From the NCBI GenBank assembly GCA_000165345.1, contig CM000433.1, positions 608,001 through 672,000 on the forward strand: DNA of 64,000 nt, given 5' to 3'. This document shows, one piece after another, positions 1-64,000 of the stretch; position 1 is the first letter of the stretch; every line of letters begins with the position of its first letter. Made by a program: the position numbers and the translations under genes. Under the pieces are notes generated by a model. That model had not been told where the DNA came from, did not search any database, and saw nothing but the letters and a program-made list of their open reading frames with translations.

Positions 1-10638: not shown

Positions 10639-11768
10639 TTTTTATGATTAATCTCACTACTATAATAAATTAAAATTCTTGTAAAAAAAAAAAAATAAAA
10701 TAATAGACTTGTATTTTATTTTTTCACCTTGCCTAACTAGTAGAGTTGTATGTATTTTTTATTTGAATGAATTTTTTTCTTCTCAATTTGTACACCTTAT
10801 CTTGTGTATATATAAATATATTTATTTATTTAATATACACTATTTATTATATTAATTAAATACAAATTATATTATTTTATTATTATGGGGGTTATTGTCC
10901 ATTTTAAATCTAAGTACATGTAGATATTCTTTAGACGCATAGATTCAAATACTTGCTGTCTATTTTTTGGCGCCCATCCCCTCAATATTATTTATTATAA
11001 AGTAAATACTAAAAACTGATAAAAAAAAAATTTTAAAAAATTTAATGCGATAGTAGAATTGTTATGATAAATGAATAATTAACTGAAGATTAGAGATTTA
11101 TTAGAGACTCATATAGAATTATTCAATGATTTTTCCTTTTTATATTTGTTATTCTACTTTTATATTCAATGTATGGTTACATTTTTTTTTGAGAATCTTT
11201 TGTGTGCGAATTATTTCTTCAATTAATTATTCATTATTCATCTAAACTTCTTGATAAAATTTTTGTTTAACATTTTACACTAATTAGAAAAGTATTTGAA
11301 AATGGTTGGCGCGCAAATAAGCAATATTAAATATAAATATATAAATTGGGAATAAACAAAGCGATAAAGAGAAATAAATATATAATTTTCTCTTTGGAAT
11401 TCAAAGGTCTATCGTAGGTTCTCTTTTTGGGGGTATTTTGAGGTATGGTCAGAAGGATTTGACGAATAAAGGCTATTTTCTTTGCAATTTTCATTGTTTG
11501 TTCTATTAATTCTGTTCGAGTAAAAAATCAGAATATTTTTATTAAATGCAAAAAATTTGAATAAATTAAAAGAAAGCTTAATTTTATTGGATAATAAGTT
11601 GAATTGACTAGAAAATAACTCAAATTCTTCAAGAAAAGGTTATTTGCAATATCAGAGATTGGAAATGTAAAATGTAATTCTAGCTCAATAAAATACATTG
11701 ACTTTATAATTATATATATAAAGTGAATATTATATCAGGAAGATTATCTAATTTTATGGGCTTTCTAA

Positions 11769-13139
11769 ATGAGAGGGAGAAGAAACTATAATGGTAATTT
11801 ACCATTAAAAATTATGAGCAGCAGCCAAATCTTGTCACAGTATATATCTTTAAATCATGGACCGTATCATACTGAAGGAAGAACAAGCCTATTTGACAAG
11901 AGAAAGGAGAATTTTTCTAGAATTTTGAATTTTCAAATCCCTGTAAGAGAAAGATTTTCGCCTAATAAGATGCATTTAAACAAGTATCTGCCAGTAGAAA
12001 AGCCCAGGAAGGATATTTTAAGTTCAAGCTTAAGTGATGATTTAACCCCAATTAGCAAAACAAGTACTATAATAAATAAATACCAGGAGATTAAAAGTAA
12101 ACACAGGGTAATTTATTATGAAAAAAGTGGATCTGACTCTGACGATGGACTTTTAAAACGATCATTAGAGTTTATCAAAAGAATATCAAAAAGTAACAAT
12201 CATTTAGAAGTTCTTGGTAGTCATTTAAATAGTCTTGCATTATGTGAGAGAAATCTTGAAGATAAGAGGAAAGAATTTAAGAAGCTTGTTTATGGTTTGG
12301 ATGATAGCCAATTTGAAGAACAAGAATCGAAAGAAAAAGATGAATTATTTGTTTCTCTTGGAGTAATAAAATATAAATATCCAATAGAATGTTCTGATGA
12401 AGAGTTAAACAAGGCTAGGAGTTACTTAAATAGCTTAAGTAATAGAGGACAGATTGTAGCTATTAATTATAAAAGTAATATTGAATTAACAATTGATTTG
12501 ATTCAATGTTTAAGATCACAACAATGGTTAAATGACGAATTAATTAACTTTTACTTCTCAATGCTTCAAGAAAGAAATGATCGTCAAACTTCCAATGGAT
12601 TTAAGCCTAAAGTATGGCTTTGGAACTCTTTCTTTTACACAAAATTAACATGTGATCAAAGTAATGATGAAACAGGATATTGTTATAAAAATGTTTCAAG
12701 ATGGACACAGAGAAAAAAAATTGACTTATTTAATTATGATATTGTACTTTTACCTATTAATGTCAATAATGTACATTGGACTTTGGGCGTTGTTAATTTT
12801 AAGCTTGGATATATTCAGTACATAGATTCATTAGGCGGGCAATTTCAAGACCATTTGGGCTGCACAAAGATGTCAGCCATATTCTTTCAAAACATGAATA
12901 GATATATACAGGATGAATATTTTGATAAAAAAAAGGAGAAATTTCCAGGCCAGCTGAAGCATTTTACGAGGTTTTCAGAACCAGTTCCACAACAGAATAA
13001 TGGCTCAGATTGTGGGGTATTCACATGTATGTTTGCTGAGTGTATTTCTGAAGGAAGGTCTTTTGATTTTGACACAACTCAAATTGACAGGATTCGTGAG
13101 GTTATGTTAGTGGAATGTATTAGAAATGAAATATTTTGA
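11769..13139 (+). CDS. Ulp1/SENP-family SUMO-specific cysteine protease (peptidase C48)
   Basis: C-terminal catalytic domain with His (NVHWTLGVVNF), Asp (IQYIDSLGG) and the Gln...Cys box QQNNGSDCGVFTCMF characteristic of Ulp1/SENP. The N-terminal half is non-conserved, as is usual. Confidence 0.8.
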   Translation: MRGRRNYNGNLPLKIMSSSQILSQYISLNHGPYHTEGRTSLFDKRKENFSRILNFQIPVRERFSPNKMHLNKYLPVEKPRKDILSSSLSDDLTPISKTSTIINKYQEIKSKHRVIYYEKSGSDSDDGLLKRSLEFIKRISKSNNHLEVLGSHLNSLALCERNLEDKRKEFKKLVYGLDDSQFEEQESKEKDELFVSLGVIKYKYPIECSDEELNKARSYLNSLSNRGQIVAINYKSNIELTIDLIQCLRSQQWLNDELINFYFSMLQERNDRQTSNGFKPKVWLWNSFFYTKLTCDQSNDETGYCYKNVSRWTQRKKIDLFNYDIVLLPINVNNVHWTLGVVNFKLGYIQYIDSLGGQFQDHLGCTKMSAIFFQNMNRYIQDEYFDKKKEKFPGQLKHFTRFSEPVPQQNNGSDCGVFTCMFAECISEGRSFDFDTTQIDRIREVMLVECIRNEIF

Positions 13140-13397
13140 GAATTTTCAGGTATTTATACTCATCGGAATAAATATTCCAAATAGTTTCTTCTATTAATTA
13201 AATTATATTAACAATGTTTAAAGCAATTTTATTAAGTGCTTAATATTAACATACAGAAGAAGAAGAAAAAAGAAAAGGTTATATTTTAATCTAGTCAAAA
13301 TTTTTAGGTAGTTGTTATTAAAATTAACTTAATATTTGAATTTTACTAATTTTGTTTACTGCAAAATAATAGATTATACTATAGATAAAGGTAGTAA

Positions 13398-14030
13398 TCA
13401 TATACCATCAATTATCCATGAATTTACATGTACCCAAGCATTGCAGCCACCAGTATTAACTATTCCCAGAGTAAAGTACTTGAAGTTACAGGTTTCAGCG
13501 ATATCTGTCATTCCGGAATATTTGAAAATATTATCAGTTCTAATCAAAGTGGTTGCTGGAGCTGTTTGCATGTTTTCTGAAGTATATCCTGTCGTTTCAA
13601 AAGCAGATACAATAGTAGAAGGGTCTTTAACCAAACTTGTATTACTTGAACATAAATCATCACAAATCTTTATAAATTTTAAAGTGAGTGAATTCGCTGA
13701 ACATGTACAGTTATAAGAATCACAGTAAGTTTTTAGCGAAATATAGGAAGATTTACTTGAATTACGGATAATCTTGGCATAACTAGATAAGTCAAATTGG
13801 ATTAGTAAAGTATTATCCCAACCTGTACTGAAAGCAGACGTAATTGGAAGATACATAACGTTTCCTGAATATTCCCAGCAAAAGTTTGAGCTTGTATTGA
13901 TCATATTCTGTGTCACAAACATGCTTGTTGGAGTAATTGTGGCGCAACTTGTTCGCTCATTTCTTAATATTCCAGAAATACCAACTATTATTATTAATTT
14001 CCGAAGAAGCCATTCTATTCTCTTTCTCAT
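13398..14030 (-). CDS. Hypothetical small secreted-type protein (N-terminal signal peptide, 10 Cys, Ser/Thr/Asn-rich)
   Basis: 210-aa ORF starting MRKRIEWLLRKLIIIVGISGIL (basic n-region plus hydrophobic core, i.e. signal peptide). An E2F-like TTGGCGCCAA box lies ~155 bp upstream at 14182-14194. An alternative 126-aa ORF on the opposite strand (13336-13716) overlaps it, so strand assignment is not certain. Confidence 0.4.
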   Translation of the reverse strand: MRKRIEWLLRKLIIIVGISGILRNERTSCATITPTSMFVTQNMINTSSNFCWEYSGNVMYLPITSAFSTGWDNTLLIQFDLSSYAKIIRNSSKSSYISLKTYCDSYNCTCSANSLTLKFIKICDDLCSSNTSLVKDPSTIVSAFETTGYTSENMQTAPATTLIRTDNIFKYSGMTDIAETCNFKYFTLGIVNTGGCNAWVHVNSWIIDGI

Positions 14031-14181
14031 AATTATATTAGTTTATATTGGTCTTATCAAATATTATTCAGAGCAAATCTCTTTAAAATAGATCTGAGTT
14101 AATGTTTTATTTCATTCTACTTTTTTTTAACAATACTTTCTTTAAATATTAATAATATATTACATACAATACACATGCACT

Positions 14182-14194
14182 TTTTGGCGCCAAC
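14182..14194. promoter_or_regulatory. E2F-like box ttttggcgccaac in the divergent promoter (secreted-type protein gene / VPS13-like gene)
   Basis: Direct reading. A further copy gtggcgccaaat lies at 14546-14557, and a GCATGC box at 14531-14536. Confidence 0.45.
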
Positions 14195-15110
14195 AAAACT
14201 ATAGATCTTGGACGCCATTTAATTGTAAAAAACTTTAAAGGAGCATAGAGTAAGCTAAACAAATATTTTGGTCACAAGTTCGTTTATTCTTTTAATTTTT
14301 TCTATTTTTTCCCCTTCTTTAGTGAGTTTTTACATTGAAGGTAGTTTCAAATGCAATAAAAAACTATTTAAGAGCTAGTTCTTATAGCAATAAAAGTATA
14401 GATGAGAGAGAAAAAAATGATAGATTATATTTTATATATGTTTAATTCATAGAAACATTAAAATTGGTAATCAAGATGAATTTTTTTTTTTAAATATATT
14501 CTTCATTTCCCAGAATATTAATTTAAATTTTGCATGCATTTATTAGTGGCGCCAAATGTATTTGATTGTAGTTATAAGTAAGGCAGGTAGTTTTGTGGGG
14601 GGGGGAGCGCGCGACTTAGGGGAGGAGGGGAAAAAGAATTTATGAGCTATATATTTACAGGCGAGAAATAAATAAGGTGCCAAAGTAAAGCAGAAATAAG
14701 TAATAAGTTTCAATAAAAGTGTCTATGTAAGGAAGAGAATCTGGTTTCAAATATTAAAGAAAATTCCAAAACATTGAACTAAGAGCTTCTTTGGAATTAA
14801 TTAAGAATAAATAATTGCGTGTGCAATTTTGCATGCAATTATTTTGGCAAATTATTTATTAATTAGCATATTATGTGGATAATATGACAATAGTAATTAG
14901 CTAAAAAGTGTGGGAGCTGAATTAATTCAAGAAATCATACAATTCGAAGTTTCTGAAATAAATTTAATAATCTAGTGACTAAAATAAAGAGAGAATGGAA
15001 CTTTGAATTAAGGACTAACGAATTTTACACAATAACAGTATCAACTGCAAACATAACAACATTATCTACTACTCTAATAATATTAATATTATTAAGTAAA
15101 TAAAACAAAA

Positions 15111-18100
15111 ATGTTTAGATATTGTAGTAAAATCACCGAAAGAGTGTTATACTCTACTATAAAGAATGTTATGAATAAGATATTCACAAATTTTGAACAA
15201 GAGCAACTTTCCATCTCACTTTTAGGTGGAAGCTTGGAAATAAGGGATTTAAATATTAGAAAAGAACTTTTTGATGATTTATCTTTCCCAATCAGTTTAA
15301 GTGATGGAATTGTTGGAAAAGTTAATATTGATGTTATCTGGAGAAAAATATTTACCCAAGAGTTTGTGAAAATCACCTTGGATGATGTATATGTTATTTT
15401 TAATACTACTGATATGAAAAATTGGAATGTTGAAATGTTTGAAAAAAACTGGAAAAGGGTTAAAGCTAATCTATTAAAACAAGATGAATTTATTACTTTC
15501 TTAAAAAGTGCTATGGCTTCCAATTTTCTCAAACAAATTGGACACTTTTTTATATCAAAGATTCAGTTTGAAATTAAAAACATCAATTTTAGAATTGAAA
15601 ATTTGTTATTCCACTATATGAAGAGATTTGTTATTGGACTAAGTATTGATAAAATTTCCAGTCGAAATTGTAATGAATATTGGATTCCAGTAGATAAATC
15701 TGGAGGAGCCATTTTAGGCCGTAATACAGACAAAATTAATGGATCATCAACTTCAAATATAGCTTTTGATAATAATGATATAAGAAATTCAAAAGCATCA
15801 GGTAACTCTAATAACCATATATCATCACAGTCTATACCCAGAGAATTCTATCTAGATGAACAAGATGAAACTAGTATTGGATCTATTGTAGACAAATATA
15901 TGAAATTTATGGAGCCTAAATTAAAAATTAATAAAGGTTTTACTGGAGATTCTGAAGAAAATCTAGACAATATTGATGATATGAAAGAACAGGAGGATAT
16001 TTTAAAAAGTATTCTAGCAAAATCTAAATCCAAGATTAATGGAAATAAATCTATAGAAACTCATAATTTTTGGTCAAAGCTTAAAAAAAAGACTCCTCTT
16101 AGTTGGGTATGGAATAACCAAATTTACGATCAAAAATCTGAATCTTCAAAAAATCCTAATATTGAAGAGAAACAAATTGAGATAGACAATACAGAACTCA
16201 ATAGTGGGATATGGCATAACAATGATCTAATTTTTCCCTACCCTAATGGAATGGGAGTCAATAGAGAAGTCATTGATAACTTTATCACATCCAAGGAAAA
16301 CAGAGAAATAGAAAAATACAATAAGGAAAAGTTTGTCCAACCTGATATTCTGGAAAAAAATGAAATCTTCCTCAAATCTTTCTTAATAGAGAACTTTTCT
16401 GTATATATTGATGAGATCTCACTTTATAACAAAACTATTAACTCTCCTTGGACCAATTTAAATAAATCAGAATCACAAATCTCTGATAGATTAAAATTCT
16501 TAAAAATTACTTCTGAAAAAGAATACGATACCCATGATTTTATTATTTATCCACATAAAATTGAATTAAGAGTAAGATTGGTACCTTGCATTATAAGATA
16601 TGATGAGAATATATATGCATCAGCTTTGAATGATAGGTTTTATATTCTATCTCAGGATGAAGATAACCAGATTATTCCATTAATATCATCTTATTTTATT
16701 TTTGATAATTTAAGTATTGATATCACAGAAAAACAATTAAAGTTATTGTTAGATTTTTTGGACTATACAGTATTTTTATATGGAGATTTTTCAGCAGGTT
16801 CATGTCCAAAGGATTTTCAGAACTTTCCAGATGAACAATCATGTATTAGGTATAGAATTTCATGGTTTGAGTTTCTTATAGGAAAAAGAGACAGAAGTTA
16901 CTCAGAAATTTGCAATATTGAAGACAGTTATAATGCTTATTCTTTAATAAAGCTCAGAAATGATGTTTATAAGTGTCTTAATTATTCAATATATCATTCA
17001 GTAAAGTCAATACTTAGCTTTGAACTAGATAAAAGTGATCAAGGAAATGTTTTAACTTTTCCTCTATTTGTAATCAAAGATCATGAAGAATGTAATTCAA
17101 GAGATAATCCTTTTGGAGGATTTCCAAACAAAAATAAGCCAGTATTGGTTAATGAATCTGATAAAATCAGTAATAATCTGGCTCAGTATATTATTTCTAA
17201 ATTAGTTATAGGACAGAATGATTATTACTCTGTAAGTTTGAATATGAATGATGATTCAACTGTTGGAGGAGGAAAAAAGGCAAATATTAATAATGAGATA
17301 AAGGAAACAGAAATCTATTTAAGTAAGGAGGAAATTCAATTAATTAAAGAGAATGATTTACTTGAAAGGATCAAAACAAAAACAAGCAGTTTGTTATCAC
17401 AGAATGAGTTACCTTTTGAGGTGGTAACTTTTGATCTGAATTCATACTTGAAAACTGAAAAGGATAATAATAACAAGAAATCTCATCATACTTCACCATT
17501 TATGCTAATACTGAATGCTCAAAACTTAACAATTAACTATTCGATCAATCTGAATGATCATAATCCATATTCTAAAAATAAGAAGAGCTTAAGATTTAAT
17601 TGTCTAGACTTGTATATACAATATAAGCTATTTACTGAATCAAAAAAGTTAGAGACGACAATAGCAGCAGAAAATTGTTATATGGTTGTTCACGATAACA
17701 AGGAAATAGGGAAAAATTTAATAAACAATTCAAATTGTTTACTTAGGATTGGACCAAATATCCAAAACTCAAAAGATTCTGACAAAGAAACTTTTAAACA
17801 ATTAACAAATCATCCAATATTACATAGATCAAGTATATATACCGGTACTACAATATGCAATAAAAGGCCTTATATGATGTTTACTGGAAATCAACGAAAT
17901 ATGAAGATTTACGAACCTTGTGATAAAATTGGAGGATTCTGGATAACTATTAGACTAAATAAAAATCCTTTCAGAACTACCCCAAAAGTGAATGTTTATG
18001 GAAAAACTTATGGTGAAATTTCCATTGTTGGATCATATGATGTATTTGAAAGGTTCTTAGATCCAATAGTTAATCATTTAAGCCCAAAACAAAGAAATAA

Positions 18101-21100
18101 TTACTTGAATAAAGCAAATAAGAATTTTGTTAAAGTAATTAAGAAAGGACAGAAATATATGACGGAGTTCTTCAATAATGGAGGAGCCTTTTCTAGTTTT
18201 TCTTATATGCCATGTCCCAACTATATATATTTAAATATAGATGCCAAAGCAAAACAGCTTTTGTTCTTTCCTATTCTAAAGAAGGATTCTAATAGCGAAT
18301 TATTGGAAAAATCTGATCGGAATGAAGCTTTTACAACTTTAAAAGAAAGACCAAATTCAATATTAAAATCAGCTGTTGATATGTTTTCAAGCATGATGGA
18401 ATATAAAATCAACAAAATTTCGAATTACTCTAGCATGTACTGTATTGATTGTGGTGAGATGCTTATTGAAACTTTCCAAAAGAATCCAAACAAGAAATTA
18501 GACAATTCTGGAGATAAATTCTTTACTGATAATATCAAGATAAGCTTTTCTAATATATCTCTATCGTTTATGAGACAGGTTAGATTAGTTGATCTTTATA
18601 TTTATAGAGATCTTGAAATGAAGGACAGAGGTACCGGCAATAATTTTCAAGATCCATGGGAAAAATTACAGGATTATGCTGTGAGATGTATACTAAAACC
18701 TCAAAGTTGGACATTTTCAGTTTACAAGTATAGAAGTAACTCAATAATTAATAAGAATAGTAGTATTAGACAATTTCTGGTAAATTTGGAGTTTTCTTTA
18801 AATTTAGCTCAAGATACGAGCGTGGAAATCAATACCACAGATATGGATCTTCACAATATTGCAGAAATTGTTAACTATTTTGTTAGCTTTTATTCTCAAT
18901 ACAATTTTATTAACTATTCTCAAGTTCTTATTAGTAATGTCGAAGAAGCGAATTCTATAAAAGGAAGAGAAAATTTTGATGAAAATACAAGATCTAGTGA
19001 TCAAAGCTGCTCAATTTCAAGCTTAGATTCTATGGAATCAATTATTGCAAACTCTAAATCAAAGACTAATAATGTTGAATTTCTAAAGAATATTGAGTTT
19101 ATATTTACAATACCAGAAACACATATTATTATTAAATCTGATAATGCTTATAGAGAAAGACAGGGAATGGCAATTAAAGATTTACCTGTGGTCAAGCTAA
19201 ATATCTCCTCAATCAAGGTATTTGTTTTGAATGGAGATCAAGATAGATCAGGAGTTTATGTATCTATTGCGGATGTATGTTTATCAGGAGGGATCTTGAA
19301 CAGAAATAGTAGGCTTTTAGTGCCTTTGTTTTGTCCAATTTCTGATACATTTTGCAATTTGAGTATTAAATTTTCTGATTTAAGCAATATTGACCGGTAT
19401 AAGGATTTTACAGGTATTTTATTGAATAACTCTAATATGAATATTCAAATTAATAACCCCAGATTCATTGTGTATTGGGATCTTTATGGAATTATTCTAA
19501 ATTGGATTATCACATTTTACTTTAAATCTATTGCAGTTCACCTTGAACGAAAAATAGATATCGACAAGATCAAACCAATTCTAGGTAAATGTAGTAATGA
19601 AGATATTCATAATCAAGATCAAAGGTATAATGAACAAGAATCTTTATTGGATAATGAAAATGAAGGAGCAATAGCGACTGAAAATCAATGTATTAGAAGC
19701 CAAATCATTCAGTTTCTTTCTATAATTAACCTCAAAATTCACTTTAAAGATGCTATTGCTATTCTCCCTTGCACACTTTCTGATCCAATTCAAGTAGTGA
19801 TCACAGAAATTGAGCCTTCATCATCTTCCAATTCAGCAGCTTCTTCATCAGCAGCATCTTCTGCTTCTGGACAAACTCAAACAAATTCTGGAACAGGATT
19901 TTCAGGAACTGGAACTTCCACTATTCCAACATTTTCAGCTTTTAAAGTTGATATTTTAAAATCTCTTTTAGCTGTAGTAAGATGTGATCTTACATACAGA
20001 TTTACTGGAGAATCTATATTTGAAATTGAGAACAAAAAAAATTCTCATAGTAAGCTAAAAAGCAATACAATAAAGAGTACTTTTGAACTATTTAAGGGAA
20101 GTATTCAATTTGGAAGGTCTCTGACTCCTAGGCATATTATGGAGTCTTTATGGAAGATCTCAAGAAGTCATAATATAGGAGGAAGGCATGGATTAATGAC
20201 TAGTGGAATTGGTATTTCAAGGATTGGTAGCGTTGGAGTAACCAATAATACCAATATTACACAAAATAAGATTGAAAATGTATCATCAATTGGAGGAAAG
20301 AATACAAATTTATTAACAACTCCCTCAAATGTAAATATTTCAAATACAAATTATGGCTCTGGAGGTATTGGAATAGGAGGAGGAGGAGGAGGAGTAGGAG
20401 TAGGAGTAGTAACAGGAGCTGGCCACTTCCAAAAGTCTACAGGTGAATCGAATATCACAAATTTGGTAAAGTCTTTTTATTTACCTAGAACTGATCAGGC
20501 TTTGAAAAGTTTGGTGGAAATTGAGAACTTGATAAATTCATATCAATGGCAATTCAATTTTGATATAGGATCTGGAGATGAAAAGAAAATTGTATCATCT
20601 TTAAGATTTAAGCTTGACTATATAATGAATCAATTGGAGATTAAGTCTGAAATGAGTAATGTAATCATGCTTTATGGATTTCTGGAGACAATAGAAATTA
20701 AGATGAACACAAATGAGCTTTTACATTTGATTAATGTAGTTGATATGTATTACAATTTAATTCAAAGTAATTTATTTGTGGACCTTTCCAATCAAAATAA
20801 CCAATTTGGAGGTGGTGGAGGAAGAGGATTTGATAACCAAGATACAATGTTAGATATTCAAAGTGATAATGGTTCCTCAAGATACAATATTGGATATAGT
20901 TACCAAGCAAATAGTAATTCTATGGGAAATAATGTCTCAATGATGAATTACTTGGTTTACTTATTTCCTTCAATTTTCCATACAACAATTACAAACTATA
21001 ACAAATTCATCTCACAGTTCAAATTAGAGGGATTGAAGATTCATTATATCCCAACAAATCTGACTTCCAATAAAGATGGAGTGCTTATAGATGTAACAGA

Positions 21101-24100
21101 GACTCAACTTGGTATTTATGTTAATGATGATGCTCCAGATAATGATTTCTTATTTAAAATCTTTCCTTTTTTATCAATATTTAATGAAGGATCTAAAAGA
21201 ATAATGGATGAATTTGAGATCAAAGACAAACTTATAATGATCCCAAGATTCTCAATAAGTAGTATCCCAATTTTACCAATTCTAACAAAATCCAAAGATA
21301 TTTTTTTTGGATTAATATTAGAATTCAAAAAAATATCAGTTTCAATATTTAATAATCAACTGATGTTTTATGACAATATTTTAGAACCTTTTGATGTAAG
21401 CTTATTATCAATATGCATGGGTAGTGATTCTAAAGCAAAAAAGTTATCAATAGAAAAATTGAATCCAAAAGTGAATATGGAGATTACTTGGATTAATTTG
21501 ACAATGACTCCAGAATATGTGAAATATTGGCTAAATTGCTTGGATAACTTTAATGAAGTTTATACAAATTATTATTTGAGACTTAATAATATAAATAAAC
21601 TTCTTTCTAGAAGAGTATTTCCTTATAACAATACTCTTGGAATTCTTTTACATGATCTTGAAAGTAAGATCATTGAAGAAGGTAAAGAAATAGAGGAAAA
21701 ATTTAAAGGTCTTTATTCAAGACCATTATCTGGAGAATGGGATGACCATGTATATAATTTTAATAATTCAAATAACAGTAAGCAAATAACAAGTGGTTTA
21801 GGAGAAAATTTGAGTAGCTCAAATTTTGTATTATATAATGATACAGGACAAATATTGGCCGTATTAATTCCATTATTTCTAGATGATAGTAAGAAAATGA
21901 AAGGTGGAGAGATAATTGAAACAAGAAACTTAGTTGATAATAATACAAATCAATTAAATTGCCAAGAATTACAAAACNAAGAANGANTAATTNNNANTCN
22001 ANATAGATNTGATAATTAATGGAAAAAGGAGAGGAAATTCGAATTTAATAAAAAGAAGAACTGAAAGACTCAGCTCAGAGAAATCAATTAAAGAAAGTAT
22101 ATTTGATAAGTTACTTGTAAGAAAGAAATCAGTNTTGGATACAAGTATTCTTTATTCACAAGAATCAGAAATGTCAAATATTTCAAATATAAGCAAAACA
22201 AATTACAATTTATATTATGTTTGGAGATATTTAAAACCAAATCACAAGATTTCATTCAGTAGAGACGAATATGGAAATAGTTACCCAATAGTGGTTAGAA
22301 TTCGAATCTTGAACGATGCTTTCGATCTTAATAATATTACAATGGATAAAGTTAATATGGAGGTAGTTTACCTTGGACTAAGTGAAAGAAATCAAGCAAG
22401 AATACCTTTACTAATAAAGACTGATATTATGAATAATCATTCATATTTGATTTCAATTTCCTCACGAGTTTTTATTTCAAACAATACAAGCAATATTATC
22501 AGATTAATACCAAATCCTAAGAATGTTGAAGATTTTCTAAATAATAATTTTTTCATCCCCCCAACAAGTAACAAACCAATTCTTGTTTCAAAATATAATG
22601 GAAAATTTTATGAGACTATTTCCAGAAAATTTATTGATAAAAATTATATTTCAAGTATATTAGACGAAGAAATTAATAAGACCAACTATAATAATAATGA
22701 TTATATTAATATTTTAATTCAATCAAATCTTTTCTGCAAGAATTTCAATCCTGACTTTTTTACACTCTATTTAAATCCAAATACGTATACATGCATGCCC
22801 ATGTGGACATCAATACCGGTATTGCATGCAGGCAGTAAGAATGACATGTTAAAATTCATTCCACTGCGCGCAGTAATAAATAATGTTTGGTTGGAGTCAG
22901 TGATAAGAAATAAAGAAGAAAGAAAAAATCGAGTTTCTATAAAAATACCAACGGATGATGAGAATAAGAATAAAGATATAGATGAAGAAGAGGAAGTCTT
23001 AAGGAATGATTTTTTAGTGGATAATGAGGAGTTATTGAGTGAATATTCGAGTATTTACAATCGTTTGAGTACATCTTCTGAGCAGATAGTGCAGAATAAA
23101 TGTTATAAGAAGTTGTTAACTACTAATACATCAGGAAAAAAGAAGAGTTATTATGGTTCAATCACAATTCAGTTAACAAGAAGATTACAATCGGGAGATT
23201 TGAATACAGAAAGTTTAGAGAATGGTATTGGTGGTGGTAGAAGTAGCAGTGTTAGTGGTAGTAATAATGGAAATAATAATACTGGTGAAAGTGGAGTTGT
23301 ATCAATATGTTCATCGATTTGTGAATATTTTCAAAAAGATACAAGAAGTAATCTCAACTCTTTCATGCTTGTTATTAAATTGGATATCCCTTTAATTATT
23401 GAGAATAATTTATTAATTCCTGTTCAGCTTTCATTCAATAAAGAAAAAGAAAAACATAGTAAAATAAATGGTTCAATAGAACATGTTCCAAATGATAGAG
23501 ATGAAATTAATAACAATGAAAGAATAAGTAATAATGGAAGTATCACGGGCCAAACACCAGGAAATAGTAATGATAGAATTGGGTCAGTTTTAGAAATATC
23601 AAAGACAGATAACCCTAGAGAAGATGAAGAAGGAAGTGAAGGAGAAGATGGAATTTCTGAGTTGATTGATAAAGTTATGTATATGAATGATCCCAATAGA
23701 TCAAATATTAATTTAAAAAATAATGAGAGAATTTTATTAGAATCTTTACCAACATCATTAAGTTTGAATATAATGGATATATCTTTTGGTAAGTTTTTTG
23801 GATTCTATAAATCTTCTCAGATTCAAATAAATTATAATTCAACAACAAAAGAACTTAATAAGGAAATTCTTGTTCCTTTAAAACTTAACAATGGATATAA
23901 GCTTATGCCAAATAATGATATTGCAAAAATTAGTGGTATTAGTGCTGTCATAACTAATGGATTTCTTCCAAGTTCTACTTGTATAAATGTTATGTTTGAA
24001 AATAATAGAACTGATTACATTTCCAAAGACTTTATTCCAAGACAAAAACAAGATTTTAATTATTATATGGATAATATTACCAGCCTAGATATCAAAACTT

Positions 24101-27100
24101 ATAATAAAGCTTATCCAGAATCTCAAGCTAATAATAATAATAATAACAATAATATTAATATTAATAATAATTTGGATATTTCTACTCCATGGAATGGATA
24201 TTATTGCAATGCATATAATACTTGTAAAATCAGATTAAATGTCTATGCTCCATTTTGGATTAATAATAGACAACATATACCAATTTATGTATTACAAAAG
24301 TCACAACTTTTCTCTAGATATAGATTAGGATCCAATGAATTTAAGATCCTTCCTACTAATAATGGAAAAAGTGATCTGGGTATTGCTTTAAATCCAGAAC
24401 TATCAAAGAAATGTCATTCTCCTTTTGTTCATATTGAAAGAGCTAATATTGTTGGAACTATTACTGTACCTTCAAAAAAATTCAATAATATTTCTCATTC
24501 TTTTGGTAATCATTTAAATTCAAGCTTGAGTAATCAAAATATTATTATAAGGGATATCATGTCAAGCAGTAATTTTGGATTAAAACTTGGATATTGTGTT
24601 ACAACTATTAACAATTTCTCCAAATCTCCAAATTTCATGATTAATATTTACAATAAATATATTATTGTTAATTATCATAACTTACCCATTTGGATACGAG
24701 AATCTAATAAGTTTGGAAGTTGGGTATATATTCCACCAAATATATCAATTCCTTTTCATCCATTGGATAGTAAAGATGTTTCTGTTATTGAAGTTACCTT
24801 TTTGGATCCAAAAATTATTGAAGAATATGAAAAAAAGTATCAAATCAATCTTGGTCATATTCCATATAAAACTTTACCTCTTTCTATTGACAATTTATAT
24901 GATATTCAAGTCAGATTAGTTTCTTCTTTGAATAATATTCCATTAATTAATACTAATAATAATCATGAAGAAAAAGAAAATATTAAAGATGATCAACTTG
25001 ATAATAAAATTGGAAATCTTCACTTTACTTACATTCTTTCATCAATTTCGATATATTCCATTAATTCATCAACATCTTACCAAATTAATATATATCCATC
25101 ACAAATCCCAGATTTTTCTATTGTTAATGAAACTCCATGTAATATATTTATTAGACAATTAAATACATCATCTTGGAATCATTTTAACCCTATTTCTGAC
25201 TCCAATTATGCTTTGTTGGATCCTTTTGGAGATCATATACTGGAACTTGTTGTTGGAGTTTCTTTAGGGAATTTTGATTTAGCTAAGATATCAAAAAAGA
25301 ATACAATATTACACAGCAAAAGAGATCATGGTAGTTTTGGACATCATAATAGACATCACCATCATCATAATTATCATCGTGATTCTATGGCATTTCATGA
25401 TTTCTCTTCAATACCTTTATATTTATATAATGATCACAGTATTCATTTCTGGTATAAAAATAAGAAAAATCTTAATTTAAATAAGGTATTAACTCATTCC
25501 AGACTTTTTATTCCTGAATATAATAGTATGCTTTATATTGTAATGCTTATTGAAAATGGTACAAGAGTTATCAACATTTCATTTGATAATACCTTATATA
25601 AAAGAAGACGTAATGAAATTAGAACTGTAAATCAAAGTAATACGCATATTAAGAGTAATAAATTCGATACTACTTCTCTTCAAATAAAAGGTTTAGATCG
25701 TGATGAAGATTCTGGGCATGATTTAAACCAAAGTAAGGTGAATATTAATAATATTATTGACTCTGATATTGGTCTTGAAGAAGGTAATGATGATCAGGAT
25801 CTTGTTCTTAATCACAGTGGAAAGTCTATCTTTAAGACATTGGGAAATAAATTAAAAAACCCAAAGAGATTTAGAAATAAAGATGAAAGATTAAATTATG
25901 GTGATGACGATGATGATGATGATGATAATAATAATAATGATAATGATGATATTGATGATCATTATGATCATGACGATGAAATTCAAGGAAATAATGAAAT
26001 AATTAATAGGGATAAGAGTAAATCTATTATTGGTGAAACGGGAGTAAACACTGAAACTAAAAATGTAAAATCATTTGAGACTATTAAAGATGGAGAAATT
26101 AATATTGATCAAAGTACAAGTATGATGACAGCAGTTTCTTCATTTGAGACAGAACTTTCACAATTCAGCAATTCCAATCTATCTAGAGTTTCTTCTGGTC
26201 AAAATTTATTCTTACTTGTTGACAAATTAAGACCTGAAACAAGAATATGTTTTGAAATGAATATATTATGTGATGGTTTTGGAGTATCATTCTTATCAAA
26301 TACTAATAAGGAAATTACTTATATGTCATTCCAGAAGATAAGCTTTAAGTTAGAGAATTCTAAAACAAATTATGAACAATTTCACATGAGATTCAGAATT
26401 ATTGAATTTCAATTAGATAACCATATTGCTACTTCAGCTGAAAATACAATAATTAGAAAAGCTACTCCAAATGAATTTCTAAGACTTTCAAAACTAAATA
26501 ATAAAAAGAAAGAAACAAAAAAAGATTCCAAATTAAGAAATGAATCTAATGAAATAAATGAAAATTCTAATAAGAATAAGGTTGTTAATGATGATTTTGA
26601 TGATGAATTAAATGGAATTGAAGATGATAGTTATTATGGAATAGAGTCATTACTTTCAGTTGGAGTTGTTACTTTAGGAGAAGTAATAAAGAAGAAGAGT
26701 GAGATTATTCATATTCATAATAAATTATTAGAATATATGACAGTTGGAACTCATGAAAATTTGGATTTATCAAGTAGAAATAAAAAAATCAAAGAAATAC
26801 TTTGTATGGAATCATTTCTTGATTTACAATTTAGTATTATTATGGATAATAGTAATGATATTTCTAATAAATATGGAAGTAATGGTGTAATAGAAATTCC
26901 TTATCTTTATTTTTGGATATATCCTTTAAGTATACATTTGGATATTGATACAATAAAGGAAATGGTTTCAATTTTAGAACAATTAATTAATAGAATACTT
27001 TCACCAACGGAAGAATTGGATAATACAAAATCAATATCTTTGCAAAGTTTACCTTTAGTAGAGAATCTTAAAAAAGTTTCTAAATATGTTTATATTCAAC

Positions 27101-30100
27101 TACTTTTAATGAATCCAATACAAATTTTATGTTCAACAAGTAAAAGTACTTGGAATATATCAGAAAACCAAAGTTCAAACTTTACTGACTATTATAATGT
27201 AATGAATAATATTGCTAAGATGGGTGAGAGTGAAGTTATTGTTCGTGAGATTCTTCCAATAATTCAAAGTTATGGAGTTGGAGGAGTTAACTTGAAATCA
27301 TTACTAAATTTTAAGATAATGAATAATTTTGGGAATCCATATTTGAATTTTAACAATGAATTAACTTTGAATAATGCTATTATAATGGAAAGGATTAATA
27401 TTGGAAATTTATGTCATAAGAATGATAAAAGTGAATGTATAAATGTTAATGTTTCAGAAAATGATATTAGAAAAGCTGCAATTACAGCTGAAGCTAGAGA
27501 TGTAGTTGGACAACTTGGAGATACTGGAAATATAACAAAGAATCATTTAGGTCAAGGTCAAATACAAAATAATTTAACAATGAATAAAACTGGAACTGAA
27601 TTTTTATTAAATATTTTACAATGGCTATCTTCAATGCCATTCTCAAATGTACCAATCGAATTTAAAGGAGTAATTAATGAATCTATATTTTTGGATAGTG
27701 AAAAATGTCTTGTTCAGATTGGAGATTTGTATAGACAACAAATATTTTCTCATATAGGTAAAATTATTGGATCTATTGACTTAATTGGTAATCCTATTGA
27801 TATTTATATTCTTGTTAAAGAAGGATTATTGGCATCCAAATATCATTTTGATCTTTATAAAAGAGCTACAAAGCTTAAAGAGAAGATTCAGGAGAATATG
27901 ACAAGAAAAAGGATTCAAAAGAATGAGAAACTTAATGGAAGGATAGATAGTAATAAAGGTATAGATTTAGATATAAATGATATGAAAAATTACAACAAAA
28001 ATATTGAAATGGTTGAGGTTGAGAATAAAAATTTGGAAAGTTTGATAGAAATTGGATCCTATGATAATATTGAAGATTATGACTATGATTCAATGAGTGA
28101 GGAAATAAATTATCAAACAGAGAAAGAACAGTTAGAAGAACAATATCAATATCTAATCGATTTTTGTTATGAATTAGATGAAAAACAAACAACAAAAACA
28201 TATGATGAAGAAGTTGATAATTTTTTGAAGAATAATAAATCATTAGTATTAAAATTGAATGCAGAATTAATGACTAAATTATTATTCTTTTCAATTAAAG
28301 AGATTATGGTTGGATTACATATTCTCGTAGGTACAGGAATTGCAGTAGCATCTCAAGTAATTGTAAGAATATCAAGTGCAATATTACATTTATTTGAAGT
28401 AACATATTTATTAGATCAAGATTGTTTAATGAGTATTTGGTATGGGACACCATTATTTATGAGCAGGTATATTGCAGATAATCCAAATAATTTGATAGAA
28501 GGTTTAATTACGGGATTATTACGTTCTTTATTAATAATAATGAGCATAATAATAAATTTTTGGCAGGTACCTAAAAAGATGTATAGACAGATGGGTAATT
28601 GGGGTATATTTTTGGGTATGTTTTTAGCAATAGTGAGAATAATACCAGCAGGCTTTGCATCTTTTCTCACTTTATTTTATGGTGTTTCTTCAGGTGTAGT
28701 TCAAAGTTTACGTACAAGAATCCCAGTAAGTCATATAAGAACTGTAAGGGTAATTTGTAATGGAAGTCCAATATTACCATATAACCCTCAACATAGTATT
28801 GCAACAATGATAATAGATTCATTAAAGTTAGTCAATGATGTGAAAGAATCAAATATAATAAATTTTATATCATTCAAGAATCAAACAAATAATTGTAGTG
28901 GATCATCAAGCTTAGATAATAATATTGATGATATAATATTGAATAATAAAAGACGACCTGTTGATAAGAGTGGGATAGAGAAGAAGTTTTTGATATATAA
29001 ATTATTGGAAAATAAGGAGGATTCAAGTTTAAGTCATTATAATGGTATAATTATATTTAAGGAAAGTATTTCATTATTAAAATCAGGAAAATTGGTTTGG
29101 ATGGTTCCATTGATAAATATTAATAGAATTAATCTATATTTGGTTTTAAATAATGGTAATAATAAATCAGAAGATAATAACAATAGATTAAATAGAAGAA
29201 GGATAAAGGATATATTTTATAGTAGAGAAAAGGGTAAGACAAGAAGGAATACAGCTTTTGAAAATTTGTTGGATATTGAGAGTCATTTCTTAGGTATTAA
29301 TAAGAAAGATGAAAATGAAAGTAATGGTGATGGCGATGAAAATAGTAATATTGGTGGGAATAATATCAATAATGAAAATATGGCAGTAAAAAATGATAAT
29401 AGTGGTAATAGTTTTAATAAGAGATCGTTTGAATTTCATCTTTTCATTAAACCATGGAGTTATTTGGATGATATAATAGAAAATAATACGAGTCAAAATA
29501 ACAAATCTTGTTTAAATAGAGCAAAAGGTGGAGGAACATTTGTAGGTGGTAGTTCAAAATTTTTTTCAAATAATAATAACAAAAGTTCTATTGGATTTGG
29601 TGATATAATTACAAAAAATGGAAGAAATCTTCTTCCACAATCAAAAAATATTATTTCAAAATTTAATAAATGGAAAGCTAAAAGAATGAGAAAGAAAGGA
29701 ATAAACTTATTTTCTGATAAGAAATTTATGAAACAATTATTATTACCAAAAAAAATTGAAAATGTTCATATTAATAAAAGATTTACTATGAATGAGAGAA
29801 GTCTTATAAACTTTAAGACAAATAACAAAGCTTTGAATGATTTAATAATTTCAATGGATGAGAATAGAGCAGTAATGACCAATTTTAATTTGAATAATAA
29901 TTCATTCATTTCATTTCCATCAATTACAATGTCATCATTTTCATCAGTAAATTTAGGTCAAAAGAGTTCTTCATCTTTTTCCAACGATAGCCAATTTCAA
30001 TTGAGTTCATGTAAACAATTTTCAGAAAAGATAATTTTTACAGTTGAAGATAAGGATGACGCAATTAAGGTATTTTCTGTTTTATCAAGGTATATCAATT

Positions 30101-30108
30101 CTGAATGA
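15111..30108 (+). CDS. VPS13: Giant VPS13-like bridge-like lipid-transfer protein (chorein-N family). Two ORFs (15111-22019 and 22135-30108) are joined across a run of ambiguous N bases.
   Basis: The N-terminus MFRYCSKITERVLYSTIKNVMNKIFTNFEQEQLSISLLGGSLEIRDLNIRKELFDDLSFPISLSDGIVGKVNIDVIW...VKITLDDVYVIF matches the chorein-N motif of VPS13 ([45 protein letters not shown]...IEDVYLL). The second ORF has no ATG, and its frame is open back to 22021 (GKRRGNSNLIKRRTERLSSEKSIKESIFDKLLVRKKSVLD). The break therefore coincides with the n characters at 21978-22134, and a frame shift is expected from the uncertain base count. The C-terminal region has amphipathic/hydrophobic helices consistent with an ATG_C-like region. 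His and Asp runs and a poly-Asn region are present. Confidence 0.7.
21978..22134. other. Run of ambiguous bases (n) / low-quality assembly stretch inside the giant VPS13-like gene
   Basis: Literal n characters at 21978-22010 and 22134. The ORF frame changes from 0 to 1 across the stretch, and the apparent stop at 22017-22019 lies inside it. Confidence 0.9.
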
Positions 30109-30491
30109 AATTTCTTTTTTTTTTTTTGTAAATATTTTACTCAAAAAGAATTAATTGGCGTAATAATACAATGGTAGTAAAATTTCCACCTTTTTTTCTT
30201 AATTTTTATTTTAATTTAATAATAATTTTCAAAAACAAATGTTGCATGCATGCAATCATTAATTTTTAACTTACGTGGAAACACGTAAGCAAAAAAAAAT
30301 TGCGCAAAATTTGCACATGAATGCCGGTATAGGAAAAAATTAGTGGTAGAATTAATTAATTATTTAATAAAAGAATTTTTTTTTTTTTTAATTAATTGAA
30401 TTAAATTAAAGTAAATAATAATAGAACAAAATATCTAATTTTTAATTATTTTATACTCAGATTTAAGATAGATTGAAAGAAGGAAATAATA

Positions 30492-32159
30492 ATGGATTTG
30501 GAGTTGAGAAGATATTATAATGATTTATTGTACAAAGCAGAGAAAAAAGAGAATGATAAGGATGATAAGAATATTATGAATGGAAGAATGATGTATAATT
30601 TAGTAATTGGAAATAAAAGTGCTGATTTGGTAAGTTAAAATTAGAAATTTATTTTTTTTCAATAATTGAATTAATTTTAAATAATTATTAAAATAAAGGA
30701 TTCAATAGTTTCAGCAATTACATATTCAAGAATATTAAATTTGATTAATAATACAATAAATTTTGATGAAAATAATAAAATATATGGAATACATTTACCA
30801 GTAATAAATTGCAATAGAAATGAATTAAAATTAAAGTTTCCATTAATTGCTTTAATAAATTATTTCTCAAATAATCAAGATAATGATTCAGGAGATGATT
30901 TTCAAATTGAAAATATGCCATTTATATGTTTAGATGATGATATAATTAATGAATTGATACTTGAGATGGAGAAATTAGATAATGAAAAAAAACATGTAAA
31001 TTTTGGGCATTATATAACATTGGTTGATCATAATACATTGGATACATTTCAAAAGAAGTAAGTTTAATAATTAAAAAAAAAAATTCTATCAATTAATTGA
31101 TAATTAAATTATTTTATTAATATCAGTTTTAATGAAAGAGTGGTTTCTATTGTGGATCATCATCAAGATTACATGACTACAAAGTCAAATTATAGATTAT
31201 CATTGGGAACTAATATAGGAAGCTGTTCAACATTAATTGGAAAAATTGTAAGTTAAAATTAAACTTGAGAAATTATTTTTTATTAATTTAATATGTAAAA
31301 ATTTAATTCAAGTGGAGAGATTCTTATGAAAAAGGAAAGATAAATCAACAAACTTTGATAGAAAATAAAATATTTCTCGAGATGATTGTTTGTACAATAT
31401 TAAAAGGTAGGTTTTATTAAAATAATAATAAGTTCGAATTTTTATTATTGTGATATTAAATATATATATACTATTTTAGATACTTGTAACTTTAACCAAA
31501 AATTATCAGGAAAAAGATGGAGCTCTTTAGATTTGGAAGTTTATAATTGGATAATAGAAATATTATCTTTAATAGAAAAAAATAATGAAGAAATCATAAG
31601 TAAAAAGTACACTGATTTATATATAAATTTTTTAAAGAATGCTAATCGAAATATAGATATAATATTTAATAATGAACTTATTGAATTATTTAAAATGGAT
31701 TACAAAGATTTTATTTACAATAATAAATTTGGAAATGAAGTTGTTATTATTGGCTATTCCAGTTTTGAAATTGATTTATTAGAGATAATAAAACATTATA
31801 AAGAGAATTTTCAAACAGATATTAAGAATTTTATATTAAATAATAAATTAAATTTATTTATAATTTTAAGTAATTATATATATAAAACAGAAGATCATCA
31901 AAATGAAGAAATGAAAAAAAAAATAATTATTTCATATATTAATAATGATCACAGTCAAGTTCAAAATCTTCATAATCTTGTAATTAAATGCTTAGAAACA
32001 ACAATTCCAGTTACTGAAATTAAGATGGAATCAGTTATAACAGAATTTAATATTCCCGAACTTTCTTTAAAGTTATTTAATATACATGATATGTCTTTTT
32101 CCAGAAAGAAATTGGAACCATTTGTTAAAGATATAATTAATAATAAGCTTCGATTTTAG
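30492..32159 (+). CDS. DHH-family phosphoesterase (exopolyphosphatase PPX1 / prune-like), 5 exons
   Basis: Exons 30492-30629, 30699-31057, 31127-31247, 31313-31406 and 31480-32159 give a 464-aa product. Introns are 65-73 bp with GTAAGT or GTAGGT donors and AG acceptors. The spliced protein shows DHH motif I GNKSADLDSIVSAITYS split across intron 1 (compare yeast PPX1 GNEGGDLDSVVSAIAYA). Motif II ITLVDHNTLD and motif III VSIVDHHQD are also present. The last exon is the DHHA2-like part. Confidence 0.7.
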
Positions 32160-34152
32160 ACAAATTTTTTGAAACTATGTACTCAGCATACAGATTTGAA
32201 TAATCTTTAATTAATTCTTTTAATTCCATCTTAGAATTTCCATGGAAATTAATTCTAGATATAGAACTAGAATCAGAATTGGAATCATTTTCTGAATAGA
32301 AGCTTGAACTTGGACTAGAAATAGAGCTTTGGCTGGAACATGATTTGGATCTGGGTTCTGACTTGGACCTAGACCTGGAGTGTGATTTGGATTTGGATTT
32401 GGATCTGGGCTTGGATCTGGATCTGGACTTGGAGTATGATCTGGACTTGGAGTATGATCTGGATCTGGATCTGGATCTGGATCTGGATCTGGATCTGGAT
32501 CTTGATCTTGATCTTGATCTGGACCTGGATCTGGATTTTGACTTTGAACAAGAACTAGAGCTTTTCTTTTCAAGCCTGGAATTTTGAATATTTAGCTTTG
32601 TATTAATTTTGGGTACCTTTTTGAAACTAGTATTATCTTCATTAATGGTACAACTATTAGCTTTATTGGGTACTAAATTGTTGGCTTTCTTTCTTGTAAT
32701 GCTTCTTCCCTTTCGCTTTGAATTGCCTTTTCTTATGTAGATCCTAGATTCTGTCTCAGACTGTGAACCTAGTTCTGATTCTAATTTACTAACCAAACCC
32801 CTAATCTTATTCATTTTTAACTCTCCATCTTTTTTAAATGATATTCTTGGTTCAGAAGCAGACCTAGACTTGGTTCTGGATTCTGATTTAAATCCAGATC
32901 TTGATCCAGACCTCGATCTAGACCTAGAACTAGAGCTGGAACTGGAGCTGGAGCTGGGACTAGAACTGGGGCTGGATTTAAGTCTTCCTTTCTGTTCACT
33001 ATTCCCAAGCTTATGTTTAACTCTTTTAATGCTAATGCTAACATCAGTATCAATGTAACTGTTTCCTTCATCATTATAACTGTATTCTGCTTTATCTTCA
33101 GTCTTTTCATGATTTTTCTCCTGTTCAAATTTGATATGATTATTAGCACCAGAATTGCTACTAGTATGAGGCCTAAGGCCACGGTTTTGTTCAAAACTTC
33201 TATTATTCATAGAATTATTTGCATTTGCCATTGGATATTGATCTTTAAGTTTACATGGATTATTGTTTTCCAATTTTGAATAGAAACAATTTTCATTACT
33301 TGGATTCAAATTTATTGAACTTGAAAGTATTTCATCCAAATCTGTTATGCTAATTTTATTTCTCAAATTAATGATTTGCATTCTTTTTGGATCAATCAAC
33401 AAAATTATAGGCTCCCTCAATAACTTGGACTCTTGCATAATTATTGATTTTAATTCGCCATTTTCACATTCAAAAGATTTACAATTACCATTACGAGTCT
33501 CAAATTGTTGGTATTCTAAATCCATACTTTTATTCATATTCATTTCCATATCCAGTCCAATATCAACTTCCAAATTATCTTTAAAGAAAGGACTCATATT
33601 TCTTAAATATTCTTTCAATCTTTGACATAATTGAAAGTAAGATTTGCAGATTCTATTATTACTTTTAAAATCAAAAGAAAGATAATCTCCATTTTCTCCA
33701 CTAGTATAAACTTTCTTCTCAAAATCCATAATTGAATTGCTCATACAATCCATACTAGTTTTCATTACATTTGTAAAATTTTCTAATTTATCCATCATCT
33801 TCTTCAATATCATCTTTCTTTCATTCATTAATTCATCCACCTTTCTTTCTACTACTTTTATTGCAATCTCTTTCACATATAGTCCATCCCTTCCTATACT
33901 TTCATTCAAACCTTGCAAACTTTCTTTCCATAATCCTAAACGATCCTTCATTATTTCCATCTCTTTCATTGAATCATCATACATTTTAATATTCATTAGC
34001 AAATCATTTCTGCTCATTTTATCATCTTCAATATTATCCAACTCTTCTTCAATCCTTCTTTGCTCATTTATATATTTGTTATAGTCAAGCCCTCCTGTCC
34101 CAAATTGACCATTTTCATCTTCCTCTTCATCTAATTGATATCTATTATTCAT
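32137..34152 (-). CDS. Arg/Ser-repeat (RS-domain) protein with an N-terminal coiled-coil-like region
   Basis: 671-aa ORF. It has a long RS dipeptide array (SKSKSRSRSRSRSRSRSRSRSRSRSRSRSRSYSKSRS...) encoded by (GATCTG)n-type repeats at ~32341-32556, and a second SRS/GSRS block at ~32866-32995. The N-terminal 280 aa are charged and helical. The 3' end overlaps the DHH gene by ~23 bp. Confidence 0.6.
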   Translation of the reverse strand: MNNRYQLDEEEDENGQFGTGGLDYNKYINEQRRIEEELDNIEDDKMSRNDLLMNIKMYDDSMKEMEIMKDRLGLWKESLQGLNESIGRDGLYVKEIAIKVVERKVDELMNERKMILKKMMDKLENFTNVMKTSMDCMSNSIMDFEKKVYTSGENGDYLSFDFKSNNRICKSYFQLCQRLKEYLRNMSPFFKDNLEVDIGLDMEMNMNKSMDLEYQQFETRNGNCKSFECENGELKSIIMQESKLLREPIILLIDPKRMQIINLRNKISITDLDEILSSSINLNPSNENCFYSKLENNNPCKLKDQYPMANANNSMNNRSFEQNRGLRPHTSSNSGANNHIKFEQEKNHEKTEDKAEYSYNDEGNSYIDTDVSISIKRVKHKLGNSEQKGRLKSSPSSSPSSSSSSSSSSRSRSRSGSRSGFKSESRTKSRSASEPRISFKKDGELKMNKIRGLVSKLESELGSQSETESRIYIRKGNSKRKGRSITRKKANNLVPNKANSCTINEDNTSFKKVPKINTKLNIQNSRLEKKSSSSCSKSKSRSRSRSRSRSRSRSRSRSRSRSRSRSYSKSRSYSKSRSRSKPRSKSKSKSHSRSRSKSEPRSKSCSSQSSISSPSSSFYSENDSNSDSSSISRINFHGNSKMELKELIKDYSNLYAEYIVSKNLSKIEAYY
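32341..32556. repeat. Hexanucleotide-type microsatellite (GATCTG / GATCTT)n encoding the RS dipeptide array
   Basis: Visible tandem gatctggatctggatctg... run. The opposite-strand spurious ORFs (DLDLDL..., IQIQIQ...) are artefacts of the repeat. Confidence 0.8.
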
Positions 34153-34492
34153 TACTTATACTTTTGACTGTTTTTATTACTTTCTTCAACTTTTTTTTAC
34201 CTTTTATTACCAGAAAATTAAAAAAAAAAGAAAACAGTCAAAAGAATCCAAAGATTTAAGAGGAAAAAAAAACAAATATACAAAAGTGGGGCAAAATCAT
34301 TAACAAATCCTTGCTAATAATCTAATCTACTCTCCAACCAAGTATCACACTTTTTTTCCAATAATCTATCAATTTTCTCATTCTCATCTAATAAATAATC
34401 ATAATTTAGCCTAATATTTCTCACAATCATCCTCGACTAATTTGTTAATCCTTATACTCACATTAATTCCTGTAATAATCCTCTACCATATA

Positions 34493-34616
34493 TTGGGCGG
34501 GAACCCCCCACATGCAATAACTAAATTTAAATAGAACTTGGCGGGACAATATTCAATTTGAACTTTGCATGTAAATTTTGGTCCACTAAATTTGACTGCA
34601 TGTGTGGCGGTAAAAC
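34493..34616. promoter_or_regulatory. Cluster of three GGCGG(GA) E2F-type sites plus GCATG boxes upstream of the RS-protein gene
   Basis: ttgggcgggaac (34493-34504), cttggcgggaca (34537-34548) and tgtggcggtaaaa (34604-34616), interspersed with catgcaa and tgcatgt. Confidence 0.45.
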
Positions 34617-34731
34617 TTCTACTCAGTAATACTATTAAAGAATGTTTAGAGTAATCATTTAGAGTATTTAAAAAAAAAAAAAGAAAATTAAAGAGAATGC
34701 TTGCGAATTCTACATTGAGAAAGAGTGAGTT

Positions 34732-37506
34732 TTAGCCTTTATTATCAGATAAACCTAAACTGGTTTGCTTACATAAACTAATCCACTCTTTATCACTTAT
34801 CTGGGAAGTCAGCCTACGCTCACTTTTCTCCTTTGGATCCGTATTAACCTTAGAGGTGTTATTTACTTGCTTTTTATCACTTTCGCTGATGTTATCATTT
34901 TCTGCTTCACCGTTTTCTGCTTCTCCATTTTCTGCTTCTCCGTTTTCTGCTTCTCCATTTTCTGCTTCTCCATTTTCTGCTTCTCCGTTTTCTGCCTCTC
35001 TATCTTCTGCTTCACCGCTTTCTGCTTTTCTATTTTCTGCTTCTCTATCTTCTGCTTCACCGCTTTCTGCTTTTCCATTTTCTGCTTCTCTATCTATCTC
35101 TTCTTCTCGATCTTCTATTCTCGAAGGTTCATCACATTTAGTTTCTATAATATCATAAAGTTGCTCCAACTCCTCATGAAGTTCTTCAAGCTCCTCTTGT
35201 TGTCTATCACATTGGTCTTCAAGACCTTTAATCACTTTCTGGAATGCTCTAATTTCTCTATCATGCTGTATAATATCATTATCCAGGCGTTGAGCCATCA
35301 TCGCAAAAAATCCAATATAAGGCTCTGGAGCTCTTCTTCCATATGACTTTAATGGTCTAATTAGCTCTCTTATTGAAAGGATTTCATTTCTATTTGCAAT
35401 ATAAGGATCAGGGAAATCTTCTAAATGTCTTAAAATTTCATTCACTTGTTCCCTACTTAACAATCCATCCATATTACCACTCATTTCATTATGATTATTT
35501 CTACCTTTAGAATTTAAAGCTAATACGGTATCTGATTCATTCTCAACTTTATTTCCACTATTCAAATCACGTCCTGAGAAAATCCCAAGTCCAAGACTTG
35601 TTAATTCTTTTTCTATTTGGAATACATAGTTATTCTCATTTGATAGATGTAAACTTTCAATTTCTGTATCTTCTATTTCATTATATACTATTCTTCCATC
35701 TTCCTTTGAATTCTGCTGATAACTACTTTTTGAGAAAGTTAGTAAATGTTTCTTTAATCTATGGTATATTCTTACCATTTCTTGAAGTTGATTAAGTAAC
35801 CTATTTTCATTATTTATTGACCTTTCCCATTGTTTATTTAGAATATATAACATTTGTATAATACCAATACTTAAGTATTCATTATTCAAATAATTTGATT
35901 TATAATCTTCTAAGTTTACCATAAATTCATAAGCATTTTCAAAGTAGTTTAACAAATATCTTGAAGAGTCATGATCATATTCTCTACTTAATTGAGATCC
36001 ATCCAAAATTTCTTCATCATATAGAATTTCTTCTACAATCCAAAGTTTTAATCTGACTAATGTGAATAAAAGTCTCTTGTTAATCATAAAAACTTGATCA
36101 ATACTTGATTTCATTCTATCTGAAAACTTTGAAGATCTTGATGTATTAATCACTGGAATTGAATCCATTGAATTCTTTTCTGTTGTTATATCTGAAAATG
36201 ACATGATTCTACTAGAATTCATTGAAGTTCTTTCAGATGCTGAACCTGCCATTTCAATCTTTTCTTTTAATATTGAAATTTGTTCATCAAGCTTTAATAA
36301 AAAATTCTTTTTTTCATTATATATATTCTCTTCATCTTCTTCTCCATTTTTTTCTAATCTATATATAATTTCATTAACTTCAGTTTTTAAAGGAGAAAAT
36401 ACCATCTTAATCTTATTTTCACTTGGACCAGAATAACCAATATTATTAGATTTCTTACCAATCTTTGAATTATTATTACTATTATTAGTGGAGTTATTAT
36501 TATTATTATTGCCATTATCGTTATTATTGTTATTTTCTAAATTCATATCTTCTAATAGTTGAACCTCCTCATCTACTAAATATTGTTTTATTAATATCAT
36601 TTTTGATTTAAAGTATATAAATCCATTCAATCTTACCATTATTCTCATCCAATTACGTTTATTATCAATTTGATTTTTATTAATATTGGTGATTACATTA
36701 CTATCACATTCGTAATCTTGATCTTCATTATTGAAATTATGGTCTAATTTCCCATATATATTATCTTGAGAGTCATTAACATTTCTTCCTAAATGATTAA
36801 CTCCAACCTTTAAATCACCAACAAATTTTTCTGTCTTATCATTAAATAGTACATGTCTTATATTACTTTTCACAGTTACTTTACTTGAATCAGAACTATT
36901 TGATGAGAGCTCATTATTAAACATTAACTCATCCTGAAGTGTTTTAACTTCTTTATTTCTAAATGTACAATCTGCCATAGATTCAATCCTTGATTGCATA
37001 TCAACTTCTGTCATAATATTATTTCCATCATTACAGCTTTCTAATTCTGCAATTCTTTGCTTAGAATTCTCCAATATATCTTTTAGTTCTGATATATCTC
37101 CATTTAATCTTGAAATTTCCTCCTTAAGAAATTCGATTTCTTCTTGATTTTTACGTATTATTTCTTTATCTGTTTGTGTTTTTTTTATTAATAACTCCTT
37201 TTCGTGAGTTGTTTCTTTTAATCTCTCTTTTAATGCATTCATAAAATGTTTCTGAGTTTCAGATTCATCTACTTTGTTTTTTAGCTCCAATAAAGTGCTT
37301 TCTGATATTAAAATAGTTGAATTATCCTTTCCTTTTAATGCTGATATATCGATATCAGCTTGAAAGTTTTTAATATCTGATAGACTACTAGTTCTATGTC
37401 CATTTATTCTACGAATTCTTCCACGAATCTCCTCCAGAGAAGCATCATCATAAACATTAGTTTTCATTCTTCTATCAAAAATCTCTTCTCTTGAATTTCT
37501 TCCCAT
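34732..37506 (-). CDS. Long coiled-coil protein (924 aa) with a C-terminal (E/K)AENG pentapeptide tandem repeat, an acidic tail and an internal poly-Asn tract
   Basis: The N-terminal 200 aa have heptad-like charged/hydrophobic periodicity (EEIEFLKEEISRLNGDISELKDILENSKQRIAELES). The C-terminus is REAENGKAESGEAEDREAENGEAENGEAENG..., encoded by a 15-nt tandem repeat at ~34868-35100. No enzymatic domain recognised. Confidence 0.6.
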   Translation of the reverse strand: MGRNSREEIFDRRMKTNVYDDASLEEIRGRIRRINGHRTSSLSDIKNFQADIDISALKGKDNSTILISESTLLELKNKVDESETQKHFMNALKERLKETTHEKELLIKKTQTDKEIIRKNQEEIEFLKEEISRLNGDISELKDILENSKQRIAELESCNDGNNIMTEVDMQSRIESMADCTFRNKEVKTLQDELMFNNELSSNSSDSSKVTVKSNIRHVLFNDKTEKFVGDLKVGVNHLGRNVNDSQDNIYGKLDHNFNNEDQDYECDSNVITNINKNQIDNKRNWMRIMVRLNGFIYFKSKMILIKQYLVDEEVQLLEDMNLENNNNNDNGNNNNNNSTNNSNNNSKIGKKSNNIGYSGPSENKIKMVFSPLKTEVNEIIYRLEKNGEEDEENIYNEKKNFLLKLDEQISILKEKIEMAGSASERTSMNSSRIMSFSDITTEKNSMDSIPVINTSRSSKFSDRMKSSIDQVFMINKRLLFTLVRLKLWIVEEILYDEEILDGSQLSREYDHDSSRYLLNYFENAYEFMVNLEDYKSNYLNNEYLSIGIIQMLYILNKQWERSINNENRLLNQLQEMVRIYHRLKKHLLTFSKSSYQQNSKEDGRIVYNEIEDTEIESLHLSNENNYVFQIEKELTSLGLGIFSGRDLNSGNKVENESDTVLALNSKGRNNHNEMSGNMDGLLSREQVNEILRHLEDFPDPYIANRNEILSIRELIRPLKSYGRRAPEPYIGFFAMMAQRLDNDIIQHDREIRAFQKVIKGLEDQCDRQQEELEELHEELEQLYDIIETKCDEPSRIEDREEEIDREAENGKAESGEAEDREAENRKAESGEAEDREAENGEAENGEAENGEAENGEAENGEAENGEAENDNISESDKKQVNNTSKVNTDPKEKSERRLTSQISDKEWISLCKQTSLGLSDNKG
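34868..35100. repeat. 15-nt tandem repeat (ttctgcttctccatt-like, ~15 copies) encoding EAENG repeats on the minus strand
   Basis: Direct reading of the sequence. Overlapping alternative-frame ORFs (FCFSIFCFS..., KQKIEKQK...) are repeat artefacts. Confidence 0.8.
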
Positions 37507-38383
37507 TATTAGATTTATATTTCAATTTTATAGTCAAATTTTACCCATTAATAAATTATTTCCAAGATTACTAGTACAAATCTTGATATTTCTTTAATAC
37601 CAGTTTGCTTTTAATGTTCTCAATTGACTTAAAGACAAAAATGAAAAGAGATTTTTTTTTTTTTTTTTTAAAAAAAAGGAGAGGAGATAGGGAGAGAGGA
37701 AGAAAGAAAAAAAAAAGGTCCAAATACTCTTTTTCTTCTTTCTATTTAATAAGCACAATCTATTATTCTTCAATTCATTTGTTTCTAACTCTTTAAACTA
37801 TTTTTTTTTCATATTCTCATTCCAATCTAAAGTCTAGTTTTTTTAGTCACACAAGCTATCTCCTTTTCTTTCTGAATATAAATTAATAGGTTAAATATGC
37901 ACTTATTTATATTCTTTTAATTATATTTCTACTTTAACTTGAAATTCCAAATTTTATTTCTTCTCTCTGAATATTTTACTCAGACGGTTAATTAATTAAA
38001 AATGCAATAATATGAAAAGAAAAAAGAATTCTTTTTTTCTTTTTTTTTTATACAATTACTTTTCCTTTTGCTTTTAATTGTAATTATATAATTAAAGATG
38101 TATTTATTTTTCATTATTTATTGTAAAGACACTTTCCCGCCTAAATTTTACATGTCATTGTCATGCATTATTTTATTAATTATAATTGAAAATTAACTAG
38201 ATAAATAATTCTTAAATACCTCTTTTTTTTTAAATTGTATTTTTTTTAGATAATTATTTAAATTAAAAACATTATGTGCTTTGACAAATTATTGAAGATT
38301 TATTGAATGTTAGGAAAAAAAAAGATATATTAAAAATAATACAATAAGATATATCAATATTAGAAAAACAAATAATCGCGCCC

Positions 38384-38395
38384 TGGCGCCAAAAT
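38384..38395. promoter_or_regulatory. E2F-like box ctggcgccaaaa in the 1.4-kb divergent promoter (coiled-coil gene / CCCH gene)
   Basis: Direct reading. The same region also contains ctttcccgcctaaa (38132-38145), a GA-rich tract (37675-37720) and an (ATT)n microsatellite (38630-38658). Confidence 0.45.
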
Positions 38396-38909
38396 TTCAA
38401 GTAAAAGTAAAATAATATTGTAAAAATACGACAAGGAGTAAATAAAAGTGTGGGAAAGTAAACGTCAAGTAAAATGAATAGTAATTTAAAGCTGCACATA
38501 TTTAATTATAATATATTTCACATATTAATAGTACATGAATTAGGTGTATGGAGAGAAGAAAATAAAATAGTATAGTTAATTATTAAGTAATAATAATAAA
38601 AATAATAATAACTGTTGTTTATCCTTAATACTATTATTATTATTATTATTATTATTAAATTAGTCTAGTGTTTTATTGCTAATATCTTTTTAATATTTTA
38701 ATAGGATAAAGTTATTGAAGATAATATTTTGTTGATTAGTTTTTCAAATTTTTAAAGAGATCATTGGCTATTGGCTTGAAAGAATAAATCAAAAAGTTGA
38801 TAATAGAAAGAAGAAGAAAAAAAGTTAATTTACAATAATTTTGACAAGTAATAATTAGAAAATAATAAATACATTTAAGTAAATAAATATAAGAATATTA
38901 GAAGAAAAA

Positions 38910-39980
38910 ATGGCATGCCCAAGATTGTTAAGCGATAATGATTTATGTAGATTTAGAACAAAACCTTGTAGAAGATCAAAGCAAATGGGATGTGATTTTG
39001 GAATTACTAGATGCCAATACTCACATAACATTTACTGGCCAAGAAGATGCCCTTTCTATCTCTCAAACCAAAGTACTATTAGGTATATCCCAGTTTTGTG
39101 TCCTGATATCATAATTAAAGAGGATGAGAGTTCAATTTCACATTGCAATAGAGGAGGAGGATGTCCTTTTGCTCATTCTTATGAAGAAATTAATTATCAT
39201 CCTTTAATGTACAAAACAAAGATATGCGAACAATTTCAACGTGGAGATTGTAATACTTATTATTGTCATTTAATTCATGGATTAGCTGAAAGGCGAGAAT
39301 CTAAAGTTTATTTGCTACCATATACGCAAAATGTTCAAGTTCCTAATTTTCCTGGTGTTGTAATAGCTAATAGAGTTAACAAACCGTTTGTTGCAAATAG
39401 CCAACTGAATTATCAGACACAAAAGTCTTTAGTTAATAATGAGAATATTTGTAATAATCATGAAAATGGTTTTATCATTAGGAGAAATAATTTTGAAAAT
39501 ATGATTTCTGATAAATGGAGTGAAAGAATTTTTTCTCAAAATAATAATGGTGATGATTTTTGGAAATCTACTGAAAATGACGAGCTAACTACAATGGATT
39601 CTATTTCTAAATCAGAATCTGAAAATAATAACTGTGAAAATATGAAATCATCAAAATTGGTTACTAAAACACCTGCACCACATGCTTTAAATAGAATAGA
39701 AAATGATAAATCTGTCCAAGAAAAAATGAGAAATGAAAATATTCTCAATGTCTTTAGAGCATTTGTACTAGAAGATAATGATATCTTATCAGTTTCTAAT
39801 GATAATTGTAGAGTCCAAGCAATTAATTCTACACTTTCTAATAACAAAATCCAACAATTAAAAGTTAGAAACGAAAACCTTCAGACTCAAGAACATAGTA
39901 AAAGTTTTAATCACATAATTGAGGACTCTGAGATTATTAAGAATAATGAAAATTCAAATACAAGCAATTTTTTCGATTAA
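38910..39980 (+). CDS. CCCH-type (C3H1) zinc-finger protein
   Basis: The N-terminal 130 aa contain several C-x(6-8)-C-x(4-6)-C-x3-H spacings (CRFRTKPCRRSKQMGCDFGITRCQYSH; CNRGGGCPFAHS; KICEQFQRGDCNTYYCHLIHG). The remainder is a low-complexity Asn/Ser-rich tail. Confidence 0.7.
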   Translation: MACPRLLSDNDLCRFRTKPCRRSKQMGCDFGITRCQYSHNIYWPRRCPFYLSNQSTIRYIPVLCPDIIIKEDESSISHCNRGGGCPFAHSYEEINYHPLMYKTKICEQFQRGDCNTYYCHLIHGLAERRESKVYLLPYTQNVQVPNFPGVVIANRVNKPFVANSQLNYQTQKSLVNNENICNNHENGFIIRRNNFENMISDKWSERIFSQNNNGDDFWKSTENDELTTMDSISKSESENNNCENMKSSKLVTKTPAPHALNRIENDKSVQEKMRNENILNVFRAFVLEDNDILSVSNDNCRVQAINSTLSNNKIQQLKVRNENLQTQEHSKSFNHIIEDSEIIKNNENSNTSNFFD

Positions 39981-40169
39981 TTAATAATTAGATTTAATTT
40001 ATCCTAGCCTTTTCAAAAACATGTATTATTAATTACTCTATTTCTAAAACCGTTAAAAAAAAAGTGAGGGGCGGGGGGAGCATGCATTTGAATCCCTGCT
40101 TTTGCAAATTTAATGAAAATAATTCAAATCTTTTTTCCCCTACTCCCTCTACTCCCTCGCTATCCAACT

Positions 40170-42101
40170 CTATTCCAAATGAAACTTCAGCTTCTGTGTG
40201 TTACCAACAAATATATAATGCGACGGAAATTCTCCGTGCTCATTTAATCCTGGACACCAAACTTCTATTGTTGGAAATGCCATATTTGCATGTGGACGAT
40301 TTGGTTGCATGTCTTCCATACCGACATTATTATCCTCATGCACCGCTCTAATATGTACAATTCCTGCCATTGAGGAGATTGGCGCGCATGTTGAATTTTT
40401 TGCATGGCATATTCCCGCAATAGTATTCACAAGATTTTTTAAAGGTTTATTATATGGAAGAATTTGAGCTTGATTATCAATCATAGATACATCTTGGTCA
40501 GCAGGTAGAGCTGATGCAGGTAAAGATGCAATCTGTAGTTCAACTAGATGGCACCAAGTACTTGAAACAAGTGTACTAGTATTAATTAGTGACTTGCCAT
40601 CATCTCCCATAGGTATTACTTTGAGATTAATTGTATGAGGTTTGAGCGGGAATTCGGGGGTTCCAAAAAAATAAGATTTTAAACATTCTCTTCTAATTTC
40701 AGCAAGCCTTTGCGAGGTGATACTGATAACTCCGTCAGACTTTGAGACTCCAACAACAGAAATCTTTGGTAGTTTTTCAAACTGCTTTTCAATATTTAGT
40801 TTATTAATATCAATTTCCTGATCAGAGCTTGAGTTATTTGCATTTCCTGACTCTTCTAAATGTTGTTTTTCTAAGATTTCATAGCTTTGGGGTTCCTTAT
40901 AGTCATATTGATCTGATAAATAGTGTTGGGTACTTGGATCGTCCATTACTACCACGACATCAATGTTGAAAATAGAAATAAGTTCTTTTAAAAGGTCATT
41001 TGATGGCTGAAATGGAGCGTTTAATATAAATCCTGAAGCTTGAGAGTTTGTATCTTGAATGTTTTGACTCCTAAGCGATATTGCACCACTTAGAAGCCTA
41101 CACAGGTATAAATATAATTGAAGGTCATCTGTTACATTTAAATGACCAAAAAAGAATGAAAGAGGATTTCTTAACTCTTTGCTGTGAAGAAAAAATTCAT
41201 TAACTTTTATTGCTCCAATTGTTCCAGCTGGAAACTGCATATTTTCTTTATCCGTAGATCCTCTCGGATCTAAATCTATAAATAAAGGTGTATACCCTCT
41301 TCTTGCTGCATAATTACAAAGAATCTGACACAAGGTAGATTTACCTGAATTAGATGATCCTGTTACCATAACTCTTGGGCCTAAAGTCCCATGAAGCTTT
41401 GAAAAATTTCTCCTGTTATCCAATACTTGAATAACTTCCATATACTCTTTCATACTTTTATTCACACTTTCATATTCTTGCTGAACTAATCCTCTAATTT
41501 GTAAAATACATCCATGCCAAGTATATATCGCAACTCTTGATAATGGAGCAATCTTCATATCAACATCTGGAGGAAGCTCAGCTCCAAATATTTCTGCTGT
41601 TGTCATTGCATTTGTCTGAGCTCCTCCACTTCCTGTCACAGCTCCTGCCCCTGATGATGATGAAGAGTAAAGTCTAATTGTGCAAGGCTGACTTGGATGA
41701 GCAATTATTCTCAATTCACTTCCTGCTTCAATCTTATAAGCTCTTACTTGAGACTTTGTCATTCCAACCCCTGGGCCCACATCTCCTCCAATTCCACCTC
41801 CTTGCCCTGACCCCAGTCCTCCCGTTCCTGCTCCTGTTCCTACTCCTATTCCAACTCCTGCTCCTATCCCTGTTCCAACTCCTTGTCCTAACCCTAGTCC
41901 AACTCCTAGTCCAGGAATAGCTCCAGAACTTGCTCCTACCCCAGAATTAAATCCTATTCCTGATGGTATTTCCATTTTACATTCTAAAGCGCTTAAAGAA
42001 ATAAATAATTCAAAATTTTCCTTGTAAATTGTTACTCTGACCGTAGAGCTGTAAATTTTGTGTAAATTCAAATTAAATGAGTAATATTTCCTTCCATTCA
42101 C
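40170..42101 (-). CDS. CLP1: Clp1-family polynucleotide 5'-kinase (pre-mRNA cleavage factor Clp1 / Grc3-like) with an N-terminal Gly-rich low-complexity insertion
   Basis: P-loop region VMVTGSSNSGKSTLCQILCNYAARRGYTPLFIDLDPRGS aligns with Clp1 [40 protein letters not shown]. A downstream ...FGHLNV... segment is consistent with the Clp1 central and C-terminal domains. Residues ~45-115 are a (G-[VLIAT]-G) repeat tract encoded at ~41760-41960. Confidence 0.75.
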   Translation of the reverse strand: MNGRKYYSFNLNLHKIYSSTVRVTIYKENFELFISLSALECKMEIPSGIGFNSGVGASSGAIPGLGVGLGLGQGVGTGIGAGVGIGVGTGAGTGGLGSGQGGGIGGDVGPGVGMTKSQVRAYKIEAGSELRIIAHPSQPCTIRLYSSSSSGAGAVTGSGGAQTNAMTTAEIFGAELPPDVDMKIAPLSRVAIYTWHGCILQIRGLVQQEYESVNKSMKEYMEVIQVLDNRRNFSKLHGTLGPRVMVTGSSNSGKSTLCQILCNYAARRGYTPLFIDLDPRGSTDKENMQFPAGTIGAIKVNEFFLHSKELRNPLSFFFGHLNVTDDLQLYLYLCRLLSGAISLRSQNIQDTNSQASGFILNAPFQPSNDLLKELISIFNIDVVVVMDDPSTQHYLSDQYDYKEPQSYEILEKQHLEESGNANNSSSDQEIDINKLNIEKQFEKLPKISVVGVSKSDGVISITSQRLAEIRRECLKSYFFGTPEFPLKPHTINLKVIPMGDDGKSLINTSTLVSSTWCHLVELQIASLPASALPADQDVSMIDNQAQILPYNKPLKNLVNTIAGICHAKNSTCAPISSMAGIVHIRAVHEDNNVGMEDMQPNRPHANMAFPTIEVWCPGLNEHGEFPSHYIFVGNTQKLKFHLE

Positions 42102-42715
42102 TAAACAATCATTATAATTTCAAATCCTTTATAATTCTATACTTAAGGCTTCCCCCTTCATCTCTCAAATTGCATATAAATATAAAAGCTTGTTGGCGCC
42201 AAAGCTTTACCTCTACAAAATAATAATACCCAGTATAAAAAGAAAGTAAAATAAAATTAAGTCAAAAATGGATTATTTTGGAATTTAATTTAATGATTTT
42301 TTTTAATAATTGTAAAAAAAAATTAATGTACTAGTGTTCTAATAAGGGAATATAAAGTCATTAAAATAGAAAGTGACAATAATATTTCTATTGATCCAAT
42401 TTCTATTAAAAAATTGGATTTTTCTATAAAACATATTTTGAAATTCTTAATTTAATCAAAGAAATAAAAAGGAATAATTTGCTTGTAATGATAAAATATA
42501 TATATATTTTAAGTGCCAGAATGCTTTAAAGTTTGTAATTGTAATAATATTTCCGAAGATTCAAATTGAAGAACTATTTCTTTTGATATTTCACTTTACA
42601 ATATACTCTACTTTAAACAAATAATAGAGAAATTGTAATGAAAATAATGTATTTCGATTAAAAACATATATATATATATATATATTGTATTTTTTCTCCA
42701 TCTTTTAATTACACT

Positions 42716-43756
42716 ATGAAAATTAATAATTGTGTTAATATATTACTTGGAAATGTGGGACTATGTAGCAATCTTAATGCTCACCATTTCAGGAAAATGG
42801 CTTTAAAATGTGATATAATATGTATATATCACAATTTTGAAGAATCTGATTTAAATTCTATTTTAGCCATTGGGAGAAATCCAACAAACCGTGTAAGTTA
42901 TAAAGATTTTTACAAAACTAGTTCAATATTGTTTGCACCATTTTTTAATAAGATAAAAAGGCTTTTCAAAAAGAATGTAAATAATATGTTTATGTGGTAC
43001 TCATATTTTCGTGGTAATATTTATTTGGAAAATACCTCGAGAATAATATTTGAGGTTCCTGATGGTTACAAACTTCAAAAACAAAGTATAGATTTTTGGG
43101 AATTTGATGTGGGAGGATGCTTCCTGAATTTTAGACGATTAATTCTTGCAAATGTTAATTTTACATATTTCTGTTCTATCAAAAAACAAATTTCTTGTAT
43201 CAAGTCTTTAAGATACTCCATTAAAGAAATTGTTTGGAAGAATTTTATAAGTGAGTTAATCTTCAACCCTCAAATCAAATTAAATAAAATAGAAGATGAA
43301 ACAGTCATTATAAACCTTAATGAAATAACTTCATTTATAATTTGCGGTAAATTCTCAAATTCCAATTTATCAAAAGATTTCCTGACTCTTTTTGGGCATG
43401 GAGAGCTTATTCCAATTGGTAGTAATTCCTTTCAATCAAATAACTGTAATTTTGACAATTATATTCTTAAAAGTATAGTATTTTCACGAGAAGATATTCT
43501 TTATTTTATTTCAGTATTCCCAGTTAATAAAGTTATTGGGCCTGATTTTAACAATTACTTGATTCCAAATCAATTCATCAGCATGTTTGAATTGCACCAT
43601 TCAAACTCCAATTTATTGTCTAATATCAATAAAATTCACTCCGGGAAAAGTTCTAGCCCAAAGTTTACAAAGTTCATTTTTTATGACAGTGTAAATATAA
43701 CCAAAACTTCTGTCGATCCTGAAAATAATACTCACTTGCAAGTTATATCCTTTTAG
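42716..43756 (+). CDS. Hypothetical 346-aa protein (Leu/Ile/Asn-rich; possible leucine-rich-repeat-like periodicity)
   Basis: A 1-kb open frame is improbable by chance in this AT-rich sequence. No recognisable catalytic motif. Weak L-x-x-L-x-L-x-x-N-like spacing in the C-terminal half. Confidence 0.45.
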   Translation: MKINNCVNILLGNVGLCSNLNAHHFRKMALKCDIICIYHNFEESDLNSILAIGRNPTNRVSYKDFYKTSSILFAPFFNKIKRLFKKNVNNMFMWYSYFRGNIYLENTSRIIFEVPDGYKLQKQSIDFWEFDVGGCFLNFRRLILANVNFTYFCSIKKQISCIKSLRYSIKEIVWKNFISELIFNPQIKLNKIEDETVIINLNEITSFIICGKFSNSNLSKDFLTLFGHGELIPIGSNSFQSNNCNFDNYILKSIVFSREDILYFISVFPVNKVIGPDFNNYLIPNQFISMFELHHSNSNLLSNINKIHSGKSSSPKFTKFIFYDSVNITKTSVDPENNTHLQVISF

Positions 43757-43924
43757 TTACTATATTTTTATTTTTAATTTAGCTTCTTCTAAATTTTCAT
43801 TTTAGCTCATTTTTCCTGCTTTTCTTCCTATTCCTCTTTTTTTTTCCTCCTCTTCGTCCTTCTCTTAGCACCCCACTCCCCCCCTTCAATATTTTACTGT
43901 ACACGTTACAAAAAAATGCCAAAC

Positions 43925-43951
43925 CGGCGCCATGGTTTTGTGGCGCCAAAA
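43925..43951. promoter_or_regulatory. Paired GGCGCC boxes (ccggcgccatgg ... tgtggcgccaaaa) upstream of the PP2C gene
   Basis: Direct reading, followed by tgcatga. Confidence 0.45.
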
Positions 43952-44378
43952 TGTGCATGAATTTATTTTTGAATCTATATATGTACAAAAAGTTAACTTA
44001 TGAGGATTACCATAATAAAACTAATTATAACTTAATTATTATTAGTTTTGAAAATAATTGATTAAGAGGAGTGTTCTGAAGCTCTTAATTAAATACTTAA
44101 TATATTTAATGAAGTATTTAATATAAATTAGTAAATTAATTAATCCAAATTACAATTAGTAATAGGAAACAATAATTTCAAATATTATTTTACAATAGTT
44201 GATTTATGAGGGCTTGAAAAAAGAAAGTGGTCAATAGACAAACATTCAAATAGATGTTTGTACTTTTATCTTGCACACTGAATAAAGCTTGAGATTTCAA
44301 ATATAGCTTTGAAATAATTTGCGAAATAATAATTGGGCTGTAAAAAAAATAGTTAAATAATTAAATAATAGCCAGAAG

Positions 44379-45764
44379 GTGGGATTTTTTTTTAAGTTGA
44401 ATAATAAGCCAAATCGAAGTTGGATATTATCTTATTTCTTTCTTATTCTCTTTAAAATTTTAGAGTTCATCTTAAAAATGTGGAATATTGCTAGCGAATT
44501 TATTTGTGGTTGTTTTCAGCAAGGAAGTTTTGCAAAGAAAATGCTAGAAGATACTGCCAAAGAGTTAGATATTACTAGAGCTGATGAACTTAGTTTCTTT
44601 GGCGCAGCAATTTCTTCCCAACATGAGTTAAAGCAACAGAAAAGTAGTATAAATGCAGATTCTTGGTTAGTTTCATGGAATTTACTCGGAATAGCTGATG
44701 GAGTATCTTCAGTAGAGTCTGAAGGATTTGATCCCAGTCAATTACCTTCAGAACTACTGAAGAATTGTGTTGAGCTCTGTAATATTAGAGAAAATAACAG
44801 AGTACAATTTGATTCAGCTTCGCAAAAAATATTCAATAAGAATTCGATTCCATTTCATTCATATGAATTCCTCAAACATATACTATGCAGATCTTGCTCA
44901 AATTGTGCTTCTTATGGATCTACAACTTGTTTACTATGTTTCCTTGATGGTAATCAACTTTGGGTGTCAAATGTGGGTGACTCTCAAATGATTGTTTTAA
45001 GACCATCAAAAAACGAGCCAAAAAATCTTCCACCAATACCATTCATTGAGAATCCAATAGAAAGGAAACCCATTACAGGAGATCCAAGAAGAAGATTACC
45101 ATCTAATATATCTGTTGGTGGATATGATATTACTGCTAGAAGTGAAGTTCAACAACATTTCTTTAATTGCCCGCACCAGCTTACTATTATGCCAGATATT
45201 AATTGCTCAAATGATGAAATTTTAAAGAGAGCTGCAAATGTGTCTCAGTCTTTTAGGGTTGATGTAAATCCAGGAGACTTGATAATTATTGGTACTGATG
45301 GGATATTTGATAATATTTTTGATGAAGATATTATTGATATTGTAAATCAAGCAAGAAAAAGGTATAATCGAGTTTTTGATGATAATCCTATCATGGTTTC
45401 AGATTTCATTGCCAAAGAATTACTTACTTATGCTTTAAAGGCTGCAAATAATGTTCCTTCAGGGTCAAGAGCTAGAGTAACACCTTTTAGTGAAGGAGCT
45501 TTGATTGATGTTAATAGACATATCGAGGGTGGTAAACCTGATGATATTACTGTAATTGTTGCCTTTGTTGCATATTCTGATAGGTTAAGTACAAGAATGT
45601 CAAATATTTCTCCTGAAATTTATAGTGGAACTTCATATTTGGGTAGTTCTGCAAAATTCAGTAATGATATGTCAACTTACATAATTAATGGTGAAAAGTA
45701 TTCGTATTCTTCTATCAGTGAGAGATTCTCAATTCTCGGAGGATTAACCTCAAAATATAAATAA
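44379..45764 (+). CDS. PP2C-family (PPM) Ser/Thr protein phosphatase
   Basis: PPM motifs in order: LLGIADGVSS (motif 1/2, metal-binding DG), LCFLDGNQLWVSNVGDSQMIVL (motif 5/6), LIIIGTDGIFDNIF (motif 8, DG) and GKPDDITVIVAFV (motif 11, DN/DD). The true start may be the internal Met at ~44477 (MWNIASE...). Confidence 0.7.
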   Translation: MGFFFKLNNKPNRSWILSYFFLILFKILEFILKMWNIASEFICGCFQQGSFAKKMLEDTAKELDITRADELSFFGAAISSQHELKQQKSSINADSWLVSWNLLGIADGVSSVESEGFDPSQLPSELLKNCVELCNIRENNRVQFDSASQKIFNKNSIPFHSYEFLKHILCRSCSNCASYGSTTCLLCFLDGNQLWVSNVGDSQMIVLRPSKNEPKNLPPIPFIENPIERKPITGDPRRRLPSNISVGGYDITARSEVQQHFFNCPHQLTIMPDINCSNDEILKRAANVSQSFRVDVNPGDLIIIGTDGIFDNIFDEDIIDIVNQARKRYNRVFDDNPIMVSDFIAKELLTYALKAANNVPSGSRARVTPFSEGALIDVNRHIEGGKPDDITVIVAFVAYSDRLSTRMSNISPEIYSGTSYLGSSAKFSNDMSTYIINGEKYSYSSISERFSILGGLTSKYK

Positions 45765-46090
45765 GCGGATTGAATATTGTGTATTTTCCTTGAAACAAGT
45801 ACTGGAAGGCCATGCATTATTTGGAAGTTATTTGATGTTTATACTTTAGAATTTTATGCTTTATAATAATGTTTTAAGCCTTTTAAGCTATTTTATTATT
45901 ATTTTGATTTGTTTTTTAATATTTATTGTTTGAAATGAAGAATTCAATTTGATATTTGATTTCCAAGGTAAAGTAGAAAAATCTGAATCATTAGTCCAGC
46001 ACTCAATTACCAAACTTCTACATTTATTTGGTCTAGTTAGACTTTTATCTTGTAACAGAAATTTGTCCTTAAATGTATTATTATATTCTC

Positions 46091-47614
46091 TTAATTTTCA
46101 ATTAATTCACTTCTATCTAAAGTTGGTATGTTGTATAGAACTTTTTTAAACTTTTTAATTTTGTACTGATTATATGAAGTTTTTGGAATACATGATGAAA
46201 TAATAATTGCCCAATTTGATAGCACATTAATTTTGATTTTCCCTTTTTTTGATTGATAAGTATCTGAAGGAGATAAAATATCCCTCCATTGGCCATCCTT
46301 TTCTTTCCAATCAACTTCAAAATCTTCAACAGATTTGGTATCAATATTAATTGCAACAAAAATAAATTCTTCTTTAATACGCCTTTCGAATACCAACAAG
46401 GTTTTGGTATTCAATAATAATGAATAATTTCCTTTAGTTAGAATTTTACCTATAATTGGATGACCTCTAATTTGAGAAATAAATTTAATCAAAACCAAAA
46501 ATCCATCATTTTTATCAGAATTAAGCCACTCAAGATCCTTAATTGTAAGCTTTGGTCTAAGCTGAAAGTCAGCTCGTCGACCTTTTCCTTTAACTCCTTT
46601 AAATCTAAATTCACTTCCATAATAAATTGAAGGAGAACCATTTAACATAAAGAGAATTATATATACAGTTAAAAGATCGTCTTCGATTTCAATTTGACTT
46701 GCAATTCTAGTTACATCATGATTATCAACAAAATTATACATCCATCCACTACTAAATAAATCATTTTGTTGAGAAATCACATTTGCAAGCAATTCAAGGT
46801 TATTAAAACGGTGAGATTTCCATATTGCATCCCATAAAACATAATTAGTTACCCCATCAAATGGTTGATTAGTATATTCATATTTGATACTGGCAGATGG
46901 ATTTGGTCTCACCCAAATTCTTTGGTCGCCATGAATAATTTCTGCTAATAAAGCAAAATTTTCTCCAAATTTAGTTTTACAAAAGTCCCTGAATATTCTC
47001 CAGAATTCAATTGAAATACAGTCAGCTGCATCTAATCTTAAACCATCAATTTCATATTCTTTAAACCAAAACTCTACAGCATCAAATAAGTATTTCTTCA
47101 CCTCATAATTTTCATGATTCAAAGTTACTAATTCATAATAACCTTCCCAAGGGGTGTAAGTAAAATTATCTCCTTTTTGAGATTTTTTTGAAAAATCCAA
47201 GCCTTTAAACCAATCACAATACTTGGAATGTTTACCATTTATCTTAATATCGTTGAATGCAAAGAAGTTTCTACCAACATGATTAAATACTGCATCGATA
47301 ATTACCTTAATTCCATTTGAATGATATATTTTTACAAGATTTTTAAAATCTTCATTACTTCCTAGCCTTTTGTCTATTGACAACAAATCTGTTGTATCAT
47401 ATCCATGCGCTTCCGATTCAAAAACAGGCCCTATATATATTCCTCCAATATTCAAATTTTTTAAATGATCAATCCATGATTTTGATCCTAACTCTTCTAA
47501 TTTGTTAACTCTTACAATTTTGTCTGAATTTATCCTTTCTACACCGCATAATCCTATTGGATATATATGATACCAATTGCAATTCTTATACCATTCATTA
47601 CCATTTATTACCAT
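46091..47614 (-). CDS. Glycoside hydrolase family 13 enzyme (alpha-amylase / neopullulanase-type catalytic domain)
   Basis: GH13 conserved regions are present: region I VIIDAVFNHVGRNF (DxxxNH), region II GLRLDAADCI (GxRxDxA), region III EIIHGD (catalytic Glu) and region IV FVDNHD. Total length 507 aa. The intronless, compact architecture resembles bacterial enzymes. Confidence 0.8.
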   Translation of the reverse strand: MVINGNEWYKNCNWYHIYPIGLCGVERINSDKIVRVNKLEELGSKSWIDHLKNLNIGGIYIGPVFESEAHGYDTTDLLSIDKRLGSNEDFKNLVKIYHSNGIKVIIDAVFNHVGRNFFAFNDIKINGKHSKYCDWFKGLDFSKKSQKGDNFTYTPWEGYYELVTLNHENYEVKKYLFDAVEFWFKEYEIDGLRLDAADCISIEFWRIFRDFCKTKFGENFALLAEIIHGDQRIWVRPNPSASIKYEYTNQPFDGVTNYVLWDAIWKSHRFNNLELLANVISQQNDLFSSGWMYNFVDNHDVTRIASQIEIEDDLLTVYIILFMLNGSPSIYYGSEFRFKGVKGKGRRADFQLRPKLTIKDLEWLNSDKNDGFLVLIKFISQIRGHPIIGKILTKGNYSLLLNTKTLLVFERRIKEEFIFVAINIDTKSVEDFEVDWKEKDGQWRDILSPSDTYQSKKGKIKINVLSNWAIIISSCIPKTSYNQYKIKKFKKVLYNIPTLDRSELIEN

Positions 47615-47803
47615 TATTATTTAATTATATTTCTAAATATGTGTAAATATTTATTTTTATTTCTGTACATATATATACATATTCATCAGAAATGAATATA
47701 AATATTTTTAAAAAAATAATAATAAATAAGTATTAATAATTATTATACTTTAGCTAACAATAATTAATTCATTTCACACGAATTTTTTTATTAATATATT
47801 TTT

Positions 47804-47916
47804 GTCCACATGCAAAATTATTGACATGAAATTTTTTAAAAACTTGCATCTATACCGGTATCAATATTGCATGTGGACGCATTTTTTTTAATTACAAAAT
47901 AATTAAATACCGGTAA
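47804..47916. promoter_or_regulatory. Composite promoter module in the alpha-amylase / SNF2 divergent intergenic: inverted 12-bp repeat gtccacatgcaa ... ttgcatgtggac(gcat) flanking the palindrome ctATACCGGTATc, plus a second aATACCGGTAaa
   Basis: 47804-47815 is the reverse complement of 47866-47877. ATACCGGTAT (47852-47861) is a perfect 10-bp palindrome. A further ataccggtaa lies at 47907-47916. Confidence 0.5.
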
Positions 47917-48145
47917 ATAATCAAAAGATAAAATTTAAAAAAAGTGTAAATTAATTATGAAAGTTTTTAATTAGAAAAAATAATTAAAAGAATATTTCTT
48001 TGTATAATTATTAATTTTTGAACAAATTCCAGGCCAAAACCTAAGTGCCATAATAATAGAAATATTTATAAATAGTAAAGAAAGAAAATTTTGTAAGTTA
48101 TGGAGCTAAATTGAAAAATATAGAAGGCATTAGTTATTTACAAAC

Positions 48146-50752
48146 ATGACTGAAAAAGAAGAAAATCCAATTTTTTTGGAATGCAAAGCTGACCTTCAAG
48201 CAGAAAAGTTTGAAAATTTAAATAAAAGCACCAATCTGGATGAAACCAATTTGGATGATTTAATTAATAAGATAGATAATGTGACTATATCTGAAAAAGT
48301 GAATATTCTGGAAAAAAAAAGAGAGTTTGAGAAGCATGACAGAAGAAGAACTCAGCTAATCGATCAGGATGAAGTGAAAGGAAAACAGGAAGTGATTCAT
48401 ATTGTTGATGATGAATCAGAAACAGTACCACCAGAAAGTTTGCTTATTGACGATTTATTTTTCTCAAACGTTCCAATATCAGATTCTGAGGATAATAATG
48501 TTCATATAAATGAAATTATTGAAGATGATTATGTTGATCCACCTTATGAAGTATATAATGGGTGGCACTGGAATTCAAATAAACTCGAGTATTGTTTAAA
48601 AAGTAATTCAGGAAGAATTCAGAGAAAATTGTATGTTTCACCAAAGATATATGGCAATTTAAGAGATCATCCACATCAATATGATGGTGTTAGATGGATG
48701 TGGAATAGATTCAGAAGAAGTGAAGGGGGAATACTTGCAGATGAAATGGGACTTGGAAAGACTATTCAAGTATGTGTTTTCATTGGGGCATTGTATAGAT
48801 CAGAGATTGCAACCTTTATATTTTTAATTCTCCCTACGAGCTTAATATCACAATGGAAAGAAGAGTTGGATAAATGGTGTCCAAAGATTCCAAAATTCAT
48901 TTATCATGGAAATTTAAATATGCGAGATGAAGCACTAAAAAGCTTATATTTAAGCAAAAGAGGAGGAATTTTGATTACTACTTTTGAGACTTTTAGAAAC
49001 GATGTTCATAAATTGCATGAAATCAATTTGAAGAGTGTACAGTGTCAGTTTGTTAGAAATCATTTGGGGAGTAAAATTACTCCCAAAGATTATTTGAAGG
49101 AAATTTCACAATATAAAGAACCTGATAGAAACTTTAATATTCCATGGGACATTGTAATTATTGACGAGGCTCACAAATTAAAAAATTGTAAAACAAAGCT
49201 TTTTAAAGATATACAAACTTTGAGGAGTTATTGCATAATTTTATGTACTGGCACTCCTTTTCAAAACAGACTAACAGAGCTTTGGTCATTAATACATTGT
49301 GTTAAGCCAAACCTACTTGGGAAAAATATACAAGCATTTAACCATAATTATGCTAAACATATTAATAATTTAAACAATAGAAACATACTTGAAAATGAAA
49401 AGAAGACTTCTGAATTGATTATTAGTAAACTTAAGTATGCTATTAAGCCATACATTTTAAGAAGAACAAAACAAATAATTTCCCAAGTTAATACAAAAGA
49501 AAGTAATCTTAATGCTCAGAATATTAAAAATGAACTTTCTAATATAAAAAAGTATGATATTGTTTTGTGGCACAATCTATCTAGAGATCAATCCCAATCT
49601 TATATGGAAGTCTTAGATAGCCATTCAGTTTCAACAATAATTAATAATTCGGATGCAATTTCTCAAAATAAACAGAAAAATGGAGCAGTATTAGAGCTTA
49701 TTATATACTTACTTAAGGTTTGCAAACATCCTTTGCTTTTACTCAAACCTGAATTCCAATCATGGAGGATTCTACTTAAAAACAAAAGCAACCATGATTT
49801 AAAGCAAGGGGAGGAAGAAGAAGTGGTTAATTCTCAATTTGAAAGCCCTTCAAGTAAAGAAACAACTACTATATCTGCTCACAATACTTTAATGTTTAAC
49901 TCAGCATCTAAATTACCTCAGCTTAATATTGAACTTCTAAGAGATCAAAGCACTAAATTACAAATACTTAACATGATTATCCCTCAGCTCCTCAAGCCTA
50001 ACGAAAATAAGATTTTGGTATTCTCAGAAAGCTTATTAATGCTAGATTTGATAGAGCTTACGATTTTAATTCCAAACAAAATTGATTGGGAAAGACTTGA
50101 AGGAAAGCAATCTCTAGATGAACGAAATTCTAGTATTGATTCTTTCAACAAAAATAACGTAAGTTGTAATGTAAAATGAAAAATTTACTTTTAACAATTT
50201 CAGGAAAAGAGGATCTTACTATTATCTAAACATATTGGATCTACTGGCCTTAACTTAACCAGTGCAAACAAGATAATTCTAGTAGAACCACACTGGAATC
50301 CTACTCAAGATGAACAAGCAATAGGAAGAGCTTATAGAATAGGCCAAAAAAGAGATGTAATCATATATAGGTAAGAATAATTTTATCAAAATAACTTAAT
50401 TGTCTTAAGAAAACTTGACTAATATATATATATAAATCTTTTCTTCAGATTGATAGCGGCTGGAACCATTGAAGATTGGAAGTTTAGACTACAACTACAT
50501 AAAACTGGTCTTGCTAGGATATTTCTAGGAGGGGCTAAACAGGAAATTACTTTCACAAATGAAGAATTAAAGTGTTTATTTTCATATTCTGAAATGGACT
50601 CAAATGATATTCAAGAAGTCATTTTCAAGTTTAATGTGAATGATAAGCACTATGAGATTCTTAAAAATGATATTGAGGATGATTGCATTAAAGAAATGGA
50701 ACCCTATGTAATGGCATATCTAGACTTTGAAAATATTCAAAGATTTGAATAA
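48146..50752 (+). CDS. SNF2-family DNA-dependent ATPase, ERCC6/CSB (Rad26)-like, 3 exons
   Basis: Exons 48146-50158, 50204-50370 and 50449-50752, with GTAAGT/GTAAGA donors and CAG acceptors, give 828 aa. Motif I [37 protein letters not shown] (compare CSB [35 protein letters not shown]), motif II DIVIIDEAHKLKN and motif III LCTGTPFQNRLTELWSL are present. The spliced C-terminus GSTGLNLTSANKIILVEPHWNPTQDEQAIGRAYRIGQKRDVIIYRLIAAGTIEDWKFRLQLHKTGLARIFLGG matches CSB motifs V-VI ([66 protein letters not shown]). Confidence 0.8.
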
Positions 50753-50971
50753 TTGAATAACTAATGGTGCTTCAAAATTCATATCAATTCTTTTGCATGG
50801 AAATTTTTCTTTAAAAATTAATTTATTATTATTCTGGTATTTAATTTGAAGGCAAATTATTTATATTATTAATTTCCCCTGTAAAATATATATATATATA
50901 TTAGACTCTGTTTGGGCGGGCTCTCCATTTAAAGAGGTTCCGTCTTGACATTTTGACAAGAAAATAAGAAA

Positions 50972-53900
50972 ATGGATAGTCCCGAATTTTTGCAATATTT
51001 TTGGGATTTAGGAAGTTTTGAAGAGAAGACATCAGTCTCTTCTATTGAAGGAATTGTAAGATGTCTTGATAATTCGGTTCAGAATTCTATTAATCCTAAA
51101 GTTAAAGATGTAAGTACAAAATCCATAATAATTTTATCAGGTATTAATAATGGCAGAGCTGATCTGGAATATACATTAAGCCGCCTTATTAAAGGTTTGG
51201 AATCTCAGAGAGAATGTGTAAGGAGAGGGTATAGCGCATGCCTATCAATTGTACTGGATAGATATAAGATTCCAGTTTCAGATGTTTTGGAGGGGTTAGA
51301 AAAGCATTATTTAGAGGGAATGAAGAAAGAAGTCAAAGGAAAGGCTTCATCAGGATCAGTTGGAGATGTAAGAGATAGGATTATTGGCCTTCTTCTCGGA
51401 TATTTAGCTATAATTAAGACCGGATTTTTCAAAAAGAACGTATCCAGACCTTATATAGAACAAACTATTGAAAATCTTTGGATGATTTATGGTATAAAGA
51501 TGTATCTACAAGATATGATTTGTGAGATTATATATTTGATTCTTAGAGATTGCTGTGAATATGATCCAAGATTACCAATTAAGTACGTTTCGTCAAAACT
51601 TGGAAATGTTTTTGATAACAGATTTTTGGATAAATCTGAAATGAATGAAGCAAAAAGAAATCAGCTTGCATCTCAAATTCCTGTCTTGTCTTTATTTTTA
51701 AAACTGAGGCTGTTTCTTGAAGGTAGAGATGGAGTTGTTATTAATGGAGTTATTGGTTGTTCCGATATTTCTCAAGCTGGTGATATCTCCGCACGTATTG
51801 GCGATAAATGGGAGGATTGGAATAAGCTATTGTTTAATCCTGGATATACTTTCTATAAGAATAGATGGGAAATTGTTCTTTCTAATATTCAATACTTGTC
51901 GTTATTTAGTCCAAGAATTCCAAGCTTTCTATTCAATTTAATGACTTATATTTTAGAATCACCCTGTTTAAATGAGAAGATATCTGGCAAATTGATTTCT
52001 GATCTAATTCATGAGATTGAAGAAAAGTATTTCTCTGGGGTTTATTCTCCCCAAAAGCACTATTTTGGAGCAAGGATGATCCTCCAAATATTTACTCAAC
52101 TTAAACTTTCAGCATTTTCATTAAAGAAATGTAATTTCTCAGAAAAGTCTTTTATCAGAGCTTTGAAAAACTTTATTTCTGGTCATTCAAAATCTCTCAA
52201 TTGGGCTCTTAAGACTTCTTTGAATGATAAGAATCCTTTATCAGCATTTTCTACATTATTCTTGCAAACATTAGTTGATATTATTACAGGTAGAGGAATA
52301 GAAACTCATTTTGCTCATGGTTCTCAATTTAATCAAATCCAAGATTTTTCAAGGTTTATTTTTGGAACTATAGATGGGTTTTCTACTGAAGCTAATGAGA
52401 GATCAAAACCTGTATATCCTAATCCGAGCATTAACTTAGACGCAAATATCAGGAATTTGATTCCTTTTGTCATCAATGATTTGGTAATTGCATTATTTTG
52501 GGATGAGACTGAAGATATACAAATGTCTAAATTTATGGCTCTTAAAGAGAGCTTGGAGAAGCCTATTTCGATTTCTGGAAAGGAAAGAGTTAGGCTTTTT
52601 TGGATTATTCTCAAGTCTCTTATGTTAAAAACAGGAGCAAAAATGAAACATTTGATTAAAATGTTTTCTGATCTTTTGTCTCAAGAAGAAGGTGAATCCT
52701 TAGACTCTATAATCATTTCACAAGGTATACTTTTAATAGATGAAATTTCAAAGGAATATTCTGATGAAGAAAAACAAAGTAAGTTAGATAAGAAAGATAA
52801 TAATCAAGATGATGTGGATATGGATGACTCAAATTTGGATATAAACAACGAAGAGGAAGATGAGAAAGTCAATATATATTGGAGAAAAATACAATGGGTC
52901 CATAACATAATGTTAGAATTTGTTCAAGTTTCATTTAGTAGCTCTTTAAATAGTGGAGAAGAGAAGAACATTTTACCTCTTGTATTAAAGCTTTCATCTC
53001 AGGTATATCCTTTATTGGATTCTATTATAACTTTTGGAGCTTCTAATGAAAAGTGGATTGAAAATTATCGCCAAATTATTTTCCCTAGACTTGAGAAAAT
53101 TATAGGAAAGTGTACCAATGATTTAGTTCTATCATTGGAAGATGCTCGAAATAATGATGTTATTAATGAAGATTCTGCTCTTATAGAGTCAGTTTCTTCT
53201 TATAGAAATAACATTGCTGAGTTATTTGATAAGGCTAATCAATCTACAAACTTTGAAGATAATAAAAAGCTGTTTAATAAGAATAAGAAGCTTTACAATG
53301 CTATAATAGATGGAAAGACTCCAAAGACTAAGTTTGAAATCTCTTGCATTCTTATTGAGAGCTGTTTGTTAATATATTATATAATGGAAGATTGTAATTC
53401 CAGTTACATTTTAGAATTGATTTCCTCTTTATTAAAGTCAGGTAACAATAAAGGCAAAAGATTGGAAATTATCTTTAACTCAATGATTAAGCTGGATATC
53501 ACTAATGAAGGTAATCAAGTACAAGGTAAAATTGATGATCTAGATACTGATGAAGATAACGACTATCCTAGCTGTCTTGCAGGTCTAAGTCTCCTATTCC
53601 AGCTAAATATCAGAATTTTGGACATTTCTAAAAACTTAAATACAAAACTTCTAGTAGAGTTTTCTCGAAAGATTGCTCAACTTCCTGATTTATTAAATGC
53701 TCACTCAAGTTTAATGGATGGAAATGATGAGAATTATGACGATGAAGATTCTGAAATTGAAGCTGAAATTGATACAGATAATGAAAATGAAAGTACTGTT
53801 GGAGCTGGAGGTAAGAGAGGAGGATCTAAGCACAGCTCATCTCTAGAAAATGATGAAGTTTCTCAGCTTTTGAAACCAAATATCTTCTCTAAAGAATGTA

Positions 53901-55261
53901 ATCTTTCTAATGATGGCTTTAAAGAAAATGAGGATGACAATACTGATGATGAAAATAGTGGTGAGGAAGGTGATAGTAAAGATGAGATTATATCATATAA
54001 TGACAGTAATTCCATGATTTCACATTTACTGAATGATGAAAATACTCCATTACCTCCCAAGTATGAAAGACAGAGAGAACAAAAAGAGCAAGAGAAGTTA
54101 CAAATCCAAAGAATTAACAATGAAATGCAGAATAAGTTAAGGATGTTGGAAACAATATCTTTGATTTCTGAACAATATAAACCAAAAAATATTCAAGATA
54201 GAGAGATTTATACTGGTTTAGTTCGTACAATAATATTGCTATTGGAAGGATTTAGACTGGGATGTAAACACGCTCTATATTATTCTATTAGAAGTACTTT
54301 GACAATTTTTTCAGACTATGTGAATAAATTGGCTTCAACAATAAATAAATTAATGCATTTGGATGTTTTAAAAGAGAAAAATAACACAAATTTGGATGAG
54401 TTAGGGGATTTATTTAAACTTTTAGTCCATATAATTGGTAAACCAATTGTTGAGCCTCAAACAATGAGCCGTTGGAGTAAGAAAAACAATGGAAAGCAAC
54501 TTAGAAAAAAGATGGAAAATTATTCCAAACATTTTGAGACATTTTCAATCAATTTAATTGCTTTAATTATAATGATGGATAGAGAAAATGTATTGATTGG
54601 CCAACTTATAGCACAAGATCTGATAAAGAAATGGATTAGTCAGAAAAGATTTGGCATTGTCACATCTTCATTCTTGACTAAACTAATGCATAGAATTAAG
54701 AATTCTAATAATAATAACTCTTTAAGGTTTTTAACACAAAGTTTCATAAATAATTTTGAAGAAACTGTTAAATATTCGAAAGGTTCATATCAGCTTAGAG
54801 AATATACTACTTTAATTAACCATACTCTAATAGCATGTAGCACCGGCTCAGAAGGTTCTAGTGAAGATAATGATAAATATATTCAAGATATGATTCAAGT
54901 TGTAGTGAAAATGATTGATAGTTGTATTTCCAGTAATACAATAGAAGAAGCTAGTAAAGTTTCTTCAGATTCTGAAAATATCAAATTCACCACTGAAATG
55001 CAAAGATTAGAACTTTTAAAATCTTTAATTTCTCTTTCAAAATCTATTATTATAATAGAAAATAATTCTAATACTATTGATAATAATAATAGCAAAGATA
55101 TTGGTATTTTAGAGAGAAAAATTTCGGAATCTAATAATTATTTGAATTCATTTAACCAGAATTATAGCTCAGGAAAGGTAAAGAGACAAATCAATAAGCT
55201 CAAGAACATCATTAACAGTTCAAATAATAACAAAGGAAGTAAAAGAATGAAAGTTTATTAA
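50972..55261 (+). CDS. Pol5 / MYBBP1A-family (DNA polymerase phi-like) nucleolar protein
   Basis: 1429-aa helical protein. The N-terminal segment ...FWDLGSFEEKTSVSSIEGIV...RLIKGLESQRECVRRGYSACLSIVLDRY matches yeast Pol5 FFKLASDLREERLHAAVALI...RLIKGLSSDRNSARLGFSLCLTEVINL. Acidic clusters (DEDSEIEAEIDTDNENE; ENEDDNTDDENSGEEGD) sit in the C-terminal third, as in Pol5/MYBBP1A. Confidence 0.6.
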   Translation: MDSPEFLQYFWDLGSFEEKTSVSSIEGIVRCLDNSVQNSINPKVKDVSTKSIIILSGINNGRADLEYTLSRLIKGLESQRECVRRGYSACLSIVLDRYKIPVSDVLEGLEKHYLEGMKKEVKGKASSGSVGDVRDRIIGLLLGYLAIIKTGFFKKNVSRPYIEQTIENLWMIYGIKMYLQDMICEIIYLILRDCCEYDPRLPIKYVSSKLGNVFDNRFLDKSEMNEAKRNQLASQIPVLSLFLKLRLFLEGRDGVVINGVIGCSDISQAGDISARIGDKWEDWNKLLFNPGYTFYKNRWEIVLSNIQYLSLFSPRIPSFLFNLMTYILESPCLNEKISGKLISDLIHEIEEKYFSGVYSPQKHYFGARMILQIFTQLKLSAFSLKKCNFSEKSFIRALKNFISGHSKSLNWALKTSLNDKNPLSAFSTLFLQTLVDIITGRGIETHFAHGSQFNQIQDFSRFIFGTIDGFSTEANERSKPVYPNPSINLDANIRNLIPFVINDLVIALFWDETEDIQMSKFMALKESLEKPISISGKERVRLFWIILKSLMLKTGAKMKHLIKMFSDLLSQEEGESLDSIIISQGILLIDEISKEYSDEEKQSKLDKKDNNQDDVDMDDSNLDINNEEEDEKVNIYWRKIQWVHNIMLEFVQVSFSSSLNSGEEKNILPLVLKLSSQVYPLLDSIITFGASNEKWIENYRQIIFPRLEKIIGKCTNDLVLSLEDARNNDVINEDSALIESVSSYRNNIAELFDKANQSTNFEDNKKLFNKNKKLYNAIIDGKTPKTKFEISCILIESCLLIYYIMEDCNSSYILELISSLLKSGNNKGKRLEIIFNSMIKLDITNEGNQVQGKIDDLDTDEDNDYPSCLAGLSLLFQLNIRILDISKNLNTKLLVEFSRKIAQLPDLLNAHSSLMDGNDENYDDEDSEIEAEIDTDNENESTVGAGGKRGGSKHSSSLENDEVSQLLKPNIFSKECNLSNDGFKENEDDNTDDENSGEEGDSKDEIISYNDSNSMISHLLNDENTPLPPKYERQREQKEQEKLQIQRINNEMQNKLRMLETISLISEQYKPKNIQDREIYTGLVRTIILLLEGFRLGCKHALYYSIRSTLTIFSDYVNKLASTINKLMHLDVLKEKNNTNLDELGDLFKLLVHIIGKPIVEPQTMSRWSKKNNGKQLRKKMENYSKHFETFSINLIALIIMMDRENVLIGQLIAQDLIKKWISQKRFGIVTSSFLTKLMHRIKNSNNNNSLRFLTQSFINNFEETVKYSKGSYQLREYTTLINHTLIACSTGSEGSSEDNDKYIQDMIQVVVKMIDSCISSNTIEEASKVSSDSENIKFTTEMQRLELLKSLISLSKSIIIIENNSNTIDNNNSKDIGILERKISESNNYLNSFNQNYSSGKVKRQINKLKNIINSSNNNKGSKRMKVY

Positions 55262-55476
55262 GTATAGGAAAAGCCTTGCATGCAAATGCATACATAACAT
55301 TATATATTTAGAAGATTAGAGAGAGTTGTTCTTAATCTTTTTTTTTTACTGGAGAATCTAAATTTAAATGCTTATTTATTAAAATCTAGAATACATCATT
55401 TAAAATTTGTCTTTTCTTATTATCTTTATATTGTTCATATTTTTATTTGTAATGGATGGGCGTGACATGCGCATGT

Positions 55477-55490
55477 TTTGGCGGGAAATG
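55477..55490. promoter_or_regulatory. E2F-type site ttttggcgggaaat with adjacent catgcgcatg, upstream of the FHA gene
   Basis: Direct reading. Confidence 0.4.
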
Positions 55491-55601
55491 TTCCTCACAA
55501 AAGAAATACATAAAAAGGTAACGAAAAATATAATGACAAAGACTAAGTATTGAATAAATAATTAGAATTGAATAAGTGGCTTATTTTGAGAAATTGGATT
55601 A

Positions 55602-56393
55602 ATGAGAAGGTATAGTTCAGAGGAAGATGATGAGTTTTACTCAGATTCGATAGAGTGTAGTGAGTTTGAAGATTCAATAGAAATGGTAAGAAGCCAGAAT
55701 GTGGGGAATAAAGAATTTGAAGAGGAGGATGGAATAGAAGTGGAGGATGAGGAGGAAAATAATAGTGATAATAATAATGAATACGGGATTTTGAATTCTC
55801 ATAAAAGATTTAGAAAGATTGAATCTTCACAGGAAAGTTATACACAAAATAGTAATTTTAATTACTTGAATAATGAAATTAAGGATATTAATAGTAAGAT
55901 AGAATTAATAAATAGTAACATTGAGAATATAATAACAAATTCAGGAAATTTGTCAAATCCTGTATGTATTTTGGAACAAATACCTACAGATAATAAGAAT
56001 TCAGGAAAGAAAGTTTTAATTCAAGTTGGGAATTCTGGACTCAAGATTGGAAGGAATTCGGACTGTGATTTTCCTGGTAAAATGGTTCCAAATAAGAATT
56101 TACTGAGGCTTTCTAGAAATCATGCTTATTTATATGTTAAAAAGAATAATAAAGGTAAAGATCAGATTTATCTTGTTGATTGTAATTCTGCAAACGGGAC
56201 TTATGTAAATAATATAAGGATAAAGAACAAAATTCTAAAGTCAAATGATATTCTTTCTTTTGGAGAGAAAGATGATGATAACGATAATAGTCAAAGATTT
56301 GAGCAGAAATTGTCATTAAATCAGCAAAGAAGAAAAAATATTTTAACAAGTGAAAACTATTGTAAATTTAAAGTAATATTATGTAATAATTAA
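55602..56393 (+). CDS. FHA-domain protein with an acidic N-terminal region
   Basis: The C-terminal FHA signature reads VLIQVGNSGLKIGRNSDCDFPGKMVPNKNLLRLSRNHAYLYVKKNNKGKDQIYLVDCNSANGTYVNNIRIKNKILKSNDILSFG. This contains GR-x-x-C-D, SR-x-HA and D-x-NS-x-NGT-x-VN, followed by a hydrophobic beta strand. Confidence 0.7.
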   Translation: MRRYSSEEDDEFYSDSIECSEFEDSIEMVRSQNVGNKEFEEEDGIEVEDEEENNSDNNNEYGILNSHKRFRKIESSQESYTQNSNFNYLNNEIKDINSKIELINSNIENIITNSGNLSNPVCILEQIPTDNKNSGKKVLIQVGNSGLKIGRNSDCDFPGKMVPNKNLLRLSRNHAYLYVKKNNKGKDQIYLVDCNSANGTYVNNIRIKNKILKSNDILSFGEKDDDNDNSQRFEQKLSLNQQRRKNILTSENYCKFKVILCNN

Positions 56394-56418
56394 ATTAAGA
56401 AATATTTCTATTAATCAT

Positions 56419-64000: not shown

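What the first reader, a model, noticed from the sequence alone, without database searches (positions are those of the whole stretch)
22791..22830. Dense promoter-type motif cluster embedded in the middle of the giant VPS13-like coding sequence
The 40-bp stretch catgcatgcccatgtggacatcaataccggtattgcatgca contains GCATGC, CATGTGGAC, the palindrome ATACCGGTAT and TGCATGCA back to back. These are the same words that define intergenic promoters elsewhere in the window. Yet the stretch lies inside an uninterrupted reading frame (it encodes ...YTCMPMWTSIPVLHAGS...), ~700 bp downstream of the N-gap. A local GC-rich patch (ccactgcgcgcag) follows. This could be an internal promoter producing a C-terminal VPS13 isoform, or an antisense or otherwise cryptic promoter. 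It could also be evidence that the 5' portion (22135-22790) is really UTR or intron of a separately transcribed downstream gene.
Basis: seen in the sequence. Interest (0 to 1): 0.55.

Follow-up and report, generated by a model that had tools for sequence, protein, structure and literature searches.

The report
Conserved promoter-word cluster inside coding sequence
In the middle of a 15-kb Cryptosporidium parvum gene, 16 codons for a conserved peptide also spell four promoter-type DNA words, and related species keep the same unusual codon choices, so this is probably a regulatory DNA site hidden in coding sequence, though no transcript from it has been shown.

Summary
The window is C. parvum Iowa II chromosome 5.

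The "N-gap" split of that gene is a sequencing artefact. So the reading that 22135-22790 is UTR or intron is refuted.

The cluster is not chance:
- TGCATGCA, CATGTGGAC and ATACCGGTA are 16- to more than 50-fold over-represented in the window and lie mostly in non-coding DNA.
- Spelling them here needs rare codons (CCG 2%, CCC 7% of Pro). The joint probability given the peptide is about 3e-6.
- None of 1000 synonymous reshuffles of all 47.6 kb of coding sequence reproduced it.

The peptide C[ML]P[ML]Wx[SC]IP[VL] is kept in all seven species compared. The DNA words are kept only in the intestinal clade: complete in C. hominis and nearly so in an unnamed GC-rich species, part in C. meleagridis and C. 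ryanae. C. andersoni and C. muris have none. Synonymous sites between C. parvum and C. ryanae are saturated, yet this window ranks first or second of about 4,000-5,000 for synonymous conservation.

Best reading: a conserved intragenic transcription-factor-site module, possibly an internal or antisense promoter. No lncRNA is catalogued there, and no conserved downstream start codon exists.

The parts
22790..22830 (.). The 41-nt cluster of four promoter-type words, written in 14 codons of the host gene (the 16 codons compared span 22789-22836).
22790..22799 (.). CATGCATGCC. It contains GCATGC (22793-22798) and matches the AP2_1 consensus BGCATGCAH on the minus strand (GGCATGCAT). Codons are ACA TGC ATG CC.
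   Evidence: Kept in C. hominis, C. meleagridis, L004 and C. ryanae. Lost in C. andersoni and C. muris. Consensus taken from PMC3734150.
22800..22808 (+). CATGTGGAC, spelled by ccC ATG TGG AC. TGTGGAC is forced by the residues [ML]-W-T. The leading CA needs the rare CCC codon plus Met.
   Evidence: The word is 5 copies against 0.10 expected in the window. It is kept in C. hominis and L004. It reads AATGTGGAC in C. meleagridis and TTTGTGGAC in C. ryanae.
22813..22822 (.). The palindrome ATACCGGTAT, spelled by ATA CCG GTA T. It uses the rarest Pro codon (CCG, 2%).
   Evidence: Kept exactly in C. hominis, C. meleagridis and C. ryanae, where it is the only ACCGGT in the 16-kb locus. It reads ATACCGGTGT in L004.
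22823..22830 (.). TGCATGCA, the palindromic core bound by ApiAP2 domains. It is spelled by tTG CAT GCA and is the only copy inside an ORF in the window.
   Evidence: Kept in C. hominis and L004, where it is followed by the E2F-like GGCGGGAAA. It reads TGCATGTA in C. meleagridis and is lost in C. ryanae. Binding data are from PMC3734150 and PMC4117751.
22864..22873 (.). The GC-rich palindrome CTGCGCGCAG (codons CTG CGC GCA G). Probably incidental.
   Evidence: Kept only in the three closest species. L004 has CTT CGG GCG G and C. ryanae has CTT AAA GTA G. It does not match the E2F core [CG]GCGC[GC].
15111..30108 (+). The host gene. It is one continuous ORF of about 4,950 codons for a chorein/VPS13-like protein. 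The cluster lies 51% of the way along it.
21978..22134 (.). A low-quality stretch of the Iowa II draft, with scattered Ns and one extra base. It falsely splits the gene into two ORFs.

Best explanation
The cluster is a nucleotide-level cis-element written into the synonymous positions of a conserved peptide, that is, dual-use codons. The peptide C[ML]P[ML]Wx[SC]IP[VL] is old and constrained as protein. In the ancestor of the intestinal Cryptosporidium clade its codon choices were fixed so that the DNA also spells two TGCAT/GCATGC sites and the two words CATGTGGAC and ATACCGGTAT. GCATGC sites are the target of several C. parvum ApiAP2 domains. The other two words accompany TGCAT sites in real bidirectional promoters of this chromosome.

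The most likely mode of action is binding of these transcription factors in the middle of the 15-kb gene. There they would act as an intragenic promoter or enhancer-like landing site, probably stage-specific and orientation-free because the main words are palindromes.

Shown: the words, their improbability, their conservation at synonymous sites, and their use in true promoters. Inferred: factor binding and any transcript arising from it.
For: - Word statistics: TGCATGCA 9 copies against 0.57 expected, 8 of 9 outside ORFs; CATGTGGAC 5 against 0.10; ATACCGGTA 5 sites against about 0.
- CATGTGGACGCA and ATACCGGTA are conserved between C. parvum and C. meleagridis in the divergent amylase/SNF2 and zuotin/Brr2 promoters.
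- Rare codons are needed: CCG 2%, CCC 7%, TGC 26%. The joint probability given the peptide is about 3e-6. None of 1000 synonymous reshuffles reproduced the cluster.
- Synonymous sites between C. parvum and C. ryanae are saturated: 50.5% identical codons against 49% expected. Yet C. ryanae keeps ACA TGC ATG CC and ATA CCG GTA T. From its own codon usage the probability is about 0.003.
- The GC-rich species L004 keeps three of the four words exactly and the fourth as ATACCGGTGT, although its codon preferences are reversed. This argues for selection on nucleotides, not on codon rarity.
- The combined synonymous-conservation score ranks this window 1st of about 4,970 for windows of 8-20 codons. 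An alternative z statistic ranks it 2nd of about 3,800.
- In each orthologous locus TGCATGCA occurs only upstream of the gene, downstream of it, and at this internal site.
- Isolated copies of the same words elsewhere in the gene (17839, 19393, 20777) are not kept at synonymous sites. They serve as an internal control.
- A published catalogue finds E2F and AP2_1 motifs within 100 bp upstream of C. parvum lncRNAs, most of which are antisense to protein-coding genes. So this motif type is already linked to transcripts that start within or beside coding sequence (PMC7840661).
Against: - No transcript evidence is available. The lncRNA catalogue of PMC7840661 lists nothing over CPATCC_0024650 or its presumed second half, CPATCC_0024660. 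None of the stored lncRNA sequences contains the cluster words.
- Sporozoite ATAC-seq peaks were reported to lack AP2 motifs (PMC11761812).
- There is no conserved in-frame start codon within about 1.2 kb downstream.
- C. meleagridis has already lost two of the four exact words, one of them by an Ala-to-Val change. C. andersoni and C. muris have none.
- Other windows of the gene without promoter words score nearly as high for synonymous conservation, for example 27601 and 18591. The effective p-value is therefore only about 0.005-0.01.
- CATGTGGAC and ATACCGGTA have no known binding factor.
Confidence: 0.5

Rival explanations
1. Coincidence plus shared ancestry. A conserved peptide rich in C, M, P, W, H and A happens to be encoded by codons that spell promoter words, and nothing acts on the DNA words themselves.
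For: - TGTGGAC is forced by the residues [ML]-W-T, and part of GCATGC by C-M-P.
- Two-kind co-occurrences arise in 38% of reshuffles.
- C. meleagridis has lost two exact words.
- Other synonymous-conservation islands without such words exist in the gene.
Against: - The joint codon probability is about 3e-6, and 0 of 1000 reshuffles reach the observed cluster.
- The rare TGC and CCG codons recur in C. ryanae despite saturated synonymous divergence (p about 0.003). They also recur in L004 despite opposite codon bias.
- The window ranks first or second for synonymous conservation at a location specified in advance.
Confidence: 0.2
2. An mRNA-level element. The palindromes let the transcript fold into a hairpin (CAUGCAUGCC pairing with GGUAUUGCAUG), or they are bound by an RNA-binding protein. 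This would affect translation, stability or localisation of the giant mRNA.
For: The alignment fold predicts a hairpin of about 13 bp across the cluster. The single-sequence fold has z = -1.88, and 8 of 200 shuffles fold as well. The C. meleagridis change C to U keeps a G-U pair.
Against: There is no compensatory change in the cluster hairpin, and the covariation term over the whole predicted structure is unfavourable (+0.92). C. ryanae has lost the whole 3' arm (4 pairs broken) while keeping the 5' GCATGC and ATACCGGTAT. The fold z-score is marginal. No Rfam family matches.
Confidence: 0.1
3. A conserved rare-codon cluster that slows the ribosome at a structurally critical segment, for co-translational folding. 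The promoter-like words would be a by-product.
For: In C. parvum the stretch 22789-22875 holds CCC, CCG, TGC, GGC, CTG and CGC, all minor codons. It is the second most GC-rich 90-nt patch of the gene. The peptide is the best-conserved block in the region.
Against: In L004 the codon bias is reversed: CCG is 37%, CCC 28% and TGC 63% there, so they are common codons. The same nucleotides are kept anyway, so what is conserved is sequence, not rarity. C. andersoni and C. muris keep the peptide with common codons.
Confidence: 0.08
4. A relic of a gene fusion, or two separate genes. On this view the cluster is the former or current promoter of a downstream gene, and the sequence upstream of it is UTR or intron.
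For: The Iowa II draft and the GenBank annotation of CP044418 split the locus into two genes of 2294 and 2645 aa.
Against: - The ORF is continuous in finished and independent assemblies, so the split is a one-base artefact.
- It is a single gene in C. hominis, C. meleagridis, C. ryanae, C. andersoni and C. muris.
- The upstream stretch evolves as coding sequence.
- The cluster encodes the most conserved peptide of the region, not a linker, and that peptide predates the words.
Confidence: 0.02

Closest known systems
AP2_1 cis-element (BGCATGCAH / TGCATGCA). In vitro it is bound by the C. parvum ApiAP2 domains cgd2_3490, cgd1_3520, cgd5_4250 and cgd8_3230 (PMC3734150, PMC4117751).
   Same: Both GCATGC sites of the cluster match the published consensus on the minus strand (GGCATGCAT and TGCATGCAA). 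The motif is strongly enriched in non-coding DNA in this window, as published.
   Different: The published element is defined in upstream non-coding regions, and coding sequence was deliberately excluded from those searches. This copy is in the middle of a 15-kb ORF. Occupancy by any AP2 protein is unknown.
Promoters of C. parvum antisense lncRNAs (Li et al. 2021, PMC7840661).
   Same: E2F and AP2_1 motifs lie within 100 bp upstream of lncRNAs, most of which are antisense to protein-coding genes. Many such promoters appear bidirectional.
   Different: Catalogued antisense RNAs concentrate at the 3' ends of genes. None is listed for this gene, and this site is mid-gene.
Dual-use codons and synonymous constraint elements: transcription-factor sites or other functional DNA/RNA elements inside coding exons, described in mammals and yeast (from general knowledge).
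   Same: The codons specify a conserved peptide and at the same time a conserved DNA word set. Synonymous divergence is locally suppressed.
   Different: Here the inference rests on six comparison species and one gene. There are no footprinting or ChIP data.
Intragenic or cryptic promoters that give N-terminally truncated isoforms, known in yeast, plants and animals (from general knowledge).
   Same: Promoter-type motifs lie inside a long transcription unit.
   Different: There is no mapped 5' end and no conserved downstream start codon within about 1.2 kb.

Membership tests
AP2_1 (TGCATGCA-type) ApiAP2 cis-regulatory element | The sequence matches the consensus BGCATGCAH. | tested here: met
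   The minus-strand readings GGCATGCAT (22792-22800) and TGCATGCAA (22822-22830) both fit. The consensus is and the sequence.
AP2_1 (TGCATGCA-type) ApiAP2 cis-regulatory element | The element lies in the non-coding region upstream of a gene. | tested here: not met
   It lies in frame in a continuous ORF, 7.7 kb from the start codon and 7.3 kb from the stop.
AP2_1 (TGCATGCA-type) ApiAP2 cis-regulatory element | The element is bound by a TGCAT-recognising AP2 domain in vivo. | not testable with these tools
   This needs ChIP or CUT&RUN. Only in-vitro PBM specificities are published.
Intragenic (internal sense or antisense) promoter | A transcript 5' end maps at or near the element. | tested here: inconclusive
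   No expression data can be read here. The published lncRNA table and FASTA contain nothing over this gene. That pipeline could not detect a sense internal transcript, and the stored files are truncated.
Intragenic (internal sense or antisense) promoter | The element contains the factor-site words used by bona fide promoters of the same genome. | tested here: met
   The same words occur in the divergent promoters at 47804-47915 and 58473-58535 and are conserved in C. meleagridis.
Intragenic (internal sense or antisense) promoter | For a protein isoform: a conserved in-frame start codon lies downstream. | tested here: not met
   The Met at 22846 is V, E and N in the other species. The first Met shared by C. 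parvum, L004 and C. ryanae is at 24067.
Synonymous constraint element / dual-use codons | Synonymous divergence is locally lower than the background of the gene. | tested here: met
   Rank 1 of about 4,970 windows by log-likelihood ratio, for windows of 8-20 codons and q of 0.7-0.95. Rank 2 by z score. The background is saturated against C. ryanae.
Synonymous constraint element / dual-use codons | The overlapping non-coding function has been identified. | not testable with these tools
   This requires binding, 5'-end or recoding experiments.
VPS13 / bridge-like lipid-transfer protein (the host gene) | A chorein / VPS13 N-terminal domain is present. | tested here: inconclusive
   The window ORF1 gives no Pfam hit. 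The orthologue P0041 hits VPS13_N at E = 7e-20 and 70.8 bits, below the 80-bit cutoff. UniRef names the C. andersoni and C. muris orthologues 'Chorein N-terminal domain-containing protein'. A paper quotes CPATCC_0024650 as 'Chorein/VPS13-like protein'.
VPS13 / bridge-like lipid-transfer protein (the host gene) | The C-terminal VAB/SHR-BD, APT1, ATG_C and PH modules are present. | tested here: not met
   No Pfam family is found in ORF2, P0041 or P0043. Remote homology by structure was not tried.

The most novel reading that the evidence does not exclude
Long Cryptosporidium genes may carry conserved mid-gene modules of promoter-type factor sites. In the 15-kb VPS13-like gene the module is written into codons, 51% of the way along. 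In the roughly 7.5-kb Brr2 gene it sits in an unusually long and highly conserved intron, about 55% of the way along. In a genome where such sites otherwise recur every 2-3 kb in intergenic DNA, these modules could keep long transcription units accessible, re-start transcription, or organise chromatin or replication. If so, gene length itself would impose a regulatory architecture, and the codons would be selected for it.
Probability: 0.1. Interest if true: 0.7.

Novelty: new member of a known kind. Interest (0 to 1): 0.5.

Why it matters
Gene regulation in Cryptosporidium is poorly understood. All published motif searches there deliberately excluded coding sequence.

This case gives a concrete and cheaply testable example of promoter-type words held in place inside an ORF by selection on synonymous sites. 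Synonymous recoding of 16 codons would separate the DNA function from the protein function.

It also adds two strongly over-represented, conserved promoter words (CATGTGGAC[G] and ATACCGGTA[T]) that are missing from the published C. parvum motif tables read here.

Practically, it shows that the two-gene annotation of this locus, still present in the IOWA-ATCC GenBank record, comes from a one-base error in the 2004 draft.

Tried and rejected
- Word-indexed protein searches with the giant ORF (2657 aa, then 422 aa) found nothing, not even the protein itself. Low-complexity words probably flood the candidate list. Orthologues were reached instead through neighbouring genes and the exhaustive representative search.
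- I first assumed that GenBank tags CPATCC_0023xx map to CryptoDB CPATCC_0023xx0 and concluded from that there was no lncRNA. That mapping was wrong. PMC12446620 gives CPATCC_0024650 at chr5 644,924-651,805, which equals L009 13343-20224. The check was repeated with the right identifiers.
- An attempt to add species through the downstream DHH gene only returned the same unnamed GC-rich organism.
- Rfam found nothing in the window.
- The RNA-hairpin idea found no covariation support.
- The GC-rich patch as an E2F site was rejected. It does not fit [CG]GCGC[GC] and is not conserved beyond the closest species.
- The gene-fusion relic and separate-gene readings were rejected.
- Literature searches for ACCGGT or TGTGGAC as Cryptosporidium motifs returned only primers and unrelated text.
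- The ATAC-seq and long-read paper has no supplementary tables held here, so peak coordinates could not be checked.
Full report
**Where the window comes from**

Six window ORFs match Cryptosporidium parvum Iowa II proteins exactly. Their orthologues are found in C. hominis, C. meleagridis and C. tyzzeri. The window is therefore C. parvum chromosome 5. It is about 28% G+C, gene-dense and almost free of introns.

**The observation**

- The string CATGCATGCCCATGTGGACATCAATACCGGTATTGCATGCA is present.
- It lies in frame as ACA TGC ATG CCC ATG TGG ACA TCA ATA CCG GTA TTG CAT GCA GGC AGT, which is TCMPMWTSIPVLHAGS.
- The GC-rich patch is at 22861-22873 and includes the palindrome CTGCGCGCAG.

**The host gene and the N-gap**

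The window shows two ORFs, 15111-22019 and 22135-30108, in different frames. Scattered Ns separate them.

- Alignment with the finished IOWA-ATCC chromosome (CP044418, locus L009), two independent short-read C. parvum assemblies, C. hominis and C. meleagridis shows one extra base and several Ns in the window. All the other sequences are in frame.
- Translation of those sequences runs through without a stop for the full 2,676-2,686 codons held.
- The gene is called as a single product of 4990 aa in C. hominis, 4928 in C. meleagridis, 4785 in C. ryanae, 4597 in C. andersoni and 4599 in C. muris.
- The GenBank record of CP044418 still lists two genes of 2294 and 2645 aa. The first ends without a stop codon. 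That looks like an annotation carried over from the draft.
- Between the N region and the cluster, C. parvum and C. meleagridis differ by 25 synonymous and 15 non-synonymous codon changes, with no indels. The rest of the gene shows the same pattern, 291 to 207.

The reading that 22135-22790 is UTR or intron of a separate gene is therefore refuted.

'VPS13-like' is reasonable but weakly based. Pfam finds nothing in the window ORFs. One orthologue hits VPS13_N at E = 7e-20 but below the curated cutoff. UniRef and a recent paper call the protein chorein/VPS13-like.

**Are these promoter words?**

Yes.

- TGCATGCA occurs 9 times against 0.57 expected from dinucleotide shuffles. Eight copies lie outside ORFs, which make up 26% of the window. 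One of those eight lies in a Brr2 intron (see Side observations).
- TGCATGCA is the published AP2_1 motif (BGCATGCAH). In vitro it is bound by cgd2_3490 and three other C. parvum ApiAP2 domains (PMC3734150 and PMC4117751).
- CATGTGGAC occurs 5 times against 0.10 expected. ATACCGGTA occurs at 5 sites against about 0 expected.
- These two words co-occur with TGCAT sites in the divergent amylase/SNF2 promoter (47804-47915) and the zuotin/Brr2 promoter (58473-58535). Degenerate copies lie upstream of the AAA-ATPase gene (9507-9575) and between the giant gene and the DHH gene (30243-30330).
- They are conserved in C. meleagridis within intergenic DNA that is otherwise 83-89% identical.
- I did not find them in the published motif tables or in a full-text search.

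**Is the coding cluster more than chance?**

Spelling the words requires particular synonymous choices: TGC (26% of Cys codons), CCC (7% of Pro), ATA-CCG-GTA (CCG is 2% of Pro), and TTG-CAT-GCA.

- Given the peptide and the window's codon usage, the joint probability is about 3e-6.
- I resampled the synonymous codons of all 47.6 kb of coding sequence 1000 times. No 41-nt window reached the observed 3 word kinds with 4 hits, and only one reached 3 kinds.

**Orthologues**

DNA for the whole gene or the relevant half was obtained for:
- C. hominis (L002) and C. meleagridis (L001);
- an unnamed Cryptosporidium-like organism from run SRR31860986, whose copy of the gene is 50% G+C (L004; 71% amino-acid identity to the query);
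- C. ryanae (L005; 57%);
- C. andersoni (L007; 36%) and C. muris (L014).

The peptide FTLYLNPNTYTCMPMWTSIPVL is the best-conserved block in its neighbourhood. The core C[ML]P[ML]Wx[SC]IP[VL] is kept in all species. The protein constraint is therefore older than the DNA words. That rules out a promoter relic trapped by a gene fusion.

| Species | State of the cluster at the DNA level |
|---|---|
| C. hominis | Identical to C. parvum |
| C. meleagridis | CCC to CCA and GCA to GTA, so the exact CATGTGGAC and TGCATGCA are lost; CATGCATGCC and ATACCGGTAT are kept |
| L004 (GC-rich) | CATGCATGCC, CATGTGGAC and TGCATGCA kept; has ATACCGGTGT; adds an E2F-like GGCGGGAAA directly after TGCATGCA |
| C. 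ryanae | CATGCATGCC, TGTGGAC and ATACCGGTAT kept; the last is the only ACCGGT in its 16-kb locus; the 3' TGCATGCA is lost |
| C. andersoni, C. muris | None of the words |

In every locus TGCATGCA occurs only upstream of the gene, just downstream of its stop, and (in C. parvum, C. hominis and L004) at this internal site.

**Synonymous constraint**

- Between C. parvum and C. ryanae, codons at identical degenerate residues are the same 50.5% of the time, against 49.0% expected from codon usage alone. Synonymous sites are thus saturated.
- Under independence, C. ryanae's own usage gives about 0.003 for ACA, TGC, ATA, CCG and GTA together.
- In L004 the corresponding product is about 4e-5. Its codon bias is reversed: CCG is 37% and CCC 28% there.
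- A sliding log-likelihood score combining both comparisons puts the cluster first of about 4,970 windows at 8, 12, 16 and 20 codons. The result is robust to the assumed conservation parameter from 0.7 to 0.95.
- An alternative z statistic ranks it second (z = 5.3), behind 27601 (z = 5.7).
- Other islands score nearly as high, so I rate the effective significance at about 0.005-0.01, not more.
- As an internal control, isolated copies of the same words elsewhere in the gene (ATACCGGTA at 17839, ACCGGT at 19393, TGTGGAC at 20777) are not kept at synonymous sites in L004 or C. ryanae.

**What it probably is**

The evidence fits a nucleotide-level element overlapping the codons.

- Selection on codon rarity (a translational pause) is unlikely. 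The same nucleotides are kept in L004, where those codons are common. The gastric species keep the peptide with common codons.
- An RNA hairpin across the cluster is predicted. It has no compensatory support and a marginal z-score (-1.88). C. ryanae has lost the 3' arm while keeping the other words.
- What survives in each species is separate words, not a structure. This is what turnover of factor-binding sites looks like.

I therefore favour a cluster of transcription-factor sites, made of TGCAT-type AP2 sites plus two words whose factors are unknown.

Whether it fires transcripts is open.

- In favour: a published catalogue finds AP2_1 and E2F motifs within 100 bp upstream of C. parvum lncRNAs, most of which are antisense to protein-coding genes, and many promoters there are bidirectional (PMC7840661).
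- Against: that catalogue lists no lncRNA over CPATCC_0024650 or its presumed second half, CPATCC_0024660. None of its stored sequences contains the cluster words.
- Against: sporozoite ATAC peaks were reported to lack AP2 motifs (PMC11761812).
- Against: no in-frame Met shared by the intestinal-clade species lies within about 1.2 kb downstream. A conserved C-terminal protein isoform is therefore not supported.

**Side observations that bear on the interpretation**

- A second coding-embedded pair of the same words lies in the last 160 nt of the Clp1 gene (40287-40330, minus strand). The GC-rich species has both ATACCGGTAT and CGTCCACATGCAAA there. C. parvum and C. meleagridis have each lost one of them through a non-synonymous change.
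- The Brr2 gene has a 435-nt intron (about 62852-63286) carrying two E2F-like words and a TGCATGCA. The intron is about 90% identical to C. meleagridis and lies about 55% of the way along the gene.
- Together with the present cluster (51% of the way along a 15-kb gene), this suggests, on only two cases, that long genes may hold mid-gene regulatory modules.

**Verdict**

- The separate-gene reading is refuted.
- The promoter readings are neither shown nor excluded.
- The best-supported statement is that this is a conserved, clade-specific intragenic site cluster using dual-use codons.
- It is a new example of a known kind of element. It is moderately interesting and directly testable by 5'-end mapping and synonymous recoding.

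Noticed in passing
window 21978-22134; L009 (CP044418.1) 13343-20224 and 20402 onward: The Iowa II draft has Ns and one extra base here, which falsely splits the giant gene. The finished IOWA-ATCC sequence is continuous, yet its GenBank record still annotates two genes (2294 and 2645 aa). The first ends without a stop codon.
   Followed up: yes
window 47804-47915, 58473-58535, 9507-9575, 30243-30330: Two words, CATGTGGAC(G) and ATACCGGTA(T), are strongly over-represented (5 against 0.10, and 5 sites against about 0 expected). They co-occur with TGCAT sites in promoters and are conserved in C. meleagridis. They are absent from the published C. parvum motif tables I read. They are candidate new cis-elements with unknown factors.
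   Followed up: partly
window 40287-40330 (Clp1 CDS, minus strand, last ~160 nt); L011 ~11320-11370; L013 9530-9567: This is a second coding-embedded pair of the same words. On the Clp1 sense strand the GC-rich species has AATACCGGTATGGAAGACATGCAA...CGTCCACATGCAAA in full. C. parvum and C. meleagridis have each lost one word by a non-synonymous change. The site lies next to a convergent gene pair, where antisense RNAs usually start, but none is catalogued.
   Followed up: partly
window ~62463-62685 and ~62852-63286 (Brr2/SNRNP200 introns); L012 16821-17704: There are two GTAAGT...TAG introns. The second is about 435 nt, long for this genome. It carries TTCCCGCC, TGCATG, TGCATGCA and GGCGGGAA. 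Both introns are about 90% identical to C. meleagridis, as high as coding sequence. There is no Rfam hit. It could be an intronic promoter or an embedded non-coding RNA.
   Followed up: partly
L004 and L013 (Logan run SRR31860986): An unnamed Cryptosporidium-like organism is syntenic with this region (giant gene, DHH, Clp1) and about 71% identical in protein. It is far more GC-rich (50% in the giant gene, 43% over 12 kb) than the other Cryptosporidium orthologues fetched here (26-28% G+C in this gene).
   Followed up: no
window 30243-30254; L004 15978; L005 15454; L007 14828; L014 14830: A TGCATGCA site 30-140 bp downstream of the giant gene's stop codon (upstream of the DHH gene) is present in every species examined, including the gastric clade. 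It appears to be a deeply conserved promoter site.
   Followed up: partly
window 27601-27650, 18591-18640, 17121-17170, 28957-28995: These are other islands of unusually high synonymous-codon conservation in the giant gene, for example FLLNILQWLSSMPFSN with z = 5.7. They carry no recognisable promoter words and are unexplained.
   Followed up: no
window 32280-32571 and 34867-35135: These are in-frame tandem repeats in two minus-strand genes: a 6/12-nt Ser-Arg-type repeat, and thirteen 15-nt units (GAGAAGCAGAAAATG-like on the coding strand). They are ordinary low-complexity coding repeats.
   Followed up: no

What the first reader, a model, noticed from the sequence alone, without database searches (positions are those of the whole stretch)
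47804..47916. Recurrent two-part promoter module CATGTGGACGCAT + CTATACCGGTA in divergent intergenic regions, a separate signal from the E2F and GCATGC boxes
There are two identical long words: catgtggacgcat (47870-47882 and 58473-58485) and ctataccggta (47850-47860 and 58525-58535). In both regions the two words lie ~20-50 bp apart. Both regions are ~250-350 bp upstream of two divergently oriented genes (amylase/SNF2 and Jjj1/Brr2). Partial copies of the same pair occur at the following places:
- 9534-9552 (ccacatgcaa + ataccggtg, AAA ATPase promoter)
- 30314-30332 (cacatg + ccggtatag, DHH promoter)
- 40285-40329 (ttgcatgtggacga ... cataccgaca)
- inside a CDS at 22799-22824
Exact 11-13-mers containing five or six G/C are very unlikely to recur by chance in ~64 kb of ~72% A+T DNA. 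At 47804-47877 the CATGTGGAC word also occurs as a 12-bp inverted repeat around the palindrome ATACCGGTAT. That arrangement suggests a dimeric transcription-factor site or an origin/insulator-like element. I do not recognise this pair as one of the described E2F, G-box or GAGA motif classes.
Basis: seen in the sequence. Interest (0 to 1): 0.6.

Follow-up and report, generated by a model that had tools for sequence, protein, structure and literature searches.

The report
Conserved two-box promoter module in Cryptosporidium
Two short DNA words that recur between divergent genes in this Cryptosporidium parvum segment have stayed almost unchanged at the same places in at least eight Cryptosporidium lineages, so they are very probably binding sites of a gene-control module that the published motif lists I could search for this parasite do not contain.

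Summary
The window is C. parvum chromosome 5 (cgd5_27xx-296x). CATGTGGACGCAT and CTATACCGGTA each occur exactly twice, in the amylase/SNF2 spacer and the Jjj1/Brr2 spacer. The 12-nt inverted copy and the partial copies are also where stated.

Both words and their pairing far exceed chance. More decisive is conservation. In orthologous spacers of C. meleagridis, chipmunk genotype I, C. ubiquitum, C. canis, C. felis and two unnamed lineages, the boxes are nearly invariant while the surrounding AT-rich DNA has diverged. Parts persist in C. bovis and C. andersoni. In C. bovis the first box is inverted in place, which points to a protein-binding site, not an RNA.

Rfam, tRNA and covariation tests give no support for an RNA gene. 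Segmental duplication is excluded.

My best reading is a composite cis-regulatory module of promoters that lack a conserved E2F box next to it. Box A, (TG)CATGTGGAY, extends the TGCATG ApiAP2 site, so it is not fully separate from the GCATGC family. Box B, the palindrome TACCGGTA, is absent from the Cryptosporidium motif lists I could search, but is identical to an abundant oomycete promoter motif.

The binding factors are unknown. The copy in the Clp1 coding sequence is decaying and probably not functional.

The parts
47804..47816 (-). Box A', the inverted copy. It reads TGTCCACATGCAA on the + strand, which is TTGCATGTGGACA on the - strand.
   Evidence: The core TCCACATG is invariant in 7 lineages (alignment A5). 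C. felis has ATCCACATG.
47844..47862 (.). TTGCAT followed by box B1, CTATACCGGTATC. The palindrome ATACCGGTAT is at 47852-47861.
   Evidence: TTGCAyNTATACCGGTAT is invariant in 8 lineages.
47866..47882 (+). Box A, ATTGCATGTGGACGCAT: a TGCATG site extended by TGGAC.
   Evidence: TGCATGTGGA is invariant. The gap to box B1 is held at 6-8 nt in all 8 lineages, while the other gaps vary from 16 to about 55 nt.
47907..47921 (+). Box B2, ATACCGGTAAATAAT, on the SNF2 side.
   Evidence: C. bovis keeps GCCGGTAAATGATG upstream of SNF2 although the amylase neighbour has been replaced. C. andersoni has TACCGGTACATGCATG in this spacer.
58470..58495 (+). Box A cluster, TTTCATGTGGACGCATGTAATGCATG.
   Evidence: yATGTGGAyGCATG is conserved in 6 species. 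In C. bovis it is present but inverted (CATGCATCCACATG).
58525..58538 (+). Box B, CTATACCGGTAAAA.
   Evidence: TATACCGGy is conserved from C. parvum to C. bovis.
58549..58602 (+). Continuation of the conserved block: AAATGATTAATACCCTCAAAA, a second box B (CCGGTAAAAAAATGAC, 58572-58587), and box C (TTTCCACGTATAG, 58590-58602). Box C is an imperfect inverted relative of box A.
   Evidence: The block is nearly invariant in 5 species. In C. bovis the same boxes occur with different spacing. TACGTGGAAA recurs at 30272.
9534..9551 (-). Compact composite upstream of katanin (cgd5_2790). The - strand reads CACCGGTATTGCATGTGG.
   Evidence: ATTGCATGTGG is shared with 34508 and 47866. The pair is not kept in the much shorter C. 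felis spacer (L008).
22790..22831 (+). Dense cluster inside the VPS13-like coding sequence: CATGCATGCCCATGTGGACATCAATACCGGTATTGCATGCAG.
   Evidence: Conservation could not be tested because no orthologous DNA was obtained.
30272..30332 (-). Copy in the DHH-gene promoter: TACGTGGAAA (box C), CACATG and CCGGTATAG (box B), downstream of TGCATGCATGCA.
   Evidence: The orthologous promoter was cut off at a contig end, so conservation is untested.
40285..40329 (+). Copy in the 3' end of the Clp1 coding sequence: TTGCATGTGGACGA ... CATACCGACA. It is probably not functional.
   Evidence: Both words are intact only in chipmunk genotype I. One or the other is lost in C. parvum, C. meleagridis and C. ubiquitum. 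Both are absent in C. canis, C. felis and C. andersoni.
34508..34609 (.). Related vocabulary in the 34.5-kb spacer: CCACATGCAAT, TGCATG followed 9 nt later by GGTCCAC, and TGCATGTGTGGCGG.
   Evidence: The unnamed Logan lineage (L009) has TGCATGTCCAC at the corresponding place.

Best explanation
The two words are protein-binding sites of a composite cis-regulatory module. The module forms the conserved core of the amylase/SNF2 promoter region and of the Brr2-side promoter region.

**The boxes**
- Box B is the palindrome TACCGGTA, often extended to CCGGTAAA. It is most likely bound by a dimeric sequence-specific factor. By analogy with oomycete data, a Myb-type protein is the best candidate.
- Box A is (TG)CATGTGGAY. 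It is a TGCATG ApiAP2-type site with a TGGAY extension that resembles half of the G-box-like word TGTGGGG. One candidate is the AP2 protein cgd1_3520, which binds both TGCAT and the G-box in vitro.
- Box B next to a TGCATG at a short, constrained distance is the recurring unit, which suggests cooperative binding.
- The further A-type boxes sit in either orientation at variable distance.

**Shown here:** enrichment, pairing, deep conservation, orientation independence, one constrained spacing, and no RNA-gene signal.

**Inferred:** that proteins bind these boxes, which proteins they are, and that binding drives or shapes transcription of the flanking genes.
For: **Identity of the window.** Exact protein matches place it in C. 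parvum chromosome 5.

**Statistics.** Word and pair counts far exceed chance.

**Footprinting, amylase/SNF2 spacer.**
- The only G/C-containing 7-mers present in all five other named species are 17 words, and all of them lie in boxes A', B1, A and B2.
- E2F boxes have the same status in neighbouring spacers.
- Two further unnamed lineages show the same architecture.
- In C. felis the spacer is only 277 bp, and the module fills its centre.

**Footprinting, Jjj1/Brr2 spacer.** The boxes are conserved as far as C. bovis. There box A is inverted in place and the spacings differ. That is how protein-binding sites behave, not an RNA gene.

**Shared vocabulary.** Words from one spacer are found in the other spacer of all five other species (5 and 9 words). 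None are found in E2F-type spacers.

**Constrained spacing.** The gap from box B1 to TGCATG is 6-8 nt in 8 lineages. The same composite with a 1-2 nt gap occurs at 9534, at 22813 and in C. andersoni.

**Gene association.** Box B stays with SNF2 in C. bovis after its neighbouring gene changed.

**Literature.**
- ATACCGGTAT is an abundant promoter motif in Plasmopara and Phytophthora (PMC10031896, PMC3520976).
- A P. infestans Myb protein binds ACCGGTC on protein-binding microarrays (PMC11267843 supplement).
- cgd1_3520 binds both TGCAT and the G-box (PMC4117751).
Against: - There is no direct evidence of binding or promoter activity.
- No transcription start sites or chromatin data were available to me.
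- Only about 64 kb of C. parvum plus about 190 kb of orthologous loci were examined, so genome-wide use is unknown.
- Copies also occur inside coding sequences (VPS13-like, Clp1).
- The genes next to the module fall in different expression clusters in Oberstaller et al. 2013: cgd5_2920 in cluster 112, cgd5_2960 in 75, cgd5_2790 in 55. A simple co-regulated gene set is therefore not evident.
- Sporozoite ATAC-seq peaks were reported to be dominated by E2F motifs, with no AP2 motifs detected (bioRxiv 10.1101/2025.01.17.633476).
- The candidate factors rest on analogy only.
- The Jjj1/Brr2 spacer does carry a conserved E2F-like TTCCCGCC box near Jjj1, so 'E2F-poor' describes the module's immediate surroundings, not that whole spacer.
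Confidence: 0.68

Rival explanations
1. The conserved feature is a nucleic-acid structure and not a set of protein sites. It could be an RNA hairpin in a 5' leader or small non-coding RNA, or a DNA cruciform. It would be formed by the inverted A-type boxes that flank box B: A'/A in the amylase/SNF2 spacer, and A/C in the Jjj1/Brr2 spacer.
For: - A perfect 12-nt inverted repeat is present.
- The 121-nt region folds better than shuffles on both strands, with z = -2.9 and -3.9.
- In C. felis both arms change together, G-C to A-U.
- RNAalifold pairs ATGTGGA with TCCACGT in the Jjj1/Brr2 spacer.
Against: - Eight of the 12 pairs never vary, and the single compensatory change is not significant (118 of 500 shuffles reach it).
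- The Jjj1/Brr2 alignment shows no compensatory pair on either strand, and its fold z-scores are +0.3 and -1.4.
- Loop lengths vary widely.
- In C. bovis box A is inverted and its partner is lost.
- GGAC to GGAT changes also occur singly in the Jjj1/Brr2 spacer.
- There is no Rfam or tRNA match.
- All reading frames are closed, or broken by indels between species.
Confidence: 0.1
2. The module is a chromosomal element that is not a promoter, such as a replication origin or a chromatin boundary. A sequence-specific protein would bind it independently of transcription of the neighbouring genes.
For: - The module sits centrally in long spacers.
- It shows inverted-repeat symmetry.
- Copies occur inside coding sequences (22790-22831 and 40285-40329).
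- The neighbouring genes are in different expression clusters.
Against: - There is no positive evidence for origin or boundary function.
- The Clp1 coding copy is decaying.
- Box B follows the SNF2 gene in C. bovis when the neighbour changes.
- In C. felis the module lies only about 80-115 bp from both start codons, where a promoter is expected.
- The same palindrome is a promoter motif in oomycetes (PMC10031896).
Confidence: 0.07
3. The recurrence is an accident of composition, or the result of a recent duplication of one spacer into the other.
For: The words were chosen after looking at the sequence, so in-window statistics alone are post hoc.
Against: - The flanks of the words do not align between the two spacers.
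- Each copy is conserved at its own orthologous position in 6-8 lineages whose SNF2 proteins are only 57-89% identical.
- No simulation reaches the observed word and pair counts.
Confidence: 0.02

Closest known systems
Oomycete promoter palindrome: Plasmopara halstedii streme-5 (ATACCGGTAT), equated by its authors with Phytophthora motif-9 (GTACCGGTA) (PMC10031896, PMC3520976)
   Same: - The 10-mer is identical to C. parvum 47852-47861 and 22813-22822.
- It is an inverted-repeat motif located upstream of genes.
- No binding factor has been assigned.
- Oomycetes and apicomplexans both belong to the SAR group (my own knowledge).
   Different: - In oomycetes the motif was found by genome-wide enrichment (206 genes in Plasmopara, 1,284 in Phytophthora) and is linked to effector genes.
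- Here it lies next to housekeeping-type genes and is paired with TGCATG-type sites.
- Common descent of the site-factor pair is untested.
AP2_1 motif (TGCATGCA / TGCAT) of ApiAP2 proteins (PMC3734150, PMC4117751)
   Same: - Box A in the amylase/SNF2 spacer contains TGCATG in both copies.
- The Jjj1/Brr2 copy is followed by GCATG and TGCATG.
- FIRE motif 7 (ACATGY) and motif 13 (WATTGCA) of Oberstaller et al. 2013 cover parts of ATTGCATGTGG.
   Different: - The conserved extension TGGAY is not part of AP2_1.
- The second half of the AP2_1 palindrome (GCA) is missing.
- The word CATGTGGAY is conserved as a unit, even where TG is replaced (TTTCATGTGG in the Jjj1/Brr2 spacer).
G-box-like family (DTGTGGGG; G[T/C]GGGG), including the MEME motif TTGTATGTGGAAA of expression cluster 124 in the Oberstaller et al. 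2013 supplement
   Same: - Both share the ATGTGG core.
- The 34508 copy reads TTGCATGTGGGGGG, which joins the two families.
- cgd1_3520 binds both TGCAT and the G-box.
   Different: Boxes A and C end in GGAC, GGAT or GGAA, not in the GGGG run that defines the G-box.
Myb-type recognition of related sites in oomycetes: PITG_08960 binds ACCGGTC (PMC11267843 supplement) and PsMyb37 binds TACATGTA (PMC11134190)
   Same: The sites share an ACCGGT core or a TAC..GTA palindrome frame. This shows that Myb-domain proteins can read such sites.
   Different: - The organisms are different.
- The preferred flank is C, not A.
- No orthology with any of the 16 C. parvum Myb-domain proteins was tested.
E2F/DP sites (TTGGCGCCAAA), the dominant Cryptosporidium promoter element
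   Same: They have the same kind of evidence here: short G/C-containing words kept across species in otherwise diverged AT-rich spacers.
   Different: - The sequences are different.
- No words are shared between the two promoter classes.
- The amylase/SNF2 spacer has no conserved E2F site at all.

Membership tests
E2F/DP binding site | GCGC-containing core ([A/T][C/G]GCGC[G/C][A/T]; TTTGGCGGGAAA) | tested here: not met
   Boxes A, B and C contain no GGCGC or GGCGG. No conserved 7-mers are shared between the A/B spacers and the E2F-type spacers.
AP2_1 (TGCATGCA) ApiAP2 site | TGCAT(G) core sequence | tested here: met
   TGCATG is part of both box A copies in the amylase/SNF2 spacer (47808-47813 on the - strand and 47868-47873) and is invariant in 7-8 lineages. 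In the Jjj1/Brr2 spacer the A word itself lacks TGCAT but is followed by GCATGT and TGCATG.
AP2_1 (TGCATGCA) ApiAP2 site | Binding by a TGCAT-recognising AP2 domain (cgd2_3490, cgd8_3230, cgd1_3520, cgd5_4250 and others) | not testable with these tools
   This needs a protein-binding microarray, EMSA or CUT&RUN.
G-box (G[T/C]GGGG) | A run of four G after G[T/C] | tested here: not met
   Boxes A and C read GTGGAC, GTGGAT or GTGGAA. Only the 34508 copy reads GTGGGGGG.
Oomycete motif-9 / streme-5 palindrome | The sequence ATACCGGTAT or GTACCGGTA, located upstream of genes | tested here: met
   ATACCGGTAT lies at 47852-47861 in a spacer. TACCGGTA lies at 47908 and 58528. The motif strings are taken from PMC10031896.
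Oomycete motif-9 / streme-5 palindrome | The same, orthologous binding factor and genome-wide upstream enrichment | not testable with these tools
   The factor is unknown in both lineages, and no whole Cryptosporidium genome was available to scan.
Small non-coding RNA gene | A match to a curated RNA family or tRNA model, or a conserved structure with covariation | tested here: not met
   - Rfam gathering threshold: 0 matches.
- Rfam E-value mode: nothing in either spacer.
- ARAGORN: 0 genes.
- Compensatory pairs: none in the Jjj1/Brr2 spacer and one, not significant, in the amylase/SNF2 spacer.
Segmental duplication | Similarity extending beyond the words into the flanks, and a young age | tested here: not met
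   Only the 11-13-mers match. Both copies are conserved at orthologous positions across species.
Functional cis-regulatory site (general) | Purifying selection compared with the surrounding non-coding DNA | tested here: met
Functional cis-regulatory site (general) | An effect on transcription when mutated, or occupancy by a factor | not testable with these tools
   This needs reporter mutagenesis, ATAC footprints or ChIP/CUT&RUN.

The most novel reading that the evidence does not exclude
The palindrome ATACCGGTAT is an ancient promoter element shared by oomycetes and Cryptosporidium. It would be read by an orthologous, still unassigned factor, possibly of Myb type. In Cryptosporidium that factor would work together with a TGCATG-binding ApiAP2 protein to define a second major promoter class that operates independently of E2F.
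Probability: 0.15. Interest if true: 0.65.

Novelty: new member of a known kind. Interest (0 to 1): 0.5.

Why it matters
The 2025 review of Cryptosporidium gene regulation lists only six upstream motif families. The binding factors are unknown for several of the over-represented motifs found earlier.

This finding adds a motif pair whose conservation across the genus matches that of E2F boxes. Such a pair would:
- give a concrete handle on promoters that do not depend on E2F sites next to them;
- offer compact, defined elements for building expression constructs;
- provide bait sequences for identifying a new DNA-binding factor.

The identity of box B with an abundant oomycete promoter palindrome also raises a testable question: is part of the promoter vocabulary older than the apicomplexan AP2 expansion?

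Tried and rejected
**RNA gene.** Rfam at gathering and E-value thresholds, ARAGORN, RNAalifold on both strands, single-sequence folds and a pair count on the inverted repeat gave nothing beyond what the inverted repeat itself produces.

**Coding potential of the conserved Jjj1/Brr2 block.** The + strand frames are closed. One - strand frame is open, but it is broken by 1-nt indels between species. I read this directly from alignment A2.

**Orthologues for the other copies.**
- The VPS13-like N-terminal query returned only a partial C. felis protein. Its contig ends before the 22800 site.
- The DHH exon query returned only short contigs or contigs cut at the promoter.
- Conservation of the 22800 and 30314 copies therefore remains untested.

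**Clp1 copy.** I considered it a real site and rejected that, because it decays within the parvum clade.

**Katanin copy.** It is not kept as a pair in C. felis.

**Literature string searches.** Searches for ACCGGT, TGTGGAC, CCGGT with ApiAP2, TACCGGTA and ATACCGGTAT returned only primers, apart from the oomycete papers. A search for the 2024 life-cycle paper returned only papers that cite it. The supplement of the ApiAP2 microarray paper is not held as text, so its full motif tables were not checked.

**Co-expression.** The flanking genes fall in different clusters, which gives no support for one regulon.

**Other resemblances recalled from memory.** Plant DRE (TACCGACAT), Grainyhead (AACCGGTT), forkhead, bHLH E-box and the HSF-like TTTCCACG. 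None was tested, and none is used as evidence.

**Metagenome pattern scan.** I considered it and skipped it. Specific patterns would recover only orthologues of the same spacer, and loose patterns would be swamped by chance hits.

Full report
**What the window is**

Four proteins encoded in the window match database entries exactly. They are alpha-amylase, an SNF2-family helicase, a hypothetical protein and a katanin/fidgetin AAA ATPase, all from Cryptosporidium parvum chromosome 5. The window is 28% G+C and about three quarters coding.

**Checking the observation**

Every coordinate holds.
- CATGTGGACGCAT is exact at 47870 and 58473. CTATACCGGTA is exact at 47850 and 58525.
- GTCCACATGCAA at 47805-47816 is the perfect inverted copy of TTGCATGTGGAC at 47868-47879.
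- A second TACCGGTA lies at 47908.
- The partial copies at 9534, 22800, 30314 and 40285 are present.

Two of the partial copies need re-labelling.
- The 22800 copy is truly inside a coding sequence. The two long ORFs there appear to be one VPS13-like gene, interrupted only by ambiguous bases at 21978-22135.
- The 40285 copy is inside the last 160 nt of the Clp1 coding sequence.

**Chance**

I ran 500 Markov simulations at order 1 and 500 at order 3.

| Word or pair | Observed | Expected |
|---|---|---|
| CATGTGGAC | 5 | about 0.1 |
| TACCGGTA | 5 | 0.07-0.24 |
| CATGTGG with ACCGGT within 60 nt | 5 | at most 0.012 |

No simulation reached any of these observed values. These words were picked after looking at the sequence, so I also ran an unbiased count. 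Among 11-mers with at least five G/C that are shared by two different spacers, there are 22, against 1.7 in shuffles. Most of them belong to E2F sites or to these two words; a G-box-like word and a few other single words make up the rest.

**Independent test: conservation**

I fetched the syntenic region around the SNF2 orthologue from seven named species: C. meleagridis, chipmunk genotype I, C. ubiquitum, C. canis, C. felis, C. bovis and C. andersoni. I also fetched two unnamed lineages from SRA assemblies.

*Amylase/SNF2 spacer.*
- The background is 18-23% G+C in the six syntenic species and the two unnamed lineages, and it has diverged freely.
- Four blocks are almost invariant from C. parvum to C. 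felis and in the unnamed lineages where the block is covered:
  - GTCCACATG(CA)
  - TTGCAyNTATACCGGTAT
  - TGCATGTGGAy
  - TACCGGTAA
- An alignment-free test gives the same answer. Of 87 G/C-containing 7-mers in the C. parvum spacer, 17 occur in the orthologous spacer of all five other syntenic species. All 17 lie in these boxes.
- In neighbouring spacers, most of the words with the same status are E2F boxes.

*Jjj1/Brr2 spacer.*
- The same two words are conserved with C/T wobble.
- They are followed by a longer, nearly invariant block, AATGATTAATACCCTCAAAA.CCGGTAAAAAAATGACAATTTCCACGTATAG.

*Shared vocabulary.*
- Words from one spacer are found in the other spacer of every species: 5 words one way and 9 the other.
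- None are shared with the E2F-type spacers.

Conservation at each copy's own position, with non-matching flanks, excludes a recent duplication.

**What kind of element**

Four observations favour protein-binding sites over an RNA.
- In C. bovis the first word of the Jjj1/Brr2 spacer is inverted in place (CATGCATCCACATG) while TACCGG remains next to it, and the downstream boxes are kept at different spacings.
- Most gaps between boxes vary from 16 to about 55 nt. One gap is fixed: TACCGGTA to TGCATG is 6-8 nt in eight lineages.
- The same composite with a 1-2 nt gap recurs at 9534 (CACCGGTATTGCATGTGG on the - strand), at 22813 (ATACCGGTATTGCATGCA) and in the C. andersoni spacer (TACCGGTACATGCATG).
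- In C. bovis the amylase neighbour has been replaced, yet GCCGGTAAATGATG remains upstream of SNF2.

The RNA tests were negative or uninformative.
- Rfam and tRNA searches found nothing in these spacers.
- The 12-nt inverted repeat makes the amylase/SNF2 region fold better than shuffles.
- Eight of its twelve pairs never vary. The single compensatory change, G-C to A-U in C. felis, is not significant.
- The Jjj1/Brr2 block shows no covariation and ordinary folding energies.

**Relation to known motifs**

Box A is not independent of the GCATGC family.
- In the amylase/SNF2 spacer it is TGCATG plus TGGAC.
- In the Jjj1/Brr2 spacer it is followed by GCATG and TGCATG.
- Its ATGTGG core also resembles the G-box-like word DTGTGGGG. 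At 34508 the two merge into TTGCATGTGGGGGG.
- The supplement of Oberstaller et al. 2013 lists a cluster-124 motif, TTGTATGTGGAAA, among the G-box-like entries.
- The AP2 protein cgd1_3520 binds both TGCAT and the G-box in vitro. That makes it a reasonable but untested candidate.

Box B, and box A as a unit, are absent from the Cryptosporidium motif lists I could read.
- They are not among the 25 motifs of Oberstaller et al. 2013.
- They are not in the text of the ApiAP2 microarray paper.
- They are not in the text of the 2007 de novo motif study.
- They are not in the six-family table of a 2025 review.

Box B does have a match outside the phylum.
- ATACCGGTAT is motif streme-5 of Plasmopara halstedii. 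Its authors equate it with the abundant inverted-repeat motif-9 of Phytophthora.
- A P. infestans Myb protein prefers ACCGGTC on microarrays.
- These are analogies, not tests of membership.

**Limits**

- I could not scan a whole genome, could not see transcription start sites and could not test binding.
- The Clp1 copy is decaying and absent in C. canis and C. felis.
- The katanin copy is not kept as a pair in C. felis.
- The VPS13 and DHH copies could not be checked.
- The flanking genes are in different expression clusters. This may explain why cluster-based motif discovery missed the pair, but it also argues against a simple regulon.

**Verdict**

This is a real, conserved composite cis-regulatory module and a new motif pair for Cryptosporidium. 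One half is related to the TGCATG and G-box-like families. The other half is identical to an oomycete promoter palindrome. The binding factors and the exact role remain to be shown.

Noticed in passing
window 21978-22135: A run of ambiguous bases (n) splits what appears to be one very large VPS13-like gene into two ORFs, 15111-22019 and 22135-30108.
   Followed up: partly
window 22790-22831: Inside the VPS13-like coding sequence, four promoter-type words are packed into 42 nt: TGCATGC, CATGTGGAC, ATACCGGTAT and TGCATGCA. This could be an intragenic or antisense promoter. No orthologous DNA was obtained to test it.
   Followed up: partly
window 9485-9544 and 34508-34610: The spacer upstream of katanin and the 34.5-kb spacer share two different 11-mers, ATTGCATGTGG and ATGTGTGGCGG. 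That is a second recurring word pair, combining an A-type box with a GGCGG word.
   Followed up: no
window 30270-30289: The DHH promoter has an inverted repeat, CTTACGTGGAAACACGTAAG. Its left half, TACGTGGAAA, is the exact reverse complement of TTTCCACGTA in the Jjj1/Brr2 spacer (58590-58599).
   Followed up: partly
window 9308-9320 and 11360-11372: The exact 13-mer AGCGATAAAGAGA occurs on the same strand on both sides of the actin-depolymerising-factor gene (10234-10638).
   Followed up: no
window 50912-50955: The short SNF2/DNA-pol-phi spacer keeps TTGGGCGGG (E2F-like) and GTCTTGACATTTTG in all six species compared. A similar TTGACAT word sits in the amylase/SNF2 spacer at 47836.
   Followed up: no
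window 58667-58710 and 58793-58815: Further conserved blocks lie downstream of the module: AAAGCTTGGAAG...GAATTAATGCTAAG and TTGGAGACGTrTATAAC followed by GTAAG. They could be part of the Brr2 5' leader, and the second could be a splice donor.
   Followed up: no
window 58150-58165: A conserved E2F-like box, TTCCCGCC, sits about 60-70 bp upstream of the Jjj1 start codon. Jjj1 probably has its own proximal promoter, and the A/B module more likely serves Brr2.
   Followed up: partly
L007 (C. andersoni) about 20625-20645: The Jjj1/Brr2 spacer of C. andersoni lacks the A/B module but contains a telomere-repeat-like GGTTTAGGGTTTAG.
   Followed up: no
L004 (C. canis) and L008 (C. felis), whole loci: These loci are 45% G+C overall, against 28-34% in the other loci. 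The C. canis amylase/SNF2 spacer that carries the module is still AT-rich (21% G+C).
   Followed up: no
window 32454-32539: There is a weak Rfam hit to mir-607 (35 bits against a gathering score of 94; E = 0.009). It lies inside the coding sequence of a protein that has a serine/arginine-rich repeat region, and is almost certainly chance.
   Followed up: no
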